DNA from: Macrostomum lignano
Taxonomy: Eukaryota
NCBI GenBank assembly: GCA_002269645.1
Contig: NIVC01000716.1
Coordinates: 83,426-147,425, forward strand
Length of the DNA stretch: 64,000 nt
Direction: 5' to 3'
Below the pieces are notes generated by a model. The model saw nothing but the letters and a program-made list of their open reading frames with translations, was not told the origin of the DNA and did not search any database. The stretch's first letter is position 1, and each line of letters starts with the position of its first letter. Position numbers and translations under genes: made by a program. Positions 1 through 64,000 of this stretch are shown here, piece by piece.

Positions 1-956
1 TCATGATCACACATCTGCTAATGGCATTTGATGGCAGTGTGACTGATCATGATCACACATCTGCTAATGCATTTGATGGCAGTGTGACTGATCATGATCA
101 CACATCTGCTAATGGCATTTGATGGCAGTGTGACTGATCATGATCACACATCTGCTAATGGCATTTGATGGCAGTGTGACTGATCATATCACACATCTGC
201 TAATGGCATTTGATGGCAGTGTGACTGATCATGATCACACATCTGCTAATGGCATTTGATGGCAGTGTGACTGATCATGATCACACATCTGCTAATGGCA
301 TTTGATGGCAGTGTGACTGATCATGATCACACATCTGCTAATGGCATTTGATGGCAGTGTGACTGATCATGATCACACATCTGCTAATGGCATTTGATGG
401 CAGTGTGACTGATCATGATCACACATCTGCTAATGGCATTTGATCATGATCACACATCTGCTAATGGCATTTGATGGCAGTGTGACTGATCATGATCACA
501 CATCTGCTAATGGCATTTGATGGCAGTGTGACTGACTGATAATGATCACACACCTGCTATTGGCATTTGATGGCAGTGTGACTGATCATGATCACACACC
601 TGCTATTAGCATTTGATGGCAGTGTGACTGATCATGATCACACATCTGCTAATGGCATTTGATGGCAGTGTGACTGATCATGATCACACATCTGCTAATG
701 GCATTTGATGGCAGTGTGACTGATCATGATCACACATCTGCTAATGGCATTTGATGGCAGTGTGACTGATCATGGTCACACATCTGCTAATGGCATTTGA
801 TGGCAGTGTGACTGATCATGATCACACATCTGCTAATGGCATTTGATGGCAGTGTGACTGATCATGATCACACATCTGCTAATGGCATTTGATGGCAGTG
901 TGACTGATCATGATCACACATCTGCTAATGGCATTTGATGGCAGTGTGACTGATCA
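1..956. repeat. 46-bp minisatellite (TCATGATCACACATCTGCTAATGGCATTTGATGGCAGTGTGACTGA)n, probably intronic in the RhoGEF gene
   Basis: About 20 near-identical copies read directly; runs off the window start. Confidence 0.95.
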
Positions 957-1339
957 TTCAAGGAAATGTCACAGTCTTAGCAAAGTGCTTTGCCATATTG
1001 CACTAATTCTGCTTCTAAATAAAAATTTTGCGTTATACTCTGGATGAAGAGGTTGATGTTGAAGAGGTTCATTTCATCTCATCTTTCTACCACTAATTAA
1101 TAAAGCTTTTATTTGCATTTGTGTCCTTGAGCAAGACACTGAACTCTGGATTACTGAGGCAATTGAGGGTGTGGTGACCCCAGTCCTTGACTGAACAGCC
1201 GTACGCAGCCTTCAGATGTGCCGCGCAATAGCTGCGGCTGAGCTGTCGGCTGCACATCTGCCTAATAGGGCAGGTGTAAGCAATTATTATTATTATATTA
1301 TAATATACTAAAAGCAACGGAAATTTGCAATTTGCCCAG

Positions 1340-1593
1340 ATCGGCAGCGTGTCGAAGTTCTGCAACAAGATGAACAGCCTGTACCAGGACAAGGCGGACG
1401 AGGAGGAGCTCCGCGGCATCGCGGACGGCTCGAAGACGCGAAGACTAACGAGCAGCTGGACGCGCTCGGCGAGGAGTGCTCCAGCCAGCTGAGCAAGTTC
1501 CGGCTGAACCTGCGCTCCGCCATGCCGCACAATGGCCAGCCAAGGCGGAAACTCATGGAGGCCGACGTCAGGCTGAAGGACGAGCGGGGAAAG
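1340..1593 (+). CDS. PLEKHG5: PLEKHG5/6-like RhoGEF exon (end of DH domain, start of PH domain); contains an apparent 1-bp deletion near 1426
   Basis: Acceptor tttgcccag|ATC and donor AAG|gtgaga. Translation IGSVSKFCNKMNSLYQDKADEEELRGIAD(R)LEDAKTNEQLDALGEECSSQLSKFRLNLRSAMPHNGQPRRKLMEADVRLKDERGK resembles the PLEKHG5 DH-PH linker as I recall it. The family call rests mainly on the next two exons. Confidence 0.7.
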
Positions 1594-4500
1594 GTGAGAG
1601 TCTGCAAGCTACAGTGCTGCAGCTATTGGGTGAGAGTCTGCAAGCTACAGTGCTGCAGCTATTGGGTGAGAGTCTGCAAGCTACAGTGCTGCAGCTATTG
1701 GGTGAGAGTCTGCAAGCTACAGTGCTGCAGCTATTGGGTAAGAGTCTGCAAGCTACAGTGCTGCAGCTATTGGGTGAGAGTCTGCAAGCTACAGTGCTGC
1801 AGCTATTGGGTGAGAGTCTGCAAGCTACAGTGCTGCAGCTATTGGGTGAGAGTCTGCAAGCTACAGTGCTGCAGCTATTGGGTGAGAGTCTGCAAGCTAC
1901 AGTGCTGCAGCTATTGGGTGAGAGTCTGCAAGCTACAGTGCTGCAGCTATTGGGTGAGAGTCTGCAAGCTACAGTGCTGCAGCTATTGGGTGAGAGTCTG
2001 CAAGCTACAGTGCTGCAGCTATTGGGTAAGAGTCTGCAAGCTACAGTGCTGCAGCTATTGGGTGAGAGTCTGCAAGCTACAGTGCTGCAGCTATTGGGTA
2101 AGAGTCTGCAAGCTACAGTGCTGCAGCTATTGGGTGAGAGTCTGCAAGCTACAGTGCTGCAGCTATTCGGTGAGAGTCTGCAAGCTACAGTGTTGCAGCT
2201 ATTGGGTGAGAGTCTGCAAGCTACAGTGCTGCAGCTATTGGGTGAGAGTCTGCAAGCTACAGTGCTGCAGCTATTGGGTGAGAGTCTGCAAGCTACAGTG
2301 CTGCAGCTATTGGGTGAGAGTCTGCAAGCTACAGTGCTGCAGCTATTGGGTAAGAGTCTGCAAGGTACAGTGCTGCAGCTATTGGGTGAGAGTCTGCAAG
2401 CTACAGTGCTGCAGCTATTGGGTGAGAGTCTGCAAGCTACAGTGCTGCAGCTATTGGGTGAGAGTCTGCAAGCTACAGTGCTGCAGCTATTGGGTAAGAG
2501 TCTGCAAGCTACAGTGCTGCAGCTATTGGTGAGAGTCTGCAAGCTACAGTGCTGCAGCTATTGGGTGAGAGTCTGCAAGCTACAGTGCTGCAGCTATTGG
2601 GTGAGAGTCTGCAAGCTACAGTGCTGCAGCTATTGGGTAAGAGTCTGCAAGCTACAGTGCTGCAGCTATTGGGTGAGAGTCTGCAAGCTACAGTGCTGCA
2701 GCTATTGGGTGAGAGTCTGCAAGCTACAGTGCTGCAGCTATTGGGTGAGAGTCTGCAAGGTACAGTGCTGCAGCTATTGGGTGAGAGTCTGCAAGCTACA
2801 GTGCTGCAGCTATTGGGTGAGAGTCTGCAAGCTACAGTGCTGCAGCTATTGGGTGAGAGTCTGCAAGCTACAGTGTTGCAGCTATTGGGTGAGAGTCTGC
2901 AAGCTACAGTGCTGCAGCTATTGGGTGAGAGTCTGCAAGCTACAGTGCTGCAGCTATTGGGTGAGAGTCTGCAAGCTACAGTGCTGCAGCTATTGGGTAA
3001 GAGTCTGCAAGCTACAGTGCTGCAGCTATTGGGTGAGAGTCTGCAAGGTACAGTGCTGCAGCTATTGGGTGAGAGTCTGCAAGGTACAGTGCTGCAGCTA
3101 TTGGGTGAGAGTCTGCAAGCTACAGTGCTGCAGCTATTGGTGAGAGTCTGCAAGCTACAGTGCTGCAGCTATTGGGTGAGAGTCTGCAAGCTACAGTGCT
3201 GCAGCTATTGGGTGAGAGTCTGCAAGCTACAGTGCTGCAGCTATTGGTGAGAGTCTGCAAGCTACAGTGCTGCAGCTATTGGGTGAGAGTCTGCAAGCTA
3301 CAGTGTTGCAGCTATTGGGTGAGAGTCTGCAAGCTACAGTGCTGCAGCTATTGGGTGAGAGTCTGCAAGCTACAGTGCTGCAGCTATTGGGTGAGAGTCT
3401 GCAAGCTACAGTGCTGCAGCTATTGGGTGAGAGTCTGCAAGCTACAGTGCTGCAGCTATTGGGTGAGAGTCTGCAAGCTACAGTGCTGCAGCTATTGGGT
3501 GAGAGTCTGCAAGGTACAGTGCTGCAGCTATTGGGTGAGAGTCTGCAAGCTACAGTGCTGCAGCTATTGGGTGAGAGTCTGCAAGCTACAGTGCTGCAGC
3601 TATTGGGTGAGAGTCTGCAAGGTACAGTGCTGCAGCTATTGGGTGAGAGTCTGCAAGCTACAGTGCTGCAGCTATTGGGTGAGAGTCTGCAAGCTACAGT
3701 GCTGCAGCTATTGGGTGAGAGTCTGCAAGCTACAGTGCTGCAGCTATTGGGTGAGAGTCTGCAAGCTACAGTGCTGCAGCTATTGGGTGAGAGTCTGCAA
3801 GCTACAGTGCTGCAGCTATTGGGTGAGAGTCTGCAAGCTACAGTGCTGCAGCTATTGGGTGAGAGTCTGCAAGGTACAGTGCTGCAGCTATTGGGTGAGA
3901 GTCTGCAAGGTACAGTGCTGCAGCTATTGGGTGAGAGTCTGCAAGCTACAGTGCTGCAGCTATTGGGTGAGAGTCTGCAAGCTACAGTGCTGCAGCTATT
4001 GGGTGAGAGTCTGCAAGCTACAGTGCTGCAGCTATTGGGTGAGAGTCTGCAAGCTACAGTGCTGCAGCTATTGGGTGAGAGTCTGCAAGCTACAGTGCTG
4101 CAGCTATTGGGTGAGAGTCTGCAAGCTACAGTGCTGCAGCTATTGGGTGAGAGTCTGCAAGCTACAGTGCTGCAGCTATTGGGTGAGAGTCTGCAAGCTA
4201 CAGTGCTGCAGCTATTGGGTGAGAGTCTGCAAGGTACAGTGCTGCAGCTATTGGGTGAGAGTCTGCAAGCTACAGTGCTGCAGCTATTGGGTGAGAGTCT
4301 GCAAGCTACAGTGCTGCAGCTATTGGGTGAGAGTCTGCAAGCTACAGTGCTGCAGCTATTGGGTGAGAGTCTGCAAGCTACAGTGCTTGCAGCTATTGGG
4401 TGAGAGTCTGCAAGCTACAGTGCTGCAGCTATTGGGTGAGAGTCTGCAAGCTACAGTGCTGCAGCTATTGGGTGAGAGTCTGCAAGCTACAGTGCTGCAG

Positions 4501-7500
4501 CTATTGGGTAGAGTCTGCAAGCTACAGTGCTGCAGCTATTGGGTGAGAGTCTGCAAGCTACAGTGCTGCAGCTATTGGGTGAGAGTCTGCAAGCTACAGT
4601 GCTGCAGCTATTGGGTGAGAGTCTGCAAGCTACAGTGCTGCAGCTATTGGGTGAGAGTCTGCAAGCTACAGTGCTGCAGCTATTGGGTGAGAGTCTGCAA
4701 GCTACAGTGCTGCAGCTATTGGGTGAGAGTCTGCAAGCTACAGTGCTGCAGCTATTGGGTGAGAGTCTGCAAGCTACAGTGCTGCAGCTATTGGGTGAGA
4801 GTCTGCAAGCTACAGTGCTGCAGCTATTGGGTGAGAGTCTGCAAGCTACAGTGCTGCAGCTATTGGGTGAGAGTCTGCAAGCTACAGTGCTGCAGCTATT
4901 GGGTGAGAGTCTGCAAGCTACAGTGCTGCAGCTATTGGGTGAGAGTCTGCAAGCTACAGTGCTGCAGCTATTGGGTGAGAGTCTGCAAGCTACAGTGCTG
5001 CAGCTATTGGGTGAGAGTCTGCAAGCTACAGTGCTGCAGCTATTGGTGAGAGTCTGCAAGCTACAGTGCTGCAGCTATTGGGTGAGAGTCTGCAAGCTAC
5101 AGTGCTGCAGCTATTGGGTGAGAGTCTGCAAGCTACAGTGCTGCAGCTATTGGGTGAGAGTCTGCAAGCTACAGTGCTGCAGCTATTGGGTGAGAGTCTG
5201 CAAGCTACAGTGCTGCAGCTATTGGGTGAGAGTCTGCAAGCTACAGTGCTGCAGCTATTGGGTGAGAGTCTGCAAGCTACAGTGCTGCAGCTATTGGGTG
5301 AGAGTCTGCAAGCTACAGTGCTGCAGCTATTGGGTGAGAGTCTGCAAGCTACAGTGCTGCAGCTATTGGGTGAGAGTCTGCAAGCTACAGTGCTGCAGCT
5401 ATTGGGTGAGAGTCTGCAAGCTACAGTGCTGCAGCTATTGGGTGAGAGTCTGCAAGCTACAGTGCTGCAGCTATTGGGTGAGAGTCTGCAAGCTACAGTG
5501 CTGCAGCTATTGGGTGAGAGTCTGCAAGCTACAGTGCTGCAGCTATTGGGTGAGAGTCTGCAAGCTACAGTGCTGCAGCTATTGGGTGAGAGTCTGCAAG
5601 CTACAGTGCTGCAGCTATTGGGTGAGAGTCTGCAAGCTACAGTGCTGCAGCTATTGGGTGAGAGTCTGCAAGCTACAGTGCTGCAGCTATTGGGTGAGAG
5701 TCTGCAAGCTACAGTGCTGCAGCTATTGGGTGAGAGTCTGCAAGCTACAGTGCTGCAGCTATTGGGTGAGAGTCTGCAAGCTACAGTGCTGCAGCTATTG
5801 GGTGAGAGTCTGCAAGCTACAGTGCTGCAGCTATTGGGTGAGAGTCTGCAAGCTACAGTGCTGCAGCTATTGGGTGAGAGTCTGCAAGCTACAGTGCTGC
5901 AGCTATTGGGTGAGAGTCTGCAAGCTACAGTGCTGCAGCTATTGGGTGAGAGTCTGCAAGCTACAGTGCTGCAGCTATTGGGTGAGAGTCTGCAAGCTAC
6001 AGTGCTGCAGCTATTGGGTGAGAGTCTGCAAGCTACAGTGCTGCAGCTATTGGGTGAGAGTCTGCAAGCTACAGTGCTGCAGCTATTGGGTGAGAGTCTG
6101 CAAGCTACAGTGCTGCAGCTATTGGGTGAGAGTCTGCAAGCTACAGTGCTGCAGCTATTGGGTGAGAGTCTGCAAGCTACAGTGCTGCAGCTATTGGGTG
6201 AGAGTCTGCAAGCTACAGTGCTGCAGCTATTGGGTGAGAGTCTGCAAGCTACAGTGCTGCAGCTATTGGGTGAGAGTCTGCAAGCTACAGTGCTGCAGCT
6301 ATTGGGTGAGAGTCTGCAAGCTACAGTGCTGCAGCTATTGGGTGAGAGTCTGCAAGCTACAGTGCTGCAGCTATTGGGTGAGAGTCTGCAAGCTACAGTG
6401 CTGCAGCTATTGGGTGAGAGTCTGCAAGCTACAGTGCTGCAGCTATTGGGTGAGAGTCTGCAAGCTACAGTGCTGCAGCTATTGGGTGAGAGTCTGCAAG
6501 CTACAGTGCTGCAGCTATTGGGTAGAGTCTGCAAGCTACAGTGCTGCAGCTATTGGGTGAGAGTCTGCAAGCTACAGTGCTGCAGCTATTGGGTGAGAGT
6601 CTGCAAGCTACAGTGCTGCAGCTATTGGGTGAGAGTCTGCAAGCTACAGTGCTGCAGCTATTGGGTGAGAGTCTGCAAGCTACAGTGCTGCAGCTATTGG
6701 GTGAGAGTCTGCAAGCTACAGTGCTGCAGCTATTGGGTGAGAGTCTGCAAGCTACAGTGCTGCAGCTATTGGGTGAGAGTCTGCAAGCTACAGTGCTGCA
6801 GCTATTGGGTGAGAGTCTGCAAGCTACAGTGCTGCAGCTATTGGGTGAGAGTCTGCAAGCTACAGTGCTGCAGCTATTGGGTGAGAGTCTGCAAGCTACA
6901 GTGCTGCAGCTATTGGGTGAGAGTCTGCAAGCTACAGTGCTGCAGCTATTGGGTGAGAGTCTGCAAGCTACAGTGCTGCAGCTATTGGGTGAGAGTCTGC
7001 AAGCTACAGTGCTGCAGCTATTGGGTGAGAGTCTGCAAGCTACAGTGCTGCAGCTATTGGGTGAGAGTCTGCAAGCTACAGTGCTGCAGCTATTGGGTGA
7101 GAGTCTGCAAGCTACAGTGCTGCAGCTATTGGGTGAGAGTCTGCAAGCTACAGTGCTGCAGCTATTGGGTGAGAGTCTGCAAGGTACAGTGCTGCAGCTA
7201 TTGGGTGAGAGTCTGCAAGCTACAGTGCTGCAGCTATTGGGTGAGAGTCTGCAAGCTACAGTGCTGCAGCTATTGGGTGAGAGTCTGCAAGCTACAGTGC
7301 TGCAGCTATTGGGTGAGAGTCTGCAAGCTACAGTGCTGCAGCTATTGGGTGAGAGTCTGCAAGCTACAGTGCTGCAGCTATTGGGTGAGAGTCTGCAAGC
7401 TACAGTGCTGCAGCTATTGGGTGAGAGTCTGCAAGCTACAGTGCTGCAGCTATTGGGTAGAGTCTGCAAGCTACAGTGCTGCAGCTATTGGGTGAGAGTC

Positions 7501-9870
7501 TGCAAGCTACAGTGCTGCAGCTATTGGGTGAGAGTCTGCAAGCTACAGTGCTGCAGCTATTGGGTGAGAGTCTGCAAGCTACAGTGCTGCAGCTATTGGT
7601 GAGAGTCTGCAAGCTACAGTGCTGCAGCTATTGGGTGAGAGTCTGCAAGCTACAGTGCTGCAGCTATTGGGTGAGAGTCTGCAAGGTACAGTGCTGCAGC
7701 TATTGGGTGAGAGTCTGCAAGCTACAGTGCTGCAGCTATTGGGTGAGAGTCTGCAAGGTACAGTGCTGCAGCTATTGGGTGAGAGTCTGCAAGCTACAGT
7801 GCTGCAGCTATTGGGTGAGAGTCTGCAAGCTACAGTGCTGCAGCTATTGGGTGAGAGTCTGCAAGCTACAGTGCTGCAGCTATTGGGTGAGAGTCTGCAA
7901 GCTACAGTGCTGCAGCTATTGGGTGAGAGTCTGCAAGCTACAGTGCTGCAGCTATTGGGTGAGAGTCTGCAAGCTACAGTGCTGCAGCTATTGGGTGAGA
8001 GTCTGCAAGGTACAGTGCTGCAGCTATTGGGTGAGAGTCTGCAAGCTACAGTGCTGCAGCTATTGGGTGAGAGTCTGCAAGCTACAGTGCTGCAGCTATT
8101 GGGTGAGAGTCTGCAAGCTACAGTGCTGCAGCTATTGGGTGAGAGTCTGCAAGCTACAGTGCTGCAGCTATTGGGTGAGAGTCTGCAAGCTACAGTGCTG
8201 CAGCTATTGGGTGAGAGTCTGCAAGCTACAGTGCTGCAGCTATTGGGTGAGAGTCTGCAAGCTACAGTGCTGCAGCTATTGGGTGAGAGTCTGCAAGCTA
8301 CAGTGCTGCAGCTATTGGGTAGAGTCTGCAAGCTACAGTGCTGCAGCTATTGGGTGAGAGTCTGCAAGCTACAGTGCTGCAGCTATTGGGTGAGAGTCTG
8401 CAAGCTACAGTGCTGCAGCTATTGGGTGAGAGTCTGCAAGCTACAGTGCTGCAGCTATTGGGTGAGAGTCTGCAAGCTACAGTGCTGCAGCTATTGGGTG
8501 AGAGTCTGCAAGCTACAGTGCTGCAGCTATTGGGTGAGAGTCTGCAAGCTACAGTGCTGCAGCTATTGGGTGAGAGTCTGCAAGGTACAGTGCTGCAGCT
8601 ATTGGGTGAGAGTCTGCAAGCTACAGTGCTGCAGCTATTGGGTGAGAGTCTGCAAGCTACAGTGCTGCAGCTATTGGGTGAGAGTCTGCAAGCTACAGTG
8701 CTGCAGCTATTGGGTGAGAGTCTGCAAGCTACAGTGCTGCAGCTATTGGGTGAGAGTCTGCAAGCTACAGTGCTGCAGCTATTGGGTGAGAGTCTGCAAG
8801 CTACAGTGCTGCAGCTATTGGGTGAGAGTCTGCAAGCTACAGTGCTGCAGCTATTGGGTGAGAGTCTGCAAGCTACAGTGCTGCAGCTATTGGGTGAGAG
8901 TCTGCAAGCTACAGTGCTGCAGCTATTGGGTAGAGTCTGCAAGCTACAGTGCTGCAGCTATTGGGTGAGAGTCTGCAAGCTACAGTGCTGCAGCTATTGG
9001 GTGAGAGTCTGCAAGCTACAGTGCTGCAGCTATTGGGTGAGAGTCTGCAAGCTACAGTGCTGCAGCTATTGGGTGAGAGTCTGCAAGCTACAGTGCTGCA
9101 GCTATTGGGTGAGAGTCTGCAAGCTACAGTGCTGCAGCTATTGGGTGAGAGTCTGCAAGCTACAGTGCTGCAGCTATTGGGTGAGAGTCTGCAAGCTACA
9201 GTGCTGCAGCTATTGGGTGAGAGTCTGCAAGCTACAGTGCTGCAGCTATTGGGTGAGAGTCTGCAAGCTACAGTGCTGCAGCTATTGGGTAGAGTCTGCA
9301 AGCTACAGTGCTGCAGCTATTGGGTGAGAGTCTGCAAGCTACAGTGCTGCAGCTATTGGGTGAGAGTCTGCAAGCTACAGTGCTGCAGCTATTGGGTGAG
9401 AGTCTGCAAGCTACAGTGCTGCAGCTATTGGGTGAGAGTCTGCAAGCTACAGTGCTGCAGCTATTGGGTGAGAGTCTGCAAGCTACAGTGCTGCAGCTAT
9501 TGGGTGAGAGTCTGCAAGCTACAGTGCTGCAGTTATTGGGTGAGAGTCTGCAAGCTACAGTGCTGCAGCTATTGGGTGAGAGTCTGCAAGCTACAGTGCT
9601 GCAGCTATTGGGTGAGAGTCTGCAACAGTGCTGCAGCTTTTGGGTGAGAGTCTGCAACAGTGCTGCAGCTATTGGGTGAGAGTCTGCTACAGTGCTGCAG
9701 CTATTGGGTGAGAGTCTGCAACAGTGCTGCAGCTATTGGGTGAGAGTCTGCTACAGTGCTGCAGTTATTGGGTGAGAGTCTGCTACAGTGCTGCAGTTTT
9801 TGGGATAGAGTCTGCTACAGTGCTGCAGCTATTGGGTGAGAGTCTGCTACAGTGCTGCAGTTTTTGGGTG
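1594..9870. repeat. 36-bp intronic minisatellite (GTGAGAGTCTGCAAGCTACAGTGCTGCAGCTATTGG)n, about 230 copies
   Basis: Read directly. It begins exactly at the intron donor and accounts for all LQLLGESLQATV, CCSYWVRVCKLQ and PNSCSTVACRLS ORFs. Confidence 0.98.
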
Positions 9871-10090
9871 AGAAACTCTCGAGCCAACCTGCCGAAGTCA
9901 TGGGTTCGATGCTGACCATCAAGGTCCATTCCGCTGTGCACACTGCATGAGCGCGTGTCTGCACACCTATCCACGTCAGTATGAGCTGAATGGAGGGCTT
10001 CAACTGCTTTGACTTCCTGCTGGCTGCTGGTCGCTTTGAAAGCCCCCCGTGACTTGACACTTGAAAGTCGCATGCAACTCCCCGCTCCAG

Positions 10091-10223
10091 TGGACCGACG
10101 CCCGCCTGCTGCTGTTCACGGATCTCATGCTGGTCACGAAAGTGTACGGCAAACGCCAGCTGCTTCGGCTGCTCAGGACACCCGTGAGGCTGGACAAGCT
10201 GGAGGTTTGCCGGCTCGACTGCA
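10091..10223 (+). CDS. PLEKHG5: RhoGEF exon, PH domain
   Basis: ctccag|TGG ... TGCA|gtgagt. WTDARLLLFTDLMLVTKVYGKRQLLRLLRTPVRLDKLEVCRLDC carries the FLFTDLLLVTK-type motif of GEF PH domains. Phase 0 matches the upstream exon. Confidence 0.85.
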
Positions 10224-10274
10224 GTGAGTTTTACCACCACGGTGCCATGGAACCTTGGGTCCAGCTGAATAATT

Positions 10275-10460
10275 CATCCTGCTCAACTCACTGGGTAACT
10301 AATCCTGCTCAGCTCACTGGGTAACTAATCCTGCTCAACTCACTGGGTAACTAATCCTGCTCAGCTCACTGGGTAACTAATCCTGCTCAACTCACTGGGT
10401 AACTAATCGTGCTCAACTCACTGGGTAACTAATCCTGCTCAACTCACTGGGTAACTAATC
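10275..10460. repeat. 26-bp intronic minisatellite (CTAATCCTGCTCAACTCACTGGGTAA)n, about 7 copies
   Basis: Read directly. Confidence 0.92.
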
Positions 10461-10479
10461 CTTCATCCTTCGCCCGCAG

Positions 10480-10607
10480 CATCGCTGGTCCTGGCCGCCC
10501 TGACGGACTTCAAGAGTCTGGACGGTCTGCACTGCGTCACCCTGCCGGAGCAGCGGCTCTGCGACGACTGGCTGGAGCGAATCCGTCAGGCGCAAGCCGC
10601 CCTGCAG
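10480..10607 (+). CDS. PLEKHG5: RhoGEF exon, C-terminal part of PH domain
   Basis: cccgcag|CA ... CTGCAG|gtgcca; phase 1 matches. (T)SLVLAALTDFKSLDGLHCVTLPEQRLCDDWLERIRQAQAALQ includes the PH terminal helix with its conserved W. Confidence 0.82.
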
Positions 10608-10667
10608 GTGCCACCATCTGTAAACCTTGAGCAAATAATGGGAGAGAAACAGCCTGTCTCACTACGG

Positions 10668-11228
10668 AGTTCCAATGAGCTCACTATGGGTCTCAATGAG
10701 CTCACTATGGGGTCTCAATGAGCTCACTATGGGTTCTCAATGAGCTCACTATGGGTTTTCAATGAGCTCACTATGGGTTTTCAATGAGCTCACTATGGGT
10801 CTCAATGAGCTCACTATGGGGTCTCAATGAGCTCACTATGGGTTCTCAATGAGCTCACTATGGGTTTTCAATGAGCTCACTATGGGTTCTCAATGAGCTC
10901 ACTATGGGTCTCAATGAGCTCACTATGGGGTCTCAATGAGCTCACTATGGGTTCTCAATGAGCTCACTATGGGTTCTCAATCAGCTCACTATGGGTTCTC
11001 AATGAGCTCACTATGGGGTCTCAATGAGCTCACTATGGGGTCTCAATGAGCTCACTATGGGGTCTCAATGAGCTCACTATGGGGTCTCAATGAGCTCACT
11101 ATGGGGTCTCAATGAGCTCACTATGGAGTCTCAATGAGCTCACTATGGAGTCTCAATGAGCTCACTATGGGTTCTCAATGAGCTCACTATGGGTTCTCAA
11201 TGAGCTCACTATGGGGTCTCAATGAGCT
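10668..11228. repeat. 21-22-bp intronic minisatellite (TCTCAATGAGCTCACTATGGGG)n
   Basis: About 25 copies read directly. Confidence 0.95.
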
Positions 11229-11280
11229 CTGATAGAAACGGGCATTCTGTGACTTCCAAAATTGCTTGATTGCACTGCAG

Positions 11281-11601
11281 AGTCAGCTGAGCTTGGAGGC
11301 CTACAGCGTCGCCAGCCACCCGAAGCCAGTGCGCTGGCTGTCAGAGAGCCAGTCGCCACCGCCGCAGCCTCGACACTCGCAGCAGCTGCAGCAGCGACCT
11401 CAGCAGCACCACCCAATTGCGACATCCAGCAGCGGCGGCAGCGGTCGGGTCCGCGCTACAACCCTTCTGGAGGTGGCCACAGCGGCTTCAGCGGGGAAAA
11501 TCCACGCGGCCCACAGCAGCAGCGAGCTGGACGCCATCGAGCGGGAGCCGCTGCCGCAGCCTCCGTCACCAGGGAGAGAACAGCAGCAGCTCAGCGGGAA
11601 G
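11281..11601 (+). CDS. RhoGEF exon, low-complexity C-terminal region
   Basis: cactgcag|AGT ... AAG|gtacgg. Open frame SQLSLEAYSVASHPKP...QQQLSGK with phase 0 at both ends. Confidence 0.65.
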
Positions 11602-11820
11602 GTACGGCATGGCCACCGTGCTCTCTTTCTTAAATGAGCAATGCCTGAGCATGCCTGAGCAATGCCTGAGCAATGCCTGAGGATAAGAAAGCCTTGGCCG
11701 CTGGGCTGGCTGTGTGACTCTCGAGGAACAGAACAACTGCATTCTCAGCATTTCGTGAGCGATCTCCCACCCCTCACTCACTCGCATTTGGTGAGCGATC
11801 TCTCACCCCCACTCTCCCAG

Positions 11821-12128
11821 TCGCAACAGTTCCGCATGTCCGAGCACCGCCACACGGTCCTGCAGCAGTGGTACCTGTCCCAGCACCACCGCGAGCACTC
11901 GGCACCCAGCTCCGTGCTGAGCAGGTCGCCTTTGAGGCAGAAAAAGCAACAGCAAAAGCAGCAGAAGCAGCCGCGAGAGCAGCAGCAGCAACGGAGCAAC
12001 TCAGCTGAGGAAGCCGGCACGAGCTCCGCGACTTCAGCAGCAGCGGCGGCGGCGCTCATTCCGGCCAGGGAGCTCACGCCAGAGAGGCGGCGACTCATGA
12101 GCTACATCAGCTCGTCCGGACAGGCTCC
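11821..12128 (+). CDS. RhoGEF exon, Q/S/A-rich C-terminal region
   Basis: ctctcccag|TCG ... GCTCC|gtgagt. Open frame SQQFRMSEHRH...SYISSSGQA. It could alternatively terminate at the in-frame TGA (12130-12132). Confidence 0.6.
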
Positions 12129-12159
12129 GTGAGTTTCTTGACCGATTTTTCATTGCTGA

Positions 12160-12201
12160 GTCTGGTCTGGTCTGGTCTGGTCTGGTATGGACACTGATCT
12201 G

Positions 12202-12232
<31 letters not shown>

Positions 12233-12585
12233 TCTGGTCTGGTCTGGTCTGGTCTGGCCTGGTCTGGTCACTGATCTGGTCTGGTCTGGCCTGATCTGGT
12301 CTGGTCTGGGCTGGTCTGGTCTGGTCTGGTCTGGCCTGGTCTGGTCACTGATCTGGTCTGGTCTGGCCTGATCTGGTCTGGTCTGGGCTGGTCTGGTCTG
12401 GTCTGGTCTGGCCTGGTCTGGTCACTGATCTGGTCTGGTCTGGCCTGATCTGGTCTGGTCTGGGCTGGTCACTGATCTGGTCTGGCCTGGCCTGATCTGG
12501 TCTGGTCTGCAGGGCTGGTCTGGTCTGGCCTTGTCTGGACACTGATCTGGTCTGGTCTGGTCTGTTGTGATCGGGTCTGGTCTGG
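12160..12585. repeat. (GGTCT)n pentamer-based microsatellite with higher-order repeats
   Basis: Read directly. Confidence 0.93.
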
Positions 12586-13007
12586 TTGCTGGCTCATTCA
12601 GTCCAGCTCACGGTGCGTAGAATTTGTTCCACGAGAGTGAATTTTTAATTTGTTATTTTCCAAAGGAGTGAGGATTTGGCGATCGCTGCCCACCCTCGCC
12701 AAGCTGTCTGGGAGGGGGGGGGGGCAAATGCAAATCCAATTTGCAAAGCCGCCGCGGATAGCATGGAGCCGGCCGGCTACATAGAAGGCGTGAGGGCTTC
12801 ACGGCAAGTCCTGCAAAAGCCTTTGGAAATTTAAAAGCTCCCCCTCTCAGGTTGGTCCCAATTGAGCTGGTCATGCAGAATTCACGGCCCGATAGTGATG
12901 ATTTATTACATGTGTGAGTGTGAATATGTAATAATTCTATTAGTAACATGTGATATTCGAAGAGAGATTCTGGCAACTCTTAGGGGCTGATTCAAGGAAT
13001 TGCTGAG

Positions 13008-13548
13008 GACAGGTTCTGGCGATTGCTGGGGACAGGTTCTGGCGATTGTTGGGGACAGGTTCTGGCGATTGTTGGGGACAGGTTCTGGCAATTGTTGGGG
13101 ACAGGTTCTGGCAATTGTTAGGGACAGGTTCTGGCGATTGTTGGGGACAGGTTCTGGCAATTGTTGGGGACAGGTTCTGGCGATTGTTGGGGACAGGTTC
13201 TGGAAATTGTTGGAGACAGTTTCTGGTTCTGGCAGGTTCTGGCAATTGTTGGGGACAGGTTCTGGCGATTGTTGGGGACAGGTTCTGGCGATTGCTGGGG
13301 ACAGGTTCTGGCAATTGTTGGGGACAGGTTCTGGCGATTGTTGGGGACAGGTTCTGGCAATTGTTGGGGACAGGTTCTGGCGATTGTTGGGGACAGGTTC
13401 TGGCGATTGTTGGGGACAGGTTCTGGCGATTGTTGGGGACAGGTTCTGGCGATTGTTGGGGACAGGTTCTGGCGATTGTTGGGGACAGGTTCTGGCGATT
13501 GTTGGGGACAGGTTCTGGCGATTGTTGGGGACAGGTTCTGGCGATTTT
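13008..13548. repeat. 23-bp minisatellite (GGGGACAGGTTCTGGCGATTGTT)n
   Basis: About 23 copies read directly. Confidence 0.95.
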
Positions 13549-14029
13549 CGGCGACAGATTCGACTTGATGTCGAACATGTCAAAGATGTCGAACAGCTTT
13601 GGACATGTCTAGCGTTCTCAGAACTGAAGCTGATTCGCTATCAAAAGCGGGTGCATATAATACTGATTTAGGCTGATTTAGGCGCAGCAGGCAGCCAAGT
13701 TTCCCAGCCAGACTCCCGCCGGCAGCCCTAATGACTGGATTTCGTGACTGAGAGCTGCAGCCCAGCTGCAGTGTCGCCCCCGCCAGATTTACAGCCGCAT
13801 TCTGGGTAGACGCTCGCTGTGGCAACAATAAATAACAGCTGAAGTTTAGCTCCAATTCCGTACAAGTACTGAACTCCAGAACGTTAGCCATCTCCGTGTA
13901 CACGCAGAGTTTGCTGCTTTCTTTCTTTTGCTGCAGAGCGATGTGCAGTGATATCCACACCCGTTTACAGCGTACTCGCGACATATGCTTATGCTTGTGA
14001 ATTTGCCGATCTGATCTTGAAACTGCCAC

Positions 14030-15518
14030 TCTCAGCTGATCTGCCACTCTGCTCCTGAATATGGCCATCTGATCCTGAATATGGCTATCTGATCCTGAAT
14101 ATGGCTATCTGATCCTGAATATGGCTATCTGATCCTGAATCTGCCACTCTGATCCTGAATATGGCTATCTGATCCTGAATCTGCCACTCTGATCCTGAAT
14201 ATGGCCATCTGATCCTGAATCTGCCACTCTGATCCTGAATCTGCCACTCTGATCCTGAATATGGCCATCTGATCCTGAATCTGCCACTCTGATCCTGAAT
14301 ATGGCTATCTGATCCTGAATACAGCTATCTGATCCTGAATATGGCTATCTGATCCTGAATACAGCTATCTGATCCTGAATATGGCTATCTGATCCTGAAT
14401 ACAGCTATCTGATCCTGAATACAGCTATCTGATCCTGAATATGGCTATCTGATCCTGAATACAGCTATCTGATCCTGAATATGGCTATCTGATCCTGAAT
14501 CTGCCACTCTGATCCTGAATATGGCTATCTGATCCTGAATCTGCCACTCTGATCCTGAATATGGCTATCTGATCCTGAATCTGCCACTCTGATCCTGAAT
14601 ATGGCTATCTGATCCTGAATACAGCTATCTGATCCTGAATATGGCTATCTGATCCTGAATACAGCTATCTGATCCTGAATATGGCTATCTGATCCTGAAT
14701 ACAGCTATCTGATCCTGAATATGGCTATCTGATCCTGAATACAGCTATCTGATCCTGAATATGGCTATCTGATCCTGAATACAGCTATCTGATCCTGAAT
14801 ATGGCTATCTGATCCTGAATCTGCCACTCTGATCCTGAATATGGCTATCTGATCCTGAATCTGCCACTCTGATCCTGAATATGGCTATCTGATCCTGAAT
14901 CTGCCACTCTGATCCTGAATCTGCCACTCTGATCCTGAATATGGCTATCTGATCCTGAATCTGCCACTCTGATCCTGAATATGGCTATCTGATCCTGAAT
15001 CTGCCATCTGATCCTGAATATGGCTATCTGATCCTGAATACAGCTATCTGATCCTGAATATGGCTATCTGATCCTGAATACAGCTATCTGATCCTGAATA
15101 TGGCTATCTGATCCTGAATATGGCTATCTGATCCTGAATACAGCTATCTGATCCTGAATATGGCTATCTGATCCTGAATACAGCTATCTGATCCTGAATA
15201 TGGCTATCTGATCCTGAATACAGCTATCTGATCCTGAATCTGCCACTCTGATCCTGAATCTGCCACTCTGATCCTGAATATGGCTATCTGATCCTGAATC
15301 TGCCACTCTGATCCTGAATATGGCTATCTGATCCTGAATCTGCCACTCTGATCCTGAATCTGCCACTCTGATCCTGAATATGGCTATCTGATCCTGAATC
15401 TGCCACTCTGATCCTGAATATGGCTATCTGATCCTGAATCTGCCACTCTGATCCTGAATATGGCTATCTGATCCTGAATCTGCCACTCTGATCCTGAATA
15501 TGGCTATCTGATCCTGAA
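14030..15518. repeat. 20-bp minisatellite: constant CTGATCCTGAAT plus one of three 8-mers (ATGGCTAT / ACAGCTAT / CTGCCACT)
   Basis: About 74 copies read directly. Confidence 0.96.
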
Positions 15519-16533
15519 TGCGGCAGATTGAACACCCTGCTGAAATCGGAGTGACCGGTTTTTATTTATTTCAATTTTATCTCACAGGCAGTTCCACGCC
15601 CCATTGCAGAGAGGTGTGACTCAGTCTTCACACCGGAGAGCTCCCAGATGGAAAGTCGCCGAAATGGAGGGTCGCCTCGAGTCGCTAAAGAAGCCAAAGA
15701 CACCCGCAGCCAGCAGCCCAGCCCGCGGTCCGCGTGATTTATCCTCACAAATCCCACACTTACTACGCACTTCACCGTATTGCACACTGAACTGTCCATT
15801 CGAATTAACATGGCTTGCAAAAATAAACATAGCAAATTTTTCGAGTTTGGAAACTTGGAATTGCAACTGGCTAATGCAAAAATGATGTTTTATTAAGCCA
15901 CACAATAAAAACGGCATCGATAAGCAGAATGTGCGACTAATATGTAAACAGTAGCATGTTTGTTATAGTAAAAGTAAAAAGCTATTAGTTAATGCTTTAC
16001 TAAATATAATGAGACAATACTGAGGTGAAGATCAAGATATTGATTTATCTGAATAACCTGTACACAGCAGTGCAACACGGGCAGCATGAGAAACTTGCGG
16101 CTTGCTGGTAAAAATGCTCAGCTTTTTAATTAACAATAAATGGCAATAACTGCGCGAGAGTTGATCAATTTACAGCGGCTTAACTGGTGATTACTAGATG
16201 GATTACAGCTGTGAGCGATACTGAATTAATAATGCATAGGAGGTCACACAGCGGCTGCGGGGCACAGGCCTGAAAGACAGCAGCCAGCAGCTCACAAGCA
16301 GCCAGTGAGATTGCGTGGGTCACACAGCGGCTGCGGGGCACAGGCCTGAAAGAACAGTGTATTACCCAATGCTTTAAACATAGTTTTGGGCATAGTTTTG
16401 ATTGAAACACTTATATTTCCGCTTTCTAGTTCAATTCTTTTTTTTGAAATCTGATTGAAATCAACTTTCAGGCTCCAGAGAGTTCTGGAGAATCTATTCA
16501 GCTAGTGTAGACGAACAGGTTCCGACTTTGCTT

Positions 16534-17010
16534 TCATACGCCACCGCCGCGGGGCTTGTCCTGGAAGCTGCGCTTGGTCCGGGCGAACTCCGCCCGGTTC
16601 GGCCACTGGGCCGCCGCCAAGGCGTTCAGCGGGCTGCTGTTGTTGGGCTCGGCCAGCAGGGCCCGCACGGACAGCAGCACGGTCCGCACGGTGTACAGGG
16701 CGCTCCACTTCTCGCGCAGGATGTCCAGGCAGATGTTGCCCAGCTGGTCAACGTTGGGGTGAAAGCAGGGCGTGGTGAAGCGGACGGCCGGGCCGCGGAA
16801 CGGGTAGTCTGCGGGGAACTCCAGCGACAGCTTGTAGACGTCGCCTTCGTACGGCGAGTCGTCCGGGCCGCGCAGCGTAGCCGTCCATTTGGCGAGGCTC
16901 TCGCCGTCTGGGAAGGCCGTGGCGCCGGCGTCGCCGCTGCAGGACATGAGCTCCAGCAGCTCCTTCTGCAGCCGGCGACTCAGGCTGTCTGAGATGCCGA
17001 TGCCCGACAT
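16534..17010 (-). CDS. UBE2C: Ubiquitin-conjugating enzyme E2 C (UbcH10/Vihar-like), intronless CDS, 158 aa
   Basis: RLQKELLELM, TAFPDGESLAKW, LSLEFPADYP, FTTPCFHPNVDQLGNICLDILREKWSALYTVRTVLLS and EPNNSSPLN: complete UBC fold with HPN motif and catalytic Cys, plus UBE2C-type KWSALY.VRT. Confidence 0.93.
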   Translation of the reverse strand: MSGIGISDSLSRRLQKELLELMSCSGDAGATAFPDGESLAKWTATLRGPDDSPYEGDVYKLSLEFPADYPFRGPAVRFTTPCFHPNVDQLGNICLDILREKWSALYTVRTVLLSVRALLAEPNNSSPLNALAAAQWPNRAEFARTKRSFQDKPRGGGV

Positions 17011-17159
17011 TCGCTGCTGGCTGCTGCTCTGCTGTCAGGTGGGAAACTGGGGAGTCAGCGAGAGCGCAAGAACAGCTGTAAGGTTTGGTGAGCGCTGGGC
17101 AGGTGAAAACTGTGAGATTCTCATGGGCTGGATTCTAACATAGGTTGAGATTGTCTAAC

Positions 17160-17335
17160 TGTAGTGAGATTATCTGAGCTGCAAATTAATCTAAGGGTGA
17201 GATTATCTGATCTGCAAATTAATCCAAGGATGAGATTATCGAGGCTGAAAATTAACCCAAGGATGAGATTATCGGAGCTGCAAGGTAATCTAAGGATGAG
17301 ATTATCCAAGCTGCAGGTAAGGGTGAGACTATCAA
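17160..17335. repeat. Degenerate 33-bp tandem repeat (GTGAGATTATCTGAGCTGCAAATTAATCTAAGG), about 5 copies
   Basis: Read directly. Confidence 0.8.
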
Positions 17336-17869
17336 ACTGTAAATAAATATAGAACGGTTGAGATGGCCAGATCGGGACTACATGACCTAAGCTGGTAGAA
17401 AATGAATATAACAGGTGCAAGACAATTGAGCTAATCAAAATCAACAGACCTGGCAGCATGAATGCCCATGCCCACAGGCCCGTCAAGGATATTTGCGCAT
17501 GCCAATAAGAATTCCTTGTACCGGAAAAGTTACAGTTTTGAAAACAAAAGTTACATGGCAGATGAAACATCAGTCAGACAGGTGCTTTACGCATTCAAAA
17601 GTAGGAAAATTTAAATTAACAAAAAACGGAAACCAGCAAAAGGCAAATAACTAGAAGCAGCAAGATTCGCGCCACAAGTAATTTATTCGATTTGAAATTT
17701 TGCCAACGGCTTTGATCTGAGAACTAACCGGCCCGAATGCTGCAAGAAGAGCAAAAAGGAAAACTGCAGCCAAAGTCCACAAGATAATCGCAACAGCAGC
17801 AGCCGTTGGTGAATTTTTGATAATCCACTGTCACGCAAAAGCCAGAGCAAGGTCACCCAATAATCAGCC

Positions 17870-18403
17870 CAAGGATCATCCGAAGGTCACCCAAAGATCA
17901 TCTCAAGGTCACGCAAGGATCATCTCAAGGTCACGCAAGGATCAGCCTAATGTCACCCAAGGATCAGCCCAGTGTCGCCCAAAGGTCATCCAAAAGTCTC
18001 CCAAGGATCCGCCCAAGATCAACCAAGGATCATCCGAAGGTCAACCAAGGATCAGTCCAGTGTCACACAAATGTCAGCTCAAGGTCAGCTGAGCCTCAGT
18101 CCAGTGTCACTCAAAGGTCAGCTCAAGGTCAGCTGAGCCTCAGTCCAGTGTCACCCAAAGGTCAGCTCAATGTCAGCTGAGCCTCAGTCCAGTGTCACCC
18201 AAAGGTCAGCTCAAGGTCAGCTGAGCCTCAGTCCAGTGTCACCCAAAGGTCAGCTCAAGGTCAGCTGAGCCTCAGTCCAGTGTCACCCAAAGGTCAGCTC
18301 AAGGTCAGCTGAGCCTCAGTCCAGTGTCACCCAAAGGTCAGCTCAAGGTCAGCTGAGCCTCAGTCCAGTGTCACCCAAAGGTTAGCTCAAGGTCAGCTGA
18401 GCC
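17870..18403. repeat. Degenerate CAAGGATCA/CAAGGTCA repeats grading into a 44-bp minisatellite, in the FNTA 3' UTR region
   Basis: A 44-bp period is clear from about 18065 to 18403; the left part is degenerate. Confidence 0.88.
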
Positions 18404-19017
18404 TCAGTCCAGCTCCGGCTGCACCAGCCCTTCTTGAAGCTCGGGCATCTGTCCGCCGTGGCGAGCATGCAGGTCGCCAGCTACAAACAGCCAGTAGCGC
18501 CTGCGGATCCGATCGGCCTTGGTGGCCAGCAGGTGCAGCAGCCGCAGCGCCTCGGTGGCCACAGACTCGCGGGTCTCGCCCTCGGCCAGCGGGCAGCGCC
18601 TGTCCAACTGGTCGGCCCGATAGTCGGCCATGAAGGCCAGCAGGTGCGGACAGCCGGCCTCCGTGGCCAGCAGCTCCCGGCAGAACTGCAGCAGGCGGGG
18701 ACAGTCAGCCAGGCCGGTGTCCAGGTGCAGGCCGCGCAAGAAGCTCCAGGCGCTCTCGTTATTCGGACACTGGCCGATCCAGTTCAGCGCGAACTCGGTC
18801 TCGGCAGCCACCACATCGGGGGTCAGGCCGCTGGCTTCGCCATTCCGGTTGGCCAGCACGAAGTGGCGCTGGTGCCAGGCGGAGTTGTTGCGGACATCCG
18901 TGCCGATGAGCAGCTCCGTGTAGGCCAGCTCCCGCTCCCACAGGTTGAAGTGCCTGATGGCCCACTGCCGGTGCTCCCAGGCGTGGTAGTTCTTCGAGTC
19001 CTCGGTCAGCACCTCGC
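18404..19017 (-). CDS. FNTA: Farnesyl/geranylgeranyltransferase type-1 alpha subunit, exon 2
   Basis: Acceptor cccgcag|GC GAG GTG. EVLTEDSKNYHAWEHRQWAIRHFNLWERELAYTELLIGTDVRNNSAWHQRHFVL...PNNESAWSFLRGL...DRIRRRYW are PFTA repeats. Stop at 18404-18406. Confidence 0.95.
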
Positions 19018-19333
19018 CTGCGGGTAGCGGCAGTGCGGGGGGGAATCATGACACTGCTCAGCAGGACTCAAGTCTATAACAGTGGAGAGAGTAGCGGCAG
19101 TGCGGGGGGAATCATGGCACTGCTCAGCAGGACTCGAGTCTATTACAGTACAGTATTGGCGCGCTTGCACTATGTGCTCAGCAGAGCCAATTGTGGAACG
19201 ATGTCGAAGGCGTTGCTACACTGTGTCCAGCAACCCCAGCAACCCACACAGCCAATATCAGCAACCCTCACCAGTCAGCTCCAGCTCCGAGGTGCCGTCA
19301 GCAACCCACACAGCCAATATCAGCAACCCTCAC

Positions 19334-19745
19334 CAGTCAGCTCCAGCTCCGAGGTGCCGTCAGCCCCCGACAGCCTCGTGGCCACCCAGCGCCGGTGGTA
19401 CCAGACCTGGTAGTTCTTCTGATTGCGCAGGATGATGCCGCGCACCAGCTTCATCTCCGCCTCCATGTCGCCGTCCAGGCTGGCCAGGATGGCTCGCCGG
19501 TAACTCCAGGTGGTGTAGTTCGCGGGGTTCAGCTCGATGGCGTCGGCGGTGAGCGCCAGGGTCCGCTGCGAGCGCTCATCCGCCCGCATGCAGGCGCGCA
19601 GGTAGTCGTGCACGTCCGAGAATTTCTCAGTGTAGGCGATGCGCAGCACCGTGCGCTCGGACTCGTCCTGCTTCAGCGGGGTCACGTCCGCCCAGTCGGG
19701 CCGGTCCCGGTACAGAACCCAGCCGCCTGCTGCTGTTGCTGACAT
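19334..19745 (-). CDS. FNTA: Farnesyl/geranylgeranyltransferase type-1 alpha subunit, exon 1
   Basis: ATG at 19745. LYRDRPDWADVTPLKQDE...IAYTEKFSDVHDYLRA...ELNPANYTTWSYRR...NQKNYQVWYHRRW...SELELT. Donor ACTG|gtgagg is phase 1 and matches exon 2, giving 341 aa in total. Confidence 0.95.
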
Positions 19746-22189
19746 CGCTGCCGGTTCAATTAGGTGCTGGCTTTGGCACTTGACATGAATTTGAAAAACT
19801 CCTGTGAATATTTACTCCCATAATCTGTGTCTATGCTACTAATAGTAAGAACATTAGGCTATTGAAAGTGAAATATTTTAATCAATTTTCGAATTTACAG
19901 TAAACCTTTAAATGTACCTATATGCTACTAATGTCATCATCCAGAAATTTCTTGGCCAATGATCATCTTTTTGTTATGACTAATCCTAATCATAATTTTT
20001 ATAAAGCACAAAAACTTTCTGAATAGGGAGGAAGTACTCCCAAAATCGATTTGATGAAATTCAAAAACACAGGAATGGAAACTTGAAACTGCTTTACATT
20101 TTTCCACATTTTAACAGAAACTCATGAGCCACAACCAGATCAAGACTATCAAACAGTGATGAAATTCGTGAGGAAAGTCAAGACATAGCATAGGGGCCCA
20201 AGGTCTAAGTGCGATTTTGTCAAAAATATGGTTGCAATATCCAAGTAGGGTCCAAGTTAAAGTTGCAGGTAAAAAAATCTTTTGCAATACTCTTTGACCT
20301 CCCCAGGATCCACCAGTGAGTTCAAGCTCTGAGCTTGAGATACTCACAAGCAATACAAGCATGAAAAGAGAAATATTTTTTTAATTTTATTAAAATTAAA
20401 AGACAAAACAAAGATTTATTGCTTTAGCAATTATAGTTTATAGTTTGATTGCTATTATCAACTTATATGTACATTTTAAAATAGTTATAAGTAAACTAGC
20501 ATAGAATAAATGGCATAATTAAGACTAGCCTTCTCTATGGCCTATATTTATTAAGCATAAGCCCAGGAACTACTGCCCTGCATAAGCCTAGCAGCAATAT
20601 ATTATTACTTATTTGCATTCCTAAACAAGCAATGTCTTATAGAAATGGGCATTTATAGATGACAATGAACTAAAAACCTGGCTAGCCAACTGCAAAATCT
20701 TATTATATGTTATTATTCTAAGCTTATGCATGCAGAGGCAGCTATAGTGCTGTGACAGGCATAAAAGAAAAAATATATAAGATAGCCAAAGAAATGCAGG
20801 CCCTTAACTACTCTAAAAATCATTGCTAAGCTATCCTAAGAATTGACACTAAACTAACTTAAGAATCTCCCTTAAACTAACAAAAAAATCTACTAAAGCC
20901 AGTTTCACTTTAATTAGAATCACCTAGGGATCAGGTGATGTACTCATATTGATACACATTAAAACAAAATCTAATTCAATCTCAAATATACCTGAGCACC
21001 AACAAGCCAAGTAGGAATTGATACCTTGTTGTTGTTATTGTAGCAAAAAAATAAAATGGAAAAGTAGAAGAAACACAAGCTGTCACAGCACTGAGCAGCT
21101 ATATTGATATATAGCTAGTAAATTACAAAAAAAATATACTGAGTTCATGATAAAAATTGCCTTTATTTATTTAATTTCATTTTAGGTTTTGCACATTTAT
21201 ATTAAATCTTATTAGGCATGCTTTATAATGCTAGAGATTTTGGTGTCAAGTAATTTGGTGCCTGCTTGTATTTTGTATTTTGTATTTTAGAATTTTTAAG
21301 TGATTATAGTTTAATTTACTTTGATACTTTTTGTTTTATGAGTATAAGTAGCATTGATATAGATTAGGCCTAAAAAGTATTAATATGCAATGCTTTGTTA
21401 TATTTTTTTAACAAATTTAATAGCAAATATTAAAAACCTTTTTCTATAAGGGTGCATAGTAGACTCATGGTAGACATTGCAACCATTCAATAAGACTTTT
21501 TGAAAAAAAAACAGAAAAATATGTTACATAAATGGTTACATATATTTAAAAACATTTTTACAATTATATTTTGCAAGTCAATTAAAAAATTTATAATGAG
21601 ATATAAACTTTGTGTTTAATTTTGTTTACTGCAATGTTTTAGAGAAATATAATTTTTCTATAACATTAAACATATATTAGGAAGAGATTTATAATAGTAA
21701 CTACAAGTAACACATCTCAAACATTATATTTCAATCATATTTGAATAGATAATTGCATAATTTACCATTGTGTCATCAGACCCAAGCAATATGCCCTATA
21801 GATAGTGAGATATATATTAGATAGCAATATCAAACATGCAAGTTAGGTAAGTTTGTGTTAAAAAATATGTAGTATATATAGTATATTTTTTAATTTTTAT
21901 AAGACAAGTTTTGCATTTGATTTCAGTATTAGAAATATTGGGTCAAGTACTCAGCTTTAGAGCATTGAGTTAATACTTCTAAGGACTGTATTTAATTATT
22001 TGTATATACATATAATATATATTATATGCATTTTCACCAATAATATATGTTATATTGTGAAAAGCTTATAAAAGTCCTTTATTCTTCCTTAACAACATTT
22101 CAGGTGTCTCATTACTAGACTATTGTCGTCTAATAAAAAAGAAGAAAGCTCCAGTTATATTTGTACACAATGCAAAGCAGAGACAAAGG

Positions 22190-22412
22190 CAGAGGCAAAG
22201 CCCAATGCTAAGGCAGAGGCTAATTCTAAGGCTGATGCTAAGGCAGAGGCTAATACTAAGGCTGATGCTAAGGCAGAGGCTAATACTAAGGCTGATGCTG
22301 AGGCAGAGGCTAATGCTGAGGCTGATACTGAGGCAAAGGCTAATACTGAGGCTGATGCTGAGGCAGAGGCTAATACTGAGGCTGATGCTGAGGCAGAAGC
22401 TAATGCTAGGGC
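22190..22412. repeat. 30-bp tandem repeat (GCTGATGCTGAGGCAGAGGCTAATACTGAG-like) inside the transposon block
   Basis: About 7 copies; variants are almost all G/A differences. Confidence 0.9.
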
Positions 22413-22439
22413 AAAAACCTTCAGCTTGCAACATGGAGC

Positions 22440-23620
22440 CAGATAGCAGAGATCTTGTTTCCTCCCATGGATATATACTAGGATGTGATGCAATGGAGAA
22501 AAGGGAGGTTTGAAATACTAGAAATGTATGGTTTACAACAGCACTATTCAGTGCAATGGCAGCATTAGGGAATCCCTATATGATAAATATTATCCACAAA
22601 AGACATAATTGGGAGCAAATACAGATAGTGTTCTATGCAAACAGATTGCTTAAGAAGTAAAGCAGGATGCAAGAGAGAAAAGTATATATTGGCAAAAGCA
22701 ATTGTAGAGGAACCTGTCAGTAGTCATGTTGATAAATTGCATGTTCAAGTGCCATATGTAAAGCACTTGGCAGGCCAAGACAACCAACTTCAACAGAAAG
22801 ACCAGCATTAGCACCTACTAACATTGGTATTTGAGCTCACTAAAGACAATATCCCACAACTGTTTCTATATGCCAATGTGCCTATTGCATGCATAGGCAA
22901 GAGGCAAATTATTGCAAGAAAAGAGCAGCTAATAGCACTTGGCCATTGCACCCAATGGTTCCTTAAGTGGTATGTTTATTGTTGCCAAAGAGATATTCAT
23001 ATAGGTATATAGCATTCATGGTATTCAAGCTAGTAGTATATAGTGCATTAGTCTACTAGCCAATATCATTATGTCTAATTGAGCAAAACTAGATTATGTG
23101 GCTATATTTGGCTCCTTGAAATGCTTGCTTGGTCTCACATGTGATGTATACTATGGCAGACTTTGTAGCAGCAACATAGTAAGTACATTCTTAAACATTC
23201 TTGAACATCATTGCCAATGGCTGTGTATTTCACTATAGCCAAGCTATCTATGATCACATTGACCTATTAGGTCTAATCTAAGCCTATTCTATAGACAGCT
23301 ATGCAAATATTGTGTTGCCAACTTAAAGCACTACCATATCTGCCATTTGGAAAGATGGAAGAAACATTTGAAGCACTCTGCCCATAGGCAACTATGCCAC
23401 AATTAACTGAGCTATGTAATTATTTTGACTAGACATAGATATGGCTGTCACACCTAGTCTAGTCTATAGAGTTGCTATTAGCATAGCAAAAGATTGACAG
23501 AACAAATAATGCTATTAAAAGTTGACACTATTCTATGCAAGCATGTTGACATTGGCATGAACATTTTTGCATTGATTAGCCTCTTGGCAGAGCAGACTCA
23601 CATTCTAGGATTGCAAATTT
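22440..23620 (+). mobile_element. Decayed MULE (Mutator-like) transposase fossil
   Basis: Broken frames give QWFL..G.F.VAKEIFI*VYSIHG (about 22955-23022; MULE W..DGTF...F.QLY.IHG) and DRTNNAIKS*HYSMQ (23496-23540; RTNN.IE.WH). Many stops. Confidence 0.7.
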
Positions 23621-24139
23621 GATATTTGATACCTATCCCAAGTACTAAGTCCAAAGCCAATATGATATAGTACTATAAGCTACTTGGGCTACTTATGTAG
23701 CTAGTAATCTTACAAGCTATAGTCTGCTATAATCATTTAATGTCATAACAATAATACATTCCTTTATTCTATTGCAAATTTTGGCATTATTCTCAAATTG
23801 TTCATTGAATCATTTTTTCAATATTTTTTTGCATTTTCCTACTTAAAATGCTGATTTTAGAATGTTTAGACATGCCTGAAGCTATTAAAACAGTAAAAAT
23901 AGCAACTTTGTTTTTTAGCACTTTTTCTTTCTTTAGCAATTCCTAAGGATTCCTAATAATTCAAAGTTTCAAAGTTTTTTATTTCTGATTGGTACAAAAA
24001 TGTGGGAAACAAAAAACAATCAATTAGAAACAATGATGCAATGAATGTCAAGACTTGTGTAAAAACTCAGCAGGGGTAATAATGGGCAATCTAGTATATC
24101 AAGTGGCCAAAAGCATTGATAGGATAAAGCGATTACCAA

Positions 24140-24800
24140 AGAAATTCTTCCAGATATGTGGCAAACAGCACATTGCTAGTTCCATGCAAAAAGCAAAATT
24201 TGGTTTTCATGTGGTCCTAAGTTCCTTCAATGTGGTTTGTATAGATGTGCAATGCATTTGGGTTGACAAAATATAGGCAAAGGTTGACTAATGACTATCA
24301 AGTGGTTTGGCAATGAGTTGTATGCCTGCCAGCCATTTATTATGATGTATGACCCTGGTAAGATATAATGTGCGATGATAGGGAGCATGGTGGTAGCCAG
24401 GGGCGTAGCCAAGAATTTCCTATGGGGGGGTACACCAAGGTAAAAGCGCTATGACAAAGTCACATGGTAGCATGTATAGCAACAAAGGGCAACAAAAAAG
24501 TTTTGGTCAGGCTCTTCAGGGGGGATACATCCCCCCTATCCCCCATCCCTATGCCCCTGGTGGCAGCCTTATGGTCTAGAACAACTACTATCATACACTG
24601 AGTTGAACAATACTTCACCATGCTAGGCACCTACTGACCAGGTTAGAAGGCATCCTGATAGAACTTACAGTGCATGAAATAAGACTTGTCAACCTCTATA
24701 TCAACACTAGAGCTACCAAGCTAGACTAGGTGGTCTTCTAGCACCTGGGCATATATATTGCAAATAAAGTTTTGCCAGTCTACTATAGCCTGGTAGCCAA
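24140..24800 (-). mobile_element. Decayed Merlin (IS1016/ISXO2-like DDE) transposase fossil, interrupted by a MITE
   Basis: Minus strand reads IEVDKSYFMHCKF...GQ*V...VLDHK[MITE]ATTMLPIIAHYILPGSYIIINGWQAYNSLPNH...YTNHIEGT*DHMKTKF...YLEEFLW. This matches the ISXO2 motifs VEVDESYF, PGS.I.SDGW.AY, HTN.IEG.W and YL.EF.WR. Confidence 0.82.
24398..24559. mobile_element. 162-bp hAT-type MITE
   Basis: TIRs CAGGGGCGTAG ... CTATGCCCCTG (one CpG transition); 8-bp TSD GTGGTAGC (24390-24397) / GTGGCAGC (24560-24567). Confidence 0.85.
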
Positions 24801-25097
24801 TACCTGTCTAGATACAACACTCAGACTGTTTTGCTTGCAGTGTCTACCAATATACAAAATATGACAATCTGCTATAAGGATAGTTTTGATGCTTCAAAGA
24901 ACAAATCTTTGTGCATAGACACTTGAATATGGCATACTATGCAAGCCCAAGCAATACCATCAATGTACTAGTCTCTAGGATTGTATTATAGATGCATAGG
25001 TGCATCACTAGCCCTACAATCATATTGGTTCTTAAAGAGTCAGTAGATTGCTAGCCATTCCATAGTCTAGATCATGCTGGGTGCATACCTAAACAAT

Positions 25098-25745
25098 AGT
25101 GTTCCGCTATAGCCATAGCTAGGGCTACGGGATCCTAGGGCAAATACAGTAAAATAGGTGCCTACAGCAGCTACGGATACACCTACGGTAGCTAGCTGCT
25201 CTTACGGCTATGACTACAGAAATATGGTAGTTGCTGTCATATTCTGTAGATTCCCATAGCCATAGTTATTAATATTAAAAAATTGAAAAAATATTAGAAA
25301 CAGGTAGAATAAAACAAAGATATTTTTGGTAAACTGTATTATCAGCCTATAAACTTATAAAATATATATAAAAAAGTACAATAAAACACTAGCAAACTCT
25401 AATTTTAATTTATGTAAAAATGTTTTGCGCTAGTACTTTCAGTAACGATTAAGACGTATTGTTGCTCTGAAAAAAGACAAAATATAATCTTACAAGGGCA
25501 ATCGAGTGTTTCTTTATTTTCTAACTTAATTTGCAATTTTTTAAGCACTAGGTTATCCTCTTGATTCAAAATATTTTGTTTTCTAGACTTTTTGTTAGAA
25601 CTATGGCTATGGCTACGGGAACTATATGGGAATATGGTAATTTTGAGGTCCCTATAACTATGGAATACAGAGAATTGGAATAAGCCATAGTTTTGCTTAT
25701 GGCTATGACTACAGTATATGGACCCTCCTTATGGCGGAACAGTAC
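25098..25745. mobile_element. Probable non-autonomous DNA element with degenerate TIRs and decayed (GGCTAC)n subterminal motifs
   Basis: Left GTGTTCCGCTATA versus right TATGGCGGAACAG. GGCTACGG/GGCTATGG/GACTACAG motifs occur at both ends. No TSD confirmed. Confidence 0.45.
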
Positions 25746-26519
25746 CAAACAAAAATTGAATAATTACAAATGCACAGCTAAAAAAAATTGAGTGCATACC
25801 TATTCTCAAAACTACACCAATGTTGCCACAATAAATGATGTTTTTCTACATTGTGACAATAAATGATCTTTTTAAATTGAAAAAATGGACCCTTTTGGCA
25901 TATAATTTAGTAATTTTTTTGTTTTTTTGGCAATACTATTTACAGTAGAAAATTGATACAAACAAAGATTTGTTTAAATGCTTTATTACATTAAAATGCT
26001 TTATTGAAAAATGGGAAAGCTTGAAATTTATGCTTAAAATGAATTTGTTTATCCTTTTTCTATTTTATAATAACTTTTCCACATTATTCTATAAAGTGTA
26101 TGCCAGGCATGCATACATACTATTTTCTTAGAAGTGATGCACACCAACTGTGCATGCTTACTTTTGGCATGCAAGGCCAATGCACACCCAAATTTTTGGG
26201 CATATACTATATGATCCAGAGTGTGGCAGCCATTCAATAGTTTGTGAGATGTCCTATGTTAGCCTAGCTAACTTTGCCATTGGCATGTTTCTTTTACCTT
26301 AATAGTATTATGTAACAAATTCAGACTCACAATAAATGATGATGCTATAAGATAGCCTCCTAGTATACTATTGATAGATTTTGCTAGATGGTCAACTATG
26401 GACCATCATTCAAGAAGTATGATTTCAAGGCTTAATGAAAATTGCATTATCAATATATAATTAAGATTGAAAAACTTTATAACAAAAAGCTCAATGATGT
26501 ATACAACTATGCTAAAAAG

Positions 26520-26995
26520 AATGTCTAGCAGCAGCTTGACGGCTTGACGTTAATAGCAATTACATATGGCATTTGGTCAGAAAAGGGCTTGTCTTTTTCA
26601 TCATTTTTTAGCATAATTTTCATCACCCCACACTTAAAGGTTACGAACAAGATAAAAAAATAATTAAACGCGGGAAAGTTCATGATCGCCGTTCATACTT
26701 CTAACATTGCAAGTGTGCAAAGTGATATTCTCATTGACTAGAATATTAAGAGTAGGGCCTAAAACAATAGCAATTGTTATTGACAATGCTACTAATATGC
26801 TAAAGGCAGTGTGCACAATGCTACCTTCTTCAGCCAATGGTGCTGCAGCTGATTCCAATTTCTTAGAAAATCTCACAGCTCATAAGCTGAATCTAATTGT
26901 GCAAGCTGCATTAAAGTAGCAGCCATCTGTTGAGGCAATTATTAGCAAATGCCAACACTTTGTTAGCTCAATGCACAATTCAACAATATCTCTAG
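26520..26995 (+). mobile_element. hAT transposase fragment
   Basis: IAITYGIWS (about 26553) and KTIAIVIDNATNMLKAV...LTAHKLNLIVQAAL...IISKCQHFV match the hAT motifs T.D.W, VTDNAANM and C.AH.LNL.V. Confidence 0.72.
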
Positions 26996-29900
26996 TATAA
27001 TCTATATTCATATTCATATGATATGAATATATAGGCCTATATATAATTCTTTCTTCACAGACTTCACTTTGAATAAAAATTATAATTTTTTCTTAATATC
27101 AATATCATTATCAGTTTATTCACAAACTAAAAATAGGCTATACCCTACATTATAAACAGTTCTAATCGAAAGGTTTAAATTAAAACTATAGATGTTAGTT
27201 TTAAACATAGGAAAAACATAGACATAAAAATATAAAATATAGATATAGGTCATAGGATTAGGAACACAATTAAAATTGATAATGCCGTTGATGGTGACGT
27301 TCATTATGATTTAGGCCCTAATTTTTAACATTGAAGAAACCGATGGGCCGCGTTGTTCTAAAAAATACAAATCGAATTCGACATAAACTATCGATAGCTG
27401 AGATAGCTATGATCGCTATCTCAGATATTAACATTGATATCGATGTCGATATAATTTTATTTTTTTCTAAGATTATGTCATGAGGACGGGGGGTTTTAAG
27501 GGTAGTAGTAGTAGTAGTAAGTTTGGTGCAGGCAAGAAGCCTGTTTGGCCAATAATTTTCAATGCATTTATTAGTAATTCAAGAGTAGAAGGAAATATTT
27601 ATGCATAAGTACGTGAGTTTTGCAGTAATATAGTATTTGAAAGAGCGCCTAAATTTTTTCTACGAAACTTCAAACGATCTTTAACGACTAACGAAGCAAC
27701 GAAGGGTCTCTCTCTTGGCTGCTGGTTGAATTTTAGGCGCTTTTCGGCCGTTCAAATCGGTGCGGTTTCCGGCGATTCAAACAAACTCGGGCGAATTCTC
27801 GGCTTGCAGATAACGGGAGCCCCGGCTGCTGAGTTCCTCAAGCTCAGGGGGAGGGGAGCTGTGGTCGCGGCTGAGCGGTCTAGTTTTGCCGAGAATTGAA
27901 TGCCGAATGCAGAAATTGTAGCTGATTACGGGAAACTTAAGATAAACTAATTTGTCGAGAGTGTTACTGTAAGTAGTAGTTCGCTGCCGCCACCGCGGTT
28001 ATACGCGGGAAAAGCTCTAAAGCTCAAAACTAGCTCGAGTTGCCCTTAGAACTTCTCTTGAAACCACCGAGGGTCAAAATAAAACTTCCGAAGTCACAAA
28101 GGCTAAGACACCGTTTCAAACACACACAAAGTTAAATAGGCCGGAATAGATACTTGGCCGGTGGCTCAATATTATTATTATTGCACAAAACTGATTCTGG
28201 CACTCAACTGTAAACAATTAGGTCCACTATTATTATGATAACGTGAATTAGTTGTTCAGGAGAGGAGCTGGTCGGGTAGGGAAGCAGGGCTTACGGTAGG
28301 GTCCCCTCGAATATCTGGAGCTCGGAGCTCGGGACGGGGTGAGTTCAAACGAGAAGGGGGTTCCAGTCGAGTCTGGCTGGGAAATGAGGGGCGTAGACTC
28401 TTAAATAACGCTCTCATGAGCCACCGAGAGGAAAGGGGTTACACCGGGGTGGGAAGAGAGTTACACACAGAGAAAAAGGGGTCGAGTACACCGGGTGGTG
28501 ACGATTAAACACCGGGTGTTAACCCTATTCAAAGCACAGTAAAACAAAGTTACACGGAGAGTGGGAGCCCAAAAACACTAAGAGGCTTTTCATATTACCA
28601 ATTCCAGAATCAGAATCGGTTCGGATCTTCCAAGAAAAACAGCAGTATAACTATTTAATTCTGTTGAATGTTTGACTGCCTAATTAACAACCTCAGCACA
28701 ATTTTTCAATTTCTTCTTGGCGATTGTCATTCAATAATAAAAACTTTATAGCACGTATCTCCCTCTAGTTATGGAACCAGAACAAGCAATATAAAGGCCC
28801 TAAGAGGAAAAAGGGGATTTCCACGCAGGGAAATGACGTCAGCTAGCATGCGTAATCCACACAGAGGAAATAACATTACATTCGGTGGGAATAGTGGGAG
28901 GCCTCGCCTACCATGCACTATTAAAAGCCGATTTAAAAAAACTTGCATCGACGAATAAAATACGAGCGTAGTTAAACAACCATGCATGCATAAACCACAA
29001 CGAAAAAGCCTTTAGGCACAATAAAGACATTTTTTGTTCGAAATGAAGTATTTATTAACGATTTTAAAGATTTTTTATGTTTGATGCCAAATCGGTTCTT
29101 CGGCTATCTACAGCTTGCTCGATCCATAAGGCTCGTAGATCCCTTGCACGCGGGCAACATGGTTTATTGCTTCTGATGTCCCAGAGATCTAACTTCTCGT
29201 GAAAACGGTCCTATATGCAACAATAAACAAGCACTGCATGGCAGCTCTTGTTGGTTAGCTTCTGCTGACTGTCTCGTAGACTGATGCTAGCCGTCTGCAT
29301 ATACATATACATGTAAACGTTGTACACAGAATCATTGGTGGCGCCAGCGGCCTGGCTCACTTCCAATTGCCTCCTCCCCAAAAAATTGCGCCTCTAAAAA
29401 AAACAAAATTAAAAGCCAACCAAATTCAATGAATTTCAGAAATTCTTGCCACCCTGATATAGGACATTGCATCAGAAACAAAGGTACATATAAATCTGTG
29501 ACGATATTGGCGTGGCGGCCTCTAGAACGAGCGAAGACAAATGAATGCGGCAGAGGTGAAATTGTAGCGGTAGCACTTGGCACTTGGCAGTAATTTTAAT
29601 TAGCGTTAATACGATATCGCTGGCTGTAGACTTAATTTATTGTTAACCAAAGTACAAGACGTAACAATGCACTGGCGGCTACACAACAATAAAGTATAGC
29701 TTATGTAGTAGGAGTGGCGTGGCTGAGATTGGCAGAGGCGTGGCTAGAGCCGTGGCGGAGAGAGAGAAGGCGAGCGAATAAGTAAAGGCAGCCAGAGCCT
29801 GCAGTCAACACGGGTTCGCAAGGGTGCGAGAGTCTGAACGAAGTCTAAACAGGCAAGGGCCCCAAACGGGGTGGCGGCGGAGCAAAGGCCTAGAGAAATT

Positions 29901-31319
29901 ATCGATCGCGCAAAAACAGGAACAGAAATTATCGATCGCGCGCTGTACGCAGGGTTTACAGTTGTACGCAGTTGATTAAAATTCTTAGGGCACTACTTTA
30001 AGCAGACGTGAGAATACGAAACCGGCAATATTAAAGATTGGTACCGTATGTCAAAACGGCCCTTGGCGGGGCTACTGAAACTGACAACGTCACAATATCA
30101 TGTAGCTATAAGGGGCCCCAACTATGAGAGACATGGCGCCCGCCTATAGGAGATAGGGAAAACACCAAATATTGGCGCTGGAGTTACAATTCCTGCGTAC
30201 ATGTACGTTACAGCATGTAACGAAGATCGTCAAAGCAAGAAAAAGTTTCGGCAATACGAGTATTTCTGCTTTTTCAGTCACTTTATCAATTATTTAATAT
30301 TTAGATGGATTTTTCTTTGCAAAAAACTCAAAACAACTGAGCTTTTAGCATTGTCTCTCCATTTTTATATTTCCATGTTTTGTTGACCATGCATTTGGCC
30401 TGTTGCCGAAACGCCCAGGCAATATTCGACCCGAGGAAATAAGAGCACAATTTAGAAAAGAATTAAAGAACAACTTTTCACTGGCCCAGGACCAGCTGGA
30501 CCAGTGATCCTTGCAGTATAGTGTGGGCATTTTGCGCATGAAAAATTGCAAAGTCGCAATTTCAATGCACTTAATTCAACCAATATAAAGCTTGGTTTTC
30601 CCAAAGGTACAAGTGTGTTCAATAAGCGCTTTTTGACCCCGTTGGAAAGAATTATTCTCGAACGGAGAAAGGACTCATTGAACTTCTGGGCTGGAACACT
30701 TCAAGTTGTCGCTTCGAAATGCTCACTCAAAAGTTCATCTCACATTGTACTTTCCGCCATACGAGCGTGTTGCTTCAAATCAGATGCATTTATAAGTAAC
30801 TGCAACACAGAAAACCGAACTTGAGCGCCCTCGATGTTGAGTTACACGCTAGTGAAACTGAATTCCTGATGTAGCACGCGCTGCTTCACACGCAACTTCA
30901 TGACAAAAATTGTAAAAACAGATTAGGATATGATGCAAAAGCATATGGTCGGATGTGGTACAGAAAATAAATTATAAACTTATTAATCCATATTATCCAT
31001 TCAAATTTTTTGTTTGCTCAGTTTTTTTACACAGCTCACAGGGCAATAGAATTCCTCTCGGAACTGACAAACGGCGGACACTTCACAGAGATTCACAGAG
31101 ATTCACAGAGATTCAGAACAGTGCGGGGCAGGGCGGGAAGACGGCAGTAGGAATCTGGGAGATCGGGTTTCGCTTGTGCTGTAACATCTGGGCTGCTGCA
31201 ATGCGACATCTGCAATTTCAGTAGCCATCGGTGCTGCTGCACTTTTCACCGGATAGATAACTGAAAAACCGTGACTGCGTCTTCGGAACAAGTACAGACG
31301 AGTATGCAGAGACACTAAA

Positions 31320-32226
<907 letters not shown>

Positions 32227-33315
32227 TCGGAGAACCACTAGTTGCAGAACCCTATTGAAGGACTTGCGACAGCGGCTCCAATGAGTACCTACCTAAACGT
32301 GTACTTTTAAGCCACTCCAGAGTATTATCTTCAACACAATCTACAGGAAGCGCGATCTGCAGCCCATCTCTGCCGGATCAGCCATCTGCCTAACGGCCAG
32401 CACCGCAACCGTCTCTCATTGGCTCTCGCTGTGAGCCCAGCACTTCCGGCGGTTGATTTTAACCACTTCGTAAAAAGCGAAGCGCAGCCACAAGTGCAGG
32501 CAACGCGGCCCTCTCCGTGGCATTCCAGGCGGCTCCTCTTCCAAGTAAGGCTCAGCAGGCCCAATCAGCTCACCTGTTCGCCTGTCTGACGCGGCTGAAA
32601 CGACGCATAGAAAAGCTGCTGCAAACGAGCGTCAGGTGAGTGACGCCTCCGTGCAGTTTCCGTGAAGCTTCATCTCTCACGGGTTTTGTTAATTGCCCTG
32701 GCAGCAGTCCGTGTCCAGATAGTCGGCCGGTTGCTGCCTGGTTGCCTTGCGCTGGCCCGTTGGACGCGAGGAACTTGTCTCGCCAAGCGCCCAGTCAGGG
32801 CGGTGCAGCTCGTGGGCTTCATGGCGGGCTGTCTGGTGGGATGTTTGGCTATTTTTGACTAACGACCCACCGCGGAATGCATGCGTTTGGGGGGGGGCGG
32901 GGTTGCCGTGGGCTGCCGGCTTCTTCGCACTTTAGAATTAGGCACTGAAGTAGTTTCAGTTTTTCTCTTTTGCAGTTGTTCTGCATTTTGGCTCACAGAA
33001 AATGCTTCAGACTGCTCGAATGTTCTGTAGTTGGCATGCGCCGGGGCTACAGTTCGATGTGTTTCAATTGCATGTCCAACCTGACCGCTTCATCCCGAAA
33101 TTCGCGCTATTTTTAGCCAAAGTACTCGAAGTATTTGCGAATCAGTATCAGTGTGCAAAGTCAGACTATTTTTTAGAAGCAAGATGGTTCAAGACACCGT
33201 GCACGCGCTGCTGTACTGCAAGTAGTTATGAATGAATGTCTTCTACCCATGCTGCAGATTCACTGAGCTGCATTTCTGTCCCTCTCAGGCGCGGATCTTC
33301 AGCACAAAAGCAGGC

Positions 33316-33415
33316 ATGCTGCATCGACTGTTTCACGGCCGAGACAACAGGGACTACAAGCATCACAGAAAGGAGGATGTGGAGCCTGACTTCGCTGAGC
33401 GCTCCATCGGGTTCT
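33316..33415 (+). CDS. Candidate alternative first coding exon A of PKA-C (MLHRLFHGRDNRDYKHHRKEDVEPDFAERSIGF)
   Basis: ATG at 33316, open frame, phase-1 donor TTCT|gtgagt matching the phase-1 acceptor at 45785. Upstream acceptor ctctcag at 33282-33288. No homology support. Confidence 0.5.
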
Positions 33416-33512
33416 GTGAGTTGCCGTGCAAACAGAAACTTTTTGATGCTTAAAATTTCTTTTGTTGCAGAGAGGGCTGAACTTTAAGGACTATGAAAAA
33501 TGTAAAAAATCT

Positions 33513-34827
<1,315 letters not shown>

Positions 34828-35226
34828 GAGCAGCAGCTGCGGGAGGCAGCGGCCACGGCTGCAGTCCGCCAGCCGAGTCCCCATTGGCCCCGATGACAGT
34901 TCTTTCCATCCCATCGGCCTGGAGGCTGGCGGGGGTCTGCGGGGAAGCCAGCAGCATTTCGCCATCATCGAACCGGCGCTGCTGCGACCGCGGCGGCAGC
35001 GGGAAGGGCCGAAGGGCCGGTCGGTCCCAATCTGCAAATGGGGATTCGTGCACGAGGATCGTATTGTGCCGCGCAGGGGAAGCGGTGCTGCACTTTCCTG
35101 CCCAGACTGGGTGGGGATGGGAAACGGTAGAAAATAGAAACCATGGGCCCCAGGCACGGCGCAAAAATTTTCCTGTCCTTGCTGCTACACAGTTAACGAA
35201 ATACACGCGGCATTCAATTCAAGACA

Positions 35227-35263
35227 ATGAAAGAGAAGGAGCTGGACAAGATGAAGACCTGGT
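35227..35263 (+). CDS. Candidate alternative first coding exon B of PKA-C (MKEKELDKMKTW)
   Basis: ATG preceded by an in-frame stop; phase-1 donor TGGT|gtaagt; upstream acceptor ctacacag at 35185-35192. Confidence 0.5.
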
Positions 35264-35389
35264 GTAAGTTGCTTTTTTGGTGGCTGTTTTGTTCAAATGG
35301 CTCCTTTTGAATGATTTTTGTCAGCAGAAAGGCTTCTAAATAAAAACTGGATATAGTACATCACTTGAGTTTTCTATGAGTGTAGGACG

Positions 35390-35585
35390 GAAGCTGGGTC
35401 TGCTAGTGAGGGAGGGAAGCTGGGTCTGTCAGTGGGTCTGCCAGTGAGGGAGGGAAGCTGGGTCTGTCAGTGAGAGAGGGAAGCTGGGTCTCGGTGAGGG
35501 AGGGAAGCTGAGTCTGTCAGTGAGGGAGGGGAAAGCTGGGTCTCGGTGAGGGAGGGAAGCTGGGTCTCGGTGAGGGAGGGAAGCT
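35390..35585. repeat. Degenerate 25-27-bp tandem repeat (GGGAAGCTGGGTCTGTCAGTGAGGGA)
   Basis: About 7 copies read directly. Confidence 0.8.
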
Positions 35586-36097
35586 GGTCAAGGTAGTCCT
35601 AACAAAGCTAAGCGCGCTATTACCCGAGCTGGAAAATGTGAGGACCCGGCAGAAGCACTAACTTGCGAGCGCAGTGGCGGGGAAAAGTCCAAATGGCGGC
35701 GATTCCATCTGGATTCCCGAATCCAAATTGCAGCGGCTTTCGGCATTCGGCAGCCTGAAATGATGGACAGGTCGCTGGTGATGGGGTCGGGGTTTTGCTG
35801 GGCAGCAACTGTTGCTGGGTGCCCCCTGCCCCGCCCGGTCGCTGGGACGGAAGCCGCTATCTGCTAAATGCCTCCTTAGTCTTATGCGTCTTGGCTAATG
35901 CGGGGAGATTTCGTAATTTGTGAAGACGAAAGACGGGGAAGCAGGGGGTCCATGACTGACTGACTGGGGCATCTAGGCTCGTTTAGCAGAGCTCGGTGTA
36001 CTTTTATGAGGTAAACAACGGCTAAGGTGTCTGCTTTCGCCGTGGCAACTGCACCGCCATGGAGCTGGCAGCTCGCTGATCTGGCAACTAGGTGAAA

Positions 36098-37980
36098 TCA
36101 CATATCGATGTAGCATCGATTCAAGGCCTGGGTGCGAACGTAGGCCGCACCGTCGGCAGTGTCTGGGGCACCGTCATCACCCAGCAGGCAGTCGACGAAA
36201 CGCCGAGTGCGCGCCTGTCCCCGCCAGTAGGGTGCCTGCAGCGTCAGCAGCAGCAGCACCTCCTGCATCGGCTGCGGGCAGTACATCTCGGCTAGGATGA
36301 AATGGCTTGCCAGCTGAAGTCGCCGACGGCGCAACAGCTCGCTGGGACGGGACAGGTCGGTGCGGCGATAGAGTGCCGCATTGGTGACTCGCTCGTAGCC
36401 GATCGTGAAGGCGGCGCGCAGCAGGCCTGAGTGCTCCGGACCGATCAGCTGTTCGAGCGAATCCGTCAGCGTCCAGGTCTCGGCGTTTTACTACAGGACG
36501 GTCTCGATCACCGCCTGAAACAACGCCGCCCTCTGGCGGTCGGGCAGGGCCTCGGACTGCAGGACAACCCTCAAGGAGCGGAACGCAGTCCAGGAAAATC
36601 CACGGCGACGTCGTAGGTCCTCGCGAACGTCAGGCACCAGACCGCCGAGTTAGACGAACTGCTGACAGCACGGAAGCTTCGTCACCGTCACAGCACAGCA
36701 CGGATAGCGACGATTTGCGCCATGGTCCATTCGTTGGGTGCCGCCTCACCGAAAAGCACGCGGTTCATCACACCGCATGCTTTCATCACATCGCTGGCCA
36801 CACAGTGTAGTCGTAGCGCCTCGATGGGCCCCTCGTCCGGACCCAGCGCTTTGCAGCCCGGAGTCCTCAGGGCGAGCATCAAAACATCGGCTGTGCTGAC
36901 TGGGGCTACATTGAAACTCTCCTCTGCCGGCAATGGCGTCCCCGGCGGCAGCCTCAAATCATTTGGCAGCGGGGCGGCGGCGCGTTGATGACGGCGAAGA
37001 ACTCGCGCAGCTCATTTCTGCGCTCATCCGGAGTATCGCCAGCCAGGTTGAGTGCGATGCGCCGCTTCCGCCCGCCCGGTCAGAGCGTTGATAACGGCCC
37101 AGGCCACGCGCCCTTTGGCGTCGGGTCCAGTGGCGGTGACGGCCTGGATGGCGTCGTCAACAGCGGCCTGTTGCTGCTGCAGGTAGACAGCCGCCAGAGC
37201 CTCCTCCGCCTCGCGAGTTGGCTGCCTGCTCAGACGGAGCCTCTCCAACTCTGGCCCTCGCTTGCCGAATCGGAGGGTCATTCTGTCAGACCGGCTGCCT
37301 AGGTTGGGCCGGTTGAATCAGCGGGACTGCTTGCTCCGCCGCGGCTCTAACCGCGGCACTTCCCTCCGTGTACTCGGCGCGCCTGCACCAAGCGCGCTGA
37401 CGAAGGCGCTAGCGAAATGCAAAATGGCGACGCGGCTGGGTGTTGATGAGCACACGGTAATAGCGCCGCAGTGGCCGCTTCTGCGGACGGTAAAGCGGAT
37501 CGCGTACACGCAGGTTGCACACGAGGAGCCGGTGGTCGGACCGCAGAGCCAGCGGCGTGATGGTGCGGCAGTTGACGGCCCGGCGGCGCTCACGAAGACG
37601 CACGAGCACGTGGTCGAGCTGTGCCTGCCTCCGCGGCAGATGTCACAAACAGCGACCGTTCGGACCTACACGAAACCATGTCCAGGTCTTTGAAGACGAC
37701 CACCGTGTCACGCTGCAAGCTGCACGCGGTTTCCTCCACCTGCGCCGAGAACTGCTCGTCAAGAAGACTTGAGCCTCGTCAGGTCGGGCGGAAGGAGGCG
37801 CGTACGCGCAGAACAGGCGAGCATTCCGGCCGCGAAGCCGAACGTCGACCCGAAGCAGCCGGTCAGACAGGGAGATGCAGCGACAGCTCTGCTGCAGCCT
37901 CGGTCTGATCAGCGCTCCAACTCCTCCACAGCTTTGTTGGTCCGCCGACGTGTACCAGGGGGTCCAACCGGCGCCTAGAT
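36098..37980 (-). mobile_element. RTE-like non-LTR retrotransposon, 5'-truncated and internally deleted
   Basis: APE endonuclease (GGVGALIRP...SDRLLRV...FCAYAPP; QLDHVLV...LRSDHRLLVC), start of RT (KALGPDEGPIEALR...APNEWTMAQIVAI), then directly FV*LGG, LFQAVIETVL...ETWTL and LLRRRRLQLASH, as in RTE-type C-termini. Confidence 0.82.
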
Positions 37981-38639
37981 ACCCAATTCTGACCAGTAAT
38001 TTATCTTGGGAGCACTATACCAGTTGTCTACGATTGGGTCAGTCACAATGGGGTCGTTTCATAAACCCGAATTTTCACAATTTCGAAATACACTGGAGAG
38101 ATAGGAGACTTCACAAACCGAAATTTCAAAGTCGGGTTTATGAAAGCGCCCGCCACAATGCACTTCTGTCTGACACGTGGCTCTGGGCTGATTGCATACC
38201 TCTAGCTATGGGTATTACAAGCAGTTCAGCAGGTGCGAGAATAAAAGTTGTAAATTTTTCCTCTGATTTCACCTGCATGAGTGCGGCTCTAGGGCTTGCG
38301 GCGCTGCTGCTGCAGACAGCCAAACTAAGCATTGTGCACCTTGATCCCTTGATCCCTGGCAAGCCAGATACAGCACCGGTGCAACCCCGGTAGCCACTGA
38401 ACTGCGGTGGCATTCCAAGCGGGAAATGGTGGAACCATTTGTCAATTGGGGCCGCGGGTTGGCGGGGCCTCCGAGCTGTGCAAGAAATTGCAAGAAACTG
38501 CTTCTTCTTCAGCTGACACACGGACACGAGTAATTGTAATTTACTGCCTGTGTACTGCTGCTTTGAAGCTTAATGTCATTCTTTTATAACTATATCATAC
38601 TTTATTACACTCCTTTATATTCTATTATATTGTATTCGA

Positions 38640-38775
38640 TTCTAGTCTATTTTATTCTATCCTATTCTATTCTATTCTATTCCACGTCTATTCTATCCTA
38701 TTCTATTCCATTCTACTCCTATTCTATTCTATTCTATTCTATTCTATTCTATTCTATTCTATTCTATTCTATTTC
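38640..38775. repeat. (TATTC)n microsatellite
   Basis: Read directly. Confidence 0.9.
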
Positions 38776-40450
38776 ATACAGTAAAGAACTGTATTACGAG
38801 CAGGAGCCATTCCGTGCAACTCTACTGTCAATCATCGCACAAGCATGACCTTCTTTGCTTATTTTGAGTGGACAGGAAGAGAAGGCGGGGGAGGGCGAGA
38901 AGGAGTCGAGAGTGAGAACGATAGTCACGTGATTTTCCGAATCGACTGGCTGCTCAGCCCCGGTTCCCAGCGGAGAATTTTATGGCTTTTTTTATTCCAG
39001 AGCTGTTTAATCAGCCGGCACCCGCAATGCACCGGTCCGCAGCTAAACTGACAGCAGATGGTTGGACAGCCGAGCAGGCAAACATGGCCTCACCAATGTG
39101 GCCCTTAAAATAAGCTGCTCACTGAGTCCCTTTGACATTGATGTGCTTTTCTGCAGTTCTCTGTGGTATCAGGCCGGTGGTCAGCCAGTCTCCGCATGGG
39201 TGGCCCCCTTGTGTCAGACTGACTGCCAGTCAGAAGCGAAAAGTACTGACATGTACATGTAGATACACGCAAATTTATGTACCAGCTATAGTGAAAACAT
39301 TACTTTTTGTGTGGTTCACTGTTTCTTGCGGTGTTACATAGCGAAATGGTCTCAAGCTTATCTTGGAATCTCTTTGACTGCCCGACTTGCTTCATTATGA
39401 TTTATTGCCGTGTGGGAGCAACTCTGTGAGCCCTGCTCGCACAGAGCCCAATAGCAAACTCGAAACTCGTCAAGCGCGATTACAATTTAAACAAGAATTT
39501 GCTCAATAGGCGTGTAAATATGCTATAAACCTCTGACACTTTTGCGCTCATCCAACCAGATTGGCGGCAAAGGCGGCAGTAAATATTATACAGTGATGGC
39601 AGACATCTCGCACAAATTCACAGTCGATAAAGCTCTTCAATGCGCCATTCTCTCCGCCTCTCCCGCATGCATGGATTGCGGGCTTGTCTCAATGCGGGGT
39701 CTTAGATTGCATGGCCAAGGAGTGCGTATTTCATTGGCCTGCGTGCGGGGGGCGAGTTCAATACAGATAGATTTATACTGTATTCAACAACTAGCACGGC
39801 CTTGCAACCCTGTAATAGCAACAGTTGGCTCAGTTCGAAAGAAGACTGCTTAGTGTAGGCAGTGGGCAGGAGTGAGGGGTGGCCTTGTGTTACTTATTGC
39901 TGCACAGGCAAAGCTCGATATCACTACGTGTTTCGGGGCGTAGTGGCAAAATACTACATGGTATTGTATAAGGCTTGCTCTCTCCACCTCCCCCCACAGC
40001 TGTACATTCTCCTGTGCCCCCTTGATCGCGCCAAAATGACAGACCACAGCGCGACAAGCTCTGTAGCTCTGCCTCTTGTCTCCAGTGCCGCTCGCTCCAG
40101 CTATATAATAATGCGGGTCTTCGCGTCGACGCAGCTCAGCTGGTCCTGGCGGTGTAACGCTACAGCGAACCCACCCTCCCCATTTTTCTATTGCGGCAAT
40201 ATTCTCTATTTTAAAGAAGCAACTCTTCTTGTAGGTGGGTTAGTTCAAATTCTTCTCGCACGGTCTGAGTAAATATCAGCATAAAAGTTGCCAGAGTTAC
40301 AGGCTTATAAATAGCCACTGTTTGTACTGCAAAGCTTTATACCGGCGAATATCTTAGTGCAAAAAGCGTTTGCACAAGCCTTTTCAGTTGTAACAATTAC
40401 GAAACTAATAGACTTTGAGAAGTTTAATTCTTATTCTCAAACTTTTCCTC

Positions 40451-40463
40451 ATGGAGGATTTTT
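40451..40463 (+). CDS. Candidate alternative first coding micro-exon C of PKA-C (MEDF)
   Basis: ATGGAGGATTTTT|gtaagt, phase 1; upstream acceptor ccttttcag ending at 40387. Short, so chance occurrence is possible. Confidence 0.38.
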
Positions 40464-42789
40464 GTAAGTGCTTTCAATTTATTAAATTTTAACTAGGCTA
40501 TATACATTAACATGTATGTTTACATGTACAATGTCCATATGTACATGTACTGCACACAAAGATTTGAAGAAGTAGCGCCGCTGCATGTGTCATGTAAATT
40601 GAATTATCTCTTACAGGATAATAATTAAATGAACAGGCACAAATTCGATTGTCTGCAAAAATATCACTTAGGAGTCGATTTATTATAGGTCATCAATAAA
40701 TCTACTAGTCCTTTTCAGAGCCTACCCACCAGTATATGCAATCCTTTTACAGAATAAATCCTCTATTCTCTCACTCACTCTCTCTCTCTCTAATCAAAAT
40801 TTCCTTTTCATGGCACAGACAGAGTCAGGGGCCCAGTAAACACATGGAACTAAAAAATCGTAATGTGCTACAGAAGAGAATGTTTTCGAGCACTTTAGTG
40901 TCATTTGGCTGTGCATCTATTCTTCTTCTGTTAAAAATTTACAGACGTGCTAGATTTTTGCTTTCGATTTTCTCCCTATCATTTTAGAACCTAAGAATTT
41001 CTACAAGGAAGACCCATTTCGTTGAAATATTCGCTTTTGTTCACAGCTATTTTATAGGGAAAATGTACACGGAATCCAGAACAAAGCATTTCTTCAATTT
41101 CCGTAGCACAATTTAACGGTTTCCATGGTTCCGCAATAACGACACTAAGAGCGGACTTGATATTGATTTTCCAAGAACAACTTGACAACACTTCATCTAA
41201 AAAATCTCACAAAATTTGGCTTATAAGTGTGGATTTGCTTTAATCGTTCTTATTTGATTAAAAACAAATCTAATAAAAGTATGAATCTTTTCAAAAATAA
41301 GTTTAGTAACGCTCCTAGTAAGAAGAACGACCCATCAGATGGTATGTTTTACTGTTGTAAGATTTTTACAAAGGCCAATGCTCCATAGCCACTTAAAATT
41401 AAAAACTATTTGTCTTGATAATCACATAATTTAGGCCTGTCTATTAGCAGAAAAGGTAATACTAGAACATTTATTAACCACATAGAATTGTAATCTAAAC
41501 TAATGCTTTATAATCAAAGTTCCCATTTTTAAATAAACTTGGAATAGATTCATAGTAAAAATGAATTAACAGCAGAAAATTTACATAACAAAATTTACAT
41601 AATAAAATAATGTCAAAATTGTACCATACACACAGATACACAAATGGAATTTTAATTTTTATACATAGAGACATAAAAGTAAAAAAATCTAATAATTTAA
41701 TAAAAATATTTTTTTTTTAAGATTAAAAAACTATTTTTCAGTTTAATTATTAATTCTACTTTCTGAATACATATATTAGAACATATGCTAGGTTTTTTAA
41801 GGTTGGAAATCCAGTTGCTAGCTAGCCTTTTAGGACTCAAAATCTAGTTGCCAATGGCTATTTTTGGTTGCCCATTGGCAACTAGCCAAATCTTAAGGAT
41901 AGATATTTCCAAGGTTGTTTGAAAAGTAAAAATTTGTTTTCTTAGTTCTAAGATTTCTATCTATGCTGCAAACAATAACAAACTAAACAATTCCATCATA
42001 TTGATTCATATGGCACTTAATATATTTACAAAATCATTTTTAAACTAGCAAGCAACTAGTATAGGAATAATGAAGTTGTCATATTGGCCTCTGAGGCCAA
42101 AAATCCAGTTGCCAATGAGATTTTCAAGGGGTCAAAAAACCCCATATGGCTCAAAAGACCTAGAAATATGAATATAACTATTTTGAATAGATTTTAAAAA
42201 TAATTTTTTGATTGATTTTATCAATTATATCAACTTCAAGTTCTAAGATCATATTAATACTAGAGATTTTAGACATTTAAGCTATAGAAAATAGATTTGG
42301 CTATACTATATAATTGAATAATAAAATAAATAAGATAATTCAAAATTTGTTCTTATAAAGAATATATTAATAAAACAATTTATTTTCAATAGAAATAAAC
42401 TTGGAATATTTTAGAGAAATCTATCCACTATAGATAATTTTAGATCAATTGAAAGTTCTTTAATATAGTATTATGATATAATTATATAGACTTATTGGAA
42501 TATCCTATATTTAGTAGATTGTATCTAGTATCAATATGCCAAAAAGAATTAGATTAGCATAGGCATAGATATACATATGATTTAAATTGGTTTCATAAAC
42601 ATTCAAGCAAGGAATCTATTGATCAATAGGTAGAAAGCCAAAGTATAGTAATAAAAAATAGTCAAAAATAGTTTAAAAAATTATAAAATACACCAGAAAA
42701 TTTAATATACAAAACAGTAAAACAAAACAGTTATTTATATTGCTTCTTCCTTAAATTTTTCATAATGACTACCAAAACTTCTTCACACT

Positions 42790-45725
42790 GACTGCACTGC
42801 CAATAGTCACCCATCACTCCCTGACACTGACTGCCAGTAGTCACCTATCACTCCCTGACACTGACTGCCAATAGTCACCCATCACCCCTGACTCTGACTG
42901 CCAGTAGTCACCTATCACTCCCTGACACTGACTGCCAGTAGTCACCCATCACTCCCTGACACTGACTGCCAGTAGTCACCTATCACTCCCTGACACTGAC
43001 TGCCAGTAGTCACCTATCACTCCCTGACACTGACTGCCAATAGTCCCATCACTCCCTGACTCTGACTGCTAGTCACCTATCACTCCCTGACACTGACTGC
43101 CAATAGTTCCATCACTCCCTGACTCTGACTGCCAGTAGTCACCTATCACTCCCTGACACTGACTGCCAGTAGTCACCTATCACTCCCTGACACTGACTGC
43201 CAATAGTCACCCATCACCCCTGACACTGACTGCTAGTCACCTATCACTCCCTGACACTGACTGCTAGTCACCTATCACTCCCTGACACTGACTGCCAGTA
43301 GTCACCCATCACTCCCTGACTCTGACTGCTAGTCACCTATCACTCCCTGACACTGACTGCCAATAGTTCCATCACTCCCTGACTCTGACTGCCAGTAGTC
43401 ACCTATCACTCCCTGACACTGACTGCCAGTAGTCACCTATCACTCCCTGACACTGACTGCCAATAGTTCCATCACTCCCTGACTCTGACTGCCAGTAGTC
43501 ACCTATCACTCCCTGACTCTGACTGCCAATAGTCCCATCACTCCCTGACTCTGACTGCTAGTCACCTATCACTCCCTGACACTGACTGCCAATAGTCACC
43601 CATCACACCCTGACTCTGACTGCCAGTAGTCACCCATCACTCCCTGACTCTGACTGCCAATAGTCACCCATCACTCCCTGACTCTGACTGCCAGTAGTCA
43701 CCTATCACTCCCTGACACTGACTGCCAATAGTCACCTATCACTCCCTGACACTGACTGCCAGTAGTCACCCATCACTTCCTGACTCTGACTGCCAGTAGT
43801 CACCTATCACTCCCTGACACTGACTGCCAATAGTCACCTATCACTCCCTGACACTGACTGCCAATAGTCACCCATCACTCCCTGACTCTGACTGCCAGTA
43901 GTCACCTATCACTCCCTGACACTGACTGCCAATAGTCACCCATCACTCCCTGACACTGACTGCCAGTAGTCACCCATCACTCCCTGACTCTGACTGCCAG
44001 TAGTCACCCATCACTCCCTGACACTGACTGCCAGTAGTCACCCATCACTCCCTGACTCTGACTGCCAGTAGTCACCTATCACTCCCTGACACTGACTGCC
44101 AATAGTCACCTATCACTCCCTGACACTAACTGCGAATAGTCACCCATCACTCCCTGACTCTGACTGCCAGTAGTCACCCATCACTCCCTGACTCTGACTG
44201 CCAATAGTCACCCATCACTCCCTGACACTGACTGCCAGTAGTCACCCATCACTCCCTGACACTGACTGCCAGTAGTCACCCATCACTCCCTGACACTGAC
44301 TGCCAGTAGTCCCCCATCACTCCCTGACACTGACTGCCAGTAGTCACCCATCACTCCCTGACTCTGACTGCCAATAGTCACCCATCACTCCCTGACACTG
44401 ACTGCCAGTAGTCACCCATCACTCCCTGACACTGACTGCCAGTAGTCACCTATCACTCCCTGACACTGACTGCCAATAGTCACCCATCACTCCCTGACAC
44501 TGACTGCCAGTAGTCACCTATCACTCCCTGACACTGACTGCCAATAGTCACCCATCACACCCTGACTCTGACTGCCAGTAGTCACCCATCACTCCCTGAC
44601 TCTGACTGCCAGTAGTCACCCATCACTCCCTGACTCTGACTTCCAGTAGTCACCCATCACTCCCTGACACTGACTGCCAGTAGTCACCCATCACTCCCTG
44701 ACACTGACTGCCAGTAGTCACCCATCACTCCTGACACTGACTGCTAGTCACCTATCACTCCCTGACACTGACTGCCAGTAGTCACCCATCACTCCCTGAC
44801 TCTGACTGCTAGTCACCTATCACTCCCTGACACTGACTGCCAGTAGTCACCCATCACTCCCTGACACTGACTGCCAGTAGTCACCCATCACTCCCTGACA
44901 CTGACTGCCAATAGTCCCATCACTCCCTGACACTGACTGCCAGTAGTCACCCATCACTCCCTGACACTGACTGCCAGTAGTCACCCATCACTCCCTGACT
45001 CTGACTGCCAATAGTCACCCATCATTCCCTGACACTGACTGCCAGTACTCACCCATCACTCCTGACACTGACTGCCAGTAGTCACCCATCACCCCTGACT
45101 CTGACTGCCAGTAGTCACCTATCACTCCCTGACTCTGACTGCCAGTAGTCACCCATCACTCCCTGACACTGACTGCCAGTAGTCACCCATCACTCCTGAC
45201 ACTGACTGCTAGTCACCTATCACTCCCTGACACTGACTGCCAGTAGTCACCCATCACTCCCTGACTCTGACTGCTAGTCACCTATCACTCCTTGACTCTG
45301 ACTGCCAGTAGTCACCCATCACTCCCTGACACTGACTGCCAGTAGTCACCCATCACTCCCTGACTCTGACTGCCAATAGTCACCCATCACTCCCTGACAC
45401 TGACTGCCAGTAGTCACCCATCACTCCCTGACACTGACTGCCAATAGTCACCCATCACTCTCTGACTCTGACTGCCAATAGTCACCCATCACTCCCTGAC
45501 ACTGACTGCCAGTAGTCACCCATCACTCCCTGACACTGACTGCCAGTAGTCACCCATCACTCCCTGACACTGACTGCCAGTACTCACCCATCACTCCTGA
45601 CACTGACTGCCAGTAGTCACCCATCACCCCTGACACTGACTGAAAGTAGTCACCCATCACTCCCTGACATTGACTGCCAGTAGTCAGCCATCACTCCTGA
45701 CACTGACTGCTAGTCACCTATCACT
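42790..45725. repeat. 34-bp intronic minisatellite (CTGACTGCCAGTAGTCACCCATCACTCCCTGACA)n, about 87 copies
   Basis: Read directly. Confidence 0.97.
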
Positions 45726-45784
45726 CCCATTACTGCTGCTGTGCCACCCGCTAACCCTCTTTGTCCCCACCTTCCCAATGCCAG

Positions 45785-45975
45785 TCAAAAACTTCCTCGA
45801 GGAGGCCAAGAAGGACTTCCAGGAGAAATGGGACCGGCCGGCCCAGAACACGGCCCAGCTGGAATTCTTCGAGCGGATCCGCACCCTGGGCACCGGCAGC
45901 TTCGGCCGGGTGATGCTGGTGCAGCACAAGGAGAAGAAGGATTTCTACGCTATGAAGATTCTCGACAAGCAGAAG
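45785..45975 (+). CDS. PRKACA: cAMP-dependent protein kinase catalytic subunit, exon with A-helix, Gly-rich loop and VAIK Lys
   Basis: ccag|[74 protein letters not shown]; ends AAG|gcgagt. Confidence 0.96.
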
Positions 45976-45999
45976 GCGAGTGTTTTGAACTTTTCTCCA

Positions 46000-46405
46000 G
46001 AATCGCCCCAACCCACAGCTGGGAATCGCCCCAACCCACAGCTGAGAATCGCCCCAATCCACAGCTGAGAATCGCCACAAACCACAGCTGAGAATCGCCA
46101 CAAACCACAGCTGAGAATCGCCACAAACCACAGCTGAGAATCGCCCCAACCCACAGCTGAGAATCGCCCCAATCCACAGCTGAGAATCGCCACAAACCAC
46201 AGCTGAGAATCGCCCCAAACCACAGCTGAGAATCGCCACAAACCACAGCTGAGAATCGCCCCAAACCACAGCTGAGAATCGCCCCAATCCACAGCTGAGA
46301 ATCGCCACAAACCACAGCTGAGAATCGCCCCAAACCACAGCTGAGAATCGCCCCAAACCACAGCTGGAAAGCGCCACAAACCACAGCTGAGAATCGCCCC
46401 AATCC
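46000..46405. repeat. 23-bp intronic minisatellite (CACAGCTGAGAATCGCCCCAAAC)n
   Basis: About 17 copies read directly. Confidence 0.95.
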
Positions 46406-46842
46406 AGAGCTTTGAATCTCAGTCGCTCTGAAAACTATGCCATAACCTCTAAAGGTTACAGTGCTAGACTCATCCAGACAAAATTTTCTATTTTAGCTAA
46501 ATTAATAACATTATTGTCTGAGCATTTGACTGACAGTTGAAGTTTGTCCATAGCAAACACAGCCAGCCGTTAACGAGTGACACAGTAGATAATTGGAAGG
46601 CGTGTTTCGGGCCCGTTTCAAGTGACTTGATTGACAGCTCTTCATTATTCTCGATCTCTAAGTCTTGATTGTGTTGACTGTTTTCCAGACTCTCTTAATT
46701 TGATGAAGCAAATTTGAGCTGGGACTTTTGGGAGACTGGGCTGACGCCAAAGACTGTGGGCCGCCAATTTCTTTTAGTAGGCTTAGCAATTTGTTTAATC
46801 CGCTTTCACTAATTCCCTTCCTTTGTCCGCGCCCTGTTCCAG

Positions 46843-46941
46843 GTTGTCAAGCTGAAGCAGGTCGAGCACACGCTCAACGAGAAGCGAATCCTGCAGGCCA
46901 TCAGCTTTCCGTTTCTAGTCAGGCTGGACTACCACTTCAAG
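46843..46941 (+). CDS. PRKACA: PKA-C exon ([33 protein letters not shown]), 99 nt
   Basis: gttccag|GTT ... AAG|gtgagc; near-identical to the PKA-C B/C-helix region. Confidence 0.97.
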
Positions 46942-47039
46942 GTGAGCTGCAGGCATCTCTGCCGACTTCGTCTGCGCTGCATTCGCCACCTCTGACATCG
47001 GCTGGGCCACCCTCCTAGACCCTCAGATAATCAAGTAAG

Positions 47040-49135
47040 GAGGAAGTCAGCCTCCCCGATCCTCAGACTGAGCAGTCAGCTTCCCAGATCCTAAGGTTGA
47101 GCAGTCAGCTTCCCAGATCCTCAGACTGAGCAGTTAGCTTCCCCGATCCTCAGACTGAGCAGTCAGCTTCCCAGATCCTAAGGTTGAGCAGTCAGCTTCC
47201 CAGATCCTCAGACTGAGCAGTTAGCTTCCCCGATCCTAAGGTTGAGCAGTCAGCTTCCCAGATCCTCAGACTGAGCAGTTAGCTTCCCCGATCCTAAGGT
47301 TGAGCAGTCAGCCTCCCAGATCCTCAGACTGAGCAGTTAGCTTCCCAGGTCTTAAGGTTGAGCAGTCAGCTTCCCAGGTTCTCAGGTTGAGCAGTCAGCC
47401 CCCCAGATTCTCAGATTGAGCAGTCAGCCCCCCAGGTTCTCAGGTTGAGCAGTCAGCCCCCAGATTCTCAGATTGAGCAGTCAGCTTCTCAGGTTGAGCA
47501 GTCAGCCCCCAGATTCTCAGATTGAGCAGTCAGCTTCCCAGGTTCTCAGGTTGAGCAGTCAGCCCCCCAGATTCTCAGATTGAGCAGTCAGCTTCTCAGG
47601 TTGAGCAGTCAGCCCCTCAGATTCTCAGATTGAGCAGTCAGCTTCCCAGGTTCTCAGGTTGAGCAGTCAGCCCCCAGATTCTCAGATTGAGCAGTCAGCT
47701 TCTCAGGTTGAGCAGTCAGCCCCTCAGATTCTCAGATTGAGCAGTCAGCTTCCCAGGTTCTCAGGTTGAGCAGTCAGCCCCCCAGATTCTCAGATTGAGC
47801 AGTCAGCTTCTCAGGTTGAGCAGTCAGCCCCCAGATTCTCAGATTGAGCAGTCAGCTTCTCAGGTTCTCAGGTTGAGCAGTCAGCCCCCAGATTCTCAGA
47901 TTGAGCAGTCAGCTTCCCAGGTTCTCAGGTTGAGCAGTCAGCCCACCAGATTCTCAGATTGAGCAGTCAGCTTCCCAGGTTCTCAGGTTGAGTAGTCAGC
48001 CCACCAGATTCTCAGATTGAGCAGTCAGCTTCCCAGGTTCTCAGGTTGAGCAGTCAGCTTCCCAGATCCTCAGACTGAGCAGTTAGCTTCCCCGATCCTA
48101 AGGTTGAGCAGTCAGCTTCCCAGATCCTCAGACTGAGCAGTTAGCTTCCCCGATCCTAAGGTTGAGCAGTCAGCCTCCCAGATCCTCAGACTGAGCAGTT
48201 AGCTTCCCAGGTCTTAAGGTTGAGCAGTCAGCTTCCCAGGTTCTCAGGTTGAGCAGTCAGCCCCCCAGATTCTCAGATTGAGCAGTCAGCTTCCCAGGTT
48301 CTCAGGTTGAGCAGTCAGCCCCCCAGATTCTCAGATTGAGCAGTCAGCTTCTCAGGTTGAGCAGTCAGCCCCTCAGATTCTCAGATTGAGCAGTCAGCTT
48401 CCCAGGTTCTCAGGTTGAGCAGTCAGCCCCCCAGATTCTCAGATTGAGCAGTCAGCTTCTCAGGTTGAGCAGTCAGCCCCTCAGATTCTCAGATTGAGCA
48501 GTCAGCTTCCCAGGTTCCCAGGTTGAGCAGTCAGCCCCCCAGATTCTCAGATTGAGCAGTCAGCTTCTCAGGTTGAGCAGTCAGCCCCTCAGATTCTCAG
48601 ATTGAGCAGTCAGCTTCCCAGGTTCTCAGGTTGAGCAGTCAGCCCCCCAGATTCTCAGATTGAGCAGTCAGCTTCTCAGGTTGAGCAGTCAGCCCCCCAG
48701 ATTCTCAGATTGAGCAGTCAGCTTCTCAGGTTCTCAGGTTGAGCAGTCAGCCCCCAGATTCTCAGATTGAGCAGTCAGCTTCCCAGGTTCTCAGGTTGAG
48801 CAGTCAGCCCACCAGATTCTCAGATTGAGCAGTCAGCTTCCCAGGTTCTCAGGTTGAGTAGTCAGCCCACCAGATTCTCAGATTGAGCAGTCAGCTTCCC
48901 AGGTTCTCAGGTTGAGCAGTCAGCGGCCCCCAGATTCTCAGGTTGAGCAGTCAGCCCACCAGATTCTCAGATTGAGCAGTCAGCTTCCCAGGTTCTCAGG
49001 TTGAGCAGTCAGCTTTCCAGATCCTCAGATCAAAATTTTCAGGTCAATCAGACTAAGCAGTCAGCTTCCCAGATTCTCAGACTGAGCAGTTAGTCAGCTT
49101 GAGCAGTCAGTCAGCTTGAGCAGTCAGCTTCCCAG
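47040..49135. repeat. About 29-bp intronic minisatellite (TGAGCAGTCAGCTTCCCAGGTTCTCAGGT variants) with higher-order duplications
   Basis: Read directly; blocks such as 47090-47400 recur near 48050-48260. Confidence 0.95.
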
Positions 49136-49815
49136 AGGCAGCCGCGCACCGAATCGAACCAGAAGTCGTGGTGCGAGAGTCAGACGCGTTTGCCGCTGAG
49201 CTGCTCTGCCCCCGACTGCGCACAGCCACCCTCCCTGATTCTCAGATCAGATCTGTCTTCAGATCTTCAGAGTATCCCAGTGGCTGCTGTCAGGCAGGTC
49301 CCCGCTAGCAGGGGGCTGCGGGCAGGGTGGGTGCTACAGCGGGAGAGGCCGGCCGGCCTGCCGGACTGCCTGAGAAGTTCTGTCTCTAATTATGCCGGGG
49401 AGAGCGGCAGAGCTTCTCCTGCTCGGGGCAATAAATTGCTCCTGGGTCTATAATTGCCGTCCCGATCGGCCCGTTATGGCGGCAATTTTCTCCCCCATCA
49501 TTAATTAGTACCCGGGGGCTGCCTTAGCGGCCACTAATCAATGCACTTTTGTAGGCCCCGTCCCGAGCTCAGGTGAGGCAGGGGAGAGTTCTCAGCGCTT
49601 CTCCCTGCTCATCTTTTCTTTTTGAGCGGGGGATTATTTTGCTGCTTCGGAGAGCACATTCCTGTCTCACGGCTTCCTCTTCTGAGGAGGAAGAGACGGC
49701 TGGAGCACCTCGGGTCATCTGCCTGTTTTATCTGATGTTTCTCAGCAGCTTGTTAAAGCTGTGCGTATTTGGCCATCCCGCTAATCCCATGCCGCCCCCG
49801 CTGAAATCCCCTCAG

Positions 49816-49898
49816 GACAACAGCAACCTCTACATGGTGCTGGAGTTTGTCAACGGCGGAGAGATGTTCTCCCACCTGCGCCGCATCGGCAGGTTCAG
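49816..49898 (+). CDS. PRKACA: PKA-C exon ([27 protein letters not shown]), 83 nt
   Basis: ccctcag|GAC ... TTCAG|gtgagc; phase 2. Confidence 0.97.
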
Positions 49899-49989
49899 GT
49901 GAGCGACTGGCCGGTCTCCGATTGCTCACTGGGTCACGTGACTATTGCATGCATGCCATTCAGCCACAGGGTGTAGCGTGCCTTCTCCT

Positions 49990-50560
49990 GTCTGTACACA
50001 TGTTCCCAACCTGACTGTACACATGTTCCCAACCTGACTGTACACATGTCCCCAACCTGACTGTACACATGTCCCCAACCTGACTGTACACATGTCCCCA
50101 ACCTGACTGTACACATGTCCCCAACCTGACTGTAGACATGTCCCCAACCTGACTGTACACATGTCCCCAACCTGACTGTAGACATGTCCCCAACCTGACT
50201 GTAGACATGTCCCTAACCTGACTGTAGACATGTCCCCAACCTGACTGTAGACATGTCCCTAACCTGACTGTAGACATGTCCCCAACCTGACTGTAGACAT
50301 GTCCCCAACCTGACTGTACACATGTCCCCAACCACATGTCCCCAACCTGACTGTAGACATGTCCCCAACCTGACTGTAGACATGTCCCCAACCTGACTGT
50401 AGACATGTCCCCAACCTGACTGTACACATGTCCCCAACCTGACTGTACACATGTCCCAAACCTGACTGTACACATGTCCCCAACCTGACTGTACACATGT
50501 CCCCAACCATCCTGTACACATGTCCCCAAATACATGTCCCCAACCATCCTGTACACATGT
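49990..50560. repeat. 23-bp intronic minisatellite (CCCAACCTGACTGTACACATGTC)n
   Basis: About 24 copies read directly. Confidence 0.95.
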
Positions 50561-50688
50561 TTCGTATTGCTTCATTGCTTCGTACAAGTCTGCTAGTGTA
50601 GAATATTAATTTAGTTGCCAAGAATTTGGGCCCCTGAGCTGCCTGCGCTCTCCAAGCCAGCATTTCGAAACTGATTGGTGAATTCCAG

Positions 50689-50815
50689 CGAGCCAGTAAC
50701 CAGACTGTACGGAGCCCAGGTCACCCTGGCGTTCGAGTATTTGCACAGCCTAGACCTGATTTACCGGGATCTGAAGCCTGAGAATATCCTCATTGCTGGC
50801 GACGGATTCCTGAAG
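50689..50815 (+). CDS. PRKACA: PKA-C mutually exclusive exon A ([43 protein letters not shown]), 127 nt
   Basis: aattccag|C GAG ... AAG|gtaatc; intact YRDLKPEN; phases 2/0 fit both flanking exons. Confidence 0.9.
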
Positions 50816-51170
50816 GTAATCTGGCCGCCCGCCAGTCCGGCGGCTCAGCGCCAAGATGAAGCCGCAGTTATCGGATCAATAGCAGCAATTCAATAGCATT
50901 AATAAGCCATAACTGAACTGTTTGAAGTGGCAAGAGGGCTGGCCCAGTCTCGCTTGGCATGATTGCGTACATGTTTATTTCTAGGTTTGACCACTTTGTT
51001 AACTTTACTCATTTATTTATTGAGCATTTCTATTTTTAATATCCGCGTGCGGCTTTATGACTCAGCTAACAGGCGAATCCCTGCTTTGCCCTGCCGCTTT
51101 ACCTGCACCGCAACTGCTGCAGTATTGGATGCTAATTCTTAATCCTTCACTTCCTCCCCCGCGATAACAG

Positions 51171-51297
51171 CGAGCCCCATTCGAGGTTCTATGGCAGCCA
51201 GATTGTGCTCGGCTTTGAGTACCTGCACAGCTTGGACCTCATCTACCGGGATTTGAAGCCTGAGAATCTGCTGATTGATAGCACTGGCTACATCAAA
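51171..51297 (+). CDS. PRKACA: PKA-C mutually exclusive exon B ([43 protein letters not shown]), 127 nt
   Basis: gataacag|C GAG ... AAA|gtaaga; same length and phases as exon A; closer to the canonical PKA-C sequence. Confidence 0.93.
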
Positions 51298-51579
51298 GTA
51301 AGACTTCGCAGCCCTGCTCAGCGTCCGTGTTGTCTGCGGCCGCCGTGTTGTGTTGTTCTTTGCTATGCGAGACATTGTCCGCCCTTCAGCGGGCAGGGCA
51401 GCTAGTCAGCTTAAATGTGCTGAATTCGTTACTACAAGTATTCACCATGCGCAACGCACGATGTTTAAATCCTGCTATTAGTTTGTAGTTATCCATGTTT
51501 TTCTAATCTTCTTAATCTACAGTCACTGCGCCCCCTCTGTTTTGCAGCTCTCTTTAATCCTGAAATTGCCTTATCCCGA

Positions 51580-52395
51580 TTCTGCTCCATTGTGAGACTG
51601 CTGAGTCCCAATCTGAGTCCCGATTCTGCTCCATTGTGAGACTGCTGAGTCCCGATTCTGCTCCATTGTGAGACTGCTGAGTCCCAATCTGAGTCCCGAT
51701 TCTGCTCCATTGTGAGACTGCTGAGTCCCGATTCTGCTCCATTGTGAGACTGCTGAGTCCCGATTCTGCTCCATTGTGAGACTGCTGAGTCCCAATCTGA
51801 GTCCCGATTCTGCTCCATTGTGAGACTGCTGAATCCCGATTCTGCTCCATTGTGAGACTGCTGAGTCCCAATCTGAGTCCCGATTCTGCTCCATTGTGAG
51901 ACTGCTGAGTCCCAATCTGAGTCCCGATTCTGCTCTATTGTGAGACTGCTGAGTCCCAATCTGAATCCCGATTCTGCTCCATTGTGAAACTGCTGAATCC
52001 CAATCTGACTGAATCCCGATCTGACTGAGTTCCAATCTGACTGAGTCCCAATCTGACTGAGTCCCAATCTGAATCATGATCTGACTGAATCCAGATCTGA
52101 CTGAATCCCAATCTGACTGAATCCCGATCTGACTGAATCCAGATCTGACTGAATCCCAATCTGACTGAATCCCGATCTGACTGAATCCAGATCTGATTGA
52201 GTCCCGATCTGACTGAGTCCCAATCTGAGTCCCGATTCTACTTCATTGTGAGACTGCTGAGTCCCAATCTGAGTCCCGATCTGACTGAGTCCCGATCTAA
52301 CTGAATCCCGATCTGACTGAATCCCTATCTGAATGAGTCCCGATCTGACTGAGTGCCGATCTGACTGAATCCCAATCTGACTGAGTGCCGATCTG
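51580..52395. repeat. Compound intronic minisatellite: 32-bp (GAGTCCCGATTCTGCTCCATTGTGAGACTGCT) +/- a 12-bp insert, then 16-bp (GAATCCCGATCTGACT)
   Basis: Read directly. Confidence 0.92.
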
Positions 52396-52640
52396 ACGAA
52401 CTCCGAAATCGCAGTTACTATTAGTTTATTACAGTGCACTGCATTCTCGTGCTTGTATTTATAAATTTATATTGATTAATTGTTAGTCAATTTGTTGTCC
52501 TTTTAGCTGATGGTAATTTTGCGTCGGTGTCGTCGGTGAAATGCGTTAAAACTTTCAAGTCCCACAAAATTCAGAAATTATAGTTAAACAAGTCTTTGAA
52601 GCAGTTGGGGCTTCACCTGAGTGTCCGTTCGCTTTTTCAG

Positions 52641-52736
52641 GTGACGGACTTCGGCTTCGCCAAGCGGGTCAAAGGCCGCACTTGGACTCTCTGCGGCACT
52701 CCTGAGTACCTGGCGCCCGAGATCATCCTGAGCAAG
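52641..52736 (+). CDS. PRKACA: PKA-C exon ([32 protein letters not shown]), 96 nt
   Basis: tttttcag|GTG ... AAG|gtgaga; DFG, activation-loop RTWT and APE motifs. Confidence 0.98.
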
Positions 52737-52769
52737 GTGAGAACCGCTTCCACTGTCTTTTATAAGGCC

Positions 52770-55672
52770 TGAGCCCCCATGATCCTCCAGCTGCCCACCG
52801 CTCACCCCATGATCCTCCAGCTGCCTACCGCTCACCCCATGATCCTTCAGCTGCCCACCGCTCACCCCATTATCCTCCAGCTGCCCACCGCTCACCCCAT
52901 GATCCTCCAGCTGCCTACCGCTCACCCCATGATCCTTCAGCTGCCCACCGCTCACCCCATGATCCTCCAGCTGCCTACCGCTCACCCCATGATCCTTCAG
53001 CTGCCCACCGCTCACCCCATGATCCTCCAGCTGCCCACCGCTCACCCCATGATCCTTCAGCTGCCCACCGCTCACCCCATGATCCTCCAGCTGCCTACCG
53101 CTCACCCCATGATCCTTCAGCTGCCCACCGCTCACCCCATGATCCTCCAGCTGCCCACCGCTCACCCCATGATCCTTCAGCTGCCCACCGCTCACCCCAT
53201 GATCCTCCAGCTGCCCACCGCTCACCCCATGATCCTCCAGCTGCCTACCGCTCACCCCATGATCCTTCAGCTGCCCACCGCTCACCCCATGATCCTCCAG
53301 CTGCCCACCGCTCACCCCATGATCATTCAGCTGCCCACCGCTCACCCCATGATCCTTCAGCTGCCCACCGCTCACCCCATTATCCTCCAGCTGCCCACCG
53401 CTCACCCCATGATCCTCCAGCTGCCTACCGCTCACCCCATGATCCTCCAGCTGCCCACCGCTCACCCCATGATCCTCCAGCTGCCTACCGCTCACCCCAT
53501 GATCCTCCAGCTGCCCACCGCTCACCCCATGATCCTCCAGCTGCCCACCGCTCACCCCATGATCCTCCAGCTGCCTACCGCTCACCCCATGATCATTCAG
53601 CTGCCCACCGCTCACCCCATGATCCTCCAGCTGCCCACCGCTCACCCCATGATCCTCCAGCTGCCTACCGCTCACCCCATGATCCTCCAGCTGCCCACCG
53701 CTCACCCCATGATCCTCCAGCTGCCCACCGCTCACCCCATGATCCTCCAGCTGCCCACCGCTCACCCCATGATCCTTCAGCTGCCCACCGCTCACCCCAT
53801 GATCCTCCAGCTGCCCACCGCTCACCCCATGATCCTCCAGCTGCCCACCGCTCACCCCATGATCCTCCAGCTGCCTACCGCTCACCCCATGATCCTTCAG
53901 CTGCCCACCGCTCACCCCATGATCCTCCAGCTGCCCACCGCTCACCCCATGATCCTCCAGCTGATCACCGCTCACCCCATGATCCTCCAGCTGCCTACCG
54001 CTCACCCCATGATCCTTCAGCTGCCCACCGCTCACCCCATGATCCTTCAGCTGCCCACCGCTCACCCCATGATCCTTCAGCTGCCCACCGCTCACCCCAT
54101 GATCCTCCAGCTGCCCACCACTCACCCCATGATCCTTCAGCTGCCCACCGCTCACCCCATGATCCTCCAGCTGCCCACCGCTCACCCCATGATCATTCAG
54201 CTGCCCACCGCTCACCCCATGATCCTTCAGCTGCCCACCGCTCACCCCATGATCATTCAGCTGCCCACCGCTCACCCCATGATCCTCCAGCTGCCCACCG
54301 CTCACCCCATGATCCTCCAGCTGCCCACCGCTCACCCCATGATCCTTCAGCTGCCCACCGCTCACCCCATGATCCTTCAGCTGCCCACCGCTCACCCCAT
54401 GATCCTTCAGCTGCCCACCGCTCACCCCATGATCATTCAGCTGCCCACCGCTCACCCCATGATCCTCCAGCTGCCCACCGCTCACCCCATGATCCTTCAG
54501 CTGCCCACCGCTCACCCCATGATCCTCCAGCTGCCCACCGCTCACCCCATGATCCTTCAGCTGCCCACCGCTCACCCCATTATCCTCCAGCTGCCCACCG
54601 CTCACCCCATGATCCTTCAGCTGCCCACCGCTCACCCCATGATCCTTCAGCTGCCCACCGCTCACCCCATGATCCTCCAGCTGCCCACCGCTCACCCCAT
54701 GATCCTTCAGCTGCCCACCGCTCACCCCATGATCCTCCAGCTGCCCACCGCTCACCCCATGATCCTTCAGCTGCCCACCGCTCACCCCATGATCATTCAG
54801 CTGCCCACCGCTCACCCCATGATCCTCCAGCTGCCCACCGCTCACCCCATGATCCTTCAGCTGCCCACCGCTCACCCCATGATCCTCCAGCTGCCCACCG
54901 CTCACCCCATGATCCTTCAGCTGCCCACCGCTTACCCCATGATCCTCCAGCTGCCCACCGCTCACCCCATGATCCTTCAGCTGCCCACCGCTCACCCCAT
55001 GATCCTTCAGCTGCCCACCGCTCACCCCATGATCCTTCAGCTGCCCACCGCTCACCCCATGATCATTCAGCTGCCCACCGCTCACCCCATGATCCTCCAG
55101 CTGCCCACCGCTCACCCCATGATCCTTCAGCTGCCCACCGCTTACCCCATGATCCTTCAGCTGCCCACCGCTCACCCCATAATCCTCCAGCTCCCCACCG
55201 CTCACCCCATGATCCTTCAGCTGCCCACCGCTCACCCCATGATCCTCCAGCTGCCCACCGCTCACCCCATGATCCTTCAGCTGCCCACCGCTTACCCCAT
55301 GATCCTTCAGCTGCCCACCGCTCACCCCATGATCCTCCAGCTCCCCACCGCTCACCCCATGATCCTTCAGCTGCCCACCGCTCACCCCATGATCCTCCAG
55401 CTGCCCACCGCTCACCCCATGATCCTCCAGCTGCCCACCGCTCACCCCATGATCCTTCAGCTGCACACCGCTCACCCCATGATCCTTCAGCTGCCCACCG
55501 CTCACCCCATGATCCTCCAGCTGCCCACCGCTCACCCCATGATCCTCCAGCTGCCCACCGCTCACCCCATGATCCTTCAGCTGCACACCGCTCACCCCAT
55601 GATCCTTCAGCTGCCCACCGCTCACCCCATGATCCTCCAGCTGCCCACCGCTCACCCCATGATCCCTCTCAC
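52770..55672. repeat. 30-bp intronic minisatellite (CCCCATGATCCTCCAGCTGCCCACCGCTCA)n, about 97 copies
   Basis: Read directly; source of the 1029-aa and 1035-aa repeat ORFs. Confidence 0.98.
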
Positions 55673-55711
55673 TGCTCCTAAATCCCGCCACTCACCGCTC
55701 GCACCTCCCAG

Positions 55712-55984
55712 GGCTACAACAAGGCCGTGGACTGGTGGGCCCTGGGCGTGCTGGTCTACGAGATGGCCGCCGGCTACCCGCCGTTCTTCGCGGACCAGCC
55801 AATCCAGATCTACGAAAAAATCGTGGCGGGCAAAGTGCGCTTCCCCAGCCACTTCTCCACCGATCTGAAGGACCTGCTGAAGAACCTGCTGCAGGTGGAC
55901 CTCACCAAGCGCTTCGGCAACCTGAAGAACGGCGTGAACGACATCAAGTCGCACAAGTGGTTCGCCACCACCGACTGGGTCCAG
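55712..55984 (+). CDS. PRKACA: PKA-C exon ([38 protein letters not shown]...[13 protein letters not shown]), 273 nt
   Basis: cctcccag|GGC ... CAG|gtgagc; near-identical to PKA-C helices F-I. Confidence 0.98.
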
Positions 55985-56189
55985 GTGAGCTCCTGCGTCC
56001 CGGATGCCTGCATTTTAGATTCTTTTAGATCTGGGAACCCCCTGACGTTCATAGTGGAATTCTGATTGATTTGATCTGGGAATTCCTTGATGTTCATAGG
56101 GGAATTCTGATTGATTCGATCTGGGAATTCCTTGATGTTCATAGGGGAATTCTGATTGATTTGATCTGGGAATTCCTTGATGTTCATAG

Positions 56190-58390
56190 TGATGTAACTG
56201 CCCTTGTCGCCTGTCCGCTCCGTAGAGAGACGAACGCATGACTAGAGGGGGCAATGACCGTAGGCTGCCTATGACCGGGCAATGAACTGACGGACCTCCA
56301 GCACCAGACTGTCCCGCCCACATGATTGATAGCTTTGGTAGCGCTTTGTGACCAGAGGGCCAAGGACCCACATGGACCCCACCTGTAGCCAAGGTGCAAT
56401 AGTTGGTCACTCGGTCATAGCATGACCGAATGGCTGCCACCACTCTATGTGACCTGGCGCACCTAGATCTTACTACCAGACCTCTCGAGGCTAGAGCCCC
56501 GCCTGGATTGGTTACCAGGGGATTTAGGCTAACAGGGGAGACACATGCAGCCGAGTACTCTGCTTGGGGCATGATCGGGAACTCTGGGCTCAATCTGGAG
56601 GATTTCTCAGCAGGGGATCCTTTGTGGCTGTGAGCGAGGCTGACTTGCGACTTTGATTACTAAGAGTAGTATGAGGCGAACATGTACTGTCTCTAGTTTA
56701 GATTGCTCAGGGCGAAGGGACGCGTCAGCATGGGTTGCAATCTTCCTACTGCCATTCTGTGCCAAGACTCGCTAATCCCTCTACTGCACGCACACGCGGC
56801 CCCGCAGCACGCACTCACGGGCGGGCTTTGCACGGGGAGAGGCCATTAGCTTACCCAAACTTCCTTATGCTTAGCCACCCCGGGAGAAAGGCTTAGCAAG
56901 CCATGAGTGAAATGATGGTGAAAGAGTGAATAATGATGAGGTTAGTTAATAGTTAATAATTAGGCCCTTAGGCAAATAGTCAGGCACTTAGGCGGCTTCA
57001 CTATTGAGTAAAATACAGCAAAAGATACGGTATCACAATTGGCTCAGCTCTCTAATTAAGCAATGGAAAATAGGCAAACCCCGGATAAGCAAGGCGATTA
57101 GAGCACAAATTAGTAACAGGAACTTACCGGCAGCTGCACAGAGAGAGAGAGAGCGATGGAGTGACCGTGGGCGGCTGTAGGCTGCAGTCAGGCAGACAGT
57201 GAAGCGGCGATGCGCTGAAGCGACGAGGCGCTGATGTAGATCAGGCGATGCTGATGATGCTGGGCGGTATCAGACCGCTGGCCGTTAGGCGAGCTCTCTT
57301 GGGGAGCTGAAGATAACTTGGCGGTAACAGACCGCGGACCGGCAGGGGTTCGTCTGATAGACGGAAAGGTCAGAGCAGTGTCTGACCGCAAGTCCAAAGA
57401 AGGACGAGGAGACAAACAGTCTGAGGATTCTCATGCCGAAATCGCTTCCTTTTATAGCCTTCACAGCCGCCTCTCCAAGTTCGTTACCATGACTCCCTCT
57501 CTCTGATTGGCTGCCGGCAGAATGACGTCAGAATGAGTCATAATGAGAAGCATGAGACCGGCATAGCAACATGAGAAATGGGAGAATTGCGCAATCCGGA
57601 GGTGGGGTGGGGGGATAATTGGCGCAGCGGGTGGTCGCGAAAGTGTTGCGCAAGCAAACATTGAGAACAATGGGGCTGGGGTCGAGAACAAAGGAATTGG
57701 AAATCGGGGATAATTGGGGAGAATCGAGAACAATAGAAAAGCAAACATTGGGGAAAAGGTGATAATTAGGTGCCAAAACGAGAACAAAAGAAAGAGAAAA
57801 TCGGAGAAAATGTGATAATTGGTGGGGGTAAAGAGAACAAAAGAATCAAAAACGAGAACAATAGAAGCGGAGGTGGGGTGGGTGTCGCATGAGAAATTTG
57901 GGGAGGAGAACAATGGCGTGAGGAAAGGTTGCGCAAGAGAGGGGGATGAGTCATCGATGAGTCATTGAGGGGAAGAAGGGGTCACACGACTTGCGTCACC
58001 GTTTGGGAGTTTGAGAAGGGATGGGGTGACGGTGAGCGCACAAAATACTGTAAGTAGATGCAGAGAAAGGGAGGACAGCGCAGGAAAAGAGTGCAGAGAG
58101 AGACAAAAAGAGAGGGGACAGGAAGAGTACAAGAAGAATAGGGTAGAGCGCAGGGGAAATAGGGTGGAGGGGGAGGTACAGAGAGAGACAGGGAGCTCCG
58201 GAAAGGCAAGTGTGGCGGCAGGGGAGACGGAGCCAAGGCAGCAGGGGGGTGCAGCAGAGCGGGAGTCTCCAGGCCTGGTCGGAGACCTGGCCGAGTCTCG
58301 ACAGCTCTGTGCAGGGGGGGTGCACGGGATAGGAGACACTTTCGAAAAAGTTCCCCTGCCCTATCCCGCGACCAGAGCGTGGTTACATCA
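56190..58390 (-). mobile_element. 2201-bp solo-LTR-like insertion (probably Ty3/Gypsy- or BEL-type)
   Basis: Termini TGATGTAAC ... GTTACATCA (9-bp inverted, TG..CA) with 4-bp TSD ATAG (56186-56189 / 58391-58394). No coding capacity recognised. Orientation inferred from promoter motifs. Confidence 0.82.
57420..57965 (-). promoter_or_regulatory. Pol II promoter-like motif cluster in the LTR, facing antisense to PKA-C
   Basis: Minus-strand TATAAA 57455-57450 and CCAAT 57510-57506; CRE TGACGTCA 57523-57530; AP-1 TGAGTCA at 57534, 57947 and 57958; C/EBP TTGCGCAA at 57587, 57646 and 57929. Confidence 0.6.
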
Positions 58391-58644
58391 ATAGGGGAAT
58401 TCTGATTGATTCGATCTGGGAATTCCTTGATTTTCATAGGGCAATTCTGTTTGATTTGATATGGGAATTCCTTGATTTTCATCGGGGAATTCTGGTTGAT
58501 TTGATCTAGGAATTCTTTGATCATAGGGCAATTCTGATTGATTTGATCTGGGAATTCCTTGATTTTCATAGGGAAGTTGGTTTAGGTTTTATTGCATGGA
58601 ATTTTGTTTCCATTTTGGAATTCCTTTGGGCTTTCGTCCGCCAG

Positions 58645-58785
58645 GTGTACAAGAAGGAGGTCGAGGCGCCCTTCATCCCCAAGTCGAAGGGCCCGGGCGA
58701 CCCGTCCAACTTCGACGAATACGAGGAGGAGCCGCTGCGGATTGCCAGCTCTGAGAAGTGCGCCAAGGAATTCGCCGAGTTCTGA
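58645..58785 (+). CDS. PRKACA: PKA-C terminal exon ([46 protein letters not shown])
   Basis: gtccgccag|GTG; AGC C-tail with PFIP, FDEY and the terminal FxxF motif; TGA at 58783-58785. Confidence 0.97.
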
Positions 58786-58814
58786 GGCCCCCGGCGCGCG
58801 TTCGGGACAATTTG

Positions 58815-59082
58815 TCCGCCTGTCTGTCTGCCTGCCTGTCCACCTGTCTGCCTGCCTGTCCGCCTGTCTGTCTGCCTGCCTGTCCACCTGTCCGCCTGCC
58901 TGTCCGCCTGTCTGTCTGCCTGTCTGTCTGCCTGTCTGTCTGTCTGTCTGCCTGTCTGTCTGCCTGTCTGCCTGTCTGTCTGTCTGCCTGTCTGTCTGTC
59001 TGTCTGCCTGTCTGTCCGCCTGTCTGTCTGTCTGCCTGTCTGTCCGCCTGGCTGTTTGCCTGTCTGCCTGTCTGCCTGCCTG
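58815..59082. repeat. (CTGT/CCTG)n microsatellite in the PKA-C 3' UTR
   Basis: Read directly. Confidence 0.93.
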
Positions 59083-59369
59083 TGCTTCTTTGCTGTTTTT
59101 CTACGAACTTGACTCTTCTCCCTGTTCCCTCGACGTGTTCCTGTCCGACCTCAGTTTCTGTTTCCTTCCTGCTATTAACTTTTGTTCTGTTGCAGTTTCT
59201 GTCACTTTAGCCGTTCGCTCTATTGTTTATACTGTGAATTGTAATGCTATATTATTATTTCTATCCTCATTGTTTCTGCTAACGCTGGTGTACCGGCACT
59301 TCGGCCCATCGCGTGTCTGTCAGTCCAGTCCCGCCTGTCTGCCAGCCCAAGCATTAAACACCACCATGT

Positions 59370-59375
59370 AATAAA
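59370..59375 (+). terminator. Candidate polyadenylation signal AATAAA for PKA-C (ATTAAA also at 59353)
   Basis: First AATAAA I noticed, about 585 nt after the stop codon. Confidence 0.5.
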
Positions 59376-59384
59376 CTAACTAAC

Positions 59385-59925
59385 ACTGGAGCCCATAAAC
59401 ACCCAACCCCATAAACACCCAACCCCATAAACACCCAACCCCATAAACACCCAACCCCATAAACACCCAACCCCATAAACACCCAACCCCATAAACACCC
59501 AACCCCATAAGCACCCAACCCCATAAACACCCAACCCCATAAACACCCAACCCCATAAGCACCCAACCCCATAAACACCCAACCCCATAAACACCCAACC
59601 CCATAAACACCCAACCCCATAAACACCCAACCCCATAAACACCCAACCCCATAAACACCCAACCCCATAAACACCCAACCCCATAAACACCCAAACCCAT
59701 AAACACCCAGCCCCATACACACAACCCCATAAACACCCAACCCCATACACACAACCCCATAAACAGCCAACCCCATAAACACCCAACCCCAGAAACACCC
59801 AAACCCATAAACACCCAACCCCATACACACAACCCCATAAACACCCAACCCCATACACACAACCCCATAAACACTCAACCCCATAAACACCCAACACCAT
59901 AAACACCCAACCCCATAAACACCCC
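59385..59925. repeat. 16-bp minisatellite (CCCCATAAACACCCAA)n
   Basis: About 33 copies read directly. Confidence 0.95.
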
Positions 59926-60884
59926 GCGGATTCGCGCCCGCTGCCCCGGCAACTCACAGCTGTTTAATTTGAACTTCTAGCTCTCGACCCCGCGCGTTCC
60001 CCCCCCCTGGCGCGCTACATTTTAGGTTTAATTTTTGTATTTGTGAATCTACACACATGTTACTACTTGCTGAGCTTTGCTTGCTTTGCTTTTTTCTGCA
60101 TGCGCTGCTCCGTCTCAGAATAGAATTAGTTATAGAAAATAGACAGACGGTCGGGAGCCGAGGGAGCTGCCTTCGAGCCGGGGACCGCTTACCAGCTGTC
60201 TGGACTGGAAAGCAAAGCCCAGACTTCACTCTGATGGACTTTGCAGTCCAAAGAGTTGCTAGTGGTCCCTGTTCTGCCGATAGCGGCCCCAACCGGCCCC
60301 ACTTTCGATGTTGTTGCCGTCTGAAAGTTGCTATGATAATTAATAATTTTATGACTTATTTTTAAGTTCGCTGACTTCAACAAAATCTGCAATCGTGCGG
60401 TACTGTGCGATTTTCCCGTTAACAAAATCAAGTTAATGCAATCTGGAGTGCTGAAGTCCCGCTCGGTTTCCTCTTCTGCACTCTACCTGTACTCTTAGTC
60501 CGCCTGTTCCCATTGCACCTGCTAGAGCTGATTTGTCTGTCAGCGCAGATCCCCTGAGAAACCTCCCTGTTTTTTTCCTCAGATATTCTGATCCCCGTTG
60601 TAACTGCCCAGCTCATAGTGCGACACTGATGTGCGTATTGAAGACAACCGAGATCTTAACGAATATAATTTATTAAAATATACCTTGCTGTATACACTAT
60701 GCATTATCGCATACTCTAATTATTATTGCTGACTTATATTAACCATTGCAAGTGGCTTTGTGTGTGCATTGCTGTGCTGTCGGACTGGTCTTCAGATTTT
60801 AACTGCCTGCTCGAGTGAGGCTGGGGGGGTCTGGCAGAGTGATGAAGGGCCAGGTCAGAGAGGTAGGGGCTCATTGGTGAATGG

Positions 60885-62815
60885 GCACAAGGTGAGTGGT
60901 TGAAGGGACACGGGGTGAGTGGTTGAAGGGACATAGGGTGAGTAATTGAAGGGACACAGGGTGAGTGATTGAAGGGGCACAGGGTCAGTGGTTGATGGGG
61001 CACAGGGTGAGTGGTTGAAGGGACACAGGGTCAGTGGTTGAAGGGGCACAGGGTCAGTGGTTGATGGGGCACAGGGTGAGTGGTTGAAGGGGCACAGGGT
61101 GAGTGGTTGAAGGGGCACAGGGTGAGTGGTTGAAGGGGCACAGGGTGAGTGGTTGAAGGGACACAGGGTGAGTGGTTGAAGGGGCACAGGGTGAGTGGTT
61201 GAAGGGACACAGGGTGAGTGATTGAAGGGACACAGGGTGAGTGATTGAAGGGACACAGGGTCAGTGGTTGAAGGGACACAGGGTCAGTGGGTGAAGGGAC
61301 ACAGGGTCAGTGGGTGAAGGGACACAGGGTCAGTGGTTGAAGGGACACAGGGTCAGTGGGTGAAGGGACATAGGGTCAGTGGGTGAAGGGACATAGGGTC
61401 AGTGGGTGAAGGGACACAGGGTCAGTGGGTGAAGGGACACAGGGTGAGTGATTGAAGGGGCACAGGGTCAGTGGTTGATGGGGCACAGGGTGAGTGGTTG
61501 AAGGGACACAGGGTCAGTGGTTGAAGGGGCACAGGGTGAGTGATTGAAGGGACACAGGGTGAGTGGTTGAAGGGGCACAGGGTGAGTGGTTGAAGGGGCA
61601 CAGGGTGAGTGGTTGAAGGGGCACAGGGTGAGTGGTTGAAGGGGCACAGGGTGAGTGGTTGAAGGGGCACAGGGTGAGTGGTTGAAGGGACACAGGGTGA
61701 GTGGTTGAAGGGACACAGGGTGAGTGATTGAAGGGACACAGGGTCAGTGGGTGAAGGGACACAGGGTCAGTGGTTGAAGGGACACAGGGTCAGTGGGTGA
61801 AGGGACATAGGGTCAGTGGTTGAAGGGACACAGGGTCAGTGGGTGAAGGGACACAGGGTCAGTGGGTGAAGGGACACAGGGTCAGTGGTTGAAGGGACAC
61901 AGGGTCAGTGGGTGAAGGGACACAGGGTCAGTGGGTGAAGGGGCACAGGGTCAGTGGGTGAAGGGGCACAGGGTCAGTGGGTGAAGGGGCACAGGGTCAG
62001 TGGGTGAAGGGGCACAGGGTCAGTGGGTGAAGGGACATAGGGTCAGTGGGTGAAGGGACACAGGGTCAGTGGGTGAAGGGACACAGGGTCAGTGGGTGAA
62101 GGGACTCAGGGTCAGTGGGTGAAGGGACACAGGGTCAGTGGGTGAAGGGACACAGGGTCAGTGGGTGAAGGGACACAGGGTCAGTGGGTGAAGGGACATA
62201 GGGTCAGTGGGTGAAGGGACACAGGGTCAGTGGGTGAAGGGACACAGGGTCAGTGGGTGAAGGGACATAGGGTCAGTGGGTGAAGGGACACAGGGTCAGT
62301 GGGTGAAGGGACACAGGGTCAGTGGGTGAAGGGACACAGGGTCAGTGGTTGAAGGGACACAGGGTCAGTGGGTGAAGGGACACAGGGTCAGTGGGTGAAG
62401 GGACACAGGGTCAGTGGGTGAAGGGACACAGGGTCAGTGGGTGAAGGGACACAGGGTCAGTGGGTGAAGGGACACAGGGTCAGTGGGTGAAGGGACTCAG
62501 GGTCAGTGGGTGAAGGGACACAGGGTCAGTGGTTGAAGGGACACAGGGTCAGTGGGTGAAGGGACACAGGGTCAGTGGGTGAAGGGACATAGGGTCAGTG
62601 GGTGAAGGGACACAGGGTCAGTGGGTGAAGGGACACAGGGTCAGTGGGTGAAGGGACACAGGGTCAGTGGGTGAAGGGACACAGGGTCAGTGGGTGAAGG
62701 GACACAGGGTCAGTGGGTGAAGGGACACAGGGTCAGTGGGTGAAGGGACACAGGGTCAGTGGTTGAAGGGACACAGGGTCAGTGGTTGAAGGGACACAGG
62801 GTCAGTGGGTGAAGG
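60885..62815. repeat. 23-bp minisatellite (CAGGGTCAGTGGGTGAAGGGACA)n, about 84 copies
   Basis: Read directly; GGGTGAGTGGTT variants on the left and GGGTCAGTGGGT variants on the right. Confidence 0.97.
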
Positions 62816-64000
62816 CAGTAGCGGATCCGAATGAAAAAAGTAGGCTTCGAAAAATATTAATTTTAACTGAAGGTCTCATCCATAAGATTGGGCATGGTCC
62901 TGGGCATGCGCGTACTTTTAATGCTTTGCCAGTTGCAAACTGTGTGTCGGCACAGGGCGATACAAGCGAGTCTTGACGCAAGTCAACAAAATTTAGTGGG
63001 AGCGCTGCAATTAGACTGCCGACTTTCGTAGGCTGGGTTTAAATCTCGTTCCACACAGGCATCATATAAGACCGAATGTTGCGTGATTACACAACTTGTA
63101 CATCAACATCATTTTTGTACATGTCCATCGAGCATGTGAATTGATGGCAGTTTAATTGAATCAGCATTTTAGGTCGGCAGTCAATTATTGTTGTAGACTC
63201 ATCTTAAGACGACGTCAAATTATATTATAGAGGTACTACTTTTATTTCGTTCGGCCCCAGTAGTATATCAAGTGTGTTGAATTACCTTGGAATCCAGGTT
63301 ACGCGTGTGCATGGTAGCGATTTACGAGTGAAGCTTTCCACGCATTGGTGAGTGTTGATTTTGAAAGTGTCAGTCATGCGGCCCCCGCCTGCAGACCCCG
63401 GCCATGCAGTTCCTCCTAGCGATTCAGGGCGCGCAGAGGCTGCGACACATTTTGGCAGCTCAATTCACACCCGCGGGCCACTTCCGAGTGGCCGCTTGAA
63501 CTGGACTTGATGGCTCAGTGGGGGTCTTGGCCGGCAGTTGGGAAGGGCGAGGGCAATTTTCCTGGGGAGACAGTTTTATTTCTCCCAAATGCTGGGCCAG
63601 GCGGATCTCCCCGGATGGGGGCGGACGTTAAAATACGGCTGCAGGGCCGGAGCTGCATGGTGGAGTGCGGCTGCTGCAATTTTGTTTTACTGGGCTCTTG
63701 CCGCCAGCGCCGGAAAGCCTGGGTTTGGAGCTGGTAGGGTCTGACGAGAGCTCGGAGTTACTGGCCTCCGAGCAGCGTCATTTCTACGATTCAGCCTCAC
63801 GTGGGTGTCCTGCCGATCTTCGGGCTCACAACAACAGCCAGGACGGGCTTCAGGGTGGCCGCGGGTCTGTCTTGTCAGTCCCTGGCTTGTACACATGCAG
63901 TGTACATCTACATTGCATATAAGGCAGGCGCGTCGCCATGGATGGTGGGGGACAAAGCCGCAGGCACTCATTTTAGCGCCGCAGGCACTCATTTTTGTGC

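Follow-up and report, generated by a model that had tools for sequence, protein, structure and literature searches.

Tandem 127-nt exons in a PKA catalytic subunit gene of the flatworm Macrostomum lignano form a probable mutually exclusive splice switch

The cAMP-dependent protein kinase has a catalytic subunit (PKA-C) that serves as the textbook protein kinase and whose core is near-invariant across animals. In Aplysia californica, as Beushausen et al. reportedly described in 1988 (Neuron 1:853), PKA-C is made with alternative internal cassettes, A1 and A2, and the A1 and A2 forms are said to show modest differences in kinetics and in holoenzyme activation. That study is cited by title in PMC9531652. 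The exon structure of PKA-C is conserved across metazoans (PMC3625193), and known splice variation of vertebrate PKA-C lies at the 5′ exons (PMC5526564). More generally, substitution of tandem-duplicated exons involves adjacent homologous exons of equal length, one of which is used, and such events are usually ancient and serve to fine-tune one module of a protein (PMC9741552, PMC5740500). Our literature searches found no description of the switch in this PKA-C exon outside Aplysia. Here we describe a pair of exons at the same place in a PKA-C gene of the flatworm M. lignano.

The gene, Mlig033349g1, encodes a PKA catalytic subunit and lies on the plus strand of the window, by which we mean the whole 64,000-nucleotide stretch of M. 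lignano scaffold NIVC01000716.1 that was analysed. Positions 30451-64000 of the window are 100% identical to the locus as we fetched it from the same scaffold (L001), and the annotated gene start, L001:10001, is window position 40451, where the sequence reads ATG GAG GAT TTT T followed by the donor gtaagt. Exon boundaries were placed by translation together with splice sites. The isoform containing exon B is identical from exon 2 onwards to the deposited protein PAA77915.1 (BOX15_Mlig033349g1), the N-terminus encoded by exon 1 lying outside the query. The intron after exon 2 is a GC-AG intron, and its junction is present in the deposited BOX15_Mlig033349g1 protein. Among PDB chains, mammalian PKA-C-alpha is matched by the spliced protein over residues 15-350 in an alignment free of gaps (E = 2e-194). 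From this gapless alignment, the alternative exon corresponds to E140-K181, that is, to helix E, the catalytic loop, beta7, and beta8. Both isoforms contain the hallmarks of PKA-C, including the catalytic loop, the DFG motif, the activation-loop Thr, and the C-terminal FxxF tail (...EFAEF), and the closest database proteins bear the name cAMP-dependent protein kinase catalytic subunit. In full-length protein searches, ticks and molluscs outrank distant flatworms because PKA-C is so conserved, and no planarian or other free-living flatworm gene was among the full-length matches listed. The exon map of the gene is as follows.

40451-40463, + strand: exon 1, ATGGAGGATTTTT followed by a GT donor; codes for MEDF and the first base of F.
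45785-45975, + strand: exon 2, constitutive; A-helix, Gly-rich loop, and K72 region; GC donor (AAG/GCGAGT).
46843-46941, + strand: exon 3, constitutive.
49816-49898, + strand: exon 4, constitutive; ends in the AG of the Ser139 codon; upstream partner common to A and B.
50689-50815, + strand: exon A, putative I-type alternative exon, 127 nt; residues 140-181; donor GTAATC; weak polypyrimidine tract.
50816-51170, + strand: intron between A and B, 355 nt.
51171-51297, + strand: exon B, canonical C-type exon, 127 nt; donor GTAAGA; stronger polypyrimidine tract; present in the deposited model.
52641-52736, + strand: exon 6, constitutive; DFG motif and activation segment; downstream partner common to A and B.
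55712-55984, + strand: exon 7, constitutive; equivalent to two fused vertebrate exons.
58645-58785, + strand: exon 8, last coding exon; ends in KEFAEF and the stop codon.

An initial annotation made from the letters of the window had reported two 127-nt exons of the same phase, with AG/GT splice sites, 355 nt between them, and an intact YRDLKPEN in each, and this is what we find, exactly at the positions given above for A and B. The two exons are identical at 85/127 nucleotides and at 29/42 amino acids, and 15 of the 29 codons that specify the same residue differ synonymously. In tblastn searches against PKA-C exons of other animals, each exon gives matches with E = 1e-17 to 1e-25, and these matches, along with the gapless alignment of the spliced protein to PKA-C-alpha, rule out a chance origin of either exon. 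The annotation had located the differences between A and B in helix E and in beta7-beta8, and all 13 differing residues are indeed there: positions 142, 143, 145, 148, 150, 151, and 153 in helix E, position 172 in beta7, positions 175-177 in the turn, and positions 179 and 180 in beta8. Relative to B, exon A has the changes H142V, F145L, I150V, L172I, Y179F, and I180L, and the beta7-beta8 turn DST is replaced by AGD. The annotation had further described the pair as providing two alternative catalytic loops, and that description has to be dropped because A and B have one and the same loop (Y164-N171, YRDLKPEN).

If either exon is spliced between the constitutive exons, a complete PKA-C reading frame results. 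Because 127 is not a multiple of 3, transcripts that include both exons or neither are frameshifted and encounter early stops. The frameshift had already been noted in the annotation, and we confirmed it, with stop codons being met within the next exons. As a whole, the best explanation of the region, and one that we consider likely, is that it is a two-member cluster of mutually exclusive tandem-duplicated exons in Mlig033349g1; this judgement covers the choice between the exons, the retuning role, and the probable descent from an old cluster, each of which is taken up below. According to this explanation, exon 4 would be spliced to A or to B, and A or B to exon 6. Transcripts with both exons or with neither would be frameshifted and truncated, and they would presumably be removed by nonsense-mediated decay, so that, as a consequence of the frame rule, the kinase would be encoded by one-exon mRNAs only. 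Exon B would be the conserved default in this gene, and exon A would be a rapidly changing alternative whose type predominates in other paralogues. The frame rule imposed by the 127-nt length is the sole mechanism of exclusivity visible in the sequence.

Two other mechanisms of exclusion are not supported, namely steric exclusion, since the 355-nt intron between A and B is too long for it, and U12/U2 incompatibility, since both introns are ordinary GT-AG introns and the 355-nt intron has no U12-type signals. We also searched the interval from exon 4 to exon 6 in three paralogue loci for docking/selector RNA pairs and found none that was convincing. The inverted-repeat search gave short pairs at the level of chance, of 14-19 nt, that were 81-86% complementary and that lay at non-corresponding places in the loci, in addition to self-matches of minisatellites.

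The same exon is multiplied in several other animals, and its copies can be described as canonical, I-type, or V-type. In the Aplysia locus (L007) there are two 127-nt exons, a canonical-like exon first at 51201-51327 and a V-type exon, IVLVLEYLHHLDIMY, second at 52170-52296, and the RefSeq protein NP_001191420 uses the second, V-type exon. The initial annotation had drawn a parallel between exons A and B and the Aplysia A1/A2 cassettes. This parallel is borne out to the extent that two tandem 127-nt exons are confirmed in the Aplysia genome, but exon A is not the counterpart of the V-type cassette. The V-type exon of other phyla changes residues 153/154 and 162/163, and the V-type signature (V153, L154, H159, I162, M163) is absent from both A and B. 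A cephalopod, bivalves, a bryozoan, and two annelids, Capitella and Owenia, also have V-type exons. Fused bivalve gene models have the canonical exon first and the V-type exon second, and the isoform pairs of Owenia, Dreissena, and Mercenaria have their differences confined to this exon.

Between exons 4 and 6, the locus of Capitella teleta (L008) contains three intact 127-nt exons with AG/GT splice sites; the I-type exon comes first, the canonical one second, and the V-type one third. In Lineus longissimus, all differences among the RefSeq isoforms X1, X2, and X3 fall within this exon, and the three are canonical, I-type, and V-like, respectively. We found no paper in the literature on the three-exon cluster of Capitella or on the three isoforms of Lineus. 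The parasitic flatworms that we compared (Schistosoma, Opisthorchis, Paragonimus, Echinococcus, Taenia, and Hymenolepis) have a single exon that is clearly I-type, being 35-37/42 identical to Lineus X2. Even at E < 1000, the Echinococcus locus (L006) gave no copy or relic of a second exon, and three Macrostomum loci gave neither a third copy nor a V-type relic.

Exon B has every canonical state (P141, H142, I150, S159, I163, L172, I180) and agrees with Capitella exon 2 and Lineus X1 at 37-39/42 residues. The A-type exons of M. lignano have I172 and L180 throughout, and most paralogues also have V150, H159, V163, and a residue other than proline at 141; exon A of this gene has I172, V150, and L180, but S159, I163, and P141. 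Silent sites between A and B are saturated, and thus the duplication is old in any case. The initial annotation had offered either an old spiralian splice switch or a convergent duplication as the origin of the pair, and the old switch fits better, although only modestly. The assignment of Macrostomum A as I-type and B as canonical, in the order seen in Capitella, would modestly favour an old spiralian cluster over convergence. We regard it as rather probable that the pair descends from a three-exon cluster (I, canonical, V) in the ancestor of flatworms, annelids, nemerteans, and molluscs. Of that cluster, Macrostomum would have retained the first two exons, Aplysia and the bivalves the canonical-like and V-type exons, and the parasitic flatworms the I-type exon only.

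The alternative that survives best is a separate tandem duplication in flatworms or in Macrostomum, with the likeness of the A-type exons to I-type exons arising by convergence. This alternative concerns origin only and is compatible with a working switch, and we consider it possible but somewhat doubtful. Under Fitch parsimony, the ancient I/C/V cluster costs 105 steps, as against 107 if the duplication was specific to Macrostomum and 108 if it was specific to flatworms, so the margin for the ancient cluster is only 2-3 steps, which leaves room for convergence. Overall identity does not separate the two hypotheses, as the A-type exons are no closer to I-type exons (27-33/42) than to canonical exons (28-32/42). 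Other observations that favour convergence are the occurrence of I172 outside Spiralia, e.g., in a hemichordate isoform, and the single exon of the Echinococcus locus with its lack of any trace of a second. Three observations go against it. First, in neighbour-joining trees A and B are sisters in 0/500 bootstraps. Second, in the block Q149-I174 the less derived A-type exons have 1-2 differences from Lineus X2 and the parasitic-flatworm exon, whereas the B-type exon has five. Third, the order of the pair, divergent and then canonical, is the I-then-C order of Capitella. The exon-level phylogeny, which the initial annotation had named as a check, thus speaks for the old switch in part, in that A and B are never sisters and Macrostomum A is placed among the I-type exons with weak support; the V-type group has 87% bootstrap support, but the I-type group has less than 40%, which is in keeping with convergence.

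Returning to descent from an old three-exon cluster, the case for deep homology must be called weak, given a difference of 2-3 steps, the low I-type bootstrap, no excess of identity, and conservative changes that could recur. A more specific version of this descent, which we put forward tentatively, is that the spiralian ancestor had a three-way either/or switch of core residues 150, 153/154, 162/163, 172, and 180 in which the catalytic residues stayed the same, that subsets of it were kept in each lineage, and that the Macrostomum paralogues each came to have their own default exon while the A-type exons diversified. On this version, Capitella would have retained the full set, which Lineus displays as three isoform variants; molluscs would have retained two exons, Macrostomum the first two, and parasitic flatworms one.

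Next, we compared the pair among PKA-C genes within M. lignano. Five PKA-C loci were fetched, and they fall into three groups, the first consisting of this locus and L005, the second of L002, and the third of L003/L004. An A-type exon followed by a B-type exon is present in 5/5 loci, with a spacing of 317-1602 nt, and all of these exons are 127 nt long with intact AG/GT. The introns cannot be aligned between paralogue groups. When the interval from exon 4 to exon 6 is compared between groups by blastn, only exons 4, A, B, and 6 are matched, plus one intronic match of 30 nt (E = 0.001). The dS of the constitutive exons between groups is 0.5-1.0, and silent sites are near saturation. We infer from these comparisons that the A/B pair is older than the divergence of the PKA-C paralogues in M. 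lignano.

The initial annotation had proposed that both exons are under selection and had taken a dN/dS near 1 for exon A as the sign that this was wrong. Between groups, dN/dS is 0.09-0.19 for the A-type exons and 0.02-0.03 for the B-type, with the constitutive exons at about 0.04. It is therefore below 1 for both types, a sign of purifying selection. With silent sites near saturation, the low dN/dS of the A-type exons indicates that they have been kept by selection. At the protein level, the A-type exons change 4-7 times faster than the B-type or constitutive exons.

Evidence on the use of the two exons comes from the deposited models, which were derived from RNA-seq assemblies by StringTie/TACO with isoform-frac 0.75 and then by TransDecoder (PMC5730564). 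The A-type exon is in the deposited models of Mlig002500, Mlig001428, and Mlig032677, and the B-type exon is in those of Mlig033349 (this gene) and Mlig001504; none of the deposited M. lignano PKA-C models has both. The UniProt model A0A1I8HI32 also includes an A-type exon, which is 37/42 identical to exon A of this gene. Since A-type exons are included in RNA-seq-based models of paralogues, A-type exons are spliced into mature mRNAs in M. lignano. For this gene, protein searches found no transcript or protein with exon A, the only deposited model being the B form, and a short protein query centred on exon A gave 170 short candidates, all of them canonical, with no A-type fragment. Isoforms at a level below 75% of the major isoform were discarded by the pipeline, and a minor A isoform would not have passed this cut-off.

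The B-only model of this gene fits a second alternative, in which exon A is a relic in this paralogue, the gene makes in effect just the B form, A-type exons serve only in the other paralogues, and it is the gene copies, not splicing, that divide the labour. We consider this unlikely, although several features of exon A point in its direction. The acceptor region of exon A is purine-rich, with 45% pyrimidines vs 70% for exon B, and the donor is GTAATC, so that both splice signals of A are weaker than those of B. In addition, when pairwise dN was split over a three-taxon tree, most of the amino-acid change in exon A fell on the branch to this gene, with dN ~0.145 compared with 0.02 (dN/dS ~0.1) on the L003 branch. 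With a dS of ~0.29 taken from the constitutive exons, the branch to this gene has a rough dN/dS of ~0.5, a figure that is imprecise because it comes from 42 codons, and constraint on exon A may thus be relaxed in this gene.

Against a relic, the frame and both splice sites of exon A are intact here and in L005, and the derived residues of exon A are shared with its nearest A-type exon, that of A0A1I8HI32, whose model uses the A exon, so these residues predate the separation of those genes and were retained afterwards. The absence of exon A from the deposited model would have an explanation in the 75% cut-off of the annotation pipeline, and non-consensus donors (GTTTCA, GTTTAT) are also found at A-type exons in paralogues where A is the main form. 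L005 is a duplicate of this locus (98-99% identical), the two loci differing by 1.7% in non-repeat introns and by 0.8% in exons, with the A-B intron not unusually conserved; since intron divergence is only 1.7%, the comparison has no power as a test of recent selection. It is the branch dN/dS of ~0.5, the weaker splice signals, and this lack of power that lead us to retain the relic as an alternative.

A last alternative, that the duplicate is an assembly artefact in which two haplotypes or paralogues lie side by side, is next to impossible and can be ruled out, because, although redundancy is a known property of the Mlig_3_7 assembly and the genome has undergone a recent large duplication (PMC5730564), A and B have only 67% DNA identity (33% divergence) and 13 amino-acid differences, A-then-B is found again and again in five loci that were assembled separately and whose introns differ, and tandem copies also exist in Aplysia and Capitella, all of which agrees with the initial annotation, where haplotype misassembly had been judged unlikely given the divergence.

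If exons A and B are chosen one at a time, as we think likely, what would the choice do to the kinase? In mammalian PKA-C, residues I150, L162, L172-I174, and I180 belong to a dynamic hydrophobic core, and the mutation I150A inactivates the enzyme (PMC5384802). In the same enzyme, I150 bridges helix E to the catalytic spine, L172, L173, and I174 are the beta7 part of that spine, and I180 moves synchronously with L162 in the hydrophobic core (PMC5384802). NMR and mutagenesis tie residues 150, 172, and 180 to the coupling between ATP binding and substrate binding, and the hydrophobic core to which they belong connects ATP binding with the binding of both substrate and regulator. The catalytic residues are all common to the A and B isoforms, while core sites 150, 172, and 180 and two surface patches are varied, which suggests that the chemistry is untouched and that the enzyme is tuned. 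Most likely, the switch would retune kinetics, cooperativity between ATP and substrate, or release of the regulatory subunit, and not the chemistry.

Isoforms occurring in nature in which just helix E, beta7, and beta8 are exchanged would be ready probes of how a kinase is tuned through its hydrophobic core. There is also a practical consequence, as M. lignano is a model for regeneration and stem cells and its annotation has one isoform per gene, so PKA studies and the design of RNAi or knock-out experiments would miss half of the products. When phyla are compared, the Aplysia A1/A2 switch looks like a single remnant of a cluster that is older and more widespread, and our literature searches found no account of such a cluster across Spiralia. 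If this cluster existed, then retention of the I-type exon would account for the unusual ENILID/QVVL form of PKA-C in schistosomes and tapeworms, where the enzyme is a drug-target candidate. If the three-way ancestral switch is also true, then the different defaults of the paralogues and the diversification of the A-type exons would yield as many as eight naturally occurring forms of the kinase core.

Finally, we set the pair beside the systems that most resemble it. Like tandem-duplicated-exon events in general, A and B are homologous neighbours of equal length used, on our reading, one at a time; unlike those events, the pair lies in an invertebrate kinase core, and we found no Dscam-type competing RNA structure. 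Exon 6 of vertebrate PRKACA/PRKACB has the same boundaries and phase, and exon B is 7/42 residues off mammalian C-alpha, but the vertebrate exon is present in a single copy and splice variation is found at the 5′ end of the gene instead. The parasitic flatworms, such as Schistosoma mansoni with SmPKA-C (PMC2724707), belong to the same phylum and have the exon type to which Macrostomum A is tentatively assigned, whereas they have a single exon, and the splice variants reported so far are at the N-terminus and not in this exon. In Capitella and Lineus the same exon is multiplied, and Macrostomum A-then-B matches the first two exons of Capitella in order and in diagnostic residues; Macrostomum differs in having two members and in having A-type exons that are much more derived and that vary among paralogues. 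In Aplysia the resemblance extends to the same 127-nt PKA-C exon in the same phase, covering residues 140-181, in two tandem copies flanked by the same constitutive exons and, on our reading, with one per mRNA. The difference is that the divergent exon of Aplysia is V-type and downstream, while that of Macrostomum is putatively I-type and upstream, with I172, V150, and L180 plus changes of its own at 142, 145, and 179. By its sequence, then, the M. lignano pair is a flatworm example of a splice switch of the Aplysia A1/A2 type.

The alternative 127-nt PKA-C exon is present three times in tandem in the annelid Capitella teleta (KB301649.1, the PKA-C locus L008), and each copy is intact and 127 nt long. 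The three copies lie in the following order:

L008 6709-6835, I-type copy of the PKA-C exon, first of three
L008 6947-7073, canonical copy of the PKA-C exon, second of three
L008 7480-7606, V-type copy of the PKA-C exon, third of three

The introns between them are 111 nt (I-type to canonical) and 406 nt (canonical to V-type), and the deposited Capitella gene model includes only the third, V-type copy. In a nemertean, Lineus longissimus, a single gene has three RefSeq isoforms, X1 (P0311), X2 (P0314) and X3 (P0307), and comparison of these proteins confines their differences to residues 164-203, so Lineus has three alternative versions of the PKA-C exon.

An animal-type PKA-C with an ENILID...GFLK exon is found in P0010 (EukProt, Siedleckia nematoides transcriptome) and P0062 (Logan); at positions 172, 179 and 180 this exon is similar to the A-type exon of Macrostomum. 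Because the Siedleckia data set comes from an apicomplexan parasite of polychaetes, P0010 is probably contamination from the host.

At the Macrostomum window locus, the intron after exon 2 begins with a GC donor instead of GT (AAG|GCGAGT, window 45976-45977), and the deposited protein, which derives from RNA-seq, is spliced at this site. In the paralogue Mlig002500 (locus L002), a 19-nt stretch within the B-type exon (13908-13926) is 84% complementary to an intronic stretch 612 nt downstream (14539-14557); the window locus is without a counterpart of this pair.

Nearly all introns of the window gene, as well as the region just 3′ of its stop codon, are filled with minisatellite arrays with units of 12-108 nt:

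window 42791-45728, minisatellite array
window 45999-46418, minisatellite array
window 47045-49090, minisatellite array
window 49987-50529, minisatellite array
window 51574-52397, minisatellite array
window 52775-55665, minisatellite array (30-nt unit, 96 copies)
window 58813-59083, minisatellite array
window 59392-59924, minisatellite array

The largest arrays carry spurious ORFs of up to ~1000 aa on both strands and show strong local GC skew. Elsewhere, window 20001-28000 is an AT-rich block with a GC content of 0.29-0.36 versus ~0.5 in the rest of the window.

Repeated segments also occur in other PKA-C gene models. Large kinase blocks are repeated in identical or near-identical form in P0001 (Ixodes scapularis), P0002 (Mauremys mutica), P0004 (Mycteria americana), P0011 and P0089, and these look like assembly or annotation artefacts rather than alternative exons. 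In the amphioxus Branchiostoma lanceolatum, the PRKACA model P0012 has two copies of the segment that follows the alternative exon, [24 protein letters not shown] and then [24 protein letters not shown]. This points to an independent event in which a portion of the activation-segment exon was duplicated in tandem, and these duplicates may possibly be another either/or pair.
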